Shown piece after piece: positions 1 through 64,000 of a stretch of 64,000 nucleotides of DNA. A program made the translations under genes and the position numbers. The notes beneath the pieces were generated by a model. The model did no database searches. It saw only the letters and a list, made by a program, of their open reading frames with translations, and was not told the DNA's origin. Every line of letters begins with the position of its first letter. Within the stretch, counting starts at the first letter, position 1. The DNA is from a virus, in the IMG/VR virus record IMGVR_UViG_3300028840_002623, positions 5,881 through 69,880 of that record; one strand, given 5' to 3'.

Positions 1-2
1 TG

Positions 3-155
3 GAAGCCCTGATTGATGATGCGAATAATGCATATGCGGAACAGGGTGGAAAAGACAACCACAAAGAAGCGGCATTCATTGTCCACCGGGTTGTTGACAT
101 CCTTGAGGATTTCGGAGTGCTGGAACGTAATGAGGATAAAATTAAAATCTCATAA
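3..155 (+). CDS. 3' end of a hypothetical gene truncated by the window edge
   Basis: Open frame EALIDDANNAY...KIKIS* ends in TAA 153-155, overlapping the next ATG (TAATG). Confidence 0.6.
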   Translation, partial: EALIDDANNAYAEQGGKDNHKEAAFIVHRVVDILEDFGVLERNEDKIKIS

Positions 156-1225
156 TGAAGCGTTATAAATCTGCAGTGGGCATTAGGGGTGATTGTCTCT
201 ATTGCCCACTGCCACTTTCTATAGATGGCTATTGGAATTGCGAACCCAATTGCCATCATTGTCCATTTCGGAGATTGAACCGGACATGGGGACAGGATTT
301 GAGACCTGCTGACCCGGATGCCATTGCCCGGAAGTTAGAAAATGGACTGAAGAATAACAACCCCAAATCCGGGCTTGCTTATGCCTTGAAATTAAAAAAG
401 ACAATTCGGATTGGAAGCCGTACTGACCCCTTCCAACCTGCAGAAATAAAACACGGAGTGGTAAAGGAAATAATCAGGACACTTATCAAGTTGGAATGGA
501 CCTTTGTAATCCAAACCCGGTTTTTGCATAACCTGATTGAATACAAACCGCTGTTAGAGAAAGCCCGGAAGAAAAACCTCATAACAATCCTGCCTATAAT
601 TTCCCCCGGCTTGGATTGGGATTTCTCCTTGCTGGAAAGAAAAACGACAACACCCATATCTGACCGGGGGAAAATCATCAAACAGTTATTGAAAAGAGAT
701 TTCCCGTTGGGGGTGAATGGAGAGCCATTCATACCCGGACACCATACAACGGAGATGTTCGCTGAAACAATAGATTGGTTGAAGAATATCGGAGTCAAGA
801 GTTACAACACCTACAACCTACACTTCAATGACGATGTCGCAAAGAAGATGCACGCCATTGGTTGCGATATAGAAAAGATTTGGGAAATGAATCAAGACCA
901 TCAATGGAGAATAATTCATCAACAACTTTGCCAGATTGCTCTTGAGAAGGGGATGAGGCTTGGTTGCCCGGATTTCGTCAATACGGGCTGGGGATGGAAA
1001 GAGAAAGCGAACACCTGTTGCGGAATAAATGTGCCCAACCCTTCCCGGTTCAACGCTCATAATTGGAAACACCTCATACAAAAAGGCTTGAGCCCGAAAG
1101 AAGCATATCAAAAAACTTGGGAAGGAATTGGCGACAGGGAGACAGCTCAAAAAATTCTCAGAGGTAACAAATGTGAATTCTATACCATAAAGGATATTGC
1201 AAATGAAAATCAAAGCCAAGAATAA
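155..1225 (+). CDS. Radical SAM protein (SPL-like), paralog 1
   Basis: CxxxCxxC (CEPNCHHC), RIGSRTDPFQP, extra Cys in GDCLYCP and NTCCG. Confidence 0.85.
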   Translation: MKRYKSAVGIRGDCLYCPLPLSIDGYWNCEPNCHHCPFRRLNRTWGQDLRPADPDAIARKLENGLKNNNPKSGLAYALKLKKTIRIGSRTDPFQPAEIKHGVVKEIIRTLIKLEWTFVIQTRFLHNLIEYKPLLEKARKKNLITILPIISPGLDWDFSLLERKTTTPISDRGKIIKQLLKRDFPLGVNGEPFIPGHHTTEMFAETIDWLKNIGVKSYNTYNLHFNDDVAKKMHAIGCDIEKIWEMNQDHQWRIIHQQLCQIALEKGMRLGCPDFVNTGWGWKEKANTCCGINVPNPSRFNAHNWKHLIQKGLSPKEAYQKTWEGIGDRETAQKILRGNKCEFYTIKDIANENQSQE

Positions 1226-1880
1226 CCGATTCAGTTTGGAACTAAAAATTCCAAGGAGTTGTGAGGCGACATATCCAAGTCTCAGAAAGTTAAAAAGAGG
1301 AAACACCCAAGAGTCAGAAGACAAGTTGAACGGGGTTTGGACCTTGTTAAAAGGATGTCAGGTGAAGGGAAAGCGATATCACGAACCTTTTGGGGGTATA
1401 GGTTTGAGTGCGCAGGTGGCTAATTCACTCAGTATGAGCGTTTCAGTCAATGAGTTGGACTCCGGGTTGTATTCTTTCCTCTGTGAGCAATACGATGAAG
1501 TAACAAATGAGGATGCGGACAAACTAATAATGGACCGGGTGCCATTCCGGTTTTTTGACCGCAACCATTTTACCTTCAACCATATTGGTCCGGCTTTCAA
1601 TGAAGCCCTTATCAAAACGACCAAGGTGCTCTTGTACACCGATGTGTTCCCATTTTCGCTGAAGCCATTTGATATGCTGAAACTAAAATTGTACTTGAAA
1701 AGATGTAAAGCCCGAATGGAAAAGGAAGGTTGGTATATACAAAAAGTTTTTCTGTATCGCAACCGCCACGTGATGATAGTAAAGATGACAAAAAATAAAA
1801 GTAAAAAACAGATAATAAAAGTAGAAACAGAACCGACAGACCCATTTGAAATGACAATTGATATAGGATTGTTCGGATGA
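1197..1880 (+). CDS. Putative SAM-dependent DNA methyltransferase-fold protein (Dam/D12-like, divergent)
   Basis: Motif I-like YHEPFGGIG and motif II-like VNELD; catalytic DPPY not canonical (FFDRNHF). Confidence 0.5.
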   Translation: MQMKIKAKNNRFSLELKIPRSCEATYPSLRKLKRGNTQESEDKLNGVWTLLKGCQVKGKRYHEPFGGIGLSAQVANSLSMSVSVNELDSGLYSFLCEQYDEVTNEDADKLIMDRVPFRFFDRNHFTFNHIGPAFNEALIKTTKVLLYTDVFPFSLKPFDMLKLKLYLKRCKARMEKEGWYIQKVFLYRNRHVMIVKMTKNKSKKQIIKVETEPTDPFEMTIDIGLFG

Positions 1881-3298
1881 ACTATTATGAACTCAGGGAT
1901 TTGATAACGGAAAAACTTGCTTACAGTTTTATGCCCAACAGACTGTACAAGGAAAAACGCCACCAGAGAGCGGTGGAAGAAAAAGGAAGAAAAACCGATT
2001 ATATGGAATACAAGTTGGACAGCCCCGGTGTGGCTGTTCCGCAGGAGCGGTTATTGAACACAGAGGAAATCAATTCATTTGTAGAGGTAAGTTGCCGTGC
2101 TGCAGCGTGCCCTATGCCGCTCAATATTGATACGTGGGATGGGTTGCTTTGCCCGTTCAATTGTTTGTATTGTTTTGCAAACGCTTTTCGGGCATCTCTA
2201 TACACCGCATTTTTTGATAACAGTAAAACAATGGGCTTCAGGCATTGCAATCCTTCCATGTACAAAAGGGAATTGGAAAAACTCTTCAAACTCCGGGGAA
2301 CAAATCCGCACGATGTCAAAGGAGATGTCGCCAAGGCTATTGCTTTGGAAATTCCTCTCAGGTTTGGAATCCGGTTTGAAGATTTTCTTGAAGAGGAAGG
2401 CAACGAAAAAATAGCGTTGGAACTGCTTCAGTATCTTTCTGAAGTAGAATACCCCACGATGATAAATTCAAAGTCAGCACTCTTGGGAAGGGATGACTAT
2501 TTGCGAGCACTGTCGGACAACCCGGCTGGAACGGCAGTTCACGTCACACTAATCTCCTCAAACAATGATGTACTACAATTATTGGAGCCGGGTGCACCTT
2601 CATATGAAGAAAGGCTTGAGGCAATTCGCAGTATGTCCCAAGCCGGAATCAAAGTTGTTGCCCGCATTGAACCATTCCTTCCCTTCATTTGCGACCAAAA
2701 GGATTATGTCCACCAATATATGTTAGAGGTTTGGGCTGCAGGTGTCCGCAGTATAACGTTTGACACCTACAGTTACACCGCTAAAAATCAAGGCATTCGC
2801 CAATCATTTATCAACAATGGATATGACTGGGATAGAATATTCCACATTGGATGCGAGAGTCAGGGCTTTGGTTCTATACTCTTGGGCAAGTTTATGGAGA
2901 TGTTCCGGGATTTTGGATTCAAGTGTTCCTCTTTTGATATGGGGAATGTCCCGGATAATGATGACGTCATTTGTTGTGAGGTTGGTGATGTGTTCAAAGA
3001 TTATGGCTTCAATTACGGCTGTACAGTTTATGCCGCACGAATGATTGCGAACCGGGGAAAGAAAGGCAAGACAACCTCTTGGAAGCATTTCAAAAAATGG
3101 GTTGACAAAAAAGGTGGCTTTCTTTCCAAGGCTCTTGAGAGTGAAGTACATATGCTTTGGAACTGTCGAGGGAATGACGCATATTCCCATTATTGGGCAA
3201 AAGGATTACAGCCAATGGGCTATGATGAATATGGAATTGTATGGGGGTCAAATCTTGAATATGATTTTAGGAAGGATTTATTGGAATGTCTAAAATAA
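1877..3298 (+). CDS. Radical SAM protein (SPL-like), paralog 2
   Basis: CPFNCLYC, VARIEPFLP, CPMPLNID and VICCE mirror paralog 1. Confidence 0.85.
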   Translation: MNYYELRDLITEKLAYSFMPNRLYKEKRHQRAVEEKGRKTDYMEYKLDSPGVAVPQERLLNTEEINSFVEVSCRAAACPMPLNIDTWDGLLCPFNCLYCFANAFRASLYTAFFDNSKTMGFRHCNPSMYKRELEKLFKLRGTNPHDVKGDVAKAIALEIPLRFGIRFEDFLEEEGNEKIALELLQYLSEVEYPTMINSKSALLGRDDYLRALSDNPAGTAVHVTLISSNNDVLQLLEPGAPSYEERLEAIRSMSQAGIKVVARIEPFLPFICDQKDYVHQYMLEVWAAGVRSITFDTYSYTAKNQGIRQSFINNGYDWDRIFHIGCESQGFGSILLGKFMEMFRDFGFKCSSFDMGNVPDNDDVICCEVGDVFKDYGFNYGCTVYAARMIANRGKKGKTTSWKHFKKWVDKKGGFLSKALESEVHMLWNCRGNDAYSHYWAKGLQPMGYDEYGIVWGSNLEYDFRKDLLECLK

Positions 3299-4089
3299 AT
3301 GACCGTATTGAAGCGATTTTCTCTCACGCAGTAGCACTACAGCAGGATGGGAGATTCAGGAACACTGTTCATTGTTCCGGGAAAATGATTCACATTATGA
3401 ATCAAGACGTGACTGTGATACTCCGGTTCCCAATAAGACAATACGAAACAGAGTTCAAACAACCAGTCAGTTTTTACGCCAACGACTATGACAGCAAACA
3501 GTTTGAAGAGCGTGACGGGAGAATTTGTTTCATCCAAGGGAATGAGGATTATGAACGCACCAAGAGTTGTAAAGTGCCCTCAACTCAAAACAAGAACCCG
3601 GAGAAAATCTGGAAGGGCATCAAGATGGAAAAAGATATCAATTGTGTTCAAATAAAATCATCCATCCTCAGCCTTCTTGAAGATGACCTGTCACATATTG
3701 AATTCAGTTGTACCGGGGGAAAGTTAAAAGTGGTTCAGCGGAATATCTTTTCAGGAGCGTTGATTGAGATAGAAAAGAAAGCCGCAAAAGGATTGCTTGC
3801 TGAGAAGGATTCAACCGGAGATTTCCCGGTGCTGGCGATGAGGACAAATGACTTTACAGCGTTGTTCTCTTTCGTGGATACAATCAAATTTTATTTCTCT
3901 GGTAATGGTTATATTTATTTCCAGAGCATTTCCAAAAAACTTAAAATGGATGGCATTGTCAGTCAATGTGTCTATGAAGAAATGAAAGGACAAGACGATG
4001 GGAGGAAAAAGCAGAAAGTCAGGAGGGGTGTCAAAGGCTCTGATAAACCGAATAAAGGGAAAAGGAAAATCAAAAGGAAAAAAGGATGA
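3286..4089 (+). CDS. Hypothetical protein, possibly sliding-clamp-like fold
   Basis: 267-aa ORF coupled to neighbours; helix/strand pattern loosely clamp-like; basic C-terminus. Confidence 0.45.
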   Translation: MSKINDRIEAIFSHAVALQQDGRFRNTVHCSGKMIHIMNQDVTVILRFPIRQYETEFKQPVSFYANDYDSKQFEERDGRICFIQGNEDYERTKSCKVPSTQNKNPEKIWKGIKMEKDINCVQIKSSILSLLEDDLSHIEFSCTGGKLKVVQRNIFSGALIEIEKKAAKGLLAEKDSTGDFPVLAMRTNDFTALFSFVDTIKFYFSGNGYIYFQSISKKLKMDGIVSQCVYEEMKGQDDGRKKQKVRRGVKGSDKPNKGKRKIKRKKG

Positions 4090-4841
4090 TAGCACTGTTG
4101 AACCCCGCAACCTATTTTCTGACACTGGTCCAACAAAGCGGAAAAAACCCAAACTTTTGGATGAGTGAAGAATATATTGAGTTGGCGCAATTGCGTTGGC
4201 TCAATTGTAACGGAATGTTACAAGGATTCAAAGATGAATTTGACAATTGGTTCTTTCCGTATTACAGTACATCTTCCAAACAATTTTATTCCTTCAACAA
4301 CGTGACCGGATTTCAGAATGAAGAGGTTGGTGAGTTTTGGGATTATGAATTCATCTATGACCCAAAAAACTTTTTGGACTTGTCCGGGGGAAAATGGAAA
4401 GTGTTCCGAAAGAATATCAGGAAGCACCAAGACAAGTCTTGGGAATATCGGAAATTGGAAGACAGCGATGTTGCTGATGCTGGTGCCTTGTTGTTAGATT
4501 GGTCTTGTGGTAAAACTTTATTTGACCCTGAAACCTTTGCCACATTCGTATTGTTCGGGGAAAATCGGTTTGGTTTATTCTTGGATGGAGAATTGAAAGG
4601 GGTGAACATAGCCGATACAAATTGGAAATACATCAACTACCGGATTTGTTTTGATTCCGGGGAATTGTACTTGAATGAATTTCTGCGTTGGAAATTTTAT
4701 ACATCTGAATGGGTTCAAGAGCAAAACAAACTTGTTAATGACGGTGGAAGTTTGGGCTCAGAAGGATTGTACAGGTTCAAGAAGAAATTAAACCCAGTTG
4801 ACATAAAAGGAATTTTTACAGGAGTTGGAAATGAAAGTTAA
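4086..4841 (+). CDS. DUF2156 / MprF C-terminal-like aminoacyl-tRNA-dependent transferase (GNAT fold)
   Basis: EFIYDPKNFLDLSGGKWKVFRKNI and NDGGSLGSEGLYRFKKKLNP fit DUF2156 consensus segments; no TM domain. Confidence 0.7.
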   Translation: MIALLNPATYFLTLVQQSGKNPNFWMSEEYIELAQLRWLNCNGMLQGFKDEFDNWFFPYYSTSSKQFYSFNNVTGFQNEEVGEFWDYEFIYDPKNFLDLSGGKWKVFRKNIRKHQDKSWEYRKLEDSDVADAGALLLDWSCGKTLFDPETFATFVLFGENRFGLFLDGELKGVNIADTNWKYINYRICFDSGELYLNEFLRWKFYTSEWVQEQNKLVNDGGSLGSEGLYRFKKKLNPVDIKGIFTGVGNES

Positions 4842-5832
4842 CAGACAGGATTTTTTAAAGGTACTGAACACTGTTATTTGCGGAGCACACCGACAGGAAG
4901 TATTGGAGCAATCCAACTGCTTCATTTTCCGGGAAGGGTTGGTGACATCCTTCAATGGTGAAATACTTGCCACCGCTGTACTGAAAGAGTCACCCGGAGA
5001 ATTTGCTGTCCCGGCTCACGACCTTATCAACCTGATTGCGAAATTTCCTGACGATGAAATAGAGTTAACAATCAAGGGGAATGAGTTGATGGTTGCAGGG
5101 AAGAAAAAAAGAGCCGGGCTGACTACCCAAAATGAAATACTCCTGCCCATTGAGGACATACCTGTTCCCAAGAAGTTTGGAAAGATAAAAGAAGGGGTGA
5201 TGGAAGCACTCTCAATGGCGGCAAAGGTTTGTTCATCGTCCAATGAGGATTATAGAGTGAGCCATGTACAGATTGCCCCGGACAAAATCCAAGCCACCGA
5301 CAAACTCAGATTTCTCCGGGTTACAATTGACACCGGGCTCAAAAAGATTCTTGTTCCTGCTGGACCGATAAATGCCGTGTCTGGTATCAATATCACTTCT
5401 GTTTCGCTTACAAAGGGATGGTTGTGGATTGGTAACAAGGAAGTCAAGTTGGGCATCTGTTGCACTGAAGAAGAATATTATGAGGATGCTCTTATTGACG
5501 GTGTAATAGATATGGACAAACCGAACATTGTACAACTCCCGGAAGAAATGGAAAAGGTTTTGGACCGGGCTTTGATTATGGCCAAGGATGATTGTACCCG
5601 GATGTCAAAAATAAAACTGTCAAAGAAATCCATTACAGTACGCACCCAAAAGGAATCCGGGTGGTATGAAGAGCGTCAACCCGTCAAGTACAAGGGGGAT
5701 GATATGGAATTGATGGTTGGGCTTTCGCTCTTCAAGGATTTGCTCAACAAGACAAATAAAGCGTATGTGTCGCAGGAAAAGATGAAGATGAAAAAAGACA
5801 ATGTTGAATTTCTTGTTTGTCTGGGAGAATAA
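4825..5832 (+). CDS. dnaN: DNA polymerase sliding clamp (beta subunit-like)
   Basis: 335 aa; MKVNRQDFLKVL start and IQATDKLR (beta-clamp ATDxxR); next to polymerase genes. Confidence 0.8.
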   Translation: MEMKVNRQDFLKVLNTVICGAHRQEVLEQSNCFIFREGLVTSFNGEILATAVLKESPGEFAVPAHDLINLIAKFPDDEIELTIKGNELMVAGKKKRAGLTTQNEILLPIEDIPVPKKFGKIKEGVMEALSMAAKVCSSSNEDYRVSHVQIAPDKIQATDKLRFLRVTIDTGLKKILVPAGPINAVSGINITSVSLTKGWLWIGNKEVKLGICCTEEEYYEDALIDGVIDMDKPNIVQLPEEMEKVLDRALIMAKDDCTRMSKIKLSKKSITVRTQKESGWYEERQPVKYKGDDMELMVGLSLFKDLLNKTNKAYVSQEKMKMKKDNVEFLVCLGE

Positions 5833-7019
5833 AAGTGCCGGGATTTTTTAAGGGTCAGACTACCAAAACCAAAACCCCGAAATTGCCTCAATGCGGTAAA
5901 TGTGGACTGTATAAGGATTGTATCAGTCCCAAGATGGAAGTCACGGGGGCTGGGAACCGCAAAGTGTTGTTTGTCGCTGAAGCCCCCGGTGAAGAGGAAG
6001 ACAGACAAGGAACGCAGTTGATTGGTCCGGCAGGGCAGTTGCTCCGGGATGCGTTGGAAGACATTGATGTTGAGATTGACGACTGTTACACGACCAATTC
6101 GGTTATTTGTCGTCCACATTCAAAAGTAGAACCATACATGATATCCTGTTGCAGACCAAATTTGCTCAAATCTATTTCACGTATAAAGCCGAATGTCATT
6201 GTGGTGATGGGCAAGAGTGCCTTGGAATCATTGATGTTCAAGGAGTGGAAAAGAGATTTGGGAACCATAAACCGATGGGTGGGTTGGACAATTCCTTCCG
6301 GGCAGTACAACGCTTGGCTGTGTCCAACTTTCCATCCTTCATACATTTTACGAATGAATGAAGACCAACAGTTGGTCAGGATTTTTAAAGAACACCTCAA
6401 ACGGGCTTTTCAATATGAACGGAAAAAAGTCACCAGCCATTCACTTGAGTCACTGAAAAGCAAAGTGGAAATTATTACAGACACCCGGAAGGGTGGTGAA
6501 CGAATGAAAGGGTTGCTCAAGAAGAAAGGGGTGTTGGCTTTTGATTATGAAACAACCGGGTTGAAGCCGGATACACCTGAACATAAAATTGTGTCTTGTT
6601 CTTTTTGCTTGAATGGAAAAGATACGTTTGCCACGATGATTGACGAAAGCAATATGAAAATGCTTTCCCGAATACTCCAGACACCCACGCTCAAAAAAGT
6701 TGCCTCCAATATTAAGTTTGAGGAACGCTGGTCACGTGCAATGTTTGGACACGGAGTGAGGGGGTGGGTATGGGATACCATGCTTGCCGCCCACTGTCTT
6801 GATAACAGGTCCAAAATAACTTCTATCAAATTCCAATCCTATGTACACTTGGGCATTCCAAGTTATGATTCAACCATTTACCCGTACCTGAAAAGCGGAA
6901 GTTCAAACGGCATTAATAGAATAGAACAAGCTGACAAGCACGAACTGCTAATGTATAATGGGTTGGACAGTCTGTTGGAATACCTTGTAGCGAAAAAGCA
7001 AAGGAAACAATTCAAATGA
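5817..7019 (+). CDS. Family-4 uracil-DNA glycosylase fused to PolA 3'-5' exonuclease (N-terminal part of split DNA polymerase)
   Basis: CGKC, VAEAPGEEED, NSVICRP, FHPSY (UDG4); FDYETTG, NIKFE, YNGLD (Exo I-III). Confidence 0.88.
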   Translation: MSGRIKVPGFFKGQTTKTKTPKLPQCGKCGLYKDCISPKMEVTGAGNRKVLFVAEAPGEEEDRQGTQLIGPAGQLLRDALEDIDVEIDDCYTTNSVICRPHSKVEPYMISCCRPNLLKSISRIKPNVIVVMGKSALESLMFKEWKRDLGTINRWVGWTIPSGQYNAWLCPTFHPSYILRMNEDQQLVRIFKEHLKRAFQYERKKVTSHSLESLKSKVEIITDTRKGGERMKGLLKKKGVLAFDYETTGLKPDTPEHKIVSCSFCLNGKDTFATMIDESNMKMLSRILQTPTLKKVASNIKFEERWSRAMFGHGVRGWVWDTMLAAHCLDNRSKITSIKFQSYVHLGIPSYDSTIYPYLKSGSSNGINRIEQADKHELLMYNGLDSLLEYLVAKKQRKQFK

Positions 7020-8407
7020 TACCATATAAAATGAAAGCGTATAAATTGCTTCATAACGGAGCAATTACACTTGCTGAAATTGAAGGCAACGGAATCAAAA
7101 TTGACTCCGGGTATTTGAAGAAAGCCCGTGGCCAAACGGAAAAGAAAATCAAACAGTTACAATCCGAATTGGAAAGTGGAGATGTCTCAAAGGTATGGAA
7201 GAAAGTTTTCAAGAGCAAAACCAACTTCAACTCCAACGACCAATTGGGAAAGGTACTGTTTGAGGAATTGGAGTTGACACCCCCGGCTCTAACACCAACC
7301 GGGAAATATAAAACTGATGAGAAATCTCTCATGACGGTTGAACATCCTTTTGTTGAGGCATATTTGCGTATTAAAAAACTCCAAAAGGCTCTGACAACAT
7401 ACCTCAAAGGAATTGAGAAGGAAGTTGTTGATGGGTTCCTGCATCCGTTTTTCAATCTGAATATTACCAAGACATTCCGCTCATCTTCTGACTCACCTAA
7501 TTTCCAGAACATCCCGGTGCGTGACAAGGAGTTGGGTGAACTAATTCGGAAAGCCTTCATTGCCCGGAAAGGGAACCACCTTGTTGAAATAGATTATTCG
7601 GGAATTGAGGTTTGCGTTGCCGCCTGTTACCACCACGACCCAAGAATGATTGAGTACATCAGTGACCCGGAAAAAGATATGCACCGGGATATGGCAGTGG
7701 AGTGTTACAAACTCAGACCAAACCAAGTGACAAAGGACATTCGCTTTTATGGTAAGAACTGCTTTGTGTTCCCTCAATTTTACGGAAGTGCGTATGTAGA
7801 CTGCGCCAAGAACCTTTGGGAAGCAATCGGCACTGCCAAACTCAAGACAGAAGGGGGAACACCGCTCAAACGTCATCTGAGGAAAAAAGGAATCAAAGAG
7901 TTGGGTGATTGTGATTGGGAAGAAAAGCCCCGGATTGGAACCTTTGAACGACACATTCAGCAGGTTGAGAAAAACTTTTGGGAAGAAAGATTCAAGGTGT
8001 ATGCCAATTGGAAAAAGAAATGGTACTATGAATACATTGACCGGGGCTGGATGCTGACCAAGACAGGATTTATTTGCCAAGGCTATATGAAGCGGAATGA
8101 AATAATAAATTACCCAGTGCAAGGCTCTGCGTTCCATTGCTTGCTCTGGTCCTTGATACGGCTCAACAAGGAGTTGAAAAAGAGAAAAATGAAAACACTT
8201 CTTGTGGGACAGATTCACGACTCAATATTGGCTGATGTTCCTGAAGAGGAATTGGATGAGTTTTTAATTCTGGCCAACAATGTAATGACAAAGCAACTGA
8301 TGAAGAGTTGGAAGTGGATAAATGTGCCGCTGGAAGTTGAAGCGGAAGTTTGCCCAATTGGAGGCAGTTGGTTTGATAAAAAGGAAATGGAGATACCAAA
8401 TGAATAG
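7016..8407 (+). CDS. polA: Family A DNA polymerase, polymerase domain
   Basis: SSDSPNFQNIP, motif A DYSGIE, motif B R..K..FYG, NYPVQG, motif C QIHDS. Confidence 0.95.
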   Translation: MIPYKMKAYKLLHNGAITLAEIEGNGIKIDSGYLKKARGQTEKKIKQLQSELESGDVSKVWKKVFKSKTNFNSNDQLGKVLFEELELTPPALTPTGKYKTDEKSLMTVEHPFVEAYLRIKKLQKALTTYLKGIEKEVVDGFLHPFFNLNITKTFRSSSDSPNFQNIPVRDKELGELIRKAFIARKGNHLVEIDYSGIEVCVAACYHHDPRMIEYISDPEKDMHRDMAVECYKLRPNQVTKDIRFYGKNCFVFPQFYGSAYVDCAKNLWEAIGTAKLKTEGGTPLKRHLRKKGIKELGDCDWEEKPRIGTFERHIQQVEKNFWEERFKVYANWKKKWYYEYIDRGWMLTKTGFICQGYMKRNEIINYPVQGSAFHCLLWSLIRLNKELKKRKMKTLLVGQIHDSILADVPEEELDEFLILANNVMTKQLMKSWKWINVPLEVEAEVCPIGGSWFDKKEMEIPNE

Positions 8408-8804
8408 AAAATTGGTTGCCAAGTCAATCTCCGGGGATGATGGGTTTGGGAATAAAATAATTTGCAACCCCCCGGAGTTCAGTGTCATCTTAAAACTCAA
8501 CACCGGGAAAAAACGAACAATTGGAAAGTTGGTCAAGTATTCTGACAAAGTTTATTTCGTTATCAAACGGGACAAGAGCAAACATCTGTTGAGGAAAGCG
8601 AACAGTTGGGGCTTGAATGATTCGGTTGTTCAGGCTCTGTCAGATGACTGTCATATAATCCTGAATGAAAAAGGTGGCTCAACCTATTACATCCCGGTCA
8701 AATCTGTAAAAGAAAATGGCTCATATCTCTGGTTCAAGAATCAGGGATTTGAAAGACAGATATTTGTTGAGTTGAAATATTGGAAAGAGGAATACAATGA
8801 CTGA
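8400..8804 (+). CDS. Hypothetical protein
   Basis: ATG 8400 after GGAG; overlaps flanking genes. Confidence 0.65.
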   Translation: MNRKLVAKSISGDDGFGNKIICNPPEFSVILKLNTGKKRTIGKLVKYSDKVYFVIKRDKSKHLLRKANSWGLNDSVVQALSDDCHIILNEKGGSTYYIPVKSVKENGSYLWFKNQGFERQIFVELKYWKEEYND

Positions 8805-9702
8805 ACTGTATAAAAAATACCGCCCAAAAAGTTTGAAGACTGTTATTGGAAATAAATCAACAATTGCGGCTCTAAAAAATATGCTTGACCGGGGAACATT
8901 GCCCCACACCATCTTGTTCCATGGACCATCGGGTTGCGGCAAGACAACGCTTGCCCGGATTTTAAAAACTGAGCTGGAGTGTAATGATTTAGATTTCGTG
9001 GAGTTGAACTGTTCTGACTTTCGTGGAATTGATACTGTCCGGGAAATAAGAAACACGATGCAGTTGGCTCCGGTTGCCGGGAAATGCAGAGTGTGGCTAA
9101 TGGATGAACTCCATATGATGACTACTGCAGGACAAAATGCGGCATTAAAAATCTTTGAAGACACTCCGGCTCATGTTTACTTTTTCCTGTGTACGACTGA
9201 CCCGCAAAAACTCCTGAAGACAATCCGAACAAGGTGTTGCGAAATGCCCGTGGAATACCTTGGTGAACCGGAGATGAAAAAACTCCTAATGAGAGTATGC
9301 AAGAGGGAAAAGTTGGACATAAACCGGGAATGCGCAGAACAGATATTTGATGTGTCTAACGGCTCAGCAAGGAAATGCCTGGTACTATTGGATAAAATAA
9401 GAAATGTCCCGGAGGCTGAGCGTATTCAAGCGATAACACAAGAGGAAGATGAACGGGAGGGAATAGATTTGTGCCGGGCTTTGATTAAAAGGGAAGGGTG
9501 GACAAAGATTGCAAAAATACTCCGGGAAATAAAAGGTGACCCGGAATCCATACGATGGGCGGTGTTGGGTTATTGTACAGCCATACTCACCAAGAAAGCG
9601 GATGACCACGTGTACCACGTACTGACTTGTTTTGAGAATCACTTTTATGATTCCAAAAAAGCCGGATTGGTTGGTGCTTGCTATGAAGCAATCAACGGCT
9701 AA
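8797..9702 (+). CDS. Clamp loader AAA+ subunit (DnaX/RFC-like)
   Basis: LYKKYRP, Walker A GPSGCGKT, Walker B LMDE, TIRTRC arginine finger. Confidence 0.92.
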   Translation: MTELYKKYRPKSLKTVIGNKSTIAALKNMLDRGTLPHTILFHGPSGCGKTTLARILKTELECNDLDFVELNCSDFRGIDTVREIRNTMQLAPVAGKCRVWLMDELHMMTTAGQNAALKIFEDTPAHVYFFLCTTDPQKLLKTIRTRCCEMPVEYLGEPEMKKLLMRVCKREKLDINRECAEQIFDVSNGSARKCLVLLDKIRNVPEAERIQAITQEEDEREGIDLCRALIKREGWTKIAKILREIKGDPESIRWAVLGYCTAILTKKADDHVYHVLTCFENHFYDSKKAGLVGACYEAING

Positions 9703-9719
9703 AAAAGGATAATAAAGGT

Positions 9720-10229
9720 ATGAATGACTTTGAAAAAGATTTAGAGATTGATGTGATGAATTTAGATGTTGAGGCAATGCGTCAACCGGAATTGTATTTC
9801 AAATACAGTACACTTGCGAAAGAAGCCAGAGAAAAATTTGATATGATGAAAATGAAACTGAATGTTACGGAATCCGAATTGGCTCAAAAGGCACGACTGA
9901 AGCCCAGAGCGTTTGGGTTGACAAAGGTGACTGAAGGGGCTGTGAGTGAAGCGGTCAAACTTCACCCCCGGTATCAGTCCGTGTATAAGAAAATGATACA
10001 GGCTAAAAATGAAGCAGACCTAATGTACCACGCACAAGAAGCGTTGAACCAAAAAAAGCGGATGATTGAGTTGTTGGTGAAGTTGCATGGGAGTGAATAT
10101 TTTTCAGGACCAAGCGTGCCCCATACACCTCAAGAATTATGGAAAAAAGTTAAACAAAAAAGAGGAAGGAAGACACATGAGAAAATGGTAACAAAAACTC
10201 GCAAAAGGAAAAGCCGTGGAAAATCTTAA
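9720..10229 (+). CDS. uvsY: UvsY-like recombination mediator
   Basis: KDLEID..NLDVEA....LYFKY resembles the T4 UvsY N-terminus; upstream of SSB and RecA. Confidence 0.6.
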   Translation: MNDFEKDLEIDVMNLDVEAMRQPELYFKYSTLAKEAREKFDMMKMKLNVTESELAQKARLKPRAFGLTKVTEGAVSEAVKLHPRYQSVYKKMIQAKNEADLMYHAQEALNQKKRMIELLVKLHGSEYFSGPSVPHTPQELWKKVKQKRGRKTHEKMVTKTRKRKSRGKS

Positions 10230-10359
10230 AATCTTAATTGGTATTGTTGTAACAGGATTTATTGCCCTTGCATTCTTGTACATATCTGCGAGAGTGATTA
10301 CAAGAGGGGTGATGCGTTCAATTTCAGAATGGAAAGAGAGGAAGAAAAATGGCACGTAA
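10216..10359 (+). CDS. Small membrane protein (47 aa)
   Basis: GTG start after AGGA; hydrophobic ILIGIVVTGFIALAFLYI; fills the gap between genes. Confidence 0.5.
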   Translation: MENLKILIGIVVTGFIALAFLYISARVITRGVMRSISEWKERKKNGT

Positions 10360-11572
10360 AAAAGCAAAACGCAGAAGGGTGTCCCGTGAGGATGCAAAAA
10401 AGAGAATGGCGAGTGGTGGCAGTGGAGGTGATTGGTTTACACTGCCACAAGGAGTTGAGCGGTGGTTGCCAGATAAAAAAGGAACGTATATGCTTGACAT
10501 ACTTCCTTACGAAGTGTCAACGGACAACCACCCGGAAGATGGCATTGAAGCCGGGGTGCTCTGGTTCAGAACCAACTTCAGGGTTCACCACGCAATCGGA
10601 GTCAAAGAACAGTCAGTGGTTTGTCCCCGTTCAATCGGTAAAAAATGCGCCATCTGTGATGAAGTGGACAGGTTGAGGAAAGAAGACAGAGATGCTAATG
10701 AGGACTTAATAAACAGTCTCAAAGGTCAGGTGTTTTCGTTAATGAATATAAAACATCCTGATGATGAAGATGCTGTGGCTGTCTTTGCTCTTTCATACGG
10801 GAAGTTTGACCGGGTGCTGAAAGCGGAATTGCAAGAGGAAGAAAATGAAGAACACCTTGACTTTTATCAGTGTGATGAAGGTGGCAGAACTATTCGGGTG
10901 AGATTCAGTGAAGCAACTTTCGCTGGCAACAAATATCTTCAGGCAACGAAAATGGAATTCAAGGAACGTGATGAGATGGATGAAGATGAGATACTTGAAA
11001 AGGTTGTTGACCTTGATACAGTGCTCAATGTCCTTCCATCGGAGAAAATCAAAGCGATGTTCCTTGAAGGTGAAGAGCCAGAGGATGAAGGGGATGAGGA
11101 TGAAGAACCCAAACCCAAACCCCGGAAGAAAGGTGACAAGAAAAAACCAGCCAAGAAGAAAGCCGCAAAGAAAAAACCCAAAGCCGAACCTGAAGAGGAT
11201 GAGGATGATTGGGACGATGACGATGATGAGGATGAAATCCCGGAAGGAATGTTTGAATGTAAAGCCTGTTCTGGTTCCGGGAAATCTTCAAAAGGAAAGA
11301 AGTGTACACCTTGCAAAGGAACTGGATACCATCCTGAGCCTGAAGAGGAAGATGACAGCGATGAAGATGAAGATGACTGGTATGAGGATGGTGATGAAGA
11401 GGGTGACACTGATGACGATGATGACTGGGACGATGACGATGATGATGCAGACGATGCAGACGATGCAGACGATGCAGACGATGCAGAGGAAGAAACAGAC
11501 GATGCAGACGATGATGATGATTGGGACGATGATGACGATGACGATGATGACTGGGACGATGACGATGAATAA
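10349..11572 (+). CDS. ssb: Single-stranded DNA-binding protein (gp32-like) with very long acidic tail
   Basis: HH..C..C..C zinc motif in the core, Asp/Glu-rich tail with periodic Trp, position before recA. Confidence 0.7.
   Translation: MARKKAKRRRVSREDAKKRMASGGSGGDWFTLPQGVERWLPDKKGTYMLDILPYEVSTDNHPEDGIEAGVLWFRTNFRVHHAIGVKEQSVVCPRSIGKKCAICDEVDRLRKEDRDANEDLINSLKGQVFSLMNIKHPDDEDAVAVFALSYGKFDRVLKAELQEEENEEHLDFYQCDEGGRTIRVRFSEATFAGNKYLQATKMEFKERDEMDEDEILEKVVDLDTVLNVLPSEKIKAMFLEGEEPEDEGDEDEEPKPKPRKKGDKKKPAKKKAAKKKPKAEPEEDEDDWDDDDDEDEIPEGMFECKACSGSGKSSKGKKCTPCKGTGYHPEPEEEDDSDEDEDDWYEDGDEEGDTDDDDDWDDDDDDADDADDADDADDAEEETDDADDDDDWDDDDDDDDDWDDDDE
11444..11487 (+). repeat. 9-bp tandem repeat GATGCAGAC (about 5 copies) in the SSB tail
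   Basis: Read directly; encodes DAD repeats. Confidence 0.85.
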
Positions 11573-11582
11573 TTGACCCCAC

Positions 11583-11612
11583 GGGGGTGGGGCAACCCAC
11601 CCCCATTTTTTT
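11583..11612 (+). terminator. Intrinsic terminator after ssb
   Basis: GGGGGTGGG-GCAA-CCCACCCCC hairpin followed by T7. Confidence 0.8.
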
Positions 11613-11623
11613 AAGGAATCAAA

Positions 11624-12706
11624 ATGAGCAAGTTGAAAAAAATCGCTGGACAAGTAAAGAAGAAAGCGAACAAAGAGCCGAAAAAGAAAAAGGAAAAAGT
11701 CAAAACAGAAAACATACTCTCATCAGGTTCAACGCTCTTGAATCTGGCGTGTACCAATAACCCATTCGGAGCATTTACAAAAGGGAAGTATTATTATTTG
11801 GTTGGGGATTCAGCGAGTGGCAAAACCTTTCTGTCCATGACCTGCTTTGCTGAAGCCTTGCGCCATCCTGAATTCCGGGATTACAGGCTCATATACGACA
11901 ACGTGGAAGATGGTATGAATATTGATTTGGAAGGGTTGTTCAATAAGGAAGTTGCCGACAAGGTTGAACTACCGGGAGATGAGCCTTCATTCTCCATTGA
12001 GGAATTTTATTACCACTTGGACGATGCTGTCAAAAACGGAAAGCCGTTCATATACGTTTTGGACAGTATGGACAGTCTGTCAAGCGTTGCTGAAGTTGAG
12101 AAGTTTGAAGAGCATAAAGATGCCCACCGCAAAGGAACCAAAGCACCCGGAAGTTATGGTGACGGGAAAGCGAAAAAGAATTCAGAGGGAATCAGAAAGG
12201 TTTTGAAGGGGCTGAGGGACACCGGGTCAATCCTCATTATTATTTCCCAAACCAGAGACAACCTTGGTTTCGGGTTTGAAAAGAAATCAAGAGCCGGGGG
12301 ACACTCACTCCGATTTTACGCCACCATTGAAATCTGGTCAAGTGTAGCCGGGGGAATCAAAAAGAACATCAAGGGGAAAAAGCGACAGATTGGTATTCAC
12401 GCCATGCTGAAGGTAAAAAAGAACCGGACAACCGGAGAATTACATCAAGCCAATATGGACATCTATCCAACCTATGGTATTGATGACATCGGCTCCATTG
12501 TTGATTACCTTGTTGATGAAAAGTATTGGTCAAAAACCGGGCAAAAAATAGATGCCGATGACTTTGAAATTGTATGTACCAGAGACAAACTCATTAAACA
12601 TATTGAGGAAAAAAGATTGTATAAAAAACTTCAGGTCATAGCCGGGAGATGTTGGAAAGAAATCAGACAAGCGTATGACCTTGGACGCAAAGGAAGATAC
12701 CAATGA
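11624..12706 (+). CDS. recA: RecA/UvsX-like recombinase
   Basis: SSGSTLLN, Walker A GDSASGKT, VLDS, ISQTR, GGHSLRFYA, KNR. Confidence 0.9.
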   Translation: MSKLKKIAGQVKKKANKEPKKKKEKVKTENILSSGSTLLNLACTNNPFGAFTKGKYYYLVGDSASGKTFLSMTCFAEALRHPEFRDYRLIYDNVEDGMNIDLEGLFNKEVADKVELPGDEPSFSIEEFYYHLDDAVKNGKPFIYVLDSMDSLSSVAEVEKFEEHKDAHRKGTKAPGSYGDGKAKKNSEGIRKVLKGLRDTGSILIIISQTRDNLGFGFEKKSRAGGHSLRFYATIEIWSSVAGGIKKNIKGKKRQIGIHAMLKVKKNRTTGELHQANMDIYPTYGIDDIGSIVDYLVDEKYWSKTGQKIDADDFEIVCTRDKLIKHIEEKRLYKKLQVIAGRCWKEIRQAYDLGRKGRYQ

Positions 12707-13161
12707 TACATATGGACAAATTACCTGTGTCATATGACGGCACTTGTTATGGTTGGACAAGAGTATCATATGAAGATGCAAAACAAATACTTGCTTATTA
12801 TAAAACGGAAGCAAAAAAACAAGGAAAAACAAAAGATGGAAAAATAAGAAAAACCCCCGAATTGTATTCATATAGAAAATGGAAAAAAAGATTGAAGTGG
12901 ATAAAAGAAAAAGGAATACAAACATATAACATCCCTCCAAAAATTTATCCAATAAAAACTCTGTGCCATTTTCATAAACCTGACTTTCAACATCCACCTT
13001 ATTTTATTGACCCAATATTTTGGGTGAACAAAGGTGGGTCAGGAATTGATTCAAAAATAAGAAATAAAGAATTGCGCAAGGTGGTAAACACTTGCATGTT
13101 CTGTATGCACCAATATTTAATTTACATTTTGGAACATAAAGAATATAAGGAAAAATTTTAA
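12703..13161 (+). CDS. Hypothetical protein, AT-rich, probably a recent insertion
   Basis: ATGA overlap with recA; A-rich; no CCGG. Confidence 0.65.
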   Translation: MIHMDKLPVSYDGTCYGWTRVSYEDAKQILAYYKTEAKKQGKTKDGKIRKTPELYSYRKWKKRLKWIKEKGIQTYNIPPKIYPIKTLCHFHKPDFQHPPYFIDPIFWVNKGGSGIDSKIRNKELRKVVNTCMFCMHQYLIYILEHKEYKEKF

Positions 13162-14051
13162 TGAAATGGGTTTTGATTGACCTCAGTTATTTGGCTCACC
13201 GGGCAAGATACGCAATGTCAGATTTGGAGTATGAAGACATTCCAACCGGAGTTATGTACGGCTTTTTTGAACAACTCCTTGCCACATGTAAGAACCCCCC
13301 TGTGTGTAGCAATAAAATCCTCATCTTCACTGACTCCAAAAAGAGTTACAGACAACGGGCTTTCCCGGATTACAAAAAGAAGCGGAAAGAAAACCGCACC
13401 CCGGAAGAACAAGAACAAATCAGGATAATGTATCAGCAGGTGAACAAACTCCGTGACAAGATACTTCCCAAGTTGGGCATCCCGGTTTACAAACAAGTTG
13501 GTTTGGAATCCGATGACCTGATTGCCGATGCTGCAAATATACTTACAGAGAGAAAAGAGGAAGCAGTCATCATTACCGCTGATGGAGATTTGTACCAATG
13601 TATCAGCCCCTATGTCAAATGGTATGACCCAGGCAGGGAACTGCTAATGGATGAGAATGCCTTTCAAGAGAAATATGGCATTCACCCGGACCAATGGGGG
13701 CAGGTAAAATCTCTTGCTGGTTGTTCCTCTGACGGTGTTCCCGGCTTGCCGGGTATTGGAGAGAAAACCGCACTGAAGTATATCACCGGGGAAACAGTTA
13801 CACCCAAGAGGAAAGAAACAATTGACAACAGTCAAGAGGAAATAAAGAAATGGGAAAAATTAGTCATACTGCCTCACCATAAGACAAAGTCAGTAGAAAT
13901 AAAAGAACCCGAATACAAGAGCAAACTGTTCTTCAAATTTGCGGAACACTATAACATCCTTACATATCTGAAGCCAGCCAAACGGGAACAATGGATAAAA
14001 TTCTTCAGAGGAAATTTCAAAGGCAAAATCAAATTGAGGAAAAAGAAATGA
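13161..14051 (+). CDS. 5'-3' exonuclease / flap endonuclease (RNase H-like)
   Basis: LID, YKKKR, ESDDLI, TADGDLYQ, SDGVPGLPGIGEKTA (H3TH). Confidence 0.93.
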   Translation: MKWVLIDLSYLAHRARYAMSDLEYEDIPTGVMYGFFEQLLATCKNPPVCSNKILIFTDSKKSYRQRAFPDYKKKRKENRTPEEQEQIRIMYQQVNKLRDKILPKLGIPVYKQVGLESDDLIADAANILTERKEEAVIITADGDLYQCISPYVKWYDPGRELLMDENAFQEKYGIHPDQWGQVKSLAGCSSDGVPGLPGIGEKTALKYITGETVTPKRKETIDNSQEEIKKWEKLVILPHHKTKSVEIKEPEYKSKLFFKFAEHYNILTYLKPAKREQWIKFFRGNFKGKIKLRKKK

Positions 14052-14521
14052 TTGTAGCAGGAATAGATGTTGGCTTAAAAGGAGCAGTTGCCTTTGTTAA
14101 CGGGAAGAAAGCGAAAGTGTATCCAATGCCCACTCTCAAACTCACCAAGTCCAAAAAAGGATATGATGACCGGGAAGTTTGCGAACTGTTAAAGAAATGG
14201 AAGGTTGGACACGTGTTCATTGAGAAGGTATCAGCAATGCCCGGTCAGGGAGTAACAAGCACATTTAATTTCGGAATGGGCTTTGGAATCCTGATTGGGA
14301 TTTGTTCGGCTCTTGGTTTGCCTTATACATTGGTCAGACCTCAGACGTGGAAAAAGGTAATGTGTAAGGATATGCCCAAGTCAAAAGAAGCGAGTATTAT
14401 TGCCGCCAAAAGGATTTGGCCAAAAATCAATTTACTTCCTACCATTCGGAGCAGGAAGGAATCCGATGGAATGGCTGACGCTCTTTGTATAGCGGAATAT
14501 GGCAGAAGGGAATTGGGTTGA
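14048..14521 (+). CDS. ruvC: RuvC-like Holliday junction resolvase
   Basis: AGIDVG, FIEKV, QGVTSTFNFG, PQTWKK, DGMADAL. Confidence 0.88.
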   Translation: MIVAGIDVGLKGAVAFVNGKKAKVYPMPTLKLTKSKKGYDDREVCELLKKWKVGHVFIEKVSAMPGQGVTSTFNFGMGFGILIGICSALGLPYTLVRPQTWKKVMCKDMPKSKEASIIAAKRIWPKINLLPTIRSRKESDGMADALCIAEYGRRELG

Positions 14522-15540
14522 TTAAAGAATTGATAATCAAAAACTTTGAAGCCCACGAAAGGTTCAGAACAAAACTTGACAAGCATATCACGACATTTAC
14601 CGGGGCAACAGACGCAGGAAAGAGTTCAATCATCCGGGCTATCAAATGGCTGGTGATGAACAGACCTCTGGGTGACTCTTACATTCGGAATCCGGACAAG
14701 GTTGCGATGGTAGGAATCAGAACCGAAAAAGGAACTGTGACCCGGAAAAAAGGAAAGGGAATAAACCAATACAAAATCAACGGGCAGACCTTTGAAGCCT
14801 TTGGAACAAACGTGCCAGAGGAAGTACAACAATTTCTTAATATGCAGGAGTTGAACTTCCAATTTCAGTTTGATGCCCCGTATTGGTTTATGATTTCCCC
14901 GGCTGAGGTGAGTAAGCAATTGAACCAAGTTGTTGACTTGGAAATAATAGACACCACCCTGTCCCGGCTTTCCGGGAAAGTGCGTAATGGGAAAGCGGAA
15001 GTCAAGGTGTCTGAAGAGCGGTTGGAAGGAATAGAAGCGGAATTGGGTCACCTGTCCTTTGCCAAACCGATGTTCGGTGAATACGATGAAGTTGAAAGGG
15101 TTGAATCGGAGTTGATTGAGGCTCAGGAGTATTACACCGCTCTCAAAGCAGACATATCGGATGTAGAAAGGTATACAGCGAGATATAAAAGCCTGAGAGG
15201 GGCTCATTCTGATGGCGAGAAAGTTGCGGAAATAGCCGATGAATACTTAAAACTGAGCCGTGAGGTGGATACGTTTGTCCGGCTTTTATCTAACCTGGAA
15301 AAGAGCACCGCAATAGCCGATGCCGAAATGCCCAATTTGGAACCGCTGTTAACACTGAACCGAAAGCGAGATGAGAACCACCGGGAGTGTAACGAATTAT
15401 TACCAATCATAAAACAATTGGAGATTGAGAAGGAAGAAAAATGCCCAAGGGAAGAAAAAATCAAAAGCCTAAAAAGAGAATTAAAAAGGCTAATGGGGAA
15501 AGCGTGCCCCCTTTGCGGGAGTGCACTGACAAAGTCATAG
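14518..15540 (+). CDS. sbcC: SbcC/Rad50 N-terminal half (Walker A, coiled coil, zinc hook)
   Basis: IKELIIKNF, GATDAGKSS, Q-loop QFQFD, coiled coil, terminal CPLCG; no Walker B. Confidence 0.85.
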   Translation: MIKELIIKNFEAHERFRTKLDKHITTFTGATDAGKSSIIRAIKWLVMNRPLGDSYIRNPDKVAMVGIRTEKGTVTRKKGKGINQYKINGQTFEAFGTNVPEEVQQFLNMQELNFQFQFDAPYWFMISPAEVSKQLNQVVDLEIIDTTLSRLSGKVRNGKAEVKVSEERLEGIEAELGHLSFAKPMFGEYDEVERVESELIEAQEYYTALKADISDVERYTARYKSLRGAHSDGEKVAEIADEYLKLSREVDTFVRLLSNLEKSTAIADAEMPNLEPLLTLNRKRDENHRECNELLPIIKQLEIEKEEKCPREEKIKSLKRELKRLMGKACPLCGSALTKS

Positions 15541-16454
15541 CAATACTTTGCGCAGACATACACCTCAGTCCTCACCCACCCAGAGCAAGAAGGGATGAGG
15601 ACAAATACAAGGGTTGGTATTGGGCTATGAAAAAGCCGTTGAATGATTTAGCCAAGTTGTCTAACCATTATGATGCTCCCATCCTCTGTGCTGGTGATAT
15701 ATTTGACCATTGGAAGGCTGAGCCTGTGCTGGTTAATTTCGCTCTTCAATACCTCCCGGAAATGTACGCTGTTCCCGGACAACATGATTTGCCGCTACAC
15801 AATATTGAACTGATTGAGAAATCGGCTTTTTGGACGATGTGTCTTGCTGACCGTATTATTCCGGTCATTACGGATGAGCCTGTAATGGTAAAAAACGACA
15901 TTGTGCTTCACGGCTTTCCGTGGGGCAAGAAATTAAGCCCGGTTGAAAAACCAATCAAAGGAAAGCATCACGTGGCCATTGTCCACGATTATTTCTGGCG
16001 CAAAGGACACACCCATCCCAAAGCCCCCAAGAGCCACCATATGAATCAATACAAGGAGTTGGCTGAAGGATATCACGCAGTTGTATTTGGGGACAACCAC
16101 AAGGGCTTTAAAACAAACCTCAACGGAGTGCCAACGTGGAACTGCGGAACACTGATGAGAAGAAAACAAGATGAGAAAGAGTATATGCCCCGGATTGGTC
16201 TGTTGTGCGAATCCGGGCAAATCCTAACACACAATGTCAGTACCAAAAACGAAAGGTTCACTTCAACCAACGATGACTTCAACGTTGGCGTGTTGAGAAA
16301 GAGTACTGAGGATTTGGCTGACCTTATGCACGGCTTAAAAGAAGCGCAAGCCCGTGAATTTGATTACGCTGAAGCCGTTGAATTCTTGATGACCCGGTAT
16401 TCAGTAAAGAACCCGGTGAGGAAACATTTAATGGAGGCACTTGACCGTGGCTGA
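15441..16454 (+). CDS. sbcD: SbcD/Mre11 metallophosphoesterase nuclease
   Basis: ADIH, AGDIFD, PGQHD, VH, GDNH, NCG motifs. Confidence 0.9.
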   Translation: MPKGRKNQKPKKRIKKANGESVPPLRECTDKVIAILCADIHLSPHPPRARRDEDKYKGWYWAMKKPLNDLAKLSNHYDAPILCAGDIFDHWKAEPVLVNFALQYLPEMYAVPGQHDLPLHNIELIEKSAFWTMCLADRIIPVITDEPVMVKNDIVLHGFPWGKKLSPVEKPIKGKHHVAIVHDYFWRKGHTHPKAPKSHHMNQYKELAEGYHAVVFGDNHKGFKTNLNGVPTWNCGTLMRRKQDEKEYMPRIGLLCESGQILTHNVSTKNERFTSTNDDFNVGVLRKSTEDLADLMHGLKEAQAREFDYAEAVEFLMTRYSVKNPVRKHLMEALDRG

Positions 16455-16692
16455 TTTAAAAACCATTGCTGAATTACAAGAGCAAGTCAAACAATTGGAG
16501 ATGAAAAAGGAACAAGCCAAAGGAAGGGTTGCCCAATTGTTAACAACGCTCAAGGAACAATACAGTTGTACCACTCTCAAGCAAGCCAAGAGTGTACTCA
16601 AGCGAAAGAAAACTGAATTGAAAACTCTTGAAAAAGAGTACAGCGAGTTGCTTGAAAACTTCCTTGAAAAATGGGAAGAAAAATTGCTGTAA
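16441..16692 (+). CDS. Coiled-coil protein, probable middle piece of split SbcC
   Basis: Heptad-rich 83 aa directly after sbcD. Confidence 0.6.
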   Translation: MTVADLKTIAELQEQVKQLEMKKEQAKGRVAQLLTTLKEQYSCTTLKQAKSVLKRKKTELKTLEKEYSELLENFLEKWEEKLL

Positions 16693-16990
16693 TCTGTGTG
16701 TAAAAAACACACTTTTTTAGACTGCAGGAAAGTTGCAATTCTTTGTTAACTTTTTAAAAATTACATGTCACGATTGCAAAAACTTGCAAAGTTTTTTTGC
16801 AATGCGAAAACACAGATTCCATATTGATATCAAAACACTCAGGGGGGCATACTTGCATTTACACATGTAAATTTTTTTGCAAGTTTTTGAAATTTTTTTG
16901 ATTTTGATTTTGACTTCTTAATTATTGCTGTTATGATACTAATAGTTTATTAAGTTTCTTATTTTCTATTTTCTATTTCCTTTTATGCGG
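16691..16990 (+). promoter_or_regulatory. 300-bp regulatory element, copy 1, with sigma70-type promoter
   Basis: TTGACT 16910-16915, TG-n-TATGAT (-10 at 16932-16937); inverted repeat AAAAACTTGCAA 16778-16789 / TTGCAAGTTTTT 16877-16888; colinear with 61011-61310. Confidence 0.8.
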
Positions 16991-16999
16991 GAGCAAACG

Positions 17000-17278
17000 A
17001 TGAATGAATTTGAATTGAAAGCCGGAATCAAAGTTATGTACACGCCCACTGGCAAGATATTTGAGCTGGCCAAAGTGACTGACAAACGGGTCAGTTGGTA
17101 TACCGGGAATGTTTCAAAAGGTGGAAGCGGAAAAAACAATCTCAGAATGACTTGTACCAGCGTCAGAATTTTTAAGCGTGGGATTGAAAATGGAACCTAC
17201 AAAATTATTTACCATCCGGACAGGATGACTGAAACTGAAATCGCTTTTGTTAAAAAATTTATTGTGAAAGGAAATTAA
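17000..17278 (+). CDS. Hypothetical early protein
   Basis: ATG after GGGAG; first gene after the promoter. Confidence 0.7.
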   Translation: MNEFELKAGIKVMYTPTGKIFELAKVTDKRVSWYTGNVSKGGSGKNNLRMTCTSVRIFKRGIENGTYKIIYHPDRMTETEIAFVKKFIVKGN

Positions 17279-17752
17279 ATGGAACCATGTATGTTGAATT
17301 GGGAAGAATATGAACACCTCAAACCCCGGTTTTTAAAAGATGCAAGTGAGATTGCTCAGATGCGTTGCTGGAATGTAAAGGGTTGTTCCAAGACTGACAT
17401 GGCCAAGGAACTGAGGGCACGGGGCTGGAAGGGAATGCGTGCGCATGAAGTGGCTTCCTTCTTGGAAGATGAAGAAGGCTTTTCAGTCAAACACCACGGG
17501 GCAACCGGGGGTGGTTGGTTTGAGACCATCCACTATGATGGACCGGAGATTGTAGTGGAAGGCTATGAATCTAAAAAGCCGGAAGAAAAACTCAGTATCA
17601 TCCCCGGACCAGGTCACCCGGATTATGGCGTCAGGACCAAAGCAAAAATCCCGGCAACCCGGATTGAATGTTCTAATGATTCGGTTATACCAAGACCAAA
17701 ATTGAAACTTGCCGCAATCTGTACGAAAAAAGAAAAAAAAGAAAACAAATAA
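17279..17752 (+). CDS. Hypothetical protein
   Basis: AAGGA RBS; abuts previous stop. Confidence 0.7.
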   Translation: MEPCMLNWEEYEHLKPRFLKDASEIAQMRCWNVKGCSKTDMAKELRARGWKGMRAHEVASFLEDEEGFSVKHHGATGGGWFETIHYDGPEIVVEGYESKKPEEKLSIIPGPGHPDYGVRTKAKIPATRIECSNDSVIPRPKLKLAAICTKKEKKENK

Positions 17753-17778
17753 TTCATTTTTAAAAAAAGGAGAATGCA

Positions 17779-18093
17779 ATGAGTGTAGCGAAAGAAATTA
17801 TTGCCGTGTGTGAAGAGATTAGACTTGAGAAAAGAAAGACAGCCGCAGAAGTGCTGACCGAAATTGTGAACGCATATCCGGGTTGTTTTTACCGGATTGT
17901 GCAAGTGAACAAGAATGGTCACTGGAATACTCTTGAAGACAATTTCGGGGGAATCCTTCTTGGCTGGGAAAAAGAATTGGGAAGTATCAACTGTTATGTG
18001 GATGGTGACTACCGGGGAATCAGTATTGAAGTGCTTGATGCTGAAGGCTTTGTTAAAGCCCGGTGTGCCGATTTTTACCTGAACAAAAATTAA
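17779..18093 (+). CDS. Hypothetical protein
   Basis: AAGGAGAATGCAATG start signal. Confidence 0.75.
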   Translation: MSVAKEIIAVCEEIRLEKRKTAAEVLTEIVNAYPGCFYRIVQVNKNGHWNTLEDNFGGILLGWEKELGSINCYVDGDYRGISIEVLDAEGFVKARCADFYLNKN

Positions 18094-18106
18094 AGGAGAT
18101 TTGAAA

Positions 18107-19096
18107 ATGAGTAACACGAACACAAACAATGTAACTGAAACCACTACTGTAAACAAAAAGGAGAATGCAATGGAAACTATCAAAGCCGAAAGAGTAAATG
18201 ATTTTGTAAAAGGTTCTACCAGTTATTGGACTATGAATGTCTCAGTGAAGGTTAAAAACAAAGTGTACGAAATTGAAATTGATTACAAAAAAGATTACAG
18301 CAGGGATAGTGACAATGATTACAAAACAGATATAATGCCAATAACACGGGGAATTGCTGAAACTTTCGCTGAGCTGGATATTGAAGTGGACTATTCGGAT
18401 ATCATCGCTGAGTATCATACGCTCAGAACTGAATGGAAGGCAGAAGTGGAAGCGGAAAGAATAGCCGAAAAGAAAAAAGAATGGAAGGAAAGTTGGGTTC
18501 ACGGTTTCAAGAAAGAACTGAAGGATGACTATGACCTGGAAGTGACTTTTGTAACCGAAAAAGAATATGTGGAAAAAAATATTTGGAGTGTGCTTGCAAT
18601 AGTACACTACAACGGCTATGAAGTATCTGTATCCTATGGGAACGTTTCTGGTACAAGGTATGGTTGCAAAGATATGCGCTACACGATGGACAATAGTATA
18701 ACCAATTACAAAAGACGCAATTACAAAAAGATAAAAAGCCTTGTCAAGAAACTTAAAGAATTGGTTGATGAGGATATTGATTCCAAAAAGCGTCAGAAGG
18801 AATATGAAGAGGAAAAGAAACAGAAGAAAGAAGAAAGAGACAACCTGATTGAAAGGCTGAAAACGGATATGAAGGTGGATGGTGTTGAGATTGAAGTTGG
18901 GGTAAATGAAACCCGGAGTTCATATTCATACCATTCCCATGAAGATGGAATCAAGGTTGTTTATAAATGGGAAGGTGGATTGGTAAAGGCTGTCACCAGA
19001 GACAAAGCCGAAACATTCAAGGCAACTGTACTGACTGAGAATGTGGACGCTGATACGCTGAAACGTTTTGTCGCTCACGTAAAATCTTTTTCATAA
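18107..19096 (+). CDS. Hypothetical protein; second in-frame start at 18170
   Basis: Long ORF with two AAGGAG-preceded ATGs. Confidence 0.75.
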   Translation: MSNTNTNNVTETTTVNKKENAMETIKAERVNDFVKGSTSYWTMNVSVKVKNKVYEIEIDYKKDYSRDSDNDYKTDIMPITRGIAETFAELDIEVDYSDIIAEYHTLRTEWKAEVEAERIAEKKKEWKESWVHGFKKELKDDYDLEVTFVTEKEYVEKNIWSVLAIVHYNGYEVSVSYGNVSGTRYGCKDMRYTMDNSITNYKRRNYKKIKSLVKKLKELVDEDIDSKKRQKEYEEEKKQKKEERDNLIERLKTDMKVDGVEIEVGVNETRSSYSYHSHEDGIKVVYKWEGGLVKAVTRDKAETFKATVLTENVDADTLKRFVAHVKSFS

Positions 19097-19120
19097 ACAA
19101 TAATCAAAAAGGAGAATGCA

Positions 19121-19807
19121 ATGGCTATTTCAAGAGAACAGGCGATTGAAAAAATTCAGAAACTGCTCGCACTGGCTAATGGAACGGACAAAGAAGGGGA
19201 AATGAAAAACGCTATGAGGCTTGCTCAGGCTTTTCTCCGCAGACACAATCTGGAAATGAGCGATGTAGAGTTGCAAGAAGAAATCGGAGACATGACCACG
19301 GAACAGGGAATGGAATTCACCCGGACATATCAGTGGATGTGGAGCATCAGCAAAGCGATTGACTGTGTCTGCTCCACCAAGCACTTCCGTTCCGGGTATG
19401 GATGGAAATTTCGGATGCACTTCTGCGGAACAAAAACGGATGTTGCCACGGCAATTGAACTCTTCAAATTTCTTTATGACACGATTCAGACGATGGGGAA
19501 AGCCGCACGCATGCCGAGCATTCGTGAGCGGAATAGTTATTGTAACGGGATTGGTTACAGGCTTCTGCAGAGGGCTCAGGAGTTGGTCGTTGAAGAGCCT
19601 GAAGAAGAATTGAGCCAGCTTGACGGTGAGCGTTGTAAGGCTATTATGGTGGTCAAGGAAAAAGAGTTGAGCGAGTACGTTGAGCGAGAACACGACATCA
19701 AAACTGTAAGGACCAAAACCTCAAACGGGGACATGGGTGCGTTTATGCGTGGCGTTATGGATGGAGAAAATGTGCCCCTGTCTGTTTCCCCCAAACTGAA
19801 AGGATGA
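19121..19807 (+). CDS. DUF2786-domain protein
   Basis: N-terminal IEKIQKLLALA...E...A...AQ.FL.RHNL signature. Confidence 0.8.
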   Translation: MAISREQAIEKIQKLLALANGTDKEGEMKNAMRLAQAFLRRHNLEMSDVELQEEIGDMTTEQGMEFTRTYQWMWSISKAIDCVCSTKHFRSGYGWKFRMHFCGTKTDVATAIELFKFLYDTIQTMGKAARMPSIRERNSYCNGIGYRLLQRAQELVVEEPEEELSQLDGERCKAIMVVKEKELSEYVEREHDIKTVRTKTSNGDMGAFMRGVMDGENVPLSVSPKLKG

Positions 19808-19810
19808 ACA

Positions 19811-20062
19811 ATGATAAGGATGATGAAAAAAGATGAAGTGATTGATGGCAAGTGGTTTTGGACTGCTTACCAAACGGCTGAGTGCGACATCAAATACTAC
19901 CGGACAGTAAATGACTTTTGGCCATCAGTGGGACGTGTGTACAAATACTTTGCTGTGCTCACCATTCGCTCAACCGGAGAAAGAATGTACACGAATATGG
20001 CACGGCTTTTTGTAGCCCGGAATATTCGTGACCAACGTAAAAAACTTTTGGGCAGGAGATGA
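19811..20062 (+). CDS. Hypothetical protein
   Basis: AAGGA RBS; tight packing. Confidence 0.55.
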   Translation: MIRMMKKDEVIDGKWFWTAYQTAECDIKYYRTVNDFWPSVGRVYKYFAVLTIRSTGERMYTNMARLFVARNIRDQRKKLLGRR

Positions 20063-20337
20063 AAATGGACAAAGAAGAAAAATTGGTGGTTGAATTCCTA
20101 ATGGCTCAAATGAAAGAGTGCGGTTGTTGCTTGGAGAAGTATGGGATGAGTTTGACTTCCGGCTATACAATCAAGGCGGTTGAGGTTGCGTACAATACGG
20201 CTTACACCGGGGAATTTGATTACAGCAATGGCGTGAATTGCAAAGTGTATACTATTTCCCTTTGGTACAAGGATGAAGGCTATGATGAATGGCTCATAGC
20301 CACCAACGGGGAATCTTGTTGTCTTTGGGCAAACTAA
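20059..20337 (+). CDS. Hypothetical protein
   Basis: AGGAG RBS; ATGA overlap. Confidence 0.6.
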   Translation: MKMDKEEKLVVEFLMAQMKECGCCLEKYGMSLTSGYTIKAVEVAYNTAYTGEFDYSNGVNCKVYTISLWYKDEGYDEWLIATNGESCCLWAN

Positions 20338-20351
20338 AAAAGGAGATTGCT

Positions 20352-20603
20352 ATGAAACTGAAACTCAAATATGGAACGTGTAAGAACTGCGGAAAGAAAA
20401 ACGTGGTTGTTGATAAGGGTGTCTGTGAGGAATGTTGGTATGAATTGGGATACCATATTGTAGATGAACCCCGGATGAAGCCTTGTAACGAATGCGGTGG
20501 AAAAGGTTTTTTGAACGGGGATGGCTTCACTGAAGATACTGAGACCTGTTGGACTTGCGGTGGGGCTGGGGAAGTGAATTCAAATAAAGGAGAAATAAAT
20601 TGA
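20352..20603 (+). CDS. Small zinc-finger protein (DnaJ-type CxxCxGxG)
   Basis: CKNC, CEEC, CNECGGKG, CWTCGGAG; AAGGAG RBS. Confidence 0.7.
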   Translation: MKLKLKYGTCKNCGKKNVVVDKGVCEECWYELGYHIVDEPRMKPCNECGGKGFLNGDGFTEDTETCWTCGGAGEVNSNKGEIN

Positions 20604-20743
20604 AACCAAAAAGGAAAATAAGAAAGAACAGATGTCCACATTGTTATGGGAATGTTCGGAAGGTTCCCAAGGGTGATTGGATGGCTGGATTGTATCGGTG
20701 TCAAGTTTGTGGTTCCAGTTTTTTAAAAGACCAACTTGTATAA
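20600..20743 (+). CDS. Small zinc-ribbon protein (47 aa)
   Basis: TTG after AAGGAG; CPHC and CQVC. Confidence 0.5.
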   Translation: MKPKRKIRKNRCPHCYGNVRKVPKGDWMAGLYRCQVCGSSFLKDQLV

Positions 20744-20754
20744 AGGAGATGTGT

Positions 20755-20982
20755 ATGTTGATTATCAATTTTTGCTTTCTTGGAAAAGATGTCAAATTGA
20801 CCGTTGAAGGTGACCACTGTATGAATTCGGAATATGAAGATGCCCCGGAATTGGCTCAGATAAAAAAGCTGAACAATTGCATCTTGGTAAAAGATGGACC
20901 AACTCAAACGGATTTATACAAGTGGTGTAAAAATCGGTTCCATAAAAGTGAACGTGGTCGTGACGTTTTTTTCGCTGTGTAA
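20755..20982 (+). CDS. Hypothetical protein
   Basis: AAGGAG RBS. Confidence 0.55.
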   Translation: MLIINFCFLGKDVKLTVEGDHCMNSEYEDAPELAQIKKLNNCILVKDGPTQTDLYKWCKNRFHKSERGRDVFFAV

Positions 20983-21008
20983 ACAGATAATAAAAAAAGG
21001 AGATTGCT

Positions 21009-21260
21009 ATGTTGAGAACCAAATTGGCTAAAAAGAAGTTAACAAAGAAGATGCAAAAGCATCTAACAGAAATGGACGTTCATTCAATGGCTGACTTTGA
21101 AAGGACACTCAAGCGACAAAGACAGTTGGCAAGAGAATATGAACGCAACACGACCATAATGATATGTGACATCTGTTTTTACGTTGCTGAAAGGCTTGGC
21201 ATGAAAGAAAAGACTGACGCTGACTATGAGAGGAAATGCAATGCAAAAGATAAAAGCTGA
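21009..21260 (+). CDS. Hypothetical protein
   Basis: AAGGAGATTGCTATG start signal; CDIC. Confidence 0.65.
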   Translation: MLRTKLAKKKLTKKMQKHLTEMDVHSMADFERTLKRQRQLAREYERNTTIMICDICFYVAERLGMKEKTDADYERKCNAKDKS

Positions 21261-21552
21261 GCCGGAAAATTGCGTTCACTTCTACTGTGATGGTTGGAGG
21301 TATGGGGAGATTGTAAAACGCTCTTCAGAAAACCGCATCACAGTTCAAGATTGTACCGGGTCAAGATTCAGATGCAGAAAGCACCCAAACGGAAAATGGG
21401 TTGCCACCCGGAGTAAAGAATTCAAAGAACAAAAGGACATTTACAAAGACAAACCCAAAAAGGAGAAAGCCAATGGGAAAAAGAAATTCAAAATCAAGCG
21501 TTCAAAACCATCTGGTAAAAGAAGGCTCAAGATTAAAATTAAAAAGCGGTGA
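21241..21552 (+). CDS. Hypothetical basic protein
   Basis: GAGGAAATGCAATG start; Lys-rich tail. Confidence 0.6.
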   Translation: MQKIKAEPENCVHFYCDGWRYGEIVKRSSENRITVQDCTGSRFRCRKHPNGKWVATRSKEFKEQKDIYKDKPKKEKANGKKKFKIKRSKPSGKRRLKIKIKKR

Positions 21553-21679
21553 GTTTGCAAAGGCTGAGGACAAAGTCAGAGGCACCACCGTGTTGGTGAA
21601 AGTATACACCAACAAAAAATCCAATGACCCAATCAGGACCATTCCTGTGGGTCAGATTTCTGAAGTTGTGAGGTACTGA
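21473..21679 (+). CDS. Hypothetical protein
   Basis: AAGGAG RBS before ATG 21473. Confidence 0.5.
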   Translation: MGKRNSKSSVQNHLVKEGSRLKLKSGEFAKAEDKVRGTTVLVKVYTNKKSNDPIRTIPVGQISEVVRY

Positions 21680-21680
21680 T

Positions 21681-21851
21681 ATGGGATACACAATAGCCTT
21701 TTTCATAATCGGAATTGCTCTTGGTTGGGCAATCAAAGGGCTCACGAACAAAGACATTCATTGCACGGCTTGTAACAAGAAAGCGTACCAGCTGTTTATG
21801 TTCTGTCCGTATTGCGGTGAAAAAGATACTATGAAAGTGAGTTGGAAATAA
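21681..21851 (+). CDS. Small membrane-anchored zinc-ribbon protein (56 aa)
   Basis: MGYTIAFFIIGIALGW helix; CTAC and CPYC; stop overlaps next ATG. Confidence 0.55.
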   Translation: MGYTIAFFIIGIALGWAIKGLTNKDIHCTACNKKAYQLFMFCPYCGEKDTMKVSWK

Positions 21852-22417
21852 TGAACACAGAGGAATTGAAAAACCGGGTCAACGCTCTGCGTCAAAAATA
21901 TCAGGATACAAAAAAACTCCGGGGCACGGAGAAAGAGAAATTGAAAGAAGTCAAAGCCCGGTTGAACGACATTCTCCGTGCCCAAGAAATTGCTCAAGAA
22001 GCGGCAGAGCAAATTCAACAACAAGTGCACAAACAAATTTCTGATATTGTCAACAAATGTCTACAGACAATATTTGATAATCCATATGAGTTCAAAATCC
22101 GTTTTGTTTCCAAACGGGGCAAGACTGAAGCTGAACTCATATTCATGCGAGATGGACGTGAGAGGAAAAACGTGGGGGGTGGGGTGGTTGATGTCGTTGC
22201 CTTCGCTCTGCGTTTGTCCTCTCTGCTCCTAACAAACAACCCTGTAGCCCCGGTGGAGATACTTGACCAACCCTTTGGCAACGTATCCAAGGCTCACGGC
22301 TATTTGGAACGTGTCCCCGAAATGCTCCTAATGTTAGCAGAGGAATTTGGGATACAATTCATTCAGGTCACCCACGTGGATGAACTCAAGATGGGAAAGA
22401 TTGTCAATATAAAATAG
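21851..22417 (+). CDS. sbcC: SbcC/Rad50 C-terminal half (ABC signature, Walker B, H-loop)
   Basis: Coiled coil, then VGGGVVDVVAFALR, ILDQPF, IQVTH. Confidence 0.85.
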   Translation: MNTEELKNRVNALRQKYQDTKKLRGTEKEKLKEVKARLNDILRAQEIAQEAAEQIQQQVHKQISDIVNKCLQTIFDNPYEFKIRFVSKRGKTEAELIFMRDGRERKNVGGGVVDVVAFALRLSSLLLTNNPVAPVEILDQPFGNVSKAHGYLERVPEMLLMLAEEFGIQFIQVTHVDELKMGKIVNIK

Positions 22418-22425
22418 GTGAGGGC

Positions 22426-23349
22426 TCAAGCCTTTTTTAGAGCCGTGGCTGATGAACTCCGGGAAGGCACTTGAGCCCCCACCTGTTTGTAAAACTCAAT
22501 TGTGTCTTTCAATCCTTCTTTCAAACTCAATTCCGGTTCCCAACCCAATCTTAAAATCCGGGAGATGTTCGCACAACTATGGCGAATGTCATATTGTAAT
22601 TGAGGAACGTGGTCTACAAATAATTTCTTCCCAGACACGTTCACTAACATCAGAAGCAAATTCAAGAGCGTATGTGACACCCCGGTTCCAACGTTGTACA
22701 CTCCGGTATGTCGGGATTTTCCCATCAACATAAGAGCCTTCACGACATCCTTCACGTGAACAAAATCCCGGCTCTGCATTCCATCCCCGTTGATTTGAAT
22801 TCGGTTGCCCCGGAGAATGCTGAGCGTGAAGGAAGGAATTGCGGCTTGAAGGTTCATTTGTCCCGGTCCATATACGTTGAAGAGCCTTAAACAAACTGTA
22901 GAAAGCCCGTGAACCCTTCTGTATAATCCGGTATAGATTTCTGCGGCACGCTTATTCACCCCGTAAGGACAGACGATGTTGTCACCCAACACTTCCTCTT
23001 CAGAAATCTTTTGACTCAGGCTATGCCCATATATAGCTGCAGAGGAAGTGAATATGAACCGGATATCTGACCGGGAATCCCGGCTTGCCTCCAAAAGGTT
23101 CACCGTTGTCAGTAAATCATCCCCCAAAGCCCTTTCCGGGAATTCAAATGAAGTGGACAGGTTTGTTTCCGATGCCAGGTGATATACCACATCCATCCCG
23201 TCAACTAATTCACAACACAATTCCCCGTCAGTCAAATCCATTCCGGTTTTCTTATCAGCCCCCGTGACAACATCACCTTGTTCCCGCAAAGCCTGAATTA
23301 AATGTCCGGCTATAAATCCGCTTGAGCCTGTTACTAAACATTTGGCCAT
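22426..23349 (-). CDS. NAD-dependent nucleotide-sugar epimerase/dehydratase
   Basis: TGSSGFIA, SSAAIYG, YGVNK, RLFNVYGP, RDFVHV. Confidence 0.92.
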   Translation of the reverse strand: MAKCLVTGSSGFIAGHLIQALREQGDVVTGADKKTGMDLTDGELCCELVDGMDVVYHLASETNLSTSFEFPERALGDDLLTTVNLLEASRDSRSDIRFIFTSSAAIYGHSLSQKISEEEVLGDNIVCPYGVNKRAAEIYTGLYRRVHGLSTVCLRLFNVYGPGQMNLQAAIPSFTLSILRGNRIQINGDGMQSRDFVHVKDVVKALMLMGKSRHTGVYNVGTGVSHTLLNLLLMLVNVSGKKLFVDHVPQLQYDIRHSCANISRILRLGWEPELSLKEGLKDTIEFYKQVGAQVPSRSSSATALKKA

Positions 23350-23978
23350 ACTGCATTTCCCTTTTCATCATACTGTTGTCCGCAAAAGCCTTCCATAGCC
23401 GGGTGGTCAGGAAAAGGAACACTTGGCCATTTAGTCTCAACGGATGAATGGCGTAACAGAGAATGTTCTATCAAAGGATGAACCTTGTCCCTGAGCCAAC
23501 GCATATCTTTTACACGTGGTTGATTTCTCCGGCAAAGCCTTAAAACTTCCCGGTGTAAATGTTTGGGCAAAACTCCGCATTTGATTCCCCACATCCCACC
23601 GGACATTGGAAGCCGGGAGTGGTGGGGGTGGTCTTTCATTTCGTGAGCGTTCAACCCGGATTGTTCCCAAGCCTTCACTGCTTCTGCTTCCTTCACGTTC
23701 AACCGGGAATCAGAGTCACGAAAAATTACACGCTCACCTTTAATGTCCCAAGCGGCAAGAAATCTCCAAAACATTCCTGAATGAATCCGGCTCTTGGGTT
23801 TGAAAACAATTTCACAACCCAAATTCCGCAACTCAGTTGCAACAATTCCCTTCTCACAATAATACCGAATTGTCCACCCCGGAAAAATCTCAGGAGCCAA
23901 TTGGGCATTGCATAAAGCCCCGTTGTAATAAACGGGAGAATTGCCATACAAACTTATACTGATTATTTTTTTAGCCAT
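23334..23978 (-). CDS. Glycosyltransferase-like protein (GT-A)
   Basis: KIISISLYG, GMFWRF, RDSDSR (DxD), GGMWG. Confidence 0.6.
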   Translation of the reverse strand: MAKKIISISLYGNSPVYYNGALCNAQLAPEIFPGWTIRYYCEKGIVATELRNLGCEIVFKPKSRIHSGMFWRFLAAWDIKGERVIFRDSDSRLNVKEAEAVKAWEQSGLNAHEMKDHPHHSRLPMSGGMWGIKCGVLPKHLHREVLRLCRRNQPRVKDMRWLRDKVHPLIEHSLLRHSSVETKWPSVPFPDHPAMEGFCGQQYDEKGNAVWPNV

Positions 23979-24592
23979 TCGTCATCATACCCAAAATTGT
24001 CAAAATCCGGTTCTGCCCATTTTATGATATTGTCTATTGTCTTCTGGTCAGCGTATAACTCCAACAAAGAAAGCCGTTCAATTTGTTCGCCTTCCACCTC
24101 TGCTTGAGCAACAATTTTTTCCGCTGTTGTATTGAGTTTGCTTATTTCAATACCATCCTTCCAAAACGGGAGTTGTATCAATTCCTTCTCAAGCCGTTCA
24201 AGATGAACAATGTGCAAAGGCTGAGCCGGGTTCAACCATTCGGTTTGGTTCTGTAACAGCGGTTGTTTTTGGCGTTCATTTTCCGAAACACTTAACATCC
24301 ATTCTGTAAATTTCGGAAAGTCATTTTGGGCTCCGCTCAAAGCCCGGAATTTGTATTGGTCTAAATGAGCCAACCGACAAGCACTGTACCAGATACTTGA
24401 AGCACGAGTAAATGGATTGCGAACAACAGTCCAACGGAAGTATTTGTCATAGTGGTCTACAATCCGATTGTTGTGAAACCCGGCTTCCAATAAACCATCT
24501 GAAAAATGTTCGTTCAGAATCCGGTAAATGGTATGTGTCCCGGCTTTTGGCGTTGACACATAAACAAATCTTTGTTTTTTATTTATTCTCAT
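23963..24592 (-). CDS. Sulfotransferase (family 2-like)
   Basis: 5'-PSB loop PKAGTHT; 3'-PB VRNPFTR..S. Confidence 0.85.
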   Translation of the reverse strand: MRINKKQRFVYVSTPKAGTHTIYRILNEHFSDGLLEAGFHNNRIVDHYDKYFRWTVVRNPFTRASSIWYSACRLAHLDQYKFRALSGAQNDFPKFTEWMLSVSENERQKQPLLQNQTEWLNPAQPLHIVHLERLEKELIQLPFWKDGIEISKLNTTAEKIVAQAEVEGEQIERLSLLELYADQKTIDNIIKWAEPDFDNFGYDDEWLKK

Positions 24593-25193
24593 ATTCCCAC
24601 CTCACTCCTATTTCATCCAAATTGTCGCACACCCATTCCAAATACCTTCCCGGTATATATTCCTTCCAATAACCGGGGACAACTTGACCAATGTGGTCAC
24701 CGTGAACTTGATATCGGTCCACTTCATTAAAACTTTCCAATACATCGGCTCTTTTTTTATTTTGCTCAACGCTGAATTTGCCGCTGATGCGGTGTTGAAT
24801 ATTCGGGGGTGTTATAATCCCAAATGTATCTTCAATCATTTTATAAATTGGACTGTGGTCATTATAAAACTCTTCATACCGGAGAATTGGAGCATGAGGA
24901 CCAACAAGCATTTCTTCCAACAGATTGAAACTCATTATTGTTCGCCTGACAACGGTCACAATATCATCGTCAACAACTTCCCTTTCATCTCTGTATCGGC
25001 TCATCCTGACTCTCAAAAGGGATGCAGCAACATCGTGAGGTTCACGGACAGATGCTATGACCATTGAGCCATCTGGCTCCCAATCTATGGGATGTGTTTT
25101 CGGAATGTTCATTTTTGGAAACACCGAATCCAATATTTGCCATACAACAGTTGACCCACTCCGGGGTATTCCGCACATTACAATATCTTGCAT
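24579..25193 (-). CDS. Sulfotransferase (family 1-like)
   Basis: GIPRSGST, KTH, VREPHDVAAS, LRYEE, G...G.WK. Confidence 0.85.
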   Translation of the reverse strand: MQDIVMCGIPRSGSTVVWQILDSVFPKMNIPKTHPIDWEPDGSMVIASVREPHDVAASLLRVRMSRYRDEREVVDDDIVTVVRRTIMSFNLLEEMLVGPHAPILRYEEFYNDHSPIYKMIEDTFGIITPPNIQHRISGKFSVEQNKKRADVLESFNEVDRYQVHGDHIGQVVPGYWKEYIPGRYLEWVCDNLDEIGVRWEYENK

Positions 25194-25783
25194 AAATCTT
25201 CCCTCAGATAAAAAGTGTTCCCTCCAAGCCTGCAAAACTCTTTGTAACCATTCATCTGGTACTTACTGCCTTCCATACAAACCAACTTGGGTGTATAGGA
25301 AAACAGATTCAAACTTTGCCACGCTTCATAATTCATTCCTTCAACGTCAATGGATAGAAAATCAATCTCACGTGGACAATTATATTCCTTCAACACTTGA
25401 GTCAAAGGTCTCATGAATACTTTTGTTTCAGTGTAACTCACTCCGTGATTTACTTCAGCTGATATTTTCACTTCCTCTTTGAAGGTGGAAACTTGTTCGC
25501 AACAATAGAAAGTTTTTTCACCTTCTGTAAGCCCAATTGCGCAATTGACACAACTGACTTGAGGATTGTCTTTGTACATCTCCTGTAACTTCTCAAATTG
25601 GGTGGGCTCAGGTTCAATACAAATGCCACCCCAGCCCCCGGTGTTCAATAACCGAATTGAGTTTGAATTCCAAAACCCATCTGCGGCTCCAACATCAACT
25701 ACAAAGCCTTCATCTTGGTCTTTGAATAGCCAATACAAGATTCTATCTTCACCGTGCTGTCCGCATCCTTCACCCTCTTTCAC
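25178..25783 (-). CDS. FkbM-family methyltransferase
   Basis: GQHGED, VDVGAADG, IEP, IDFLSIDVEG. Confidence 0.9.
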   Translation of the reverse strand: MKEGEGCGQHGEDRILYWLFKDQDEGFVVDVGAADGFWNSNSIRLLNTGGWGGICIEPEPTQFEKLQEMYKDNPQVSCVNCAIGLTEGEKTFYCCEQVSTFKEEVKISAEVNHGVSYTETKVFMRPLTQVLKEYNCPREIDFLSIDVEGMNYEAWQSLNLFSYTPKLVCMEGSKYQMNGYKEFCRLGGNTFYLREDLCKIL

Positions 25784-26564
25784 TTGCTGTCTCCAATATC
25801 AAATCCTTCCAAAACTCAAACCAGCATATGTCCATACGCTGACTGTGAAATAACTTCTTCAATTCCGGGTATTCCATCTTCAATCTTTCCGGGGTCACTT
25901 CACCCCAATGATTGACTTGAAGACAGGGCAAACCTTCCAACAACCGGGTTGCCGGGCTTTTCAATACAATCGGAATAGAGCCTAACAAAATTGACTCCCA
26001 ATGGCGGTGACAATCTGGTCCTGCTCCCGGTGGGCTCAAAATAAAAGGATGGCTCAACATCTGTTCGTAAAATTGATTCATTGATACGTGGTCAAACCCA
26101 CCTTCAGTTGTAACCCATTCTTTGTTCTCAAACATCTCATACAATCCGGCTCTTGGGTTGACTGGTCTGTCGTGGCGTTGAGGTATCTTTCTCCAGAAAT
26201 TCATATACACTAAATTGCGTTCAGGCAATCTCCCAACCTCCATCGCCTTTCTCATTCTTTCTTCTCCATCAGGAGATGTCCTCAAGCCGATTGGAACCGC
26301 TGTAACACGGGGGCTGGACGTGGCCACATTATTACTGAACCACATTTTGACGTTTGAAGGAAGTTGTTCAGCCATTTCGTCAGTACAATCCGCATCCGAA
26401 AAACTTGTCACCAAAACGCACTCCGGGTAATGGGACAAAATCCCGAATTGTTTGACCACAGTATGAGTCCGGGAATAGACAATTGGTCCTTCTTGGATTC
26501 TTTCCGATTTGAAAGTCACTCCGGCAAGTTCAGCCAGTCGTTGATTGTTGATAAAATTTTTCAT
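25770..26564 (-). CDS. Exostosin/GT47-like glycosyltransferase
   Basis: FILSPPGAGPDCHRHWESILLGSIPIV. Confidence 0.7.
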   Translation of the reverse strand: MKNFINNQRLAELAGVTFKSERIQEGPIVYSRTHTVVKQFGILSHYPECVLVTSFSDADCTDEMAEQLPSNVKMWFSNNVATSSPRVTAVPIGLRTSPDGEERMRKAMEVGRLPERNLVYMNFWRKIPQRHDRPVNPRAGLYEMFENKEWVTTEGGFDHVSMNQFYEQMLSHPFILSPPGAGPDCHRHWESILLGSIPIVLKSPATRLLEGLPCLQVNHWGEVTPERLKMEYPELKKLFHSQRMDICWFEFWKDLILETASERG

Positions 26565-27310
26565 AGTGTCGCCTTGATTAATGTTTCCAAATTCTTATGT
26601 CTGTCCCACTGATGTATTACCGCAGGAATGTCGCCATCCATATTTATTATCTTGTTGTCTTTTATCTTCACGTGCCCCCTGTGAATGTAACCGACAGTGT
26701 ACACTTCACCCTCTTCATTATCCCATACCCGGCAATCCAATTCTTCCCGGATTAAATAGTTGTGTGCGGCTTGGTCCTGAGGCTTGTCAGTCCGGGGTTG
26801 AATCCGCTGAACTTCCTCTACAAGCCTTTTGAGGTAAAATAACACCGAATCCCGGTCACCGCAGGAACATCCTACGCATGATATAAAGCTGTTTGATAAT
26901 TTTTCCAATACTTTCCCCGTATAACCCAGTGAAATCCAGAGAGAATTGTAGGGGCATGTCCCTATAGACATGCTCTGGTCTTCCAGATATACGTTTAAGC
27001 CTTCCGGGGGCAGATATTCACCCGGATTTTTCTGAAATACAACGTCTCTGGTATCGGTCAAGAATATGCCTTCACAGGGTATATCCCGGAGTGCTTCCTC
27101 AATACAAACAAACCGGGCAGAGTGCACTTTGATTCTTGGCTTGGGAACCGCTCTCAAATCAACATCCCACTTCTTGGCTTCCTCTGCCGCACCACCGTTG
27201 GCGAATAGTAAAATGCGCCCATCAAACCCGGAGTTGCGGAGTGATTTGAGAAATGGTCTGATTTGCTCAGCGTTATATCCACGGGCATATCCGGCTACAA
27301 CATCAATCAT
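26561..27310 (-). CDS. Glycosyltransferase-like protein (GT-A)
   Basis: LTDTRDVVFQKNP, DQAAHN, IHQWDR. Confidence 0.7.
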   Translation of the reverse strand: MIDVVAGYARGYNAEQIRPFLKSLRNSGFDGRILLFANGGAAEEAKKWDVDLRAVPKPRIKVHSARFVCIEEALRDIPCEGIFLTDTRDVVFQKNPGEYLPPEGLNVYLEDQSMSIGTCPYNSLWISLGYTGKVLEKLSNSFISCVGCSCGDRDSVLFYLKRLVEEVQRIQPRTDKPQDQAAHNYLIREELDCRVWDNEEGEVYTVGYIHRGHVKIKDNKIINMDGDIPAVIHQWDRHKNLETLIKATL

Positions 27311-27972
27311 TTTTTTATTTCCTCCAATGGAGTGAAGTCATTCCAAAGCCTTTCCGATTCAGGCTTCATTGCTTCATTAAGTTGGTCCAGAGGCAAGGGA
27401 GTTTTTGAGTACAATCCTGTCCACGGGATTTGATGACCATTCCCTACATATCCGAGTGGCTTGTGAATGTAACCTTTCCACTGTGATAAAAAATCATCCA
27501 AACGCTCCCATTCATATACCTCTGGACCGGGTGGTTCAAGGTCGTGAATGATAATTTGTTCCGCCAAATCTCCTAAATGAAGGACAGCCGGAACACGACA
27601 CGCTGTAAAGGTGTCTACAAAAAGAAGGTTATGATGTCCCAATCCTTTTGCAATGAATTCATAATACGCATTCATGGCGTCAAATTCCCCCGGTGGCAAT
27701 TCCGAAATCCTGGTTTGATTTTTGGCTTGGAACTGCTGAACAAGCCACTGGTGTGATACACCCGGAGAATAATGGTGGCGGATTTCGGTTGCCCACCGGG
27801 GGTCATGCTCTATGGTTGTCAAATGTTTCGCTGACCTTAAATGAGGTGTAGAATAATTCCCACAGCCGCACTCAACAATTGTTTCCGGTTTCAAAACTTC
27901 TAACACGGCTTTGAGAAGGGCTTGATGTGAGCCCCATGTCCGTTCTATGTCCCATTTTTTAGTCAGTCCCAT
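27307..27972 (-). CDS. Class I SAM-dependent methyltransferase
   Basis: VECGCGNYST, TIEHD, LFVD, IIHD. Confidence 0.75.
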   Translation of the reverse strand: MGLTKKWDIERTWGSHQALLKAVLEVLKPETIVECGCGNYSTPHLRSAKHLTTIEHDPRWATEIRHHYSPGVSHQWLVQQFQAKNQTRISELPPGEFDAMNAYYEFIAKGLGHHNLLFVDTFTACRVPAVLHLGDLAEQIIIHDLEPPGPEVYEWERLDDFLSQWKGYIHKPLGYVGNGHQIPWTGLYSKTPLPLDQLNEAMKPESERLWNDFTPLEEIKK

Positions 27973-28612
27973 TTGGCCATCCTTTCTTTTTTCGCTCATC
28001 AAATATTCGTTTGTCCTTCACCCATAATTTTTTCGCTTTGATTAGGTGAGGTGGTCTTTCCGGTTTTTCTTTCCGTTGCCAGTGGTCGTGGTATTGAATC
28101 AAATAATCCACCTGCTGGAAAGCGTTCATCTTGATTGCATACTCTTGTAACTCTTGGTCAGAGAAATAATGAAAATACTCTTCACGGTATGGACCATTGC
28201 CTTCATATGCTCTTTCTATGAATGAACGACCAATCCACGGGCTCACTGCGCACTTATGTGTCCAACCGAATTCATCGCCAATCGGTTGCATAACTCCGAA
28301 TGTGTTCGGAAATCGGCTGAGGAATATATCACCAATCTGTTCCGCTGTACTGTTCGGGTCAGGATATAAATCATCACCTGCGCAAACAACGATGTTTCCG
28401 GGAACACTGCGACAAAGAATATTTGCAGCAGTAGGAAATCCCATCCACTCATTTTGAACAACAACAATTTCGGCTTCAGGGAAATCCTCATTGGACATCG
28501 GGGGGTTGACTAACACCGCAACATTGTAACCGAAAGCGTGCCAGGTGTCAATCATCTCCCGGCTCTTTTCTAAATGAACAGTTGGCCATACAACCCATAC
28601 ATTCGGTTTCAT
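27959..28612 (-). CDS. GT2-family glycosyltransferase
   Basis: VVWPT, GFPTAAN, AGDD, YFHYFSD. Confidence 0.7.
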   Translation of the reverse strand: MKPNVWVVWPTVHLEKSREMIDTWHAFGYNVAVLVNPPMSNEDFPEAEIVVVQNEWMGFPTAANILCRSVPGNIVVCAGDDLYPDPNSTAEQIGDIFLSRFPNTFGVMQPIGDEFGWTHKCAVSPWIGRSFIERAYEGNGPYREEYFHYFSDQELQEYAIKMNAFQQVDYLIQYHDHWQRKEKPERPPHLIKAKKLWVKDKRIFDERKKKGWPNGTD

Positions 28613-29253
28613 TTCGCATATCCTTTTTTACCATTGATGAGATTCTTAAAACGCTTTGCCCCTCTGGTGTGCATAATGACCGGGCTTTTTTCTTCTGGAC
28701 ATCTCCGTTGAGTCAGTCCTGTTATCCAAGTATAGGATTGAGGCAACTCTACATAATTGATTGTCATCCTTTGTATTGCCATCTCCAATGTTCGTTGGTC
28801 CCATGCTTCCCTTCCGTTGGGTAATGTATCTGGATATTTTTCATTCAACCGAATCCATTTGTCAACAAGCCGTTGACAAGCCATCGTGTTCCCCAAGTAC
28901 AACGTGCCAGACAACAATTCCCTTCCCTTGGCGAAATGAACAGCGGCAATATCGGCTTCCAAATCATTTAACAATACCGGGGGTTCAACCATTATCGCAT
29001 CAACGTCTAAATACAATAAAGGGTTGGGGGAAAATCTTTCCAGAGCGTATTGAATGAATAAGGCTTTGTACTGAGTATTCTTTTGCCAACTTCCCAAATT
29101 GGGAACCCCAGCAACCCAATAACCATAGTCCAGCCCCTCCAAAGATTCTTTCAGTGTCTCTGCTTCGTGTTGGTATGGGGTGTCCACCGTATAATACGCT
29201 ATGACCAAAGGGGTGTGCGATGTTTTGTAAAAAGATTCAGCCACTATATCCAT
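28609..29253 (-). CDS. Nucleotide-diphospho-sugar transferase (GT-A)
   Basis: LYLDVDA, LSGTLY, WDQ, PVIMH. Confidence 0.75.
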   Translation of the reverse strand: MDIVAESFYKTSHTPLVIAYYTVDTPYQHEAETLKESLEGLDYGYWVAGVPNLGSWQKNTQYKALFIQYALERFSPNPLLYLDVDAIMVEPPVLLNDLEADIAAVHFAKGRELLSGTLYLGNTMACQRLVDKWIRLNEKYPDTLPNGREAWDQRTLEMAIQRMTINYVELPQSYTWITGLTQRRCPEEKSPVIMHTRGAKRFKNLINGKKGYAK

Positions 29254-29266
29254 TTTGTTCCTTCCC

Positions 29267-29605
29267 TTATTTGTCCCTCAAAAATAAATACTCCTGCACT
29301 TCAGCCAGAGTTGCAGTTTGTGTTTCAAATTTTTCTTTGAGTTCAACCATTCTTTTTCCCTCTGGGCTGGATTCCATTTCTGGTTCAATTGGGGGTGATG
29401 TCATTTCCTTTTTCTTTTCATCCCACGTTCCACCACATTTTGCTTGAACATCTTCTTTGAATCTGGAAACATCAACATCATCTTCCATATCTGGAAATAT
29501 ATTATTCAATTCCTTTTTTAATTCAATATCGTCAAGATGTTTTTTTGCGTTGTCATTTAAAACTCGCAAAATCTTTTTTGTACTTTTTTGATAATAAATA
29601 ATCAT
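29267..29605 (-). CDS. Hypothetical protein, possible tail-fibre chaperone
   Basis: Follows the last tail gene; AT-rich. Confidence 0.55.
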   Translation of the reverse strand: MIIYYQKSTKKILRVLNDNAKKHLDDIELKKELNNIFPDMEDDVDVSRFKEDVQAKCGGTWDEKKKEMTSPPIEPEMESSPEGKRMVELKEKFETQTATLAEVQEYLFLRDK

Positions 29606-29606
29606 T

Positions 29607-30203
29607 TTACGCTCCCCATATCATTTGGTCATAATAAAGTGTGTAGCCACCCCAAGTTCCGGTCTGAGTTGTAATAGTAACACCACTTGAAGCCCATGCC
29701 GTAACATCTGCATATTCATTCCATCCGGTCACCACTACATAACCCACCCCACTTGTTTGTAAACCGCAAACGTGATTATCAACTCCCCATTGTTGTGGCA
29801 CAGGTGGATTTGGAGCACTGAATTGATAATCTAAAACAGTACCATATTGGTCACTTGAACCTGTACCCATAGAAAAAGATAATCCATCATCAATTACACC
29901 ACTCGCTAAATGAACCCAACGGAAAGCCATAGCATAAGGGTCAAATCCCAAAGAACCCGTTGCAATACTCCAACCAGCACTTGTGGTAACTGTTCCTTGG
30001 GCAACATAAGTTGAAAGAGTTATTCGGGCTGAATTGGTTCCATCATGGTCGTGGTCTTGTGCCGCAGTATAGGAAAGCCCCAACCACTCTTCAAGATGTA
30101 TATCATTGTCACGGAAATCCTCCATCAAATCTGCAGTGATGGGGGAATCAGCGTCAATTGCACTGTCTGCGATTATTGTAAATGGTTTACTTGGTGCAGC
30201 CAT
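29607..30203 (-). CDS. Tail tip / receptor-binding protein
   Basis: IDADSPITADLM...RDN N-terminus, HDHDG motif, beta-rich C-terminus. Confidence 0.6.
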   Translation of the reverse strand: MAAPSKPFTIIADSAIDADSPITADLMEDFRDNDIHLEEWLGLSYTAAQDHDHDGTNSARITLSTYVAQGTVTTSAGWSIATGSLGFDPYAMAFRWVHLASGVIDDGLSFSMGTGSSDQYGTVLDYQFSAPNPPVPQQWGVDNHVCGLQTSGVGYVVVTGWNEYADVTAWASSGVTITTQTGTWGGYTLYYDQMIWGA

Positions 30204-30204
30204 T

Positions 30205-30675
30205 TTATACTCCTATTCTGTATTCAGGGGTTTCAATTGCTCTTGGCAATTGCTTTTCTTCATCTGTTATGATTCTATTTTTATACTTGTTTATGTCCTT
30301 CATCTTTGGGTAGTTTTTAAGGTCACCGGGGTAAACAATAAAGCGATATGCAATCGGTGTCCCACATTCCGGACATACAGTAATTTTCAAGGTGAATGGT
30401 TTGAATTCTTTCGGGAGATATTTGATGAAGTATCTGATGGTGCGATTTTGAACACAGTTATGAAGACACAGTTTGGCTTTCCTGAAATCTTTTTCCCTCT
30501 CAAACCGGACAAACTCCATTTTGATTGGCATCTCCTTTATCAAATTATAGAACACCCGTGTCAGGAAAGGTTGGTCAATGCCTTTGCCTTCTTTAAACTT
30601 CAATTCAAATTCGCTGTCACCCATCTCCGCAATTCTCTTTTGCATCTTTGGGTTCAAAGGTAAATTTGGAAACAT
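30205..30675 (-). CDS. Hypothetical basic protein with Cys motifs
   Basis: AGGAG RBS; CLHNC and CPEC. Confidence 0.55.
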   Translation of the reverse strand: MFPNLPLNPKMQKRIAEMGDSEFELKFKEGKGIDQPFLTRVFYNLIKEMPIKMEFVRFEREKDFRKAKLCLHNCVQNRTIRYFIKYLPKEFKPFTLKITVCPECGTPIAYRFIVYPGDLKNYPKMKDINKYKNRIITDEEKQLPRAIETPEYRIGV

Positions 30676-30686
30676 GTCAGCCACTC

Positions 30687-32510
30687 CTACCAAATATATG
30701 TTACTGGTCCACCGTCACTCATATACGGCTCACCACTACTATCAACTGCTGCAATATAAGCATATGCCCTTTCTTCATCCGTGATTGCGGAATAATCCCA
30801 ATCAGGTAAAGTGTTTGGACCAATGAAGCCATACTTCAAAGCAAATTTGGTCTCCAACGCTTTCATCTTAATAACACCACTTTGATTTTCGGCTTTGGAA
30901 AGTATCTGAAAATTCACCGTGTCATCTGAGCCATCATCGTCAACGAAAAACGGGCTTGTAAAATCTATAATGTCCGCTGTCTCAACATCTGAATCCGCTC
31001 TGTACACCCGGAAGGTTATTTCAGCAGGGGCTGTAGGTGAAAACCTTCTAATGTACCGGGATGCAAACCCCTTGGCTTCAGATATGGCATAAACCCAATC
31101 AACAAAAAATTCTATTTCAACAGGGTCACTCCCCATACCATTCGCATTTTCTGCCGCTGCATTTATCCAAATCAAATGTTCACTGAATTCATCTTCATCG
31201 GTATGGTCTTTGGTTCCCCAAATATCATCCGGGGCAAAATGAACTGTGACCCGGCTGACCATTGTTTCTGTCTTGTTGTTTATCTTGAGAGAATCATCCA
31301 AAACATTTTCATCAGTTTTGAACTCAACCCTTGTAGCCCCCGGAGCAACTGGCACCAATCCTTTGAAAGTCAGTTTCTGTTCCTCATTCTGCCAAACGTT
31401 GGACATCATAATTTGATTGAGTTGTGATACCAATTTGTCGGCTTTGATTGGGCTTTCTATTATTCTGCGGATTCTCCAAACTGAATACCAATCATCCCGT
31501 TCACCGTCAAATTGATAGTCATCAATGTCAGATGGGTCAATGCCAACCCAACCTTCCAAAATATGTTTAATGGCATCAACCGGATTCATACCAGAATCTG
31601 AAGCAATCCCGGTATCAGCTTCATCACAAAATGGAGCAACCTGAATAACCTTACAACCTGCTGGGTGGTCCACTTCCGTTGTTCCGAAAAATCCACGACC
31701 TGCCCCAAGTGGTAATGTTAAGGTATTTGGCGTTGAATCTATACCGACAAATTGTACATACTCATCGCCATTTGCATCATCAATAACTTTTATGTAAGAT
31801 GGTTCACCATCAGCAAGCAGTTTGAATTCGCTTCCATCTGTAATGTAGACCAAAGATGAAGATGATGTAAGGGGCTGGGTCAGTACGTTGGTTGAACTGA
31901 TAGCATTCGGGATTTTAATTGTCTTGGTTGTTCGGGTTTTGTCTGTGCCCGTAACACGGACACGTCCATCGCTCTGAAACTCTATATTGTTGACCAGTAA
32001 CTCACGTTTGAGACTGAAGTCATTCAAGGAAGTATAACTGGCAAGCCCTTCATAAATCCTCATCTGACAATACTTGTAACTTTCCCGGTAAATGCGGGTG
32101 AAGATTCTCCAGAATGTTGAATCCCGGTATTCATAAAACTTTCCCGCACCTTTGTCTGAGTCCATTGGAGGTGGGTCTGCGACATCTTCAAACGTCAACT
32201 GAACACGGGCATTCAGCGTTGTAGATTTGTCCGGGTTGATTTCAGTAGGAATATCACCCACAGATAACAACGTGGGCATAACTTCCGTTCCAATGAAAAC
32301 GGGCATTCCCTTTTTGCTTGAAAACTTAAATGTCCGGGTTGTAAGGTCAAAGTTGTTTCTATCTTCACAAGTTGCCCAACTGTAACCGCATTGTCCCCCG
32401 GAAGCAGTACATGGAGCCGTTCCATATATCTCATCGCAGGTACGGGGTTCAATCTCAACGTACCAAACCCACTCTTGTCCTACTTTTCCCTTGTCATCGT
32501 CATACGCCAT
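30687..32510 (-). CDS. Tail hub / baseplate protein
   Basis: 607 aa, second gene after tape measure; N-terminal C..YG..PC.A...C...ATC. Confidence 0.7.
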   Translation of the reverse strand: MAYDDDKGKVGQEWVWYVEIEPRTCDEIYGTAPCTASGGQCGYSWATCEDRNNFDLTTRTFKFSSKKGMPVFIGTEVMPTLLSVGDIPTEINPDKSTTLNARVQLTFEDVADPPPMDSDKGAGKFYEYRDSTFWRIFTRIYRESYKYCQMRIYEGLASYTSLNDFSLKRELLVNNIEFQSDGRVRVTGTDKTRTTKTIKIPNAISSTNVLTQPLTSSSSLVYITDGSEFKLLADGEPSYIKVIDDANGDEYVQFVGIDSTPNTLTLPLGAGRGFFGTTEVDHPAGCKVIQVAPFCDEADTGIASDSGMNPVDAIKHILEGWVGIDPSDIDDYQFDGERDDWYSVWRIRRIIESPIKADKLVSQLNQIMMSNVWQNEEQKLTFKGLVPVAPGATRVEFKTDENVLDDSLKINNKTETMVSRVTVHFAPDDIWGTKDHTDEDEFSEHLIWINAAAENANGMGSDPVEIEFFVDWVYAISEAKGFASRYIRRFSPTAPAEITFRVYRADSDVETADIIDFTSPFFVDDDGSDDTVNFQILSKAENQSGVIKMKALETKFALKYGFIGPNTLPDWDYSAITDEERAYAYIAAVDSSGEPYMSDGGPVTYIW

Positions 32511-32519
32511 CGGGCATCC

Positions 32520-33332
32520 TTACCTGAACTTGTCTTGACGAACACCGTTTGCTATCAGTGTCCAATTCCGAAAGCCAATATCATCTTCATATACCGGAAG
32601 TTCAATTGTTGGGTTATCAGGGGCAGTCAAGTAATGTAATTTGGTAACACCACCGGAAGTAAAAACCTGTCCGGGGTCAGGTACAAAGAAAAATGGTAAC
32701 ATTGCCCCGTAATGGTCTTCAAGAAATGGTCTCAAATCGGAATCAATAAATGTTTCGCTCAGCCTTCTGAACGGCACATTCATTCTTCTTTCCGCATACT
32801 TCACCGCAGATGAAACCATTCTCCCGGAATAACTGTTGAACTTTTCTGATTTGATATCCTGTCTGTCCGGGTCAAATGAAAACTCCGGTCCAACGGGCAA
32901 TTCCAATTTCGTTCCAAGGTAAGCAACCGCAATAAACGGAGCAACTGAACCTGAACCAATTCTGATTCGGTTGTAACGCTGGGAACCGGAAGTCAAGTTG
33001 ATATAATATGGACCATCGTATGCAAAAGCGTCAGAACCCAAAGTTGTAGGTGAAGTAAATCCGGGGTTGTCATCCTCATACACAGTAACATTCGCCATTA
33101 CATAATCCATATTGTGGCCAAGCAAAGCCAACGTGTCAACCGAAATCCCGGTTGTTCCTTTGTCAATGTCTATGTCCTGTTGAGCCGTGCTTGAGGCTTT
33201 CCAATATGTCCAATCTTTCCAGTCATACAAATTCTCTTTCGGAAATCCCGATGCTTCAGAAGTGACTGTAATGGAAGTATTTGACCTGTTTAAAATATTG
33301 TCGTACAAAATAAAAGGAAGTTCATATGTCAT
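32520..33332 (-). CDS. Distal tail protein
   Basis: Immediately after tape measure; ALLGHN, PFFFVPDP. Confidence 0.65.
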   Translation of the reverse strand: MTYELPFILYDNILNRSNTSITVTSEASGFPKENLYDWKDWTYWKASSTAQQDIDIDKGTTGISVDTLALLGHNMDYVMANVTVYEDDNPGFTSPTTLGSDAFAYDGPYYINLTSGSQRYNRIRIGSGSVAPFIAVAYLGTKLELPVGPEFSFDPDRQDIKSEKFNSYSGRMVSSAVKYAERRMNVPFRRLSETFIDSDLRPFLEDHYGAMLPFFFVPDPGQVFTSGGVTKLHYLTAPDNPTIELPVYEDDIGFRNWTLIANGVRQDKFR

Positions 33333-33341
33333 AACAATTCC

Positions 33342-36275
33342 TTACCTGGTTGTAGTTTCAAAACCAAATTCACGACCATCGCCACTTCTGTCAGCAATTT
33401 TTTCGGCTAACATATCAGCAAACTCTTCATCAGCAGAGCCGTGGATGTTCTCAATAATGATAGTATATTTATCAGGCTTGTCCATTCTTTCTTCTTCATC
33501 CTGTCCAAGCAATCCACCTGCTGGTGGGCGTGCTCCGAAATTGGTTGTGGCTCCGCCACCTCCACCTCCACCGCCAATACCCGTGCCAGGTTGCATCATA
33601 GCAATCTGTCTGACTTTCGCAAGACCCATAACAAGGATTGAAGCCGCAAGCGGAATTGTCGCAGGTGGTCCGGGGGGTGCTGCAAGGGCTTTATTGTACG
33701 CTGAATAGGTAGCAATCCCGGCTTCAGCGATGGCCAAGGCTTTATAAAGTTTGAACTGCTTTTTTCCTCCACTGGCTAACAACGACAACCCGGCTGAGAG
33801 CAAGGAAGCAACCCCGGATAACATTACAGCACGTTTGTGGTCTTCAATTGCCATCTCTTTTGCGGCTTGCTTTTCCTGAACAGAAAGTGAACTTGTCGCA
33901 ATCTGTTCCAATATTTCCTTATGGCGGTCACCATAGGTTTTTACCATTTCAAGCCGGGCTTCAAAGATGCTAAACATTTGCTGATTCGCCTGTCCCATTG
34001 CTTGAACATCCGGGTCAGTTGCCATTTCAAATATCTGTCCTAATGTCCCCTGTATAAATTCAGTCATTGAAGGAGCAAGTGTTTGAAATTTCTCAGCCAA
34101 CATCTGAGTGTCATTTGAAACTGAAGCAGTAGTGTCTTTGTATTTGTCTTTTATTTCGTCAAGCATTTTTTGATAATCAAAACCACCCAACAATCCGGCT
34201 ATATCAAATCCACCACCTTCCGGCTTTTGTGGTCCTGCTTGCTTCCGGTCATCCTGCATAAATATTCTGTTTCTGGTCTCCTGCCACTTCTTGGTATTCT
34301 CTGTATGCTTCTGGTCCAACTCTGCTACCTTGTTGTAATAGCCTTCCCAATCCTTCTTTGAATTGCCAAGGCTCTTTTTAAGTGCAGCATTGTAATTTTG
34401 GTTGCTGTTCTTTCTCATCTTTCTAACTTTTTGTTCCAGCTTCATTGCACCCGCAATTATTTCACCCCTTTTTTTCCGGGTCAACAGACTGACACTAACC
34501 AATCCATCAGTGACATCCCTTATCATAGCTGTAAAGCCCTGTGCAAGTTTTTGAACCACTGCCCAAAAGAAATCGGAAATACCTTTTCCAACTCTGAGAA
34601 AAAATCGCAATACCAACCTTCCTGATTCCCTTGCAGCAAACCAATAGGTTTTCCAACCCAAAGCAAGTTTGTTTACGACATAGTCCCATACCTGCCACAT
34701 ATACGTTCCAAGAGCATCCCACCAAGCACCAACAGATGTCCCAGCAACAGTCATACTCCTGAACCAATTTTGTATCCCCAAGTCAGCCGCAGTGAATGCG
34801 TCAACAATCATCCAAACCGAAAGAGCAATGGCGGTGAACACTGCAATAAATGGGAGATATGGCAACAAGGCTTTTATTCCTGCCCAAAGCAATTTGACCA
34901 TTGACTTCAAGCCCCATATCAGTACCTTGAAAGCCACCTTGGCAACTTTTGTAAACACTCCCAATAATTTTATAAAAGTGTTCCACATCCAAATCAAAGG
35001 ACCAAGTCCACGAATTGCAAACCTTATCAAATTAACAAAGGTGCCAAAAGCAAGAAGTGTAGGTCCAATTGCCGCAAGGAACAAACCAGTATACACAATA
35101 AACTTCCGGGTGCCTTCATTCAATGTACGGAACCAAGTCACTGCTCCTTTTAAAGCATCAGCAAGTTTGCGTATCCATGGCTCTAATATTGAACCAATCC
35201 CGATGCCCGCAACTTTGATATTGTTCCAAAGTATTTTCATTTGGGCATTGAAAGATTTTAATTGCTTGTTTGCAATTTCATCCGTTGTTCCTGAAGCCCC
35301 ATCCAATTCATGATTGTAATTTCGGATTTCGTTTTGAAGTCCAAGCAACGGGAGAATGGCTTGCTGACTCCGGGCTTGGAATCCTAACATATCCAACGCT
35401 GCAGCCTTCTGTGCAGCACCCATATTTTTCGTATGGTTGGTCAAACCTTCTATGATGTCAGCCAATGGGAGCAGATTGCCTTGTGCGTCAGTTGTCGCTA
35501 TTCCCCACGCATCCCATTGCTGTTTATTTTCATTGATACTCTTAATCAAAAGCCTCAACATTCGGTCAAACATATTTCCCGCAAGTTCAGCTTTGATACC
35601 TTGGTCAGCGTATGCCGCAAGGACTGCAACACCTTCCTCCAATTCAATATTGTATGACTTCATAGCCGTACCTGCTTTGGAAGTCAGTGCAGTAGAAAAC
35701 TGTTCCACCGTTGCATTGGCCAAGGTGTTAGCCTTGACCAATACATCGGATACACGTTTCATATTCTCCATGTTCTTCACGGAGTCATCTACAGTCAGTC
35801 CAAGAGCCGATTGCGCATCAGTTAGCAAGTCTGTTGCTTGAGCCATATCAAACATACCAGCTGTTGCGAAATTGGTAACAACCGGGAGTGCCGCCATTGA
35901 TTGTTCAACGGTGAACCCGGCTGACGCAAGGAAGAAATAAGATTCAGCGAGTTCAGTTGCGGATTTTATACTGTTGGTGGATATTTCCTTTGCAACATCC
36001 TCCATTTGCTTTCTCATCTGTTCCCCCTTCTGTCCCATTATGGCGACAGATTGGGTCATTGCACTATCAAAATCCGCAAAAGCCTTTACAGATGCTGCAG
36101 CAACCGCTGTAACTGGTACAGTGACATATTTGGTCAACGCTTTGCCAACCATTTTCGCATTCTTTGAAATGTTTTTTAGGTTATGGTCAACATTGCGTAA
36201 TTTCTTTTTGAACTTCTTGTCATTGAGGTCCAAATGAATCTCTAAATTACCAAGACTCAGATTCCACAGACCCAT
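33342..36275 (-). CDS. Tape measure protein (TP901 family)
   Basis: 977 aa, Ala-rich helical; AFADFDSAM, ELAESYFFLASAG, DVLVKANT. Confidence 0.92.
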   Translation of the reverse strand: MGLWNLSLGNLEIHLDLNDKKFKKKLRNVDHNLKNISKNAKMVGKALTKYVTVPVTAVAAASVKAFADFDSAMTQSVAIMGQKGEQMRKQMEDVAKEISTNSIKSATELAESYFFLASAGFTVEQSMAALPVVTNFATAGMFDMAQATDLLTDAQSALGLTVDDSVKNMENMKRVSDVLVKANTLANATVEQFSTALTSKAGTAMKSYNIELEEGVAVLAAYADQGIKAELAGNMFDRMLRLLIKSINENKQQWDAWGIATTDAQGNLLPLADIIEGLTNHTKNMGAAQKAAALDMLGFQARSQQAILPLLGLQNEIRNYNHELDGASGTTDEIANKQLKSFNAQMKILWNNIKVAGIGIGSILEPWIRKLADALKGAVTWFRTLNEGTRKFIVYTGLFLAAIGPTLLAFGTFVNLIRFAIRGLGPLIWMWNTFIKLLGVFTKVAKVAFKVLIWGLKSMVKLLWAGIKALLPYLPFIAVFTAIALSVWMIVDAFTAADLGIQNWFRSMTVAGTSVGAWWDALGTYMWQVWDYVVNKLALGWKTYWFAARESGRLVLRFFLRVGKGISDFFWAVVQKLAQGFTAMIRDVTDGLVSVSLLTRKKRGEIIAGAMKLEQKVRKMRKNSNQNYNAALKKSLGNSKKDWEGYYNKVAELDQKHTENTKKWQETRNRIFMQDDRKQAGPQKPEGGGFDIAGLLGGFDYQKMLDEIKDKYKDTTASVSNDTQMLAEKFQTLAPSMTEFIQGTLGQIFEMATDPDVQAMGQANQQMFSIFEARLEMVKTYGDRHKEILEQIATSSLSVQEKQAAKEMAIEDHKRAVMLSGVASLLSAGLSLLASGGKKQFKLYKALAIAEAGIATYSAYNKALAAPPGPPATIPLAASILVMGLAKVRQIAMMQPGTGIGGGGGGGGATTNFGARPPAGGLLGQDEEERMDKPDKYTIIIENIHGSADEEFADMLAEKIADRSGDGREFGFETTTR

Positions 36276-36278
36276 ATA

Positions 36279-36641
36279 TCACTCCTTCTTTTTAAATGGC
36301 ATTGGCAACTTCTTTTTCTTCTGATTCCTTTTGTTTCCGATTACACCTGTGACGCTCAACCAATGTTGTTTGCTCTTTCTCATTTGGTCGTTGGAATCTT
36401 GACTTGACCGATTGTGAAATTTGAGGATGTAATTTTCCAGCTTGATTTTCCGGGGGTGTTTTACATTCCCCCGGTCCACCGATGCCGCAATGTTCGCCAA
36501 ATAAAAATCTTGGCGGTTGAATTCTTCTACATCTCTCCAATGCAAGTACCAAGCCCATTCCAAAAACTCCGATGAAGTTATTTTTGCCTGTGCCTCTTGA
36601 ACAGTCATACACAGGTGAGAAGCCAGTCTGTACCAGACCAA
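36279..36641 (-). CDS. Tail assembly chaperone, frameshift extension (gpT)
   Basis: In the -1 frame of the upstream gene; ITSSEFLEW. Confidence 0.75.
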   Translation of the reverse strand: MVWYRLASHLCMTVQEAQAKITSSEFLEWAWYLHWRDVEEFNRQDFYLANIAASVDRGNVKHPRKIKLENYILKFHNRSSQDSNDQMRKSKQHWLSVTGVIGNKRNQKKKKLPMPFKKKE

Positions 36642-36652
36642 CCTCTCACCCT

Positions 36653-37015
36653 CTATTCGTTTTTTTCTTCTTCATCCACTGTCATATCAAGTCCAGACAG
36701 TTTCTGGGCACACTCAAAGATTTCCTGCTGAGTGGATGCGGGCAAATCCTCAATCATTTCTTCAGTGACGGGATTTTCCTCATCATCAAACAGACAGAGT
36801 TTCAGCAAGTCAGCTTGAAAGCCATCAAAGGATTTTATCCCCATTGCTTTCCCTGACCTGTCAGTCTTCACTCTGTTCGTCATCTTGTTGAGATACTTAT
36901 TGCGCTCAGCCCCGGACAATTCTTTCAGTGTGTACTTCTTTTCCTGTCCGTTCTCATCTTCAAGCACAACGGGTATCTCTTTCCGATTCAGTTTCAATCT
37001 CAGTTCATCAGCCAT
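36653..37015 (-). CDS. Tail assembly chaperone (gpG)
   Basis: Between major tail and tape measure genes; ends at a slippery site. Confidence 0.8.
   Translation of the reverse strand: MADELRLKLNRKEIPVVLEDENGQEKKYTLKELSGAERNKYLNKMTNRVKTDRSGKAMGIKSFDGFQADLLKLCLFDDEENPVTEEMIEDLPASTQQEIFECAQKLSGLDMTVDEEEKNE
36659..36665 (-). other. Programmed -1 frameshift site A AAA AAC
   Basis: GAA AAA AAC GAA TAG; a -1 slip reads CGA ATA GAG GGT GAG AGG TTG GTC TGG into 36641. Confidence 0.8.
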
Positions 37016-37068
37016 CTTTCATTCCTTCCCAAAAAAATTAAAACAATTTCACTCAACAACAAAACAAC

Positions 37069-37491
37069 TCACGGAGAATATACCGGAGCAACCTCAGTAC
37101 CAGAAGCATTCTGGTTGGATGGGATAATGGTAACATCCGCTGTCGGCTGTTCGCCTTCAACGTTTGCTCCCGGAGTGAACTCATCTATCCATCCCCAAAA
37201 CGCCAGCGTGCTTGAATCCGGGAAAGTGATTGTAACCAGCTGATTGACATTCAGCATTGCTACAATTTCGTCAAACACAGCCGGGTCATAAGCCACGCTG
37301 AGTGAACTCTCAGAAAGAGTTATCAGCGACTTGGGTGCCCTTGTCCGCCATGTAGTGTTACGCATAGTGGAGGTGTCATTTTCTCCGCCACCGGACATTC
37401 CGGGGGGTGTCACTTCTTTTTCCCACATCTGCACATCACTGTCTTCTGCAAATTCAATAATTGTACTAAAACCATCATCAATTCTTGCCAT
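37069..37491 (-). CDS. Major tail (tube) protein
   Basis: VTPPG, DTSTM, ITFPD, F.GWI; position. Confidence 0.8.
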   Translation of the reverse strand: MARIDDGFSTIIEFAEDSDVQMWEKEVTPPGMSGGGENDTSTMRNTTWRTRAPKSLITLSESSLSVAYDPAVFDEIVAMLNVNQLVTITFPDSSTLAFWGWIDEFTPGANVEGEQPTADVTIIPSNQNASGTEVAPVYSP

Positions 37492-37492
37492 T

Positions 37493-37933
37493 TCATATCT
37501 CCTTTAAAGTTACAAGAAAATTGACTGAAAATAATTCACGCCTTTTTGAACCATCCTCTTGCCCCAATAACAACAACCCTGTTGTCTGGGTAACATTGTC
37601 CAATCTATATGTAGTGCCGGACACAACAACTGTGTCCCGGTTTATTGTCTCCAAATTCAGAGCCAATTCCTGAGCCTTTGCATAGCAAGTATTATAAGCA
37701 GTTGCCCGAATAAGCAACTGAAATCCGTAATGAAAAATGTTTTCACCTGTTTCAAAAATCCTTCCATCTTTCAACGGGTCAGTATCAACACAAGCAACGA
37801 CATCATCTTTGACAACATCGTCATCCGGTAACATACCAACGTATATTGGCCAGTCACCGCTGTCTTGCGGGTCAACAACAAGCCCTTCTCCAATAAGGAA
37901 TTGAGCCATAATATATGCTGGGGAATAATCCAT
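37493..37933 (-). CDS. Tail terminator / completion protein
   Basis: FQLLIR, LGQED..RR..FSVNF; position. Confidence 0.7.
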   Translation of the reverse strand: MDYSPAYIMAQFLIGEGLVVDPQDSGDWPIYVGMLPDDDVVKDDVVACVDTDPLKDGRIFETGENIFHYGFQLLIRATAYNTCYAKAQELALNLETINRDTVVVSGTTYRLDNVTQTTGLLLLGQEDGSKRRELFSVNFLVTLKEI

Positions 37934-38298
37934 TATGGTTCCACCTCTCCGGCTATAATTCTTACAATCCTAATTTGATACATTCTCGCAGGTTTTTCTA
38001 AAAACTTGGCACTCTTACCTTTCTTGTGCTTCAACTCTGTTCTCTCGTGAACGTACACTGCGTATGAAGCTGTATAATAGACAACGACAGATGAATTCCA
38101 CCCCCACCCCAAAGCCTTTGTCTGACCGGAGTTTTTGAGATTGGAAGTTTCAATAGGAACAATCTTTTTACTTTCCCTCAAAAGGAACAACCCGGCTTTT
38201 ATCAAACCACGTCTGGCTTGGTCACCCATCTTGACGTGGGCTCTTTTAAGCCGTGCCATTATTCGTTTTGCTCCAATAACTTTTACAACTTGTGCCAT
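37933..38298 (-). CDS. HK97 gp10-like neck protein
   Basis: VPIETSNLKNS, YAVYVHE, AKFLEKP. Confidence 0.8.
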   Translation of the reverse strand: MAQVVKVIGAKRIMARLKRAHVKMGDQARRGLIKAGLFLLRESKKIVPIETSNLKNSGQTKALGWGWNSSVVVYYTASYAVYVHERTELKHKKGKSAKFLEKPARMYQIRIVRIIAGEVEP

Positions 38299-39569
38299 TA
38301 CAGATATACCTGCCTCAAATATTTATTTCCCCGAAAGTTGGGTGTCTTCTTTGTCTGTAAGATTTCCCACGCATTCGGATTGTTCTTGGGAACAATAGCG
38401 TCAACGACATCTACCAATTCCCCAAGCCATACAACTCCTTTGATTTCCAAATCCCGGTCAACAATCAACTTGGCACGGGACAATTCCCTTTCCCCAAGTG
38501 GGTTTATGAACTCTTCAATTTCATCGGTCCAACGACAATCAATCTCAACCGGAGTATGCCAGGTGGGCTTTCCGAAATCATCAAGCGTTGAAGGTGCCCA
38601 ATATACACACCTCTGACGCATTGCACGAACCGCTACAGGTACGTTATCATCAGCTGCACCCGGGACATCAGAGGACACCACTATGCTGTATACGTTTGAA
38701 GGCGGTGATTGGTCTAATGTAGGTGAACCTGACCGGGATGCAACCCCGTAAAAACTATATGAGCCTTCACCCAGTCCGGTGATTTGTATATCTCCTGAAC
38801 CAGTCCGGGTTGTACCAAACAAAGTCCAAGTGCCTCCACTGATTTGATAATAGGTATAAATGACGTCCAACGGATTGTCTGCGACATACGTCAATGTTAC
38901 GCTTGTTCCCGTTCCATCATTCACCCCGTTTGTAATTGTCGGTGCATTAGCCGGGATTGGTAATTGGTACTTCCATCTGCCTTGGGTTCCTTGTTTGATT
39001 AATGTGGGATGAATAAGGTCAACAAAATAGTCACCCTCATTATCCGCACTTTGGATTTCAAACTCAAACAGATATTGTCCGGCTTCCAATTCAACCAGCC
39101 CCGGTGTTACACTCCCGGAAATTTCGTCCATATCCGGGTCATACACTCTCACTTCAGAGAAATCCCCAATGACAACCCCGGTTGCGGGTGAGCCATCTAT
39201 TTCCCGGATTATAATTTCAAGTTGGGCACTTTGGTCACCCACATCGCCTTCAATCTGATTGTAAGCCCGAAAAATACAAGTGCGCTTCCGGCTCAACGGG
39301 TCAGTGACAACCAACGTGTATGAACCTTCATCCCCGGTGGAAGGAATGGGAACAGAAAATCTGTAAGCCCCGGTAGCAATTGAGCCATCGTAAAATTCAT
39401 CCATCGTGATTGTCACTGTACCTGTTATGTCCGTACCATCCGGGTCATAGAACACAATTGTAAAATCTCCTATCACATGCCCTGTTTGTCTTGCATACGA
39501 TGCATCTACAACTGTAACATAAGCGTATGCAGTTGTTCCAAGAAGTTCATATGAATAGGATGTTTCCAT
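38298..39569 (-). CDS. Head-closure protein with N-terminal Ig/Fn3-like domains
   Basis: C-terminal VYW...DDFGKP...PVEIDCRW head-closure pattern; about 310 aa beta-rich N-terminus. Confidence 0.6.
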   Translation of the reverse strand: METSYSYELLGTTAYAYVTVVDASYARQTGHVIGDFTIVFYDPDGTDITGTVTITMDEFYDGSIATGAYRFSVPIPSTGDEGSYTLVVTDPLSRKRTCIFRAYNQIEGDVGDQSAQLEIIIREIDGSPATGVVIGDFSEVRVYDPDMDEISGSVTPGLVELEAGQYLFEFEIQSADNEGDYFVDLIHPTLIKQGTQGRWKYQLPIPANAPTITNGVNDGTGTSVTLTYVADNPLDVIYTYYQISGGTWTLFGTTRTGSGDIQITGLGEGSYSFYGVASRSGSPTLDQSPPSNVYSIVVSSDVPGAADDNVPVAVRAMRQRCVYWAPSTLDDFGKPTWHTPVEIDCRWTDEIEEFINPLGERELSRAKLIVDRDLEIKGVVWLGELVDVVDAIVPKNNPNAWEILQTKKTPNFRGNKYLRQVYL

Positions 39570-39571
39570 TT

Positions 39572-40045
39572 TTATTCCTGTTCCTTTTCATCTTCAGGTT
39601 CTGATTCAGGCTCTTCATCCGGGTCAACACCTTCATAGTCATCATCAGAAATGACGCCACTCTGAAGGTCAATCATATCTGGCCATACATTAAGCTGTTT
39701 GCAAAGTTTGTCCCGGAAGTCAACCATTTCTTTATCAATCTTTTTCAAGTCATTGGCTTTCGCTTTATGCTCCCGGAGCACCTCATGTGGAAGCCTATCA
39801 ATGATGTGACCATTTACAACCACACCATCCTTGATTTCGGCTTTGGGGTCAACAATGACTCCGGTCACCCAATTGATTTGGTCCGGGTACAGTCCCAACT
39901 CTTCACATTTCTTTTCTTCCCATTCGGACAGTTCCTCCTGCCACTTGCGGATTTTCTTTTCAAAACTTTTCAGCTTCCAAAAAGCATCACCTCTGATTCT
40001 GCGTTTTTTCTTTTCCACTTTCTCTTTCTTGTCAGCCACGTTCAT
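39572..40045 (-). CDS. Hypothetical protein with internal duplication
   Basis: AGGAG RBS; two C..L...PD.I....GVI units. Confidence 0.65.
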   Translation of the reverse strand: MNVADKKEKVEKKKRRIRGDAFWKLKSFEKKIRKWQEELSEWEEKKCEELGLYPDQINWVTGVIVDPKAEIKDGVVVNGHIIDRLPHEVLREHKAKANDLKKIDKEMVDFRDKLCKQLNVWPDMIDLQSGVISDDDYEGVDPDEEPESEPEDEKEQE

Positions 40046-40066
40046 TCTCCTTTTTCAACAATTCTA

Positions 40067-40348
40067 TTATTCAGGCTCTTCAGGGGCAAGTTTTGTTTCC
40101 AATTCTGCCGATGCTGATTCAACTGTAATAGTTGATTCAGGGTCAGCCTTTTTAATCAACTTGACCATAAGCCTGTTATAAACACTTTTCAAATCAGCGA
40201 GTTCATCGGCAATTTCTTCCTTTTCAAGAGTTGCCTTTTTCCCGGCTGTTGTCAGGAGCCCAACAACCATCTCTTCACTGACCTGTATGCCCTTTGCAAT
40301 AACTGGTCTCTTGATACTTTCTTCAAACTCAAAAACGGATTCAGACAT
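40067..40348 (-). CDS. Hypothetical coiled-coil protein
   Basis: AGGAG RBS; follows the fibre gene. Confidence 0.6.
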   Translation of the reverse strand: MSESVFEFEESIKRPVIAKGIQVSEEMVVGLLTTAGKKATLEKEEIADELADLKSVYNRLMVKLIKKADPESTITVESASAELETKLAPEEPE

Positions 40349-40358
40349 TTAATTTCTC

Positions 40359-43300
40359 CTATTGATAAAGTGAAACTTCATTCAAATATAAATCATGTGC
40401 CGCATTCCCAGCAATTGGGTGATTGAATCTTATTCTCACGTCACCTTCCTCTGAACTATCAACTCCGATATAATCAGACGTGTCCGCACTGGCAAAGCAA
40501 TCGTGGTTTCCAAAGGATGCCCCTGAATTGCTTTCCCCGGATTGCATACAATCTATTTTGTCCCAAGCATCAGTTGTCCAATTATAAATTTCAATATCAA
40601 CGTTATGGGTTGCTGAACCATCATACGTTCCAAGAACCCGAACAAAGTTAAAATTGTCCACATTAATAAAATCTACAATCAACTGAATTCCCGGTGTTCC
40701 TGCCGCTTCATTCACTTGGTAAGTATTTCCATCATTAGCCGTTCTCAAATCTGCAACGGCATCTGAAGATGTTCCATCATTAAGTGTAACCGAATCAGCT
40801 TGGATTTTAGTCCACTCAATCTTTCCATCATCAGTAAAGGTTACATCACCCTGATGCTCAACATCACCACCAAAGAAGTTTGGTATGTCATCCTTTTGGT
40901 AAATCGCATAATCAAAATCAGGTGTTCCCAATTTTTCAATATAAAGCAAGTAAGCAAGCGATGTAGATGCCCGTGTCAAACCCGTTCCCATTTGCCCGGT
41001 TATTTTTGAAACTATTAAATCACCATCCAATGTTCCCGAAAAAGCATAAGCATAATTCCACAAACCAAGTATATCACCACCCACATCCATATTTTGAGAA
41101 ACAGTATAATTGCGAAAGCCTATGAGGTCATTGCCTGCTCTTAATTCTCCGTTTTCAATAAGAGTGGTATTGTACAAACCCGTGCAAGAAGCAAAAGCAT
41201 TTGCTCCCACAGCCCCACTATCTGTAAGTTTTGTTTGTATTCTTACACCTGTAAGGTATGAACCTGAAGTGTGGGTTCCCCCTGTAACTATAAATTCATA
41301 ATCATGAGGATAAATCGCACCCCCGGTATCAGACCAACTCCCTGAAAAATATGTTTTAAAAATCTGGTCAGGAAAATCTCTCCAAGCCGTTGGATTATTT
41401 CCCACATACAACGCTACAGTATCAAAATATGCCGGAGTGTCAATGGTCAAATAATCTCCAGACACTACAAACTGCAAATGGTCAATTTCATAACCTGAAG
41501 AACCAATCATCATTTCATTTGCCTGGGTGGTGGTCGCTGACCTTCCGATTGCAATACTTGAATTGTGAGCAATTACAGTTCCATCACCAATACCAACTGC
41601 ATCTATTCCGGTCATGGTATTGTAACCACCAACGTTTACAGAATTGGCAGTTGCTTCTGAATTTCTTCCAAATGTAATTGCCCTTCCACCTGTTCCTTCT
41701 GCTGACCTTCCAATTATAACGCAAGAGGCATTTGTGTTTCCATCAGCACCAGCCCCAATTACAACTGAATCATTATCTGATACTGCTGAATTTCCAATTA
41801 CAACTACATCACCACCAACCGCCTGTGCGTTGTTTCCAATTATAATTGTATTGCCGGAAGTTGTTGTTATGGAATTTCCAATTGCAATGGCATTTCCTGC
41901 ATCAGTTCCTTCACCAACTATAATTCCACTTCCAAATGAATTTCTTCCAATTATAGTTGCATCACTTCCTGTTGTATATGAACTTTCACCTATTACAACT
42001 GCGTTCCTGTATTCTGAATAAGCACTTGCACCAATAACAGTTTGATGGTCAGCACCAACTGCGTAGGCTTCATATCCTATTACAACTGAATCTTCACCCC
42101 CAGCAGAATTACCAATAAAAGCATTATACCCAATTACAATTCCACGGTCATCATCTACAATGGCTCCATGACCAATAGCAATTGAACCTGTAAATTCTAC
42201 AATGGCACTATACCCAATAGCAACACCATAATTTACATTCGCATCCGCATCTCTTCCAATAGCCACAGCTCTGTAAGAAGCAATCGCACTTCTACCAACA
42301 ATTACAGCATCTCCATTTGTTGAGGAAGCGTCTTGACCTATCACAACACAACTGATAGAAGCAGAAGCGGAATCACCAATTGCTATTCCACCAGAATTAG
42401 TTACAATTGCCCCACCCCCAATTGCTATTGAACTTGAACTTTGAACATCACAATTCCTACCAATAGCAATTGAATTTGAAGCACCTGTTCCTGATACCTG
42501 AGCACCTGCTCCCACTACTACATTATAAAAAGATAAAGCAGTAGCATTATAACCTATAACAACCGATTCACTTTGTCCTGTTGCTTGTGGTGCTGAAGCC
42601 CCATTTCCTATTACAACTGAATTAGATTGTGCACTTGAAGCACCTGCTCCTATTACTTCTGAATTACTTCCTGAACCTGTAGGTTGAAAACTGAATAAAG
42701 TTTGTACTGTCAATTCGGTTCCTGAAATTGTAAAATTCAAATAATCAATTTCATAAGAAGTGCCACCAACCATCATTTCATTTACTTGGGTAACAGTCGC
42801 ACCCCTTCCAAGAGCAATAGCAGTTCCACCGACAGTTGCATCTGCTTCAACTCCAATCGCCATGCCGGAAGTTGAACTTGCAGATGAATTATAACCAACC
42901 GCCATACCATAATCATTTCCCGCACTGGCGTTCGCACCAATTGCCATTGACCTGTTTCCGGTTCCACTGGCATTATATCCAATTATTACTCCATACCTTC
43001 TTGTATATGAAGCACCAGAACCTATTACAACTGAACCCGGTTCATTAAGAGTTATACCATCCCCAATTGCAATTCCACTTGTTGCTCCCGAATTTGAAGT
43101 TGAACCCAAACCAATTACAATTGAAGTATTTCCCGAACCTTCCGAACCACTACCAATGACGATTGCTTCATCACCATAAACACTTGCTTGATATCCTATA
43201 GCAACACAATTATCAGCACCCAAAGAATTACCCACTTCAACTTCAAAACCAATCCCAATAGAATTGTCACCTTGAAGCGTGGCATCTTCCCCAAAAATAA

Positions 43301-45269
43301 TTCCATAAGAACCAAGAGCAGTAATATTATGTCCAATTATATATGTATCTATTTCACCAAGATTTGTAGATGAATTTCCTATTACCAAACCTGAGTTTGT
43401 TCCCACGGCTGTATTTCCAATTGCTATTGTTCCACTTCCGATAGCATTGCTTCCAATCGCAATCCCGGAAGATGAATTGGCACTTGTTCCTATAGATGTC
43501 CCAGCTGTCCCCACAACGGCTGAATGACCAATAGCAACTCCGGTCTGATTCACTGAAGCCCCATACCCGATTGCTACTGAGTTGTTAAAAGAAATTGAAG
43601 CCCCGGTTCCAATAAGAACAGAAGAGTTTGCGGTGCCAGTTATACTGGAGCCAAGGACTACAGTATTTGTTCCAGTTGAACTTGAACCTGCTCCGATAAC
43701 TTCTGAGCCTGCTCCTGAACCTGAGGGCTGAAAACTAAAAAGAGTTTGAACAATAGTTTCTGTTCCACTGTTTATTATACTCAAATAATCTATTTCATAA
43801 CTTGTGGCTCCAATAACCATTTCATTCGCTTGGGTAGTATCTGCGTGTCTTCCAAGTGCTATTGAAGAATCATAATTGCTGATTGCCCCTGCTCCAATTA
43901 CAGTTGTATTGGTTGCGTTTGCATCCGCACTAAATCCCAAGGCAACTGTATAGTTAGCAGTACATTGTGCCTGCCATCCAAGTGTTACAGAATAAGAACC
44001 TGTGACTGTGATTCCTGTTCCCATTGCCACTGAGTTCAATACGGAAATAGTACCAATAGAACCTTGCCCAACCAAAACTGTTCCACCACCTGTTACAGTA
44101 CCAGCACCAATTGAAATATTGGTGGGATTACTTACAGAAATTCCATCACCAATTGCTATCCCTGCATTTGCCGTTGCATTATATCCAATAGCAATTCCAT
44201 CATTGCCTGTAACTCTTGCCCCGTTACCTACGGCAACCCCATCTTCAGCCGTGGCACTTGCCCCACTTCCGAATGCTTCTGAATTTGTTCCTGTTCCTGT
44301 TGGGCGTGCGGATATATTTGTATCAGTGAAAACTATTTCGCCTGTTGTATAATCAAAAACAATTCTATCACCGGAATCACTTTCACCAATATAAGCCCCA
44401 TCAACCAAAATCATATAAGCCCGATTGACCCAAGCATTGGCTCCAGAATCCCATTGAAGAATATCATTGTCAGCAAGAAGCGAATCAAAATCACCTTCAA
44501 CAGGTTGTCCAGTCATTGAACCCAAATAACCCCACTGAGCATTTGAAATCGTGACTGAATCTATATTTTGTAACTGTTGTATTTCAGCGTCAGTAAGTGA
44601 CTTCAATTCTGTGCTCAGCGAAAGATTTCCAAGAGCAGTATCAACATCAGCCAAATCAGAAAGGTTATTTGAAGCAACTAAATATCCGGCAAGAGCGTGG
44701 TCACCCCATCCGTATGCGGTATTCCAATTTGAAATATCAGTGGAAGTTATAACAGCGAAATCCTCAACACTCCAATCACCCCATCCGTATGCGGTATTCC
44801 AATTTGAAATATCCGTTGAAGTTATGGAAGCGAAATCTTCAACACTCCAATCACCCCACCCATAAGCCGTATTCCAATTTGAAATATCGGTGGAAGTTAT
44901 GACAGCGAAATCCTGCGTGCTCCAATCACCCCAACTGTAAGCCGTGTTCCAATTGCTAATATCTCCTGCCGCAATTCCGAATGCCGGGTGAGCCGTGAAT
45001 ATTGGGTCTGTTTCGGTTTCAACGGGCTGGCCAGACATTGCTCCCAAATATCCCCATTGTGAGTTTGAAATCGTGACTGAATCTATATTTTGAACTTGCT
45101 GTATTTCTGCATCGTCAAGACCCAACAGCTGAGAAGGTAATGGAGCAAGAGTGTCCAACGCTTTCTGAACTGTCGTGTCATTGGAATCAAGTATGCCACT
45201 GGTCCATCCCGACACATCCGCTAAAATATCAGATGCAAACAAGACTGAAGGGTTCATTACAGGGCTCAT
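40359..45269 (-). CDS. Large fibre/adhesin with YadA-head-like repeats
   Basis: 1636 aa; dozens of about 14-aa (S/A)IAIG..A repeats; N-terminal tandem repeats. Confidence 0.85.
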   Translation of the reverse strand: MSPVMNPSVLFASDILADVSGWTSGILDSNDTTVQKALDTLAPLPSQLLGLDDAEIQQVQNIDSVTISNSQWGYLGAMSGQPVETETDPIFTAHPAFGIAAGDISNWNTAYSWGDWSTQDFAVITSTDISNWNTAYGWGDWSVEDFASITSTDISNWNTAYGWGDWSVEDFAVITSTDISNWNTAYGWGDHALAGYLVASNNLSDLADVDTALGNLSLSTELKSLTDAEIQQLQNIDSVTISNAQWGYLGSMTGQPVEGDFDSLLADNDILQWDSGANAWVNRAYMILVDGAYIGESDSGDRIVFDYTTGEIVFTDTNISARPTGTGTNSEAFGSGASATAEDGVAVGNGARVTGNDGIAIGYNATANAGIAIGDGISVSNPTNISIGAGTVTGGGTVLVGQGSIGTISVLNSVAMGTGITVTGSYSVTLGWQAQCTANYTVALGFSADANATNTTVIGAGAISNYDSSIALGRHADTTQANEMVIGATSYEIDYLSIINSGTETIVQTLFSFQPSGSGAGSEVIGAGSSSTGTNTVVLGSSITGTANSSVLIGTGASISFNNSVAIGYGASVNQTGVAIGHSAVVGTAGTSIGTSANSSSGIAIGSNAIGSGTIAIGNTAVGTNSGLVIGNSSTNLGEIDTYIIGHNITALGSYGIIFGEDATLQGDNSIGIGFEVEVGNSLGADNCVAIGYQASVYGDEAIVIGSGSEGSGNTSIVIGLGSTSNSGATSGIAIGDGITLNEPGSVVIGSGASYTRRYGVIIGYNASGTGNRSMAIGANASAGNDYGMAVGYNSSASSTSGMAIGVEADATVGGTAIALGRGATVTQVNEMMVGGTSYEIDYLNFTISGTELTVQTLFSFQPTGSGSNSEVIGAGASSAQSNSVVIGNGASAPQATGQSESVVIGYNATALSFYNVVVGAGAQVSGTGASNSIAIGRNCDVQSSSSIAIGGGAIVTNSGGIAIGDSASASISCVVIGQDASSTNGDAVIVGRSAIASYRAVAIGRDADANVNYGVAIGYSAIVEFTGSIAIGHGAIVDDDRGIVIGYNAFIGNSAGGEDSVVIGYEAYAVGADHQTVIGASAYSEYRNAVVIGESSYTTGSDATIIGRNSFGSGIIVGEGTDAGNAIAIGNSITTTSGNTIIIGNNAQAVGGDVVVIGNSAVSDNDSVVIGAGADGNTNASCVIIGRSAEGTGGRAITFGRNSEATANSVNVGGYNTMTGIDAVGIGDGTVIAHNSSIAIGRSATTTQANEMMIGSSGYEIDHLQFVVSGDYLTIDTPAYFDTVALYVGNNPTAWRDFPDQIFKTYFSGSWSDTGGAIYPHDYEFIVTGGTHTSGSYLTGVRIQTKLTDSGAVGANAFASCTGLYNTTLIENGELRAGNDLIGFRNYTVSQNMDVGGDILGLWNYAYAFSGTLDGDLIVSKITGQMGTGLTRASTSLAYLLYIEKLGTPDFDYAIYQKDDIPNFFGGDVEHQGDVTFTDDGKIEWTKIQADSVTLNDGTSSDAVADLRTANDGNTYQVNEAAGTPGIQLIVDFINVDNFNFVRVLGTYDGSATHNVDIEIYNWTTDAWDKIDCMQSGESNSGASFGNHDCFASADTSDYIGVDSSEEGDVRIRFNHPIAGNAAHDLYLNEVSLYQ
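44701..44963 (-). repeat. 75-bp tandem repeat (4 copies) encoding DISNWNTAYGWGD units
   Basis: TCACCCCA..GTATTCCAATTTGAAATATC-like units start at 44701, 44776, 44851, 44926. Confidence 0.85.
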
Positions 45270-45278
45270 ATTTTGTCC

Positions 45279-45653
45279 TTACAATACACCATTTGACTTC
45301 AGCCACGAAATCAGACCAAGACCAAACAACATCAGTATCCATGGTCCCCATGAAATGATAAATCTAATAGCAACATCACCCCAATCTCTTTTTCCGTTTT
45401 CATTTTTCTTTATTCCGTTTGTTCTGGGTTTTACCGATGCTGCACCTTCCATAAATGCAAACTTTTTATCAATGTTACCTATTGCACCCATTACAGTCTG
45501 ATGCTGGGTGTCCATTTTGCTTTCCATTTTTTCTCTCTGGTCATCTATCTTGTCAAAGATTTCCTTTTGACATTTTTCTCTCAACTCAGAGCATCCACGA
45601 ACACTCTGTGATTCGGGTTTTACTCCCGGGTGCAGTCCTGAACCTTCACTCAT
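45279..45653 (-). CDS. Membrane protein, holin-like
   Basis: Coiled coil followed by C-terminal hydrophobic helix. Confidence 0.5.
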   Translation of the reverse strand: MSEGSGLHPGVKPESQSVRGCSELREKCQKEIFDKIDDQREKMESKMDTQHQTVMGAIGNIDKKFAFMEGAASVKPRTNGIKKNENGKRDWGDVAIRFIISWGPWILMLFGLGLISWLKSNGVL

Positions 45654-45656
45654 TCA

Positions 45657-46070
45657 TTATTCCTCATCACTTGTATAATCTTCACCCATCCAAACAATGC
45701 TGACAGTCTTGCTTTCACCGTCAATTATTCGTTTGTTAAGTTGGGCAAGATTTCCTGCTGTGTCAAGAACCATCGCCTGTTGTCCATACTTTGTTACGTT
45801 CAAAGCCAATTCAACCTTGTACTGATAACTCACGGCAACATCTCCGGCTTTTTCATTGGCCACCTGTTGGTCATCTATATGGTAAAAATGAGCCGACAAC
45901 CAACGCTCAATTTCTGTCAAGCGTTCATCATCATAATCCGAATCAGTACAAAGTTCAGTAACAAGCTGATTGGCCACCTCAATAAATGGGTCCAATTCAA
46001 TCGTGTCATCGTATTGGATTATTGCTTCAACTTCCGCAGGAGTAACACGCCAATTGCTTTCAGCCATCAT
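45657..46070 (-). CDS. Head-tail adaptor
   Basis: IERWLSAHF and L..TKYGQ; downstream of capsid genes. Confidence 0.75.
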   Translation of the reverse strand: MMAESNWRVTPAEVEAIIQYDDTIELDPFIEVANQLVTELCTDSDYDDERLTEIERWLSAHFYHIDDQQVANEKAGDVAVSYQYKVELALNVTKYGQQAMVLDTAGNLAQLNKRIIDGESKTVSIVWMGEDYTSDEE

Positions 46071-46341
46071 CTTCCTCTTTCAAAACATCCTCTGGTTTAG
46101 AACCTTTGTACAATCCACCGGGATGAAGGACACCCCATCCGATGTCCTCCCATTCTCCTGTTTCCGGGTTTTTCCTTGCACAACGGGCTTTCACTGGTTC
46201 CAAAAGCCGGAGTGCGGGAGCATCTTTCAACTCTATGAAGTAAAATTTTTTCTCCTTGATAGCAACGGGTTGCAAAAAGCAACCATTACCAATCAGAAGC
46301 AGAGAAATAATCGTCAGGATTATCATATGTCGCATTGACAT
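46060..46341 (-). CDS. Lipoprotein, possible o-spanin
   Basis: Signal peptide ending in lipobox LIGNGC. Confidence 0.5.
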   Translation of the reverse strand: MSMRHMIILTIISLLLIGNGCFLQPVAIKEKKFYFIELKDAPALRLLEPVKARCARKNPETGEWEDIGWGVLHPGGLYKGSKPEDVLKEEDDG

Positions 46342-46423
46342 CTATGTACTCCTTTTTTTCTTCAATAGGATTATCCATGAGCACCCGGAAAAATTCCGCA
46401 ATGAGTTTTATCAACCAACTCAT
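46286..46423 (-). CDS. Small protein (45 aa)
   Basis: MSWLIKLIAEFFRVLM...; ATGA overlap with upstream gene. Confidence 0.4.
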   Translation of the reverse strand: MSWLIKLIAEFFRVLMDNPIEEKKEYIDVNATYDNPDDYFSASDW

Positions 46424-46887
46424 TTGCTTTCCAAGTTTCCATTCGCCTCAGCCGATGAATGCACGGCAGAAATAGCCGTTTTCAAATCACCATCGGCAAC
46501 CACTTTCAATTTCGGTTCAATCTCAATAAGGTATTTCAGGGCTTCATCAAGCCTTGCCAGACCTTTGTTTTCAGTACTGTCTGGGATTTTCTTCTCAGCA
46601 GTTTTTATGGCTCTCATAATAGATGGACCATACTTCAGTACCAGTGCTTTCCATTTCGGCTTTGAGGTGAATATCTTACCCAATATGAAGGAAAGAATAA
46701 ACACGACTATGGAAACACCTATATTTGAGTTTAGAAAGCCCCAAATAGAGAAGCCATCGGAAGGGGTGGCAACTGCCTCTCCGGCTGAATCTGCCACCAC
46801 TTCTGCTGCAGGAAGTGTGTCGTCTGCCAGAACGAACACCGTGAAAAGGCTCAGAATGAATACGAAAACAAAAAGATACTTCCTCAT
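46420..46887 (-). CDS. Membrane protein, holin-like
   Basis: Signal peptide plus TM helix; AIKTAEK..PD....KG..RLDEAL. Confidence 0.6.
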   Translation of the reverse strand: MRKYLFVFVFILSLFTVFVLADDTLPAAEVVADSAGEAVATPSDGFSIWGFLNSNIGVSIVVFILSFILGKIFTSKPKWKALVLKYGPSIMRAIKTAEKKIPDSTENKGLARLDEALKYLIEIEPKLKVVADGDLKTAISAVHSSAEANGNLESK

Positions 46888-47537
46888 GTCACAAACTCCT
46901 TCAAAAAATGTTCCTTCAAACTTTGTTTCGGAAAATCTTTCAATGCGCTTGTACCATCCTCCAAATTGATGACTTCGTGACCCGGAAATAGTTTGTGCAA
47001 ATCACGGGTCACGAAAGTCATACCACGGAGAAATCTTTCATATGAACGGGAGTTTGGTTTGTCGCTGTAAGCGTTGTGAAAGTTTTTCTCACCTTTCGGG
47101 GACAACTGCATATCATACCCCAAAAGGAATATTGGATTGGCTCTAAAAATAAGAGCAAGGTTGATAGCACAGGCACCTGTACTTGAATTCCAACCCAAGC
47201 CGTCAGTCCCAAGCCCCCTGTTATATTTTTTCATCACCTTTAAATATTCCGGGGGGTCAAAACGCTTGAGCGAGTTTGAGTTGGATATTACCTGTCCACC
47301 TTCCTGAACGTAATCATCCAGAGCGACACGATGTTGTTTAAAAAATACACCGTCACCGAAAACAGTAATTGGAACAATGTCAGCACCCAGATAGAATGCC
47401 GCATTACATCCAAGGATATTTCTGCCCCGGAGTTTGTTCCAATCAAAGCCTTCCAAAGATGGACCACCTCCAATTATGTAACAGGGTTCATCCTGCCAAA
47501 TGGGGTGGTCTGGTAACCAATAGGTGCCATCGTTCAC
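46884..47537 (-). CDS. Maf/DUF115-like glycosyltransferase
   Basis: CYIIGGGPSL, LGCN, SSTG..AINLA, IFLLGYDM. Confidence 0.7.
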   Translation of the reverse strand: MNDGTYWLPDHPIWQDEPCYIIGGGPSLEGFDWNKLRGRNILGCNAAFYLGADIVPITVFGDGVFFKQHRVALDDYVQEGGQVISNSNSLKRFDPPEYLKVMKKYNRGLGTDGLGWNSSTGACAINLALIFRANPIFLLGYDMQLSPKGEKNFHNAYSDKPNSRSYERFLRGMTFVTRDLHKLFPGHEVINLEDGTSALKDFPKQSLKEHFLKEFVT

Positions 47538-47541
47538 TTGT

Positions 47542-47991
47542 TTAGCCTTTCAAATACTTTTTGATGTAGGCTTCAACTTTGTCTTTCTTGAGACCTTTTT
47601 TATTAAGTGCAGTGAACGGGTCATCAGCCTCAGTGACATAATAACCTTTCCCCCTTGCATAGAACACGCTCAGGTCATTCTCTCCAGCAAGCGGAAATTT
47701 GTCTGTGGCATCTTTTCCTAATGGTTCCGGCTCTTCATCCGGTTCATCCTCATCCTCTTCAGGTTCATCCGGGATTTCTTCTTCAGGGATTTCTTCTTCA
47801 GGGATTTCTTCCTCTGGTACTTCCTGAACAGGGGCTTTTGTCTGAACACGAACAAACTTGTCCGGAAATTTGGCTGCAAGGTCAACATTTGATTTAATGA
47901 CCTTGCCTTCTTTCGCTCTGTAGATGGTTACATTTCCATCTGCATCTGTTTCAGCGTGATTTCCCACGCCTTCTTTTAATTTGAAATACAT
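47542..47991 (-). CDS. Hypothetical head-associated protein with acidic EEIPE linker
   Basis: AAGGAG RBS; follows capsid gene; 15-bp repeats. Confidence 0.65.
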   Translation of the reverse strand: MYFKLKEGVGNHAETDADGNVTIYRAKEGKVIKSNVDLAAKFPDKFVRVQTKAPVQEVPEEEIPEEEIPEEEIPDEPEEDEDEPDEEPEPLGKDATDKFPLAGENDLSVFYARGKGYYVTEADDPFTALNKKGLKKDKVEAYIKKYLKG

Positions 47992-48043
47992 TCAATTTCT
48001 CCTTCCCAAGAGATACAAAAAAGTTCCAGCCACAAAACCATCA

Positions 48044-48076
48044 CCGGGGGGAAAACAGCCCCCCCCGGCTCTGGTT
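48044..48076 (-). terminator. GC-rich hairpin after the major capsid gene
   Basis: CCGGGGGG / CCCCCCGG inverted repeat; T-tract weak. Confidence 0.55.
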
Positions 48077-48083
48077 GCTCTTT

Positions 48084-49157
48084 TTAGACAGTACCGTGAA
48101 CAATCCCGGTATTGTCGTTGATGTCTGCCCTCAACTGAGGTACCATTATTGCCATTACCTTGAAGTTGAGCTGCATGCCACCTCTGGTTTCCCACTGAAC
48201 AGTGGTAATGTCCATGCCCATGACTTCACGTATAACGTCAGAGGTCATCTGAACAAGGAGCATTACATAATCAGTAGCAGAACCCGGAGTGGTGTCAAGA
48301 TAATCAAGAGTGCGAACATCCTGAATATCGGTTATTGCTTTGAGGCGGTCACGCAGTGTGTTGTCGCCTTTCGCTGAACTGTAATCTTCATCAAGCGTTT
48401 TGTCCCACTTAATGGAAGTGTACAGCATGTAAGGACCATAATGATATGCGGCTTTCGCCTGTTCAATCATGGCCAGTACGTCAGTGACCGTGTCCGCAGG
48501 AGTATAACCACCTGCCGCTGGGCTGGTCATTGTCTTGGTGAGACGTTTTGGATAATTGGTATATCCATAGATGGTGCCTCCACCGAAAGCATATGTGCCA
48601 TAAGTACCACACAGAAGTTTTTCAGCGGTTTCAGCAACCCTTCTTGCCGCAAGTTCAGCAGTGGTCGTGTCAAGCGGTGAACCGCCATTACGTGATACCA
48701 TTACCTGACGTGCACTGAAGTTGAAATCCTTATGAATGATAGGCAGGGGCAGGTTGGTGAGTTCAAACACCGGGCGGTCAGCTGTACTCTCCCGGAGCCC
48801 ATCCATACTGATATCAGCTTCACTGATGTCACTCTGGGTCTCAGTTTCAAGCACTGTCTTTGCCATCCCATTAGGTATATTGAACGTGAGTCCCATCCCA
48901 CGCAGGTCAGCAACGGCTTTGAGTCTGGGCTTTGCCGCTTTAACAATAGCTGAATCCAGAAGTTTCCAGTCATCCTTTCTGAGCGATGCTGTTGCATTTG
49001 TCAGCGGCACGGCTTCTGGTCCATTGTCCCCGTTGACTGTGATATAATGCCTGTTGTCGTCACCGATGTACGGTCTCAGAACATTGGCGTCCATTCCGGC
49101 TTCCATGAGGGTTGCGGCAACACTCCCGTGACCCTGTCCGTTCATAATAAAATCCAT
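48084..49157 (-). CDS. Major capsid protein (HK97 fold, linocin-M18-like)
   Basis: LPLPIIHKDF..SAR..SRNGGSPLD...AARRVAE; follows protease and decoration genes. Confidence 0.88.
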   Translation of the reverse strand: MDFIMNGQGHGSVAATLMEAGMDANVLRPYIGDDNRHYITVNGDNGPEAVPLTNATASLRKDDWKLLDSAIVKAAKPRLKAVADLRGMGLTFNIPNGMAKTVLETETQSDISEADISMDGLRESTADRPVFELTNLPLPIIHKDFNFSARQVMVSRNGGSPLDTTTAELAARRVAETAEKLLCGTYGTYAFGGGTIYGYTNYPKRLTKTMTSPAAGGYTPADTVTDVLAMIEQAKAAYHYGPYMLYTSIKWDKTLDEDYSSAKGDNTLRDRLKAITDIQDVRTLDYLDTTPGSATDYVMLLVQMTSDVIREVMGMDITTVQWETRGGMQLNFKVMAIMVPQLRADINDNTGIVHGTV

Positions 49158-49228
49158 ATCAATCTCCTTTTAAAAGTTTTGGATTTTCGTTTGTCATCTT
49201 CTTCATCAACCCCTTCATTGGGATTTGT

Positions 49229-49654
49229 TTAATGAAGCATAACACGCATGAGAGTGTCAACTGCACCTGAACCACTCAGGTCCAACGCTTCACGTGCGGT
49301 GGCAATCGGTGTTCCCGTGGTGACTGCCTGAAGTGTGCCATCTCCTGCACTCTCAAGGTCAGCCCCTATGGCAACATTTTCTCCGGCTTTGAGGAACATC
49401 TGAACTTCATTGCCCGGAAGTTCAACATTCATAGAACAAAGGTCACCGGATGAATAGTCATCGTCAAGAGTGTTTCCCTGAAGTGCATCAATCTCAGCAA
49501 TGAGACGCTGAGCCGCACCGCCTGCAGTGGAATGAACCACGCAAGTTCCAGAAGAATCTTCTTCAACAAGATGACCGGGGGAAATTGTCCCGGCTGCAAC
49601 AATTTCTTCTCTGCGAAAGGTTCCAATCAGATGAACCTGATTTTCAGTACTCAT
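49229..49654 (-). CDS. Capsid decoration/cement protein
   Basis: AAGTISPGHLV, GENVAIGADLESAGDG; between scaffold and MCP. Confidence 0.75.
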   Translation of the reverse strand: MSTENQVHLIGTFRREEIVAAGTISPGHLVEEDSSGTCVVHSTAGGAAQRLIAEIDALQGNTLDDDYSSGDLCSMNVELPGNEVQMFLKAGENVAIGADLESAGDGTLQAVTTGTPIATAREALDLSGSGAVDTLMRVMLH

Positions 49655-49731
49655 ATTCAATCTCCTTTATAAGTGAGTAACTAAAATTTTTTCAGTTTGA
49701 GCCATATTGTGTAAGGGAATAGACACAGTGT

Positions 49732-51366
49732 CTATTCTTCTGAACCGAAATTCATTGTGGGAGCCTGAAGAGGCTCTTCAGCACTGTCATTGACTGCCGG
49801 GGCAACCACCTCTGCCTGACCTCCGAAAAAAGCCGGGGGTGCAACGGGCTGTTTGGGTTTTTCCGGTTCCACTTCCGCAAGAGTGGCCAGCTGTTTCAGT
49901 TCGCTGAGACCTTTCGCCTGCAGCTGTTCTTTACTGAACGGATTCTTTTTGTTGGCGGTGATTTTCTCAATCAGTTTCGCTTTCTCTGCCTTGTGAGCAT
50001 CAAGCCCTGACCGGAGAACATCACGCATACCTTCAGGAGCGTTTGCGATGAATTCATCAACAGACTGTTCCTTGTTCTCTGCAGGTTTTTCTTCCTCTTC
50101 ATCAGCAGGTTTTTCTTCTGCAGGTTTTTCTTCAGCAGGTTTTTCCTCTGCTGGTTTTTCCTCTTCAGGCTTTTCTTCCTCTTCATTTGACAAAAGCGCA
50201 AACTTGTCGTCAGAAAGCCCCATGAGCAGTTCCCTGTCATCTTCTGTCCAGGGTGATTTCTCGTTTGAAATCATACCATTTACAATTTCTTCTCTTTTCA
50301 TCTTGTTTTCCTTATCAAAAGAATTTTCAAAAACAACACTTCCTTTATTTCCAATCAAAGTACCATCATTCATCTGGTACTGGATAATTTTTTCCACCTC
50401 ATTCTTGACGCCAACTAATTTCACTTCACCTTCCTTTGTTTCATAGGGCTGGTGAAACATTTTGTCGCCCATTTCGTAAATGAAGAAGTCATCGTACACA
50501 TCTGTCACCCACGCTTCATCTCCTATTTCATTACTGAGCCCACGCCATATTTCGTTATGGCTGAGTTCATTTACAATAGCGACATAATGCGCTGACAACC
50601 TTCCTTCCGGGGTGTTCTCTTCAGCTTGGTTTCGGAGCAACCCGGCTCCATCATCTATAGAACAAGCACCCCTTTGGTCAGGAAGTATAGCAAGGTGGTC
50701 TGGTCTGTAATTCCGGGCAATGGCTTCAAACTGTTCCCCGTTCCATTCCCCTTCCACAACTTCATTATCGGTAAAAAGCCCGGTGCTGACCTCCATCATC
50801 TGACCGCTTAATATTGCGTTCATAACTCTGTCGTCAACTTGGTTCGCTTTTTCCTCATCAATCCAGCATTCGGTTTTTAGTTTGCCATCTTCCCACCGGG
50901 TGTTAAACAACTGTCCGATTTTTTGAGTTTCAAATACATCCGGGTCACAAGCCGATATACTCTGGCCATTAAACTGCGGATGATAAACAACAACGGGCTT
51001 TCCGTTCCAGATTGCCGGAGTTTTGGACAATTCCTCTTGTGGATAATATAATGGACCCATGGAGCCATAATGGACACCTTCAGTCATCATTACGCAAGGC
51101 ACAACAAGGTATTCTTTTCCTTCCAGTGTTTCGTATCTCGTGCGGGCTTTTTCGGATTTGATATTGGAAGTGATATTGGAGAAGGAATTGTTCTTAAAAA
51201 ATTCAACTTGTGCCAGCCTTTTTTCGGCTTCAGCACGGGTGTCGTAAGGACCACCAAGGTTTTTTCCTGATTCGGATTCTACAAAAAATTTGCCATCTCT
51301 TTTTACAATAACGTTTGCGACCATTTCTGCAACTTCATTCGTTACAAGATTGGTTTTTGTTTCCAT
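49732..51366 (-). CDS. Prohead protease/scaffold (DUF2213-like)
   Basis: WNGKPVVVYHP, EVSTG, PDHLAILP...GACS; EEKPA-repeat tail. Confidence 0.85.
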   Translation of the reverse strand: METKTNLVTNEVAEMVANVIVKRDGKFFVESESGKNLGGPYDTRAEAEKRLAQVEFFKNNSFSNITSNIKSEKARTRYETLEGKEYLVVPCVMMTEGVHYGSMGPLYYPQEELSKTPAIWNGKPVVVYHPQFNGQSISACDPDVFETQKIGQLFNTRWEDGKLKTECWIDEEKANQVDDRVMNAILSGQMMEVSTGLFTDNEVVEGEWNGEQFEAIARNYRPDHLAILPDQRGACSIDDGAGLLRNQAEENTPEGRLSAHYVAIVNELSHNEIWRGLSNEIGDEAWVTDVYDDFFIYEMGDKMFHQPYETKEGEVKLVGVKNEVEKIIQYQMNDGTLIGNKGSVVFENSFDKENKMKREEIVNGMISNEKSPWTEDDRELLMGLSDDKFALLSNEEEEKPEEEKPAEEKPAEEKPAEEKPADEEEEKPAENKEQSVDEFIANAPEGMRDVLRSGLDAHKAEKAKLIEKITANKKNPFSKEQLQAKGLSELKQLATLAEVEPEKPKQPVAPPAFFGGQAEVVAPAVNDSAEEPLQAPTMNFGSEE

Positions 51367-51380
51367 TACATCCTCCCAAT

Positions 51381-51474
51381 AAAAAAAGGACCACCTCAAT
51401 CAAGAAGTGGTCCTTTTTACACAATGGCTCCTACATTCAAAAGGTATTATTACAGATAATTCATTAAAAGTAAA
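51381..51474 (-). promoter_or_regulatory. Putative promoter followed by a terminator-like hairpin upstream of the capsid genes
   Basis: TTTACT-17-AATAAT with TG; AAAAAGGACCAC..GTGGTCCTTTTTTT just before the GGGAGG RBS. Confidence 0.5.
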
Positions 51475-51487
51475 GAAAAAAATAAAA

Positions 51488-51679
51488 TTATTTTTCATCC
51501 GGCTCTTTCGGGGGCTTCAATGTCTCTTCATTTCGGATGATGTCAATCATCCCATTCTTGAACTCAATTGTCATCTTCCCGTACCATCTCCGTTTTTGAG
51601 CTGACACCAACAGTCCGTTTGTCCAATTCAATTCTTCCTCTTGTTTCTGTAACACTTTCGGGTTTTTAATTGTTTCCAT
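51488..51679 (-). CDS. Small DUF2292-like protein
   Basis: YGKMTIEFKNG.I..I...ETLK. Confidence 0.55.
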   Translation of the reverse strand: METIKNPKVLQKQEEELNWTNGLLVSAQKRRWYGKMTIEFKNGMIDIIRNEETLKPPKEPDEK

Positions 51680-52592
51680 TTTTCCTCCACCATTTGATTG
51701 TTCTTTGCAAACCTTTATGCAGTTCTGTTTTTGGTTCCCAATTTATTTCTTTCTGGGCTTTTGAAATGTCCAATTCTCTTGCTGGTTGTCCATCCGGTTT
51801 GCTTCTGTCCCATATTATTCCTCCATCATACCCCATCAACTCCCGTATCAAATAAACCAACTCATGTATTGCAACGCTTTTTCCCGTTCCCAAATTCATT
51901 GGTTCAGGACTGTCATACATTTCCATAGCGTCAACAATTCCTTCAGCACAATCATCTACAAATAAAAATTCACGGGTTGCTTCCCCTGTCCCCCAAACTT
52001 CCACCGTTGGCAGATTATTTTTTATTGCTTCATCAAACTTCCGAATCAAAGCCGGAATGACATGTGATGACTCCGGGTTGAAATTGTCTTCAGGTCCATA
52101 CAGGTTGACCGGAATGAGATAAATGCCGGGAAAATTATATTGTTCCCGGTATGCCTGTGTCTGAACCAACAACGCTTTTTTCGCAATGCCGTATGGCGCA
52201 TTTGTTTCTTCCGGGTATCCCTTCCAAATGTCTTCCTCTTTGAATGGAACCGGAGTGTATTTCGGATATGAACAAACTGTGCCAATTGTTACAAACTTCT
52301 TCAATGGTTTATTTGACCAACAGGCTGCATCTATCAACTGAACTCCCATCATCAAATTATTATAAAAGAATTCAGCAGGGTGTTCCCGGTTTGCTCCAAT
52401 CCCACCACACATTGCGGCAAGATGAATAATTGCTTCCGGTTGAAACTTGTCAAGATAAGAAATTACTTGGTCAGGATATAACAAGTCAACCTCATTGTGA
52501 GTTGGTATTCCCACCTCATGCCCTCTTTGCACCAAATGAAAATTTACATACTTTCCTAAAAAACCATGCCCACCTGTCACCCATACTTTCAT
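51666..52592 (-). CDS. fcl: GDP-L-fucose synthase
   Basis: GGHGFLG, LAA.CGGIGAN, CSYPK, YGIAK, NLYGP.DNF..SHVIPALIRK, KPDGQP. Confidence 0.95.
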   Translation of the reverse strand: MKVWVTGGHGFLGKYVNFHLVQRGHEVGIPTHNEVDLLYPDQVISYLDKFQPEAIIHLAAMCGGIGANREHPAEFFYNNLMMGVQLIDAACWSNKPLKKFVTIGTVCSYPKYTPVPFKEEDIWKGYPEETNAPYGIAKKALLVQTQAYREQYNFPGIYLIPVNLYGPEDNFNPESSHVIPALIRKFDEAIKNNLPTVEVWGTGEATREFLFVDDCAEGIVDAMEMYDSPEPMNLGTGKSVAIHELVYLIRELMGYDGGIIWDRSKPDGQPARELDISKAQKEINWEPKTELHKGLQRTIKWWRKNGNN

Positions 52593-53539
52593 TTCAATGC
52601 CTCCATTTCTGAATTTAAGATTTCCATCAACATTAAATCAAACGGCAGAATGGGCTCCCAATCCAACTTTTCTTTCGCTTTGCTTGCATCACCACAAAGG
52701 TATGGAACCTCAAGTGGTCGTTTCAATCGGGGTGATTCAACTGTATAATCTCTCCAATCTAATTTGACCAATTCAAAAGCCCGTTGACACAATTGCCAAA
52801 CTGTATGTGTTTCCCCGGTTGCTAATACATAGTCATCCGGTTCAGGCTGTTGAAGCATCAACCACATTCCCCGAACATAGTCAGGAGCATAGCCCCAATC
52901 CCTAATACCTCCTAAATTTCCCACTTCAAGTTTGTCCTGTAACCCGGCTTTTATTCGGGCAACCGCACGGCAGACTTTCCTTGTAATGAACGTTGGACCA
53001 CGTCTGGGACTTTCGTGATTGAAAAGTATTCCGCAAGACACATGCAGTCCGTATGCCATCCGGTATGTTTGGGCCAAACGGTGTGCCGCAAGTTTGGCAA
53101 TTCCATACGGGGAAACAGGAGCAAATTCATTCTCTTCATTCATTGTCCCTTCTACATCTCCATACATTTCGGAAGTTGAAGCCTGATACATTCGGATTTC
53201 TCTTGGACTGTCTTTTATCGCTTCCAAAAGCCGGAGTGTTCCAAGAGCGTTTACATCCATGGTATATTCTGAACACTCAAAACTGACCTTCACATGCGAT
53301 TGAGCGGCAAGATTGTACACCTCATCGGCTTGGCTTTCATACAACACGTGTCTCAGGCTTGTACCATCGGTCATATCTCCAAAATGTAAGTGAAGGTTAT
53401 CAAATACATGGTCAATCCGTTGAGTGTTGAACTGTGATGCCCTTCTGACAATTCCGTGGACTTCATACCCCTTGTCCAAGAGCAGTTCAGCCAAATAGGA
53501 ACCATCTTGTCCGGTGATTCCGGTAATGAGGGCTTTCAT
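52589..53539 (-). CDS. gmd: GDP-mannose 4,6-dehydratase
   Basis: ITGITGQDGSYLAE, AAQSHV, QASTSE, SPYG.AK, LFNHESPRRG, RDWGYA. Confidence 0.97.
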   Translation of the reverse strand: MKALITGITGQDGSYLAELLLDKGYEVHGIVRRASQFNTQRIDHVFDNLHLHFGDMTDGTSLRHVLYESQADEVYNLAAQSHVKVSFECSEYTMDVNALGTLRLLEAIKDSPREIRMYQASTSEMYGDVEGTMNEENEFAPVSPYGIAKLAAHRLAQTYRMAYGLHVSCGILFNHESPRRGPTFITRKVCRAVARIKAGLQDKLEVGNLGGIRDWGYAPDYVRGMWLMLQQPEPDDYVLATGETHTVWQLCQRAFELVKLDWRDYTVESPRLKRPLEVPYLCGDASKAKEKLDWEPILPFDLMLMEILNSEMEALK

Positions 53540-53961
53540 TTGTCTTTCTTTTCTTCCGGCTTAATGTTTGACACAAAAGTTTTACCACCCTCACCTTCTT
53601 TAGTACGGCTCAAATCTTCCATTTTTTTCAATTCTTTTTTTCGGGTATCAATATCAATACTTTTTAATTCTTCCATACTTATTTTGTCTTCTTTCAATAC
53701 ATTCTTTCCGGGCATCATATCAAGACATGTGCCGATATTTTTCAAGGCTTCACCCATCTCCATATACTGCATTAAAATCCGGTTGTGTACTTCCGGGACA
53801 GTTGACTTGGAAAACATCGGATGTGTCATCGCTTTACTCTGTAATGAAAATAATTTGCCCATCTGCTCATACTGAGCACACAGGGTTCTGAATTGCTCTT
53901 TTGTTTCAGTTGACAATTCCAAATTGTTGAACGCCATTCCTTTTTTCTTCTTGGTTCCCAT
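53536..53961 (-). CDS. Hypothetical protein sharing a motif with TerS
   Basis: AAGGAG RBS; ISMEELKSIDIDTRKKEL. Confidence 0.65.
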   Translation of the reverse strand: MGTKKKKGMAFNNLELSTETKEQFRTLCAQYEQMGKLFSLQSKAMTHPMFSKSTVPEVHNRILMQYMEMGEALKNIGTCLDMMPGKNVLKEDKISMEELKSIDIDTRKKELKKMEDLSRTKEGEGGKTFVSNIKPEEKKDK

Positions 53962-53973
53962 TTACATTCTCCT

Positions 53974-55023
53974 TCAAAATAATTCTTTACCAACCCACGT
54001 ACTGCGTCGTTTTGCTTCCCTTACAGTTTGTGGTATTCTTTTGAACTCATCTCCCACATGGGATTTTCTTGGCAACTCTGACCTCAATGAGTCGTTGACA
54101 TTTTTCTTCTTTTCTCTTAATGACCGGGCTTGTCCCTTTTGCACTTCTCCAACGCTGGCTGGAAGCCATGCACAACGACAATTCGGATGTCTGGGTATCA
54201 GCCCCCGTGCCTCATCAATAGTGAATACAGTTCCTTCCAAATCTGCACATTGGTCGCAAACCTTCTCATCTTCAGCGGTGCTCCATTCTACATCCGCTGT
54301 CACTCCTTCAACTCCCAACTGTTGAAGAGCATCCAGCTGTCCTTCCGAATGTGCGTAAATGATTTCAGTCCGGGCTAATGTCATTGCCCGTTGTCTTGTA
54401 ATCCCGGTAATGGTCTCTGTCATATTCCGGGCAATCATTCTTGGACTCAAACCGTTGGCCATTCCATCCGCCAATACCCGGCTCAACTGTTGGGACATTG
54501 CCGCTGTAATCCCTTTCAACTCTTCAAATGACCGGGTATACAACAACTGTACTTTGCTTGTCATCTCCGGTTGAGCGAATGATGACTCAATAAACTGTTG
54601 TCTGCTTCCTTGGTAAAAATCCGGATTTTCAGCCATTATCTCCGGGTGCATTTCCGTATAACTCCGAACAGCACCCCTTCTGTACGATGAATGGACATAA
54701 GGGGCTGTCCACGGGTCACCCACTATGGGGTCAACAAACAACGGGGCATTTGGTTCAGCGAGTTGTTCTGTAAGCCACGATTGAAATGAGGTTATTTTTT
54801 CGGCATCAGTTCTGAACCTCCACGCTTGTCTTTCCGGGAGTTGGTTTGCAACCAATAACTCCCGGTTGAAGGCAAATGGTTCGCTTTCCTCAAGCCCCAA
54901 AACATCCAACTTCCATATTGCTTGGATTATCAAACTGCGGATATAATAAAACCGCTTGCGCATTTCGGCTTCATATGCCCTGCGCAATGTTGTTGTCCGG
55001 GTTGGGTCAAGTTTGAGTACCAT
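53974..55023 (-). CDS. Head morphogenesis protein (SPP1 gp7 / Mu F)
   Basis: RA.TLARTE, W.TAED.KVC..C, IPRHPNCRC. Confidence 0.92.
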   Translation of the reverse strand: MVLKLDPTRTTTLRRAYEAEMRKRFYYIRSLIIQAIWKLDVLGLEESEPFAFNRELLVANQLPERQAWRFRTDAEKITSFQSWLTEQLAEPNAPLFVDPIVGDPWTAPYVHSSYRRGAVRSYTEMHPEIMAENPDFYQGSRQQFIESSFAQPEMTSKVQLLYTRSFEELKGITAAMSQQLSRVLADGMANGLSPRMIARNMTETITGITRQRAMTLARTEIIYAHSEGQLDALQQLGVEGVTADVEWSTAEDEKVCDQCADLEGTVFTIDEARGLIPRHPNCRCAWLPASVGEVQKGQARSLREKKKNVNDSLRSELPRKSHVGDEFKRIPQTVREAKRRSTWVGKELF

Positions 55024-55765
55024 GTTTTTCCCTTATAGCAGTTGCACTTATTGCCTCTGTGTCCATATCCAATCGGATTTCTCTGATGCCCCACCCTACT
55101 TTGCGTCCATAACACACCTCTTTCACGTCAGGCACGACAATAACTTTTATTCTGTCCCCGAATACATCTTGTATCATCTTCTTTCGCTCTGCTGTGGTGT
55201 ACGGATTTGAAGGTGTTATCATTGTATCCCGGAGTGCAACACAAACATCTTTCCCTTCATCCAATACCGATTGAAACAATTTGATATGACCTTCGTGTAA
55301 TGGTTGGTATCTGCCTATGAAATAACTGTACTCATAATTGTCTTCTTTTAACACCAACATTAAACTCCGCAAAGATTCCATCGGCAAAAGATGATTGTGG
55401 TCAACTTTGTAATGGTATTCTTCCTCTGAAGGCTCTTCATAAAAATGTCCTTCACGCTCTGGCATATCCCGTTTTACATACACCCAAATCGGATGACACA
55501 CTTCATCAATTTCTTTTCTCACTTCCTCCATTGGAGCAATTACAGATACAACAACGGGTTTTTGTTCACTGAGAACCTTGGCAAGCCGGGCAACACGTAA
55601 GTTATGCTCACGCCTATCATCCCGGCTGAACCCGGCTCCCAGTGATATTGAATCCCGCATTTCGTCACCATCTAACAAAACACCATCCAAGCAATCCGCC
55701 AGCGGTCTGCCCACTGTAGTTTTTCCCGCACCGCTTTGTCCTGTCAGCCACACAATCTTATTCAT
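55007..55765 (-). CDS. cysC: Adenylylsulfate kinase fused to a HIGH-motif nucleotidyltransferase
   Basis: WLTGQSGAGKTT, LDGD.MR, GFSR.DR, YEEP; then IGRYQPLHEGH, NPY, ISATAIR. Confidence 0.88.
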   Translation of the reverse strand: MNKIVWLTGQSGAGKTTVGRPLADCLDGVLLDGDEMRDSISLGAGFSRDDRREHNLRVARLAKVLSEQKPVVVSVIAPMEEVRKEIDEVCHPIWVYVKRDMPEREGHFYEEPSEEEYHYKVDHNHLLPMESLRSLMLVLKEDNYEYSYFIGRYQPLHEGHIKLFQSVLDEGKDVCVALRDTMITPSNPYTTAERKKMIQDVFGDRIKVIVVPDVKEVCYGRKVGWGIREIRLDMDTEAISATAIREKHGTQT

Positions 55766-57266
55766 TGTTCATTTCCTCCTGAGGTTCAGTTGTTCCATTT
55801 GCTTCCTCTTCAGCCACAGCGGCATCAAGTTCAGCTTGCTCATCTTCAAATTCCTTCTGACGCTTTTCTGCCGCCTTGATAATTTCTTTGATTTCGGCTT
55901 CATCAAGGTCCATAAACATCTTGAAGAATATCTCCGGTGGGATGAGCAGGTCAACTCCGCCAGCAACATACTTGCTGAACGCTTCCACCCGTGCCTTCAG
56001 CACTGTCGCCTTGTCCAATTCGGAAGGCTGAGCAAGGTCAGGCCAAATTATTTCATATTTTTTCGGCTCTGGCAACACGCCATACGCTATGAGCCTGTCA
56101 ACCAATGGTCTGATAATGTACGGGGAAAGATACTTGTTCTGTCTCCGGGCAATTCGCTTGTTCCAATTCCGGGCATCTTCCTCTGCCGCAAGTTTTGCTT
56201 GTTCAGAGCCCATAAAAATCCGCTTGGGCACTCCCATCGCAATCGCAATTATTTCCAACTGAACATCCACGTGGGCTTTCGGTTCAGCAACTTGGGGATT
56301 GAGACTGTTGACGGATATTCCTTGAAGCCTCAAATACCTCTGAAGCCCGTTTGCATAACTTGTTATCTGTTCGGTCAGTGCGGCATCTTCATCTGAGCCT
56401 GCAACCGGGGCTTGGGCTTGTGGGTCCATTTCAAATGCATAGCCGGGGAATCCACCCTTCCAAAACATCTCAGCAGAACCACCACAGATTTTTCTCAGGT
56501 CATAAAGCCGATTGAATAATGATTGCATCCGGGGAACACCGAACACTTCTGAACTTTCCCGGTTGTCCGCCACGTGAATCAATCTTGTCCAATGGACCAA
56601 CTCACCTTTCCCGGTATCAATTTTGGAATCACCCGTGCTGGCTTGCGGTTGTGCAGCATCCCCGAATGTGATTTCATACATCACGGGCTTTCCATACCGT
56701 GGGTTCATCTTGTCACGTTGGGTGCTTTTTACTTTGACAACTGATTCGGAGAAAGCCCGGAGAAAAAGCAATTCATATTCCGGTCTGTTTTCGGTCACAT
56801 CACCTTTCTCATCTATTCCTTCCACGGGGTCACTCAATTTCTTTCCATCATTCAACCCCAAAAGCAATACACCAAACCTTCCAATGCCGGACAGTCTGTC
56901 AATCCTGAGCATGAATGCATTGAGGTTGCGTTGCTGTTCCAAATCCTTCCAACTCTTTTCAAACTCAGTGTCATCCCCTTTAACATCCTCAACAATCTGA
57001 GGTTCATCTGCCCAACTTTCTTCCGGGAACAAACTCACGACACGGGTTGCCAGCCCTTCCCGGTCATACATCAACTGATATTGGTCTGTGGTCAACTCTT
57101 TCGGGTATCCACATTCATCGTCAATGTCCCTTCTTGGGTCAATAAGGTTGCTCAACAACGATGAACGGCTCATACTGGCGTTCAGCATCATATCCCGAAT
57201 CACCTGTTTGTCTTTTTCATTGAGCACAACAGGGGGCTCAACTTTTTCTTTCTTTCGTATCTTCAT
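55758..57266 (-). CDS. Portal protein (DUF1073-like)
   Basis: Follows TerL; PRYGKP.MY, VHWTRLIH, VPKRIF.G. Confidence 0.88.
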   Translation of the reverse strand: MKIRKKEKVEPPVVLNEKDKQVIRDMMLNASMSRSSLLSNLIDPRRDIDDECGYPKELTTDQYQLMYDREGLATRVVSLFPEESWADEPQIVEDVKGDDTEFEKSWKDLEQQRNLNAFMLRIDRLSGIGRFGVLLLGLNDGKKLSDPVEGIDEKGDVTENRPEYELLFLRAFSESVVKVKSTQRDKMNPRYGKPVMYEITFGDAAQPQASTGDSKIDTGKGELVHWTRLIHVADNRESSEVFGVPRMQSLFNRLYDLRKICGGSAEMFWKGGFPGYAFEMDPQAQAPVAGSDEDAALTEQITSYANGLQRYLRLQGISVNSLNPQVAEPKAHVDVQLEIIAIAMGVPKRIFMGSEQAKLAAEEDARNWNKRIARRQNKYLSPYIIRPLVDRLIAYGVLPEPKKYEIIWPDLAQPSELDKATVLKARVEAFSKYVAGGVDLLIPPEIFFKMFMDLDEAEIKEIIKAAEKRQKEFEDEQAELDAAVAEEEANGTTEPQEEMNNE

Positions 57267-57267
57267 A

Positions 57268-58740
57268 TCAAAAAACTCCTATTCTGCCACGCTGTGAAAA
57301 CGTAAGTAAAGTGAACGCACCGCTGGTCGCATCCACTTGGTCCTTGTATTTTGAATTCGGGAACAATGTTAATTCATTCATATAGGTATTATTCCACTCA
57401 GCTGATATCAGGTATACATTCCCTACATTCACCTGTGCGGAGAAAGGCATTGCCCGAATCACCTTGTCACCCGATGGTCGTTGAACCTCCACATTATACC
57501 CCCGGAGATTCTTCACTGTGTTTTGTGCTGATTCTTTTCCACCACTTCCCGGCTCTTGCTCAATCCCAATCTTGACGCCAATCCCATCCATCTGTGCCGT
57601 CAACTTGACCAGCTTTTCTCTTTCCCCGGTATCCAACTGAACCCGGATTACATCCAGAATCCAAAAGCGGTGTTCCTTGTCCTCACCCATTAACACCCCT
57701 GCTGTAAACGCACCGCCACCTTCCGTACCTGCTTTGTCCCAATACCGGATTTTCTGAATCCAATCCGCTGGTGCTGTCGGTGCGACATCCACTTTCAACC
57801 GGGCTGTCTTGAACATACCACCTTCCAACGGGACAGGCAATTGCAAAAACTGACCTGCATACCCGTATTCAAGCAACTTGGACAATGCCTCATCCAACGC
57901 TCTCCGGGAAAGCCGAATGGGGTCAAGCAATCGCACCCCTTTCTTCTTGGGGTCAGGTACATATTTCTGTCGCAGTGCTTTGGGCTTAATGGTCTTGTAT
58001 GATTTCCGATTCACTTCTGCGGGCAGGTTGATGTGTTTCACCCGTACCTTTTTCTGCCCTAACATATCAGCGGTTGGGTCATCTTCATGCAACCGCTGCA
58101 TTATCAAAATCGTGGGTGTAATATCCTTGTCCACTTTCCGGGAAGACAATGTCTCACGTATCCAAACATTTGCATTCTTGAGTTCAACTTCAGATGATGC
58201 TTCCTGCGGGTTCAACGGGTCATCTATTATCAAGAAGTGCCCGTGGTACCCAGTGACTGTGCCCCCGGTGGAAGTTGAGAACCTATAACCACCTTGGGTA
58301 TTCTCAAAAAGCCCCTTGGTGTTCTGGTCACCCCGGAGTTCAAGGTGTTGGAACAACTCCCGGTATTTTTCGCTGGTAATAATGTCCCGGCTCTTTCTGC
58401 TTAATTGGAGTGATAAAGCATATGAATACGAACCACAGATGGACCTGGAGGTGGGCATTCTGGTCCATACCCAAGCCGGGAACATTACTGAACATATAGT
58501 TGACTTGGTTGAGCCGGGTGGAACGTTGATTACCAAATCATATTTCTTCCGCTTGCCCGCAAATACTCTTTCCGCCACCTTTTGCATTTCTGCGCATACA
58601 TACTCAATATGCCAATTCCATATCGGCTCTTCAGGCACCACCGTGTCCCAGAAGTATTGCACAAAGTCAAAGAAGCTGTCTTCCAATATTGACTTTTGCA
58701 ATAGTGTTCGGGATATGCGGGGTTGCTCTGTCACGGTCAT
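57268..58740 (-). CDS. terL: Terminase large subunit
   Basis: INVPPGSTKS, IIDDP, IMQRLHEDD, RYWDKA, KDQVDA. Confidence 0.95.
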   Translation of the reverse strand: MTVTEQPRISRTLLQKSILEDSFFDFVQYFWDTVVPEEPIWNWHIEYVCAEMQKVAERVFAGKRKKYDLVINVPPGSTKSTICSVMFPAWVWTRMPTSRSICGSYSYALSLQLSRKSRDIITSEKYRELFQHLELRGDQNTKGLFENTQGGYRFSTSTGGTVTGYHGHFLIIDDPLNPQEASSEVELKNANVWIRETLSSRKVDKDITPTILIMQRLHEDDPTADMLGQKKVRVKHINLPAEVNRKSYKTIKPKALRQKYVPDPKKKGVRLLDPIRLSRRALDEALSKLLEYGYAGQFLQLPVPLEGGMFKTARLKVDVAPTAPADWIQKIRYWDKAGTEGGGAFTAGVLMGEDKEHRFWILDVIRVQLDTGEREKLVKLTAQMDGIGVKIGIEQEPGSGGKESAQNTVKNLRGYNVEVQRPSGDKVIRAMPFSAQVNVGNVYLISAEWNNTYMNELTLFPNSKYKDQVDATSGAFTLLTFSQRGRIGVF

Positions 58741-58935
58741 TCGTGTCCCCCCATAATTCCAAAAACTGTTTGCAATTTTTGCGGTGTGCCCCGATGTATG
58801 GGTGCATAATTTGAAAAATGGTTTGCAATTTTATAGGGTGCAGTCGTCAGGGTCAGTGTGTTTTCATTTCCGCAAAAACAACCCCACCAACACCCGGAAA
58901 TCGCACTCCCGGCTGTGGTAATTTTCAGCAAAAAA

Positions 58936-59463
58936 TCAATCATTTTTTCCATCGCCATTCCCATTTTCATCACTCATTTCTTCCAGCATCTTTCTCCGGG
59001 TATCTATGTCTATGGTTTTTAATTTCTCAATGGACAGTATATGCTCGTGCTCTATTCTTATGGGCTTGCCCCCTTGTATTGATAATTCACTCTTGTCTTT
59101 ATAGCCACGTTGCTCTGCGGCTGGGTGCTTGGTAAGAATAAAATGGCTTGCCCTTATAGCCGTTGGGAAGTGTATACGTTGGGTCATCATTTCCACATTA
59201 GTCTGTTCTGCTATATCAACCATTTTCTCTTGTTCTACTCGCATGGCTTCTTTTACATTTTCGGAAGCATGTTTTTTGAGGTAGTTTTTTATTGTGGAAT
59301 ATGGTCTGTCTAATTTCCGGGCTATAACTGAAATATTGCCCAATGAATTTTCAATGCCCCGGAGCATTTGTCTTTCTGTTAAATGGGGTTTGCGAATAAT
59401 GGGTTTTTTGGAATTGCTTTTTTTGCTTTTTCTTGGTCTTGCTCGCACAGTTAAAAAATCCAT
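58936..59463 (-). CDS. terS: Terminase small subunit
   Basis: HTH-like GNISVIARKL, RGYKDK; upstream of terL. Confidence 0.7.
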   Translation of the reverse strand: MDFLTVRARPRKSKKSNSKKPIIRKPHLTERQMLRGIENSLGNISVIARKLDRPYSTIKNYLKKHASENVKEAMRVEQEKMVDIAEQTNVEMMTQRIHFPTAIRASHFILTKHPAAEQRGYKDKSELSIQGGKPIRIEHEHILSIEKLKTIDIDTRRKMLEEMSDENGNGDGKND

Positions 59464-59527
59464 TTTTGGTCCTTCATAATTTCAACCACAGCACCCACCA
59501 ATCCAATCCAAGGCACTTCTGATGATT

Positions 59528-59556
59528 AGTATAACATCACCCCCACAACGGTTCAA
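59528..59556 (-). promoter_or_regulatory. Putative promoter for the terminase/late operon
   Basis: TTGAAC-17 bp-TATACT with extended TG. Confidence 0.6.
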
Positions 59557-59618
59557 ATTAAAAACCAAAAGAATTTTTCCCAACGAATCACACCCACAAA
59601 TTTACAATCACCGGGCAG

Positions 59619-59645
59619 TAGAAATATATCATAGATATATTTCTA
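59619..59645. repeat. Perfect 12-bp inverted repeat
   Basis: TAGAAATATATC-ATA-GATATATTTCTA. Confidence 0.8.
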
Positions 59646-59831
59646 TCATAGCAAGATACATTCCCATTAGTACAAACACAGGCAACAGGGGAATAGAAAG
59701 GGCAGGGATGGTGAGATATACTGAGGGTGTTAGTTAGGTAGTAATAGGGAAAAAGTTGACGTTATGATAGAGATGTATACCTGCTTGGAGACCTTCCCTG
59801 CCCCGTTTATTTTTTTCATTTATTTTTCCCA

Positions 59832-60530
59832 TTAATCATTTATGGGTTCCAATAATCCATCGTCATACAATTTATAAATATTCCATTTCCAGAAATCAAC
59901 CTTCCTATTTATTGATTTCCAATTCCTGACTCTTTGTTCTTTCGTTGCAAACTTTCCGGCTTGAGTAATCAAATAATCAATCCTTCCTTTTTGCTTCATT
60001 CTATCCCTTGGTACAGCAAAGTATTTTGTATCAGTATGTGTGCTTATTTCATCACTATGAACACCCTGTATATGTACCCGGTATCTATGTGTCCAACCTT
60101 TCCCCGGTATCTCTATGAGTGCGAGATGATATTGCTTGTCTTCCGGGCACAATGCTACTGTATTATGTTCATATCGGATTCTGCGTTCATACAAATGCAA
60201 TTTATCAGCAAAACGTTGGTTGGCATATTTCCCATGACCGGGGTCACCTTTATCAAATCCTGTATAACAAGTTGTATAGCGAATTACAGAATGGGAATAT
60301 TCCAATTTGTATACCATTCTCACAAACCTTCTTTTAATGAGTTCAGGTTTGGGTTCCGGCTCTTTTGCTTTTTCCGGTATTGGTTCCGGTTCATCCCATT
60401 CCAATACCTGCGGTTGGGGTTCAGGCTCTTTCGTTCCATTTCTCATACAACAGACCGATGACAATACCATTATGGAAATCAAAAGCGTGGAAAGAATAAC
60501 CAAATGGGTTTTCAATTTTAACTTAAACAT
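59832..60530 (-). CDS. Membrane-anchored protein with divergent 3D-domain (candidate muralytic enzyme)
   Basis: N-terminal TM, PEP linker, TCY..G..A..TVAL.P..IPG..RDRM..RIDY. Confidence 0.5.
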   Translation of the reverse strand: MFKLKLKTHLVILSTLLISIMVLSSVCCMRNGTKEPEPQPQVLEWDEPEPIPEKAKEPEPKPELIKRRFVRMVYKLEYSHSVIRYTTCYTGFDKGDPGHGKYANQRFADKLHLYERRIRYEHNTVALCPEDKQYHLALIEIPGKGWTHRYRVHIQGVHSDEISTHTDTKYFAVPRDRMKQKGRIDYLITQAGKFATKEQRVRNWKSINRKVDFWKWNIYKLYDDGLLEPIND

Positions 60531-60966
60531 TTTGCATCGCTTTGTATACATCGCATTTCCCGCAATCGGCTTTCCCAAATTCAGCCGGACATATCTCACA
60601 TACATTCTTTTTTAGCAATTCCTTCATCACCTTGATTTTCATTTTGGCTTGTTCTTGCAAAATGATTTCGTAAAACTTGGTAACTGTTTTCGTATACAGT
60701 CCGTTGAACGCAACCAATACCTTCTCATAACAGTCTTTGCAAATGACCCGGAACAAATGTTCATCTGTTTCCTTGATGTGTAACTCCCATTGCATATGAC
60801 TGTGCATTGGTCCATCTACATCTTCCGGGTTTGGCTTGTCGCAGTAATGACAAACGTCAGTCAACGGCTTTCCTTTTTTAAATTGTCCACAACTCCCTGC
60901 GTCAACAATTTGTCCCTTCCAAGGCAATGGACAACCCGAATATTTTTCACAAACATTGCATTTCAT
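60523..60966 (-). CDS. Cys-rich hypothetical protein
   Basis: Multiple CxxC; AAGGA RBS. Confidence 0.6.
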   Translation of the reverse strand: MKCNVCEKYSGCPLPWKGQIVDAGSCGQFKKGKPLTDVCHYCDKPNPEDVDGPMHSHMQWELHIKETDEHLFRVICKDCYEKVLVAFNGLYTKTVTKFYEIILQEQAKMKIKVMKELLKKNVCEICPAEFGKADCGKCDVYKAMQNV

Positions 60967-61010
60967 TTTGGTTCCTTTACAACTGTTTTTTTCGGTCAAT
61001 TTATTATCTG

Positions 61011-61310
61011 TTTGTGTGTGGAAAATCCACAGTTTTTTAGGGTGCAGAAAAGTTGCATTTCTTTGTTAACTTTTTAAAAATTACAGTGCATCAAGTGAAA
61101 AACTTGCAACTTTTTTTTACCCCCCGAAACCACACCTATGCTGGAGAAATAAGAATGCTCACCGGGGCAAGCATGTGTTTTGATGCAAGAATTTTTTTGC
61201 AAGTTTTTGAAATTTTTTAGAAATAGTTTTTGACTTCCTTATTACTGCTGTTATAATACTAATAGTTTATTAAGTTTTTAAATTTCTATTTTCTATTTCC
61301 TTTTTATGCG
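61011..61310 (+). promoter_or_regulatory. 300-bp regulatory element, copy 2, with near-consensus sigma70 promoter
   Basis: TTGACT 61230-61235, TG-n-TATAAT (-10 at 61252-61257); inverted repeat 61098-61109 / 61197-61208. Confidence 0.85.
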
Positions 61311-61320
61311 GAGACATGCA

Positions 61321-62163
61321 ATGGCGAAAGTGAAACTGAATCAGGTAGTTGACACGGTGAATGAAAACAGTATGGGCGTTGAGATAGAATTCTTCTGTCG
61401 CAAGTCTGACGTGTTCGTTGCTGAAGCCCTGACCAGAGCCGGGATTGAGACACGGGTTGAACGTTACAATCACTGTACTCGTGAGCATTGGAAGATTGTC
61501 AATGACGGTTCAATAGACAGCAACTCAAGTAACCATCCTCACGAAATGGAGTTGGTGAGCCCGAAATTGTACGGAGCCACGGGGCTGGAAATTGTCCGGA
61601 AGGTTTGTGCTGTACTGAACTGTTCGGAAATTGATGCTCAAGTTAACAGTTCTTGCGGGCTTCACGTTCATCAAGATGCCGCCAATTGGGGTGCGAAACA
61701 ATTTGCGAATCTTTTTGACCTTTACAAGATGTATGAGGATGAGCTGGATGAGATGGTTCCTAACTCACGCAAACGGGACAACAACGGAATGTGCAGCAGT
61801 CTTGACTACTGTGACAGTTGGGAAGATGTCTACTCACCGGACAGAGAAAGCGGAAAAAGATATCACAAAATAAATCTTTGTTCTTGGGAAACATACGGCT
61901 CAGTAGAAATCCGCCACGCTGCAGGAACAACTGACGCAAACAAGATATGTGGCTGGATGGTTTTCACTCAGGCGATTGTTGAACGTTGCGCCACTGCTCG
62001 CACTTTCAAAAAACGCAAAAGCATTCTCACCGGGATTCAGGCTTACAAATGGGGTGCTGAGATGCGCAGAAGCGGTGCTGAGGAAATTGAAAGGCTTTCT
62101 AATGTCTTCCAGGCAGTAAGGCTTTGGGTTGGAAGGCGCAAACGTCAGCTGGTTCGTGGATAA
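61321..62163 (+). CDS. Putative amidoligase (COOH-NH2 ligase)
   Basis: GVEIEF, DGSI, ELVSP, SCGLHVH, RYHKINL, VEIR. Confidence 0.88.
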   Translation: MAKVKLNQVVDTVNENSMGVEIEFFCRKSDVFVAEALTRAGIETRVERYNHCTREHWKIVNDGSIDSNSSNHPHEMELVSPKLYGATGLEIVRKVCAVLNCSEIDAQVNSSCGLHVHQDAANWGAKQFANLFDLYKMYEDELDEMVPNSRKRDNNGMCSSLDYCDSWEDVYSPDRESGKRYHKINLCSWETYGSVEIRHAAGTTDANKICGWMVFTQAIVERCATARTFKKRKSILTGIQAYKWGAEMRRSGAEEIERLSNVFQAVRLWVGRRKRQLVRG

Positions 62164-62176
62164 ACAAAATTGTAAC

Positions 62177-62203
62177 CGGGGTGGGCGATGGCTCACCCCT
62201 TTG
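62177..62203 (+). terminator. Hairpin after the amidoligase gene
   Basis: GGGGTGGGC-GATG-GCTCACCCC-TTT. Confidence 0.55.
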
Positions 62204-62215
62204 AAAGGAAAAAAT

Positions 62216-62458
62216 ATGAGCGACAAAAAATTGACCGGAACTGAGATTGCTAAAATTTGGAGGGACATGCAAAGAGCAAGACTCAAAAGAATGAAGGTGC
62301 TGTACAAGGCTTTTAAAAAGAGTTTGAAGAACATAGAGGTCACCGAAAAAGAATTGGATGAAAAGGCAATCGGATTGGAAAAGGAAATTATACCGGATTT
62401 GGAACAGATGCGGTGGATGGCTATTCTTGGAATCATATCTGAAAGGAAATCTAAATGA
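62216..62458 (+). CDS. Hypothetical protein
   Basis: AAGGA RBS; ATGA overlap with next gene. Confidence 0.6.
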   Translation: MSDKKLTGTEIAKIWRDMQRARLKRMKVLYKAFKKSLKNIEVTEKELDEKAIGLEKEIIPDLEQMRWMAILGIISERKSK

Positions 62459-62871
62459 GAGAATTATATTTTGCATACGGAAGCAATATGCATAACGCTT
62501 CAATGGCTGAGCGTTGCCCCAAAGCGGAAAACCTTGGCCCGGCTATTTTGAAGGATTGGGGCTTGAGGGCAAGACACTGTGCCGATATAGAGCCAGCCCC
62601 CGGTGAAGAGGTTCACGGGGTTGTTTGGTCTGTTACTCGTGAATGTATAAAGAATTTGGATTGGTATGAATCTGTTCCTGTTTTCTATATCAAGAAGTGG
62701 GTTGACGTGACGATGGAGGGATGCGTTGCCCCTGTAAAGGCTCTTGTGTATGTAATGATACCGGAAGTTGTAGCGGAAGGCGATGAACCTTTCGCACCCG
62801 GCTATGCGCACCTTTGCGCAGATGGTGCCAAAGAAAATGGGGTTGATGTTGACCCCTTGTTTTGTGTTTAA
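62455..62871 (+). CDS. Gamma-glutamylcyclotransferase family protein
   Basis: YFAYGSNM, VHGVVW, LDWYE, ALVYVM. Confidence 0.9.
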   Translation: MRELYFAYGSNMHNASMAERCPKAENLGPAILKDWGLRARHCADIEPAPGEEVHGVVWSVTRECIKNLDWYESVPVFYIKKWVDVTMEGCVAPVKALVYVMIPEVVAEGDEPFAPGYAHLCADGAKENGVDVDPLFCV

Positions 62872-62895
62872 TTTTTTTGAATTGAGGAGAATGAA

Positions 62896-63621
62896 ATGAT
62901 TACAACGAAAGAAAATTGCTGGACTGTTTCTGAACTGAAAGAAATCCCGGTCATTAAAGAAGAAAAGCGTTCAGACCGCTGGCAGGGTATTCAGCACGGG
63001 GAATTGGTTGAGACCATCCATGAGGCTCTTGACCGGAAAGAGATTCAGGTTCAGGATGAAAGCTGGTTCGCCTATGCGAAAGATTTTCAGAGCCTGTCCG
63101 GGAGTATGCAGTTGAATATTCCGAATGTAACCCCGGTGGAAGGAACCCAGTTCAGTCTGGGTGTGCAACACTCTAATAACGGGTACCACGCTCTCAAGTT
63201 TGCTGTGGGTGCTAAAATCTTCATCTGTGAGAACGGAATGGTCACCGGAGATTATGCTGTCAAGCGGAAGCATACCACGGGGCTGGACCTGATGGAATGC
63301 GTTGGTATCGGAATTGATACCTATCTAAACAAGATTCAGGAAGTCACTATTGTAGCCGAACAGCTCAAGGCGAAAGAGATGGCGACACCGAATGTTGATG
63401 AGGCTCTTATGGCTGCAGGCAGAGAAGGACTGCTCAGCTGGAGCCGGATTGGTCAGGTTGATAAGGAATACAACAAACCTACTTTTGCTGACCACGATGA
63501 ACAGACTGCGTGGGGGCTTTATAACGCTTTCACTTATACAATGCAGAAGATGCCCCCTCAGTACCATATAAAGGGGATGAACCGCTTCCGTGAGATTCTC
63601 ATTGACGGAGTTGCCGCCTAA
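62896..63621 (+). CDS. DUF932-family protein
   Basis: HSNNG, FICENGM, RKHT, TAWGLYNAFT. Confidence 0.75.
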   Translation: MITTKENCWTVSELKEIPVIKEEKRSDRWQGIQHGELVETIHEALDRKEIQVQDESWFAYAKDFQSLSGSMQLNIPNVTPVEGTQFSLGVQHSNNGYHALKFAVGAKIFICENGMVTGDYAVKRKHTTGLDLMECVGIGIDTYLNKIQEVTIVAEQLKAKEMATPNVDEALMAAGREGLLSWSRIGQVDKEYNKPTFADHDEQTAWGLYNAFTYTMQKMPPQYHIKGMNRFREILIDGVAA

Positions 63622-63629
63622 CGCACTTT

Positions 63630-63667
63630 GGGGGCAGGGTGTGAGCCCTGCCCCCTTTCTTTTTTTC
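63630..63667 (+). terminator. Intrinsic terminator
   Basis: GGGGGCAGGG..CCCTGCCCCC followed by T-tract. Confidence 0.8.
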
Positions 63668-63679
63668 TGGAGCCTTAAA

Positions 63680-63877
63680 ATGAATGACCCTTTTTTCAAA
63701 AAAGAAAATTGTGACCGGTGTGGAAACAAATTGACTGTAAGAATGTTATCTTGGTTTACCAATGATACACTTTGTATGGACTGTATCAAAAAAGAAGATG
63801 AAATCAAAAGAACATTACCCAACAAAGGAAAAGAATTTGAAGGTTGTGGGTATGTACCCGAATTGAAGGAGAAATAA
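63680..63877 (+). CDS. Small zinc-binding hypothetical protein
   Basis: CDRC, SWF, CMDC; GGAG RBS. Confidence 0.65.
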   Translation: MNDPFFKKENCDRCGNKLTVRMLSWFTNDTLCMDCIKKEDEIKRTLPNKGKEFEGCGYVPELKEK

Positions 63878-63878
63878 A

Positions 63879-64000
63879 ATGACCAAAGCCACAAGAGAAA
63901 GAGCCTTGACAATCAAACAGGAAATCGGTGCGGAGAAAGCAGGACAGGTCAGTGAATACCTTTCTATGTTATCCAAAACCAAACGCTCACCTGCCAGTGT
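63879..64000 (+). CDS. 5' end of a gene truncated by the window edge
   Basis: AAGGAG RBS, ATG 63879, open to the end. Confidence 0.55.
   Translation, partial: MTKATRERALTIKQEIGAEKAGQVSEYLSMLSKTKRSPAS

Follow-up and report, generated by a model that had tools for sequence, protein, structure and literature searches.

Fusion of a lid-less APS kinase with a minimal HIGH nucleotidyltransferase in a phage protein: a candidate two-step PAPS synthase

A complete 69.9-kb phage genome encodes a 252-aa protein, P0001, in which a lid-less APS-kinase domain is fused to a minimal HIGH nucleotidyltransferase, here named mini-NTase. Its gene lies in the window, the whole stretch of 64,000 nucleotides analysed here (positions 5,881 to 69,880 of the IMG/VR virus record IMGVR_UViG_3300028840_002623). 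We consider P0001 to be probably a minimal bifunctional PAPS synthase acting in two steps, whose small domain would be an ATP sulfurylase outside the Sat family. A sequence-only reading of the same DNA had proposed, with reservations, that the small domain adenylates sulfate and thereby allows PAPS supply from a single gene. Among the readings that can be compared by genomics, we infer that this one fits best. It is favoured by the APS-kinase core of the protein, the pairing of mini-NTase with APS kinases, the association with sulfotransferase and CysQ-family genes, and the displacement of Sat and CysD in CPR bacteria.

The two domains of P0001

P0001 is a genuine protein and not a chance ORF. 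Its gene, identified in the ORF listing of the window (55007-55765, minus strand), is part of the phage late operon, with the portal gene on one side and the Mu-F gene on the other. The ATG start codon, preceded by AGGAGG, overlaps the last 8 nt of the portal gene, and the ATG of the Mu-F gene (55023) overlaps the last 17 nt of the P0001 gene. We identified 1125 homologs at E ≤ 0.001 out of 1852 candidates. Phrog_10255 matches the protein from end to end (E 2.9e-27), and the fold is predicted with a mean pLDDT of 93.3 and a pTM of 0.82. The motifs GRYQPLHEGH, NPY, and ISATAIR that had been reported in this ORF were found at residues 151-160, 187-189, and 239-245, and the domain sizes given in the sequence-only reading are borne out, with about 140 aa for the CysC part and about 107 aa for the nucleotidyltransferase part. 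The same late operon carries a glycan gene encoding a GDP-mannose 4,6-dehydratase (Gmd; 52589-53539, minus strand; PF16363, E 1.5e-121) and a gene for an NAD-dependent epimerase/reductase of the GDP-sugar type (51666-52592, minus strand; PF01370, E 5e-54). A search of the complete phage genome revealed no Sat, CysD, or CysQ-family gene.

Residues 1-140 (55346-55765, minus strand), delimited by Pfam and NCBIfam models, PDB matches, conservation, and fold, have an APS-kinase fold in which all core CysC motifs are kept and the lid is missing. The Pfam APS_kinase model PF01583 matches residues 3-98 over its positions 3-108 of 152 (E 3e-17, 63.5 bits for a cut-off of 21.1). The NCBIfam cut-offs for CysC are missed, with scores of 61.1 versus 138.7 for TIGR00455 (equivalog_domain) and 63.5 versus 244 for NF002059 (subfamily). 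The best PDB sequence matches are APS kinases (2yvu, E 1.6e-13), as are all top Foldseek matches. In structure comparison, APS kinases gave Z scores of 19.7 (2yvu, rmsd 2.0, 139 aligned residues), 18.6 (2gks), 18.3 (4rfv), and 17.6, versus 16.3 and 15.0 for gluconate kinases, about 13-14 for shikimate kinases, 11.7 and 10.9 for dephospho-CoA kinases, and 10.3 for human nicotinamide riboside kinase.

Across 87 homologs, the positions of the P-loop (GQSGAGKT, residues 9-16; 55718-55741, minus strand) and of the LDGDxxR (LDGD, residues 31-34; 55664-55675, minus strand), GFSxxDR, HN, and IAP motifs are invariant or nearly so. G14, K15, and G33 are invariant and D32 is conserved in at least 90% of these 87 sequences, D34 being nearly invariant in an alignment of 33 sequences. 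R37, F46, R51, N55, and I76-A77-P78 are likewise invariant or nearly so across the kinase family. The first four fall on the R, F, R, and N that human, archaeal, and bacterial APS kinases conserve; we take these residues, and the LDGDxxR, GFS, DR, and HN positions, to be those contacting APS in solved APS kinases. Relative to canonical CysC, the approximately 22 residues of the lid, or cap, with its conserved Arg, Lys, and Phe, are cleanly deleted between E105 and G106. Available excerpts of a preprint describe this segment as important for APS kinase (bioRxiv 10.64898/2026.04.02.716029), and the LDGD aspartates are reported as essential in human PAPSS1 (PMC8528679, in excerpt).

The mini-NTase domain corresponds to residues 146-252 (55010-55330, minus strand), as delimited by Pfam and NCBIfam models, conservation, and profile and structure comparison. 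It is a member of the HIGH (HxGH) nucleotidyltransferase superfamily and carries the HEGH (55286-55297) and ISATAIR (55031-55051) motifs, both on the minus strand. PF01467 (CTP_transf_like) matches residues 148-213 over its positions 1-68 of 133 (E 1.6e-7, 32 bits for a cut-off of 21). Among the NCBIfam models, the TIGR00125 cut-off is just exceeded (28.0 versus 27.7), and those of the NMNAT models are missed (38.3 versus 127 for NF002243 and 29.9 versus 181.2 for TIGR01527). R152, H157, H160, R194, G220-R221, G224, R228, S240, and R245 are invariant, and R179 is nearly so. The best sequence relatives are archaeal NMNATs (MJ0541 and relatives, E 6.6e-15), with which only profile positions 6-75 align; PPATs are weak profile matches, at E 5.7e-5 and weaker. 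The best folds are those of HIGH nucleotidyltransferases. In the comparison with Sat and NMNAT structures that had been suggested as a check, the domain is nearer to cytidylyltransferases and NMNATs (Z 6.3-7.6) than to Sat (Z 5.5 for 1v47, 5.2 for 1r6x and 1j70, 5.1 for PAPSS1, and 4.8 for 4maf), all values being below 8.

The argument drawn earlier from the HIGH superfamily holds for the membership of mini-NTase and gives no support to kinship with Sat. We rejected the hypothesis of a shrunken Sat: hhalign of the mini-NTase alignment against six Sat catalytic domains returned a probability of 0.9% over 16 columns, restricted to the surroundings of HxxH. The Sat family model PF01747 has no match in P0001, and no ATP sulfurylase was found among the 60 PDB profile matches listed for mini-NTase. 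GRYQPLHEGH and YGRKVGW stand in place of the Sat motifs QxRNPxHxxH and GRD(H)AG. QTRNPxHRAH and GRD were recovered in six of the seven Sat loci examined, no such ORF being found in L201. As this NMNAT-like domain shows no sequence kinship with Sat, the superfamily argument supports chemical plausibility only. The replacement of the NMNAT part past profile position 75, together with new arginines that are invariant (R221 and R228) or nearly so (R179), fits a small anionic substrate; in human PAPSS1, sulfate docks between two arginines (PMC11697783, in excerpt). Any equivalence of R152 and R221 with the Sat arginines is conjectural.

A conserved module and its genomic associations

The kinase and mini-NTase form a conserved module. 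The two parts are fused or separated by no more than about 900 bp in 30 of 33 loci, among them 18 of the 21 viral loci retrieved through kinase-only patterns. Viral loci were found by an alignment-based scan, a single-protein scan of viral contigs having given none. The module occurs in both fusion orders and as split genes, for example in L025 and L012. Kinase fusions account for 56 of the best 150 mini-NTase representatives, and 20 of these fusions have a canonical lid motif; locus L027 carries a full canonical CysC next to a stand-alone mini-NTase. Fusion taken alone is not specific, as mini-NTase is also joined to methyltransferases and to HNH endonucleases. For the split pair of Peribacteria (kinase A5 and NTase A6), complex prediction gave a score of 0.00, which has no bearing on whether the two proteins bind.

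The module often has glycosyltransferase and sugar epimerase genes in its neighbourhood. Some loci correspond to early-gene contexts devoid of glycan genes, and in phages of the Sano/Salvo type a fusion that is a distant homolog overlaps a NADAR gene. No mini-NTase was found in 43 Gmd-bearing phage contigs. A single fixed operon was rejected: neighbourhood clustering, in which cluster counts are approximate since the greedy ORF caller sometimes takes wrong-strand ORFs, showed no universally conserved neighbour. A DUF2061-like small membrane protein adjoins the module in four loci and was not found in the window (tblastn, best E 1.4).

The window had been credited with two sulfotransferases. 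One of them, the presumed PAPS consumer (23963-24592, minus strand), scores above the Pfam cut-off (PF03567, 28.2 bits versus 22). The second (24579-25235, minus strand) is a marginal candidate, with a match to PF13469 below the cut-off (24.3 bits versus 27) that covers an N-terminal stretch only. At E ≤ 0.01, PF13469 matches were obtained in 11 of the 21 viral records that carry the module and in 4 of the 43 control contigs that carry Gmd (p = 3e-4), the controls being searched with this model alone; counting only matches above the cut-off, the proportions are 3/21 and 3/43 (p = 0.38). Nine of the 21 records, most of them fragments, have no sulfotransferase match, and the three module-bearing records with a completeness of 90% or more all encode a sulfotransferase above the cut-off. 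A sulfotransferase gene is located directly downstream of the module in L012 and directly upstream in L030/L029. Rescans identified genuine sulfotransferases in L010, L020, L009, and L006; the product of L008:13807-14364, which had clustered with a sulfotransferase-bearing protein, proved to be a methyltransferase. Sulfotransferase matches above the cut-off were also found in the cultured Stenotrophomonas phages DLP_6 and Bhz60, which encode distant homologs of P0001. Among cellular genomes, only one of seven has a genome-level PF13469 match. Directly upstream of the CysC gene of L027, which is followed by mini-NTase, lies a gene of the CysQ family (PF00459, E 4.6e-42).

In a sample of 401 CPR genomes, the three lid-less kinases belong to exactly the three genomes with a full-length mini-NTase. 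Sat or CysD is found beside the kinase in 12 of the 14 CPR genomes with a canonical APS kinase, whereas neither gene was found in any of the seven mini-NTase genomes (p = 3e-4). These seven are incomplete MAGs, one from Moraniibacteriota and five from Peribacteria or Peribacter, and the latter proportion means that few independent lineages are represented. This distribution suggests that in CPR bacteria the module takes the place of Sat or CysD beside the kinase. Matches to true NMNATs in CPR genomes cover only the NMNAT-like half of the mini-NTase profile, and in L188 and L190, the two loci inspected, no kinase is adjacent to them.

Proposed activities and alternative explanations

From the identity of the domains, their conservation and pairing, and the genomic associations, we infer what each domain catalyses, which substrate the small domain uses, and what becomes sulfated. 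In a first step, mini-NTase, of about 105 aa and NMNAT-like origin, would move AMP from ATP to sulfate by means of its ATP-binding motifs HxGH and IS(A/G)TxxR, yielding APS and PPi. The second step, for which the case is stronger, would be the phosphorylation of APS at its 3'-OH by the N-terminal APS-kinase domain; PAPS would result, and the unfavourable sulfate adenylation would be pulled forward. The P0001 gene would be expressed along with the late virion genes, and PAPS would supply the phage's own sulfotransferases, decorating a glycan made by the phage Gmd, epimerase, and transferase genes.

Alternatively, only the kinase half might serve sulfation, by converting host APS into PAPS. The small domain might then, as the sequence-only reading had also allowed, activate the phosphate of a sugar or polyol, or else another phosphate, within the phage glycan pathway; or it might be a structural or regulatory accessory of the lid-less kinase devoid of sulfurylase activity. 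CysDN or Sat provides APS in many bacteria, and the host of this phage could supply it. The small domain is nearest to the NMNAT, cytidylyltransferase, and PPAT families and not to Sat; it is also fused to sugar-type methyltransferases, and glycosyltransferases and sugar epimerases are frequent around it. However, it is tied to the kinase and not to glycosyltransferases in 30 of the 33 loci, including early-gene contexts without glycan genes, and it is absent from the 43 Gmd-bearing contigs. Its pairing with a canonical CysC beside a CysQ-family gene in L027, the lack of another APS source in module-bearing CPR genomes (Sat or CysD in 0/7), and the loss of the region that binds the second substrate in its NMNAT relatives also argue against this explanation, which we regard as unlikely while giving it appreciable weight. 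As close structural seconds to APS kinases, gluconate kinases (Z 16.3 and 15.0) would fit a scheme similar to HldE, in which a sugar or sugar acid is the substrate of the P-loop kinase and the resulting sugar phosphate is turned by the NTase into an NDP-sugar for the phage glycan; glycan genes often neighbour the module, and P0001 shares its operon with Gmd and the epimerase/reductase. Such a scheme does not predict the sulfotransferase enrichment, and it appears quite improbable in view of the invariance of the LDGDxxR, GFS, DR, and HN positions common to APS kinases and of the presence of a canonical, lid-bearing CysC in place of the lid-less kinase in L027 and in 20 of the 56 fusions.

Two further explanations start from other relatives of the domains. 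Phage NadR-like enzymes that rebuild NAD+ exist (PMC13464706, in excerpt), the best sequence relatives of the NTase are NMNATs (E 6.6e-15), and distant homologs overlap a NADAR gene; P0001 might, like NadR or NARP3, phosphorylate nicotinamide riboside and make NAD+ to counter an NAD-depleting defence. We rejected this as the main explanation, and hold it to be extremely unlikely: the NMNAT similarity ends at profile position 75, the remainder being replaced; the kinase is APS-kinase-like (Z 19.7 versus 10.3 for human nicotinamide riboside kinase); and a search of the complete phage genome for a PnuC gene gave no PF04973 match. Moreover, the domain order is opposite to that of NadR, the NCBIfam NMNAT score is 38.3 for a cut-off of 127, and the true NMNATs of CPR bacteria match only that half of the profile and have no adjacent kinase at L188 and L190. 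The product could also be another 3'-phospho-adenylyl compound, obtained as in CoA synthesis by a PPAT-like transfer followed by 3'-phosphorylation, or as an AMP-X that is then 3'-phosphorylated. PPATs are indeed weak profile matches (E 5.7e-5 and weaker), dephospho-CoA kinases share the kinase fold (Z 11.7 and 10.9), and a lid-less kinase might admit a group bulkier than sulfate. Yet no context points to CoA, APS kinases clearly outrank dephospho-CoA kinases structurally, and the sulfotransferase, CysQ-family, and canonical-CysC associations point to sulfate, which makes this possibility very unlikely.

To our knowledge, two enzyme solutions exist for sulfate activation, Sat and CysDN. The balance tips slightly toward a broader proposal, in which the NMNAT-derived domain of about 105 residues would be a third, independently evolved, and smallest class of ATP sulfurylase, and would form with the lid-less kinase the smallest PAPS synthase. 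It would be widespread in tailed phages and present in a few CPR bacteria, and its carriage in late operons would let phages sulfate their own particle glycans without host sulfate assimilation. An atlas lead suggests that the module occurs in archaea too. In the literature, supplementary annotations aside, we found no description of this fusion or of phage-encoded PAPS synthesis; such genes are currently labelled "adenylylsulfate kinase," "cytidyltransferase-like," or "kinase." A third kind of sulfurylase, tiny and derived from NMNAT, would alter the scoring of genomes for sulfation and sulfate assimilation and would account for CPR bacteria that own APS kinases and sulfotransferases without Sat or CysD. 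PAPS supply for sulfation would join the metabolic steps brought by phages, and the idea that the late operon of this phage directs the making of a sulfated glycan, which might be carried by the virion, would be reinforced. A one-chain PAPS generator of 252 residues would also be useful for in-vitro or in-cell sulfation biocatalysis.

Comparison with known systems

Like P0001, the PAPS synthases (human PAPSS1/2, Aquifex aeolicus Sat-CysC 2gks, and fungal Sat with an APSK-like domain) combine adenylyl-transferring and APS-kinase domains in one chain, and both fusion orders exist in nature among bifunctional Sat/APS-kinase proteins. The kinase of 2gks is homologous to that of P0001 (Z 18.6, 33% identity over 141 residues). 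As the sequence-only reading had stated, these proteins are much larger, with 546-630 aa versus 252 aa. Their sulfurylase belongs to the Sat family (PF01747, QxRNPxHxxH and GRD), whereas that proposed for P0001 is an NMNAT-like domain of about 105 aa without Sat profile similarity, and their kinases, unlike that of P0001, have a lid. With CysC (PF01583; 2yvu, 4rfv, and 8a8h), the P0001 kinase shares the fold, the P-loop, LDGDxxR, GFSxxDR..N, and (I/V)(S/A)P; it differs by the deletion of the lid of about 22 residues, by scores under the NCBIfam CysC cut-offs, and by its pairing with mini-NTase (30/33 loci).

Mini-NTase resembles the NadM-type NMNATs (1f9a MJ0541, 1ej2, and 2qjo) in its GRxQPxHxGH start, its NP(F/Y)..ER segment, its SxTxxR end, and its fold (Z 6.9-7.5). 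Unlike them, it lacks the C-terminal helical subdomain and a stretch of about 35 residues that in NMNATs separates strand 4 from the last strand. (I)RDT stands where NMNATs have GSAQ, and YGRxVG(W/Y) is a new conserved motif.

HldE associates a heptose kinase and a cytidylyltransferase-like adenylyltransferase in one chain serving glycan synthesis, and its kinase is of the ribokinase type, not of the P-loop APS-kinase type. The HldE-related adenylyltransferase HldC is a structural match to mini-NTase (Z 6.5). NadR and the phage NARP3 enzyme Bas30_86 are, like P0001, fusions of a HIGH nucleotidyltransferase to a P-loop kinase, found in phage in the case of the latter (PMC13464706, in excerpt). 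P0001 differs from them by the absence of PnuC, the opposite domain order, a kinase of another family, and a context of sulfation and glycan genes rather than of NAD.

The gene and its place in the phage genome

The 252-aa protein P0001 is encoded on the minus strand at positions 55007-55765. The ORF listing bears out the frame and ATG start proposed in the sequence-only reading, and the motifs reported there are all present in the translation: GRYQPLHEGH (residues 151-160), NPY (187-189), and ISATAIR (239-245). Pfam assigns residues 3-98 to APS_kinase (E = 3e-17, model positions 3-108 of 152) and residues 148-213 to CTP_transf_like (E = 1.6e-7, model positions 1-68 of 133). Similarly, NCBIfam places CysC models on the N-terminal half and NadM/archaeal NMNAT models on the C-terminal half, with scores far under the cut-offs except for the generic TIGR00125 domain. 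The protein spans phrog_10255 ("kinase") end to end. We refer to residues 1-140 as the kinase half and to residues 146-252, a small HIGH nucleotidyltransferase domain, as the mini-NTase.

The source virus record is complete (69,880 bp with direct terminal repeats), and the window covers most of it. The late genes, all on the minus strand, follow the order large terminase (57268-58740), portal (55758-57266), P0001, Mu-F-like head protein (53974-55023), a 141-aa orphan (53536-53961), GDP-mannose 4,6-dehydratase or Gmd (52589-53539), and an epimerase/reductase (51666-52592). Protease/scaffold, decoration protein, and major capsid protein genes lie beyond. The orphan, translationally coupled to both the Mu-F-like gene and gmd, matches no PHROG and, above noise, no Pfam family. 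The P0001 ATG overlaps the end of the portal gene by 8 nt and is preceded by AGGAGG, and the last 17 nt of the gene are overlapped from the Mu-F ATG; P0001 is therefore encoded by a translationally coupled late gene. In two related loci with a 60% identical homolog (L004 and L005), which share terminase, portal-like, and Mu-F-like clusters with the window, the fusion gene follows the head genes instead of lying between portal and Mu-F. Its late-operon position is thus not fixed.

A two-part module with a lid-less APS kinase

The best PDB sequence matches of the kinase half are APS kinases (2yvu, E = 1.6e-13; human PAPSS1 kinase domain, E = 1.5e-10). The predicted structure of P0001 is confident (mean pLDDT 93.3, pTM 0.82), and the top Foldseek matches of the kinase half are APS kinases without exception. 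APS kinases also come first in VIA, with Z scores of 19.7 (2yvu), 18.6 (2gks), 18.3 (4rfv), and 17.6 (3cr8), against 16.3 and 15.0 for gluconate kinases and about 13-14 for shikimate kinases. Among 87 homologs with the same domain order, the P-loop, G33, M36, R37, S39, S41, R51, N55, P78, and R83 are invariant, and D32, F46, H54, I76, and A77 nearly so. The APS-kinase activity of human PAPSS1 requires the LDGD aspartates (PMC8528679). Unlike canonical CysC, the P0001 kinase aligns without the lid of about 22 residues, which is cleanly deleted between E105 and G106; in this respect, the protein truly differs from the APS-kinase family. The kinase half very probably makes PAPS, a textbook pathway product.

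The search for P0001 homologs retained 1125 of 1852 candidates at E ≤ 0.001. The highest-ranking homologs combine both domains in about 240-290 aa, and the few names among them are "adenylylsulfate kinase" or "cytidyltransferase-like". Protein-atlas archaeal clusters with both Pfam domains are auto-named "sulfate adenylyltransferase/adenylylsulfate kinase", a label and not evidence. Kinase and mini-NTase are fused in either order, and in many loci they are encoded by separate adjoining genes. Both parts are fused or at most about 900 bp apart in 30 of the 33 loci examined (the window, L001-L031, and L185); in L021, L022, and L024 we saw the kinase alone and found no mini-NTase. The mini-NTase is present in 18 of the 21 viral loci that had been retrieved with kinase-only peptide patterns. 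One locus, from Moraniibacteria (L027), encodes a full lid-bearing canonical CysC followed by a stand-alone 116-aa mini-NTase.

The mini-NTase profile matched 1172 cluster representatives at E ≤ 1e-10. According to local HMMs, the best 150 of these comprise 30 kinase-NTase fusions, 26 NTase-kinase fusions, and 94 proteins with the NTase only, about 70 of them shorter than 170 aa; the local kinase HMM undercounts, as Pfam found an APS_kinase domain in two of ten scanned "NTase only" proteins. The canonical lid motif occurs in 20 of these 56 fusions. Other Pfam partners in the ten proteins are methyltransferases (two), HNH endonucleases (two), and a weak DHHA1 match (one), with none in three. 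In the set P0144, P0145, and P0133, the methyltransferase partners are class-I and TylF-like, and one partner has the weak DHHA1 phosphoesterase match. DHH/DHHA1 enzymes include pAp phosphatases.

Other genes are found around the module. A predicted membrane protein of 75-83 aa lies directly beside or between the kinase and NTase genes in 4 of the 21 viral loci (L008:8749-8976, L010:7781-8008, L015:8584-8811, and L016:8326-8577), the L010 copy having a weak DUF2061 match (E = 3.7e-4). A cluster of ORFs is found near the module in five viral loci (L008:278-955, L016:8972-9583, L019:7130-7702, L023:13031-13600, and L024:4529-5101); the L008 member matches NUMOD3/HNH homing endonucleases, and the other four were joined by BLAST clustering. 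As some database proteins also carry an HNH domain fused to the mini-NTase (P0161, P0227), mobile-element traffic around the module is suggested. In one phage contig, a Cpn60/GroEL-type chaperonin gene (L007:6562-7992; PF00118, E = 3.8e-91) lies directly upstream of the fusion gene.

Association with sulfotransferases and sources of APS

Downstream of the tail genes, the window carries a ten-gene block on the minus strand (22426-29253). The sequence-only reading had placed two sulfotransferases in the window: that at 23963-24592 stands above the Pfam cut-off, and that at 24579-25235 is only marginal. The block also encodes an FkbM methyltransferase, an SDR epimerase, and a weak GT47-like match, and for five of its ten ORFs Pfam gives nothing at E ≤ 0.01 (23334-23978, 26561-27310, 27307-28002, 27959-28612, and 28609-29253).

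In L012, a sulfotransferase gene (PF13469, E = 2.8e-18) lies immediately downstream of the kinase and NTase pair. Sulfotransferase-like genes are immediately upstream in two Peribacteria loci, L030 (24.7 bits, cut-off 22) and L029 (20.8 bits, under that cut-off). In L027, CysC is immediately preceded by an inositol-monophosphatase-family gene (E = 4.6e-42), itself preceded by a Wzt-type ABC ATPase gene. This family includes the PAP phosphatase CysQ, and L027:5834-8919 has the look of a sulfation cassette linked with the export of polysaccharide.

Whole-record searches found PF13469 at E ≤ 0.01 in 11 of the 21 module-bearing viral records and PF03567 in one more, 12 of the 21 in all, where the per-record E-values predict about 0.2 by chance. 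Ten ORFs were rescanned individually. The weak matches of L010 and L020 proved to be clear sulfotransferases by another model (PF00685 at 69.8 bits for L010; 43.1 bits for L020), those of L009 and L006 were confirmed, and those of L014 (24.0), L019 (18.5), and L024 (15.7) stayed under the cut-off. L008:13807-14364 is a methyltransferase. Altogether, 6 of the 21 viral records, including all three that are at least 90% complete, encode a sulfotransferase above a Pfam cut-off, as does the window's own record. As a control, we used the 43 of 80 Gmd-bearing viral contigs that are 19-125 kb long (1.73 Mb searched vs. 0.82 Mb for the module-bearing set). None of the 43 carries the module; just two weak N-terminal HIGH-motif matches were obtained. 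With PF13469, the only sulfotransferase model applied to the controls, matches at E ≤ 0.01 occur in 11/21 vs. 4/43 records (Fisher p = 3e-4), and matches above the cut-off in 3/21 vs. 3/43 (p = 0.38).

The distant cultured relatives DLP_6 and Bhz60 encode fusion homologs at 27-31% identity, and even they have candidate sulfotransferases. That of DLP_6 is a PF03567 match (35.5 bits) away from the fusion gene, and that of Bhz60 a partial PF17784 (Sulfotransfer_4-like) match (26.2 bits, L003:4978-5556) two genes upstream of the fusion. The latter lies just upstream of a NADAR (COG3236) gene, which in Sano/Salvo-type phages is overlapped from downstream by the distant fusion homolog, among early genes (L001:5565-6008 in Bacata, L003:5565-6008 in Bhz60). 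The NADAR link falls outside what the sulfation reading explains.

No Sat, CysD, or inositol-monophosphatase-family gene was found in the phage genome. Full-length matches occur in seven cellular genomes (six CPR and one gammaproteobacterial MAG), of which none encodes Sat and only the gammaproteobacterial MAG encodes CysD; two strong sulfotransferases are encoded in one of the CPR genomes. When 401 CPR genomes were sampled evenly, just three had a full-length mini-NTase. Nineteen other matches cover only the NMNAT-like first 75 positions of the profile, and in L188 and L190, the two of these loci that were examined, no kinase is adjacent. PF01583 is found in 30 of the 401 genomes: strong canonical kinases are present in 14 (two cut by contig ends, the other 12 full-length), weak matches (26-32 bits) in 13, and lid-less kinases in three, the last being exactly the three mini-NTase genomes. 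Sat is in the same 488-630-aa frame or adjoining in 10 of the 14 canonical-kinase genomes, and CysD is on the kinase contig in two more, whereas none of the seven mini-NTase CPR genomes has either (12/14 vs. 0/7, p = 3e-4, in incomplete MAGs of few independent lineages, as the titles of five of the seven read Peribacteria or Peribacter and that of one Moraniibacteriota). In CPR, the APS kinase is thus accompanied by Sat, by CysD, or in their place by the mini-NTase.

The mini-NTase and its probable reaction

Modelled alone (pLDDT 86.5), the mini-NTase has a generic HIGH nucleotidyltransferase fold. Cytidylyltransferases and NMNATs are at Z 6.3-7.6 and ATP sulfurylases at 4.8-5.5, all scores in that comparison being below 8. 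Its profile is nearest to archaeal/NadM-type NMNATs (MJ0541, E = 6.6e-15), followed by glycerol-3-phosphate cytidylyltransferase, PPAT, and NadR (E = 3e-5 to 3e-4), with the alignment confined to positions 6-75. Profile-profile comparison with six Sat catalytic domains gave a probability of 0.9% over 16 columns around HxxH, which places the mini-NTase outside the Sat family.

These affinities are in keeping with the main rival, in which the APS kinase is accepted and the small domain contributes to glycan synthesis in some other way or plays an accessory part. The methyltransferase fusions can be set on its side, and the replacement of Sat and CysD beside CPR kinases on the other; we regard it as unlikely. 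The sugar-kinase, NAD, and CoA-like readings agree poorly with the data, the kinase half being closest to APS kinases and the NMNAT resemblance ending at position 75. We consider the small half to be probably a sulfurylase, and on balance we lean toward P0001 being a PAPS synthase made of a lid-less APS kinase and an NMNAT-derived mini-sulfurylase.

ATP sulfurylases move the adenylyl group of ATP onto an oxyanion, which is the reaction type of the HIGH superfamily. In the mini-NTase, HxGH, SxTxxR, and R152 upstream of HxGH are invariant; R179, R221, and R228 are invariant or nearly so and lie in the portion that takes the place of the NMN-binding region of its relatives. ATP would be bound as in other family members, sulfate would be held in the arginine-rich pocket, and APS might be handed to the fused kinase, where the neighboring domain may make up for the absent lid. 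PAPS would then supply the late-expressed sulfotransferases acting on a putative sulfated target. A study of hPAPSS1 found the HNGH histidines to be essential and placed docked sulfate between two arginines, the first shortly before HNGH in the sequence and the second distal (PMC11697783). The mini-NTase arginines may be their equivalents.

In the literature, supplements aside, we found no description of the fusion seen in P0001 or of a phage-encoded route to PAPS. Compared with NMNATs, the mini-NTase lacks about 35 residues that follow strand 4 and precede the last strand, as well as the C-terminal helical subdomain, and its family has its own conserved RDT, YGRxVG(W/Y), and IS(A/G)TxIR motifs. 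If it does make APS, a re-purposed NMNAT-like domain is at work, and its union with a lid-less APS kinase, in 252 aa in all, would be a new enzyme solution.
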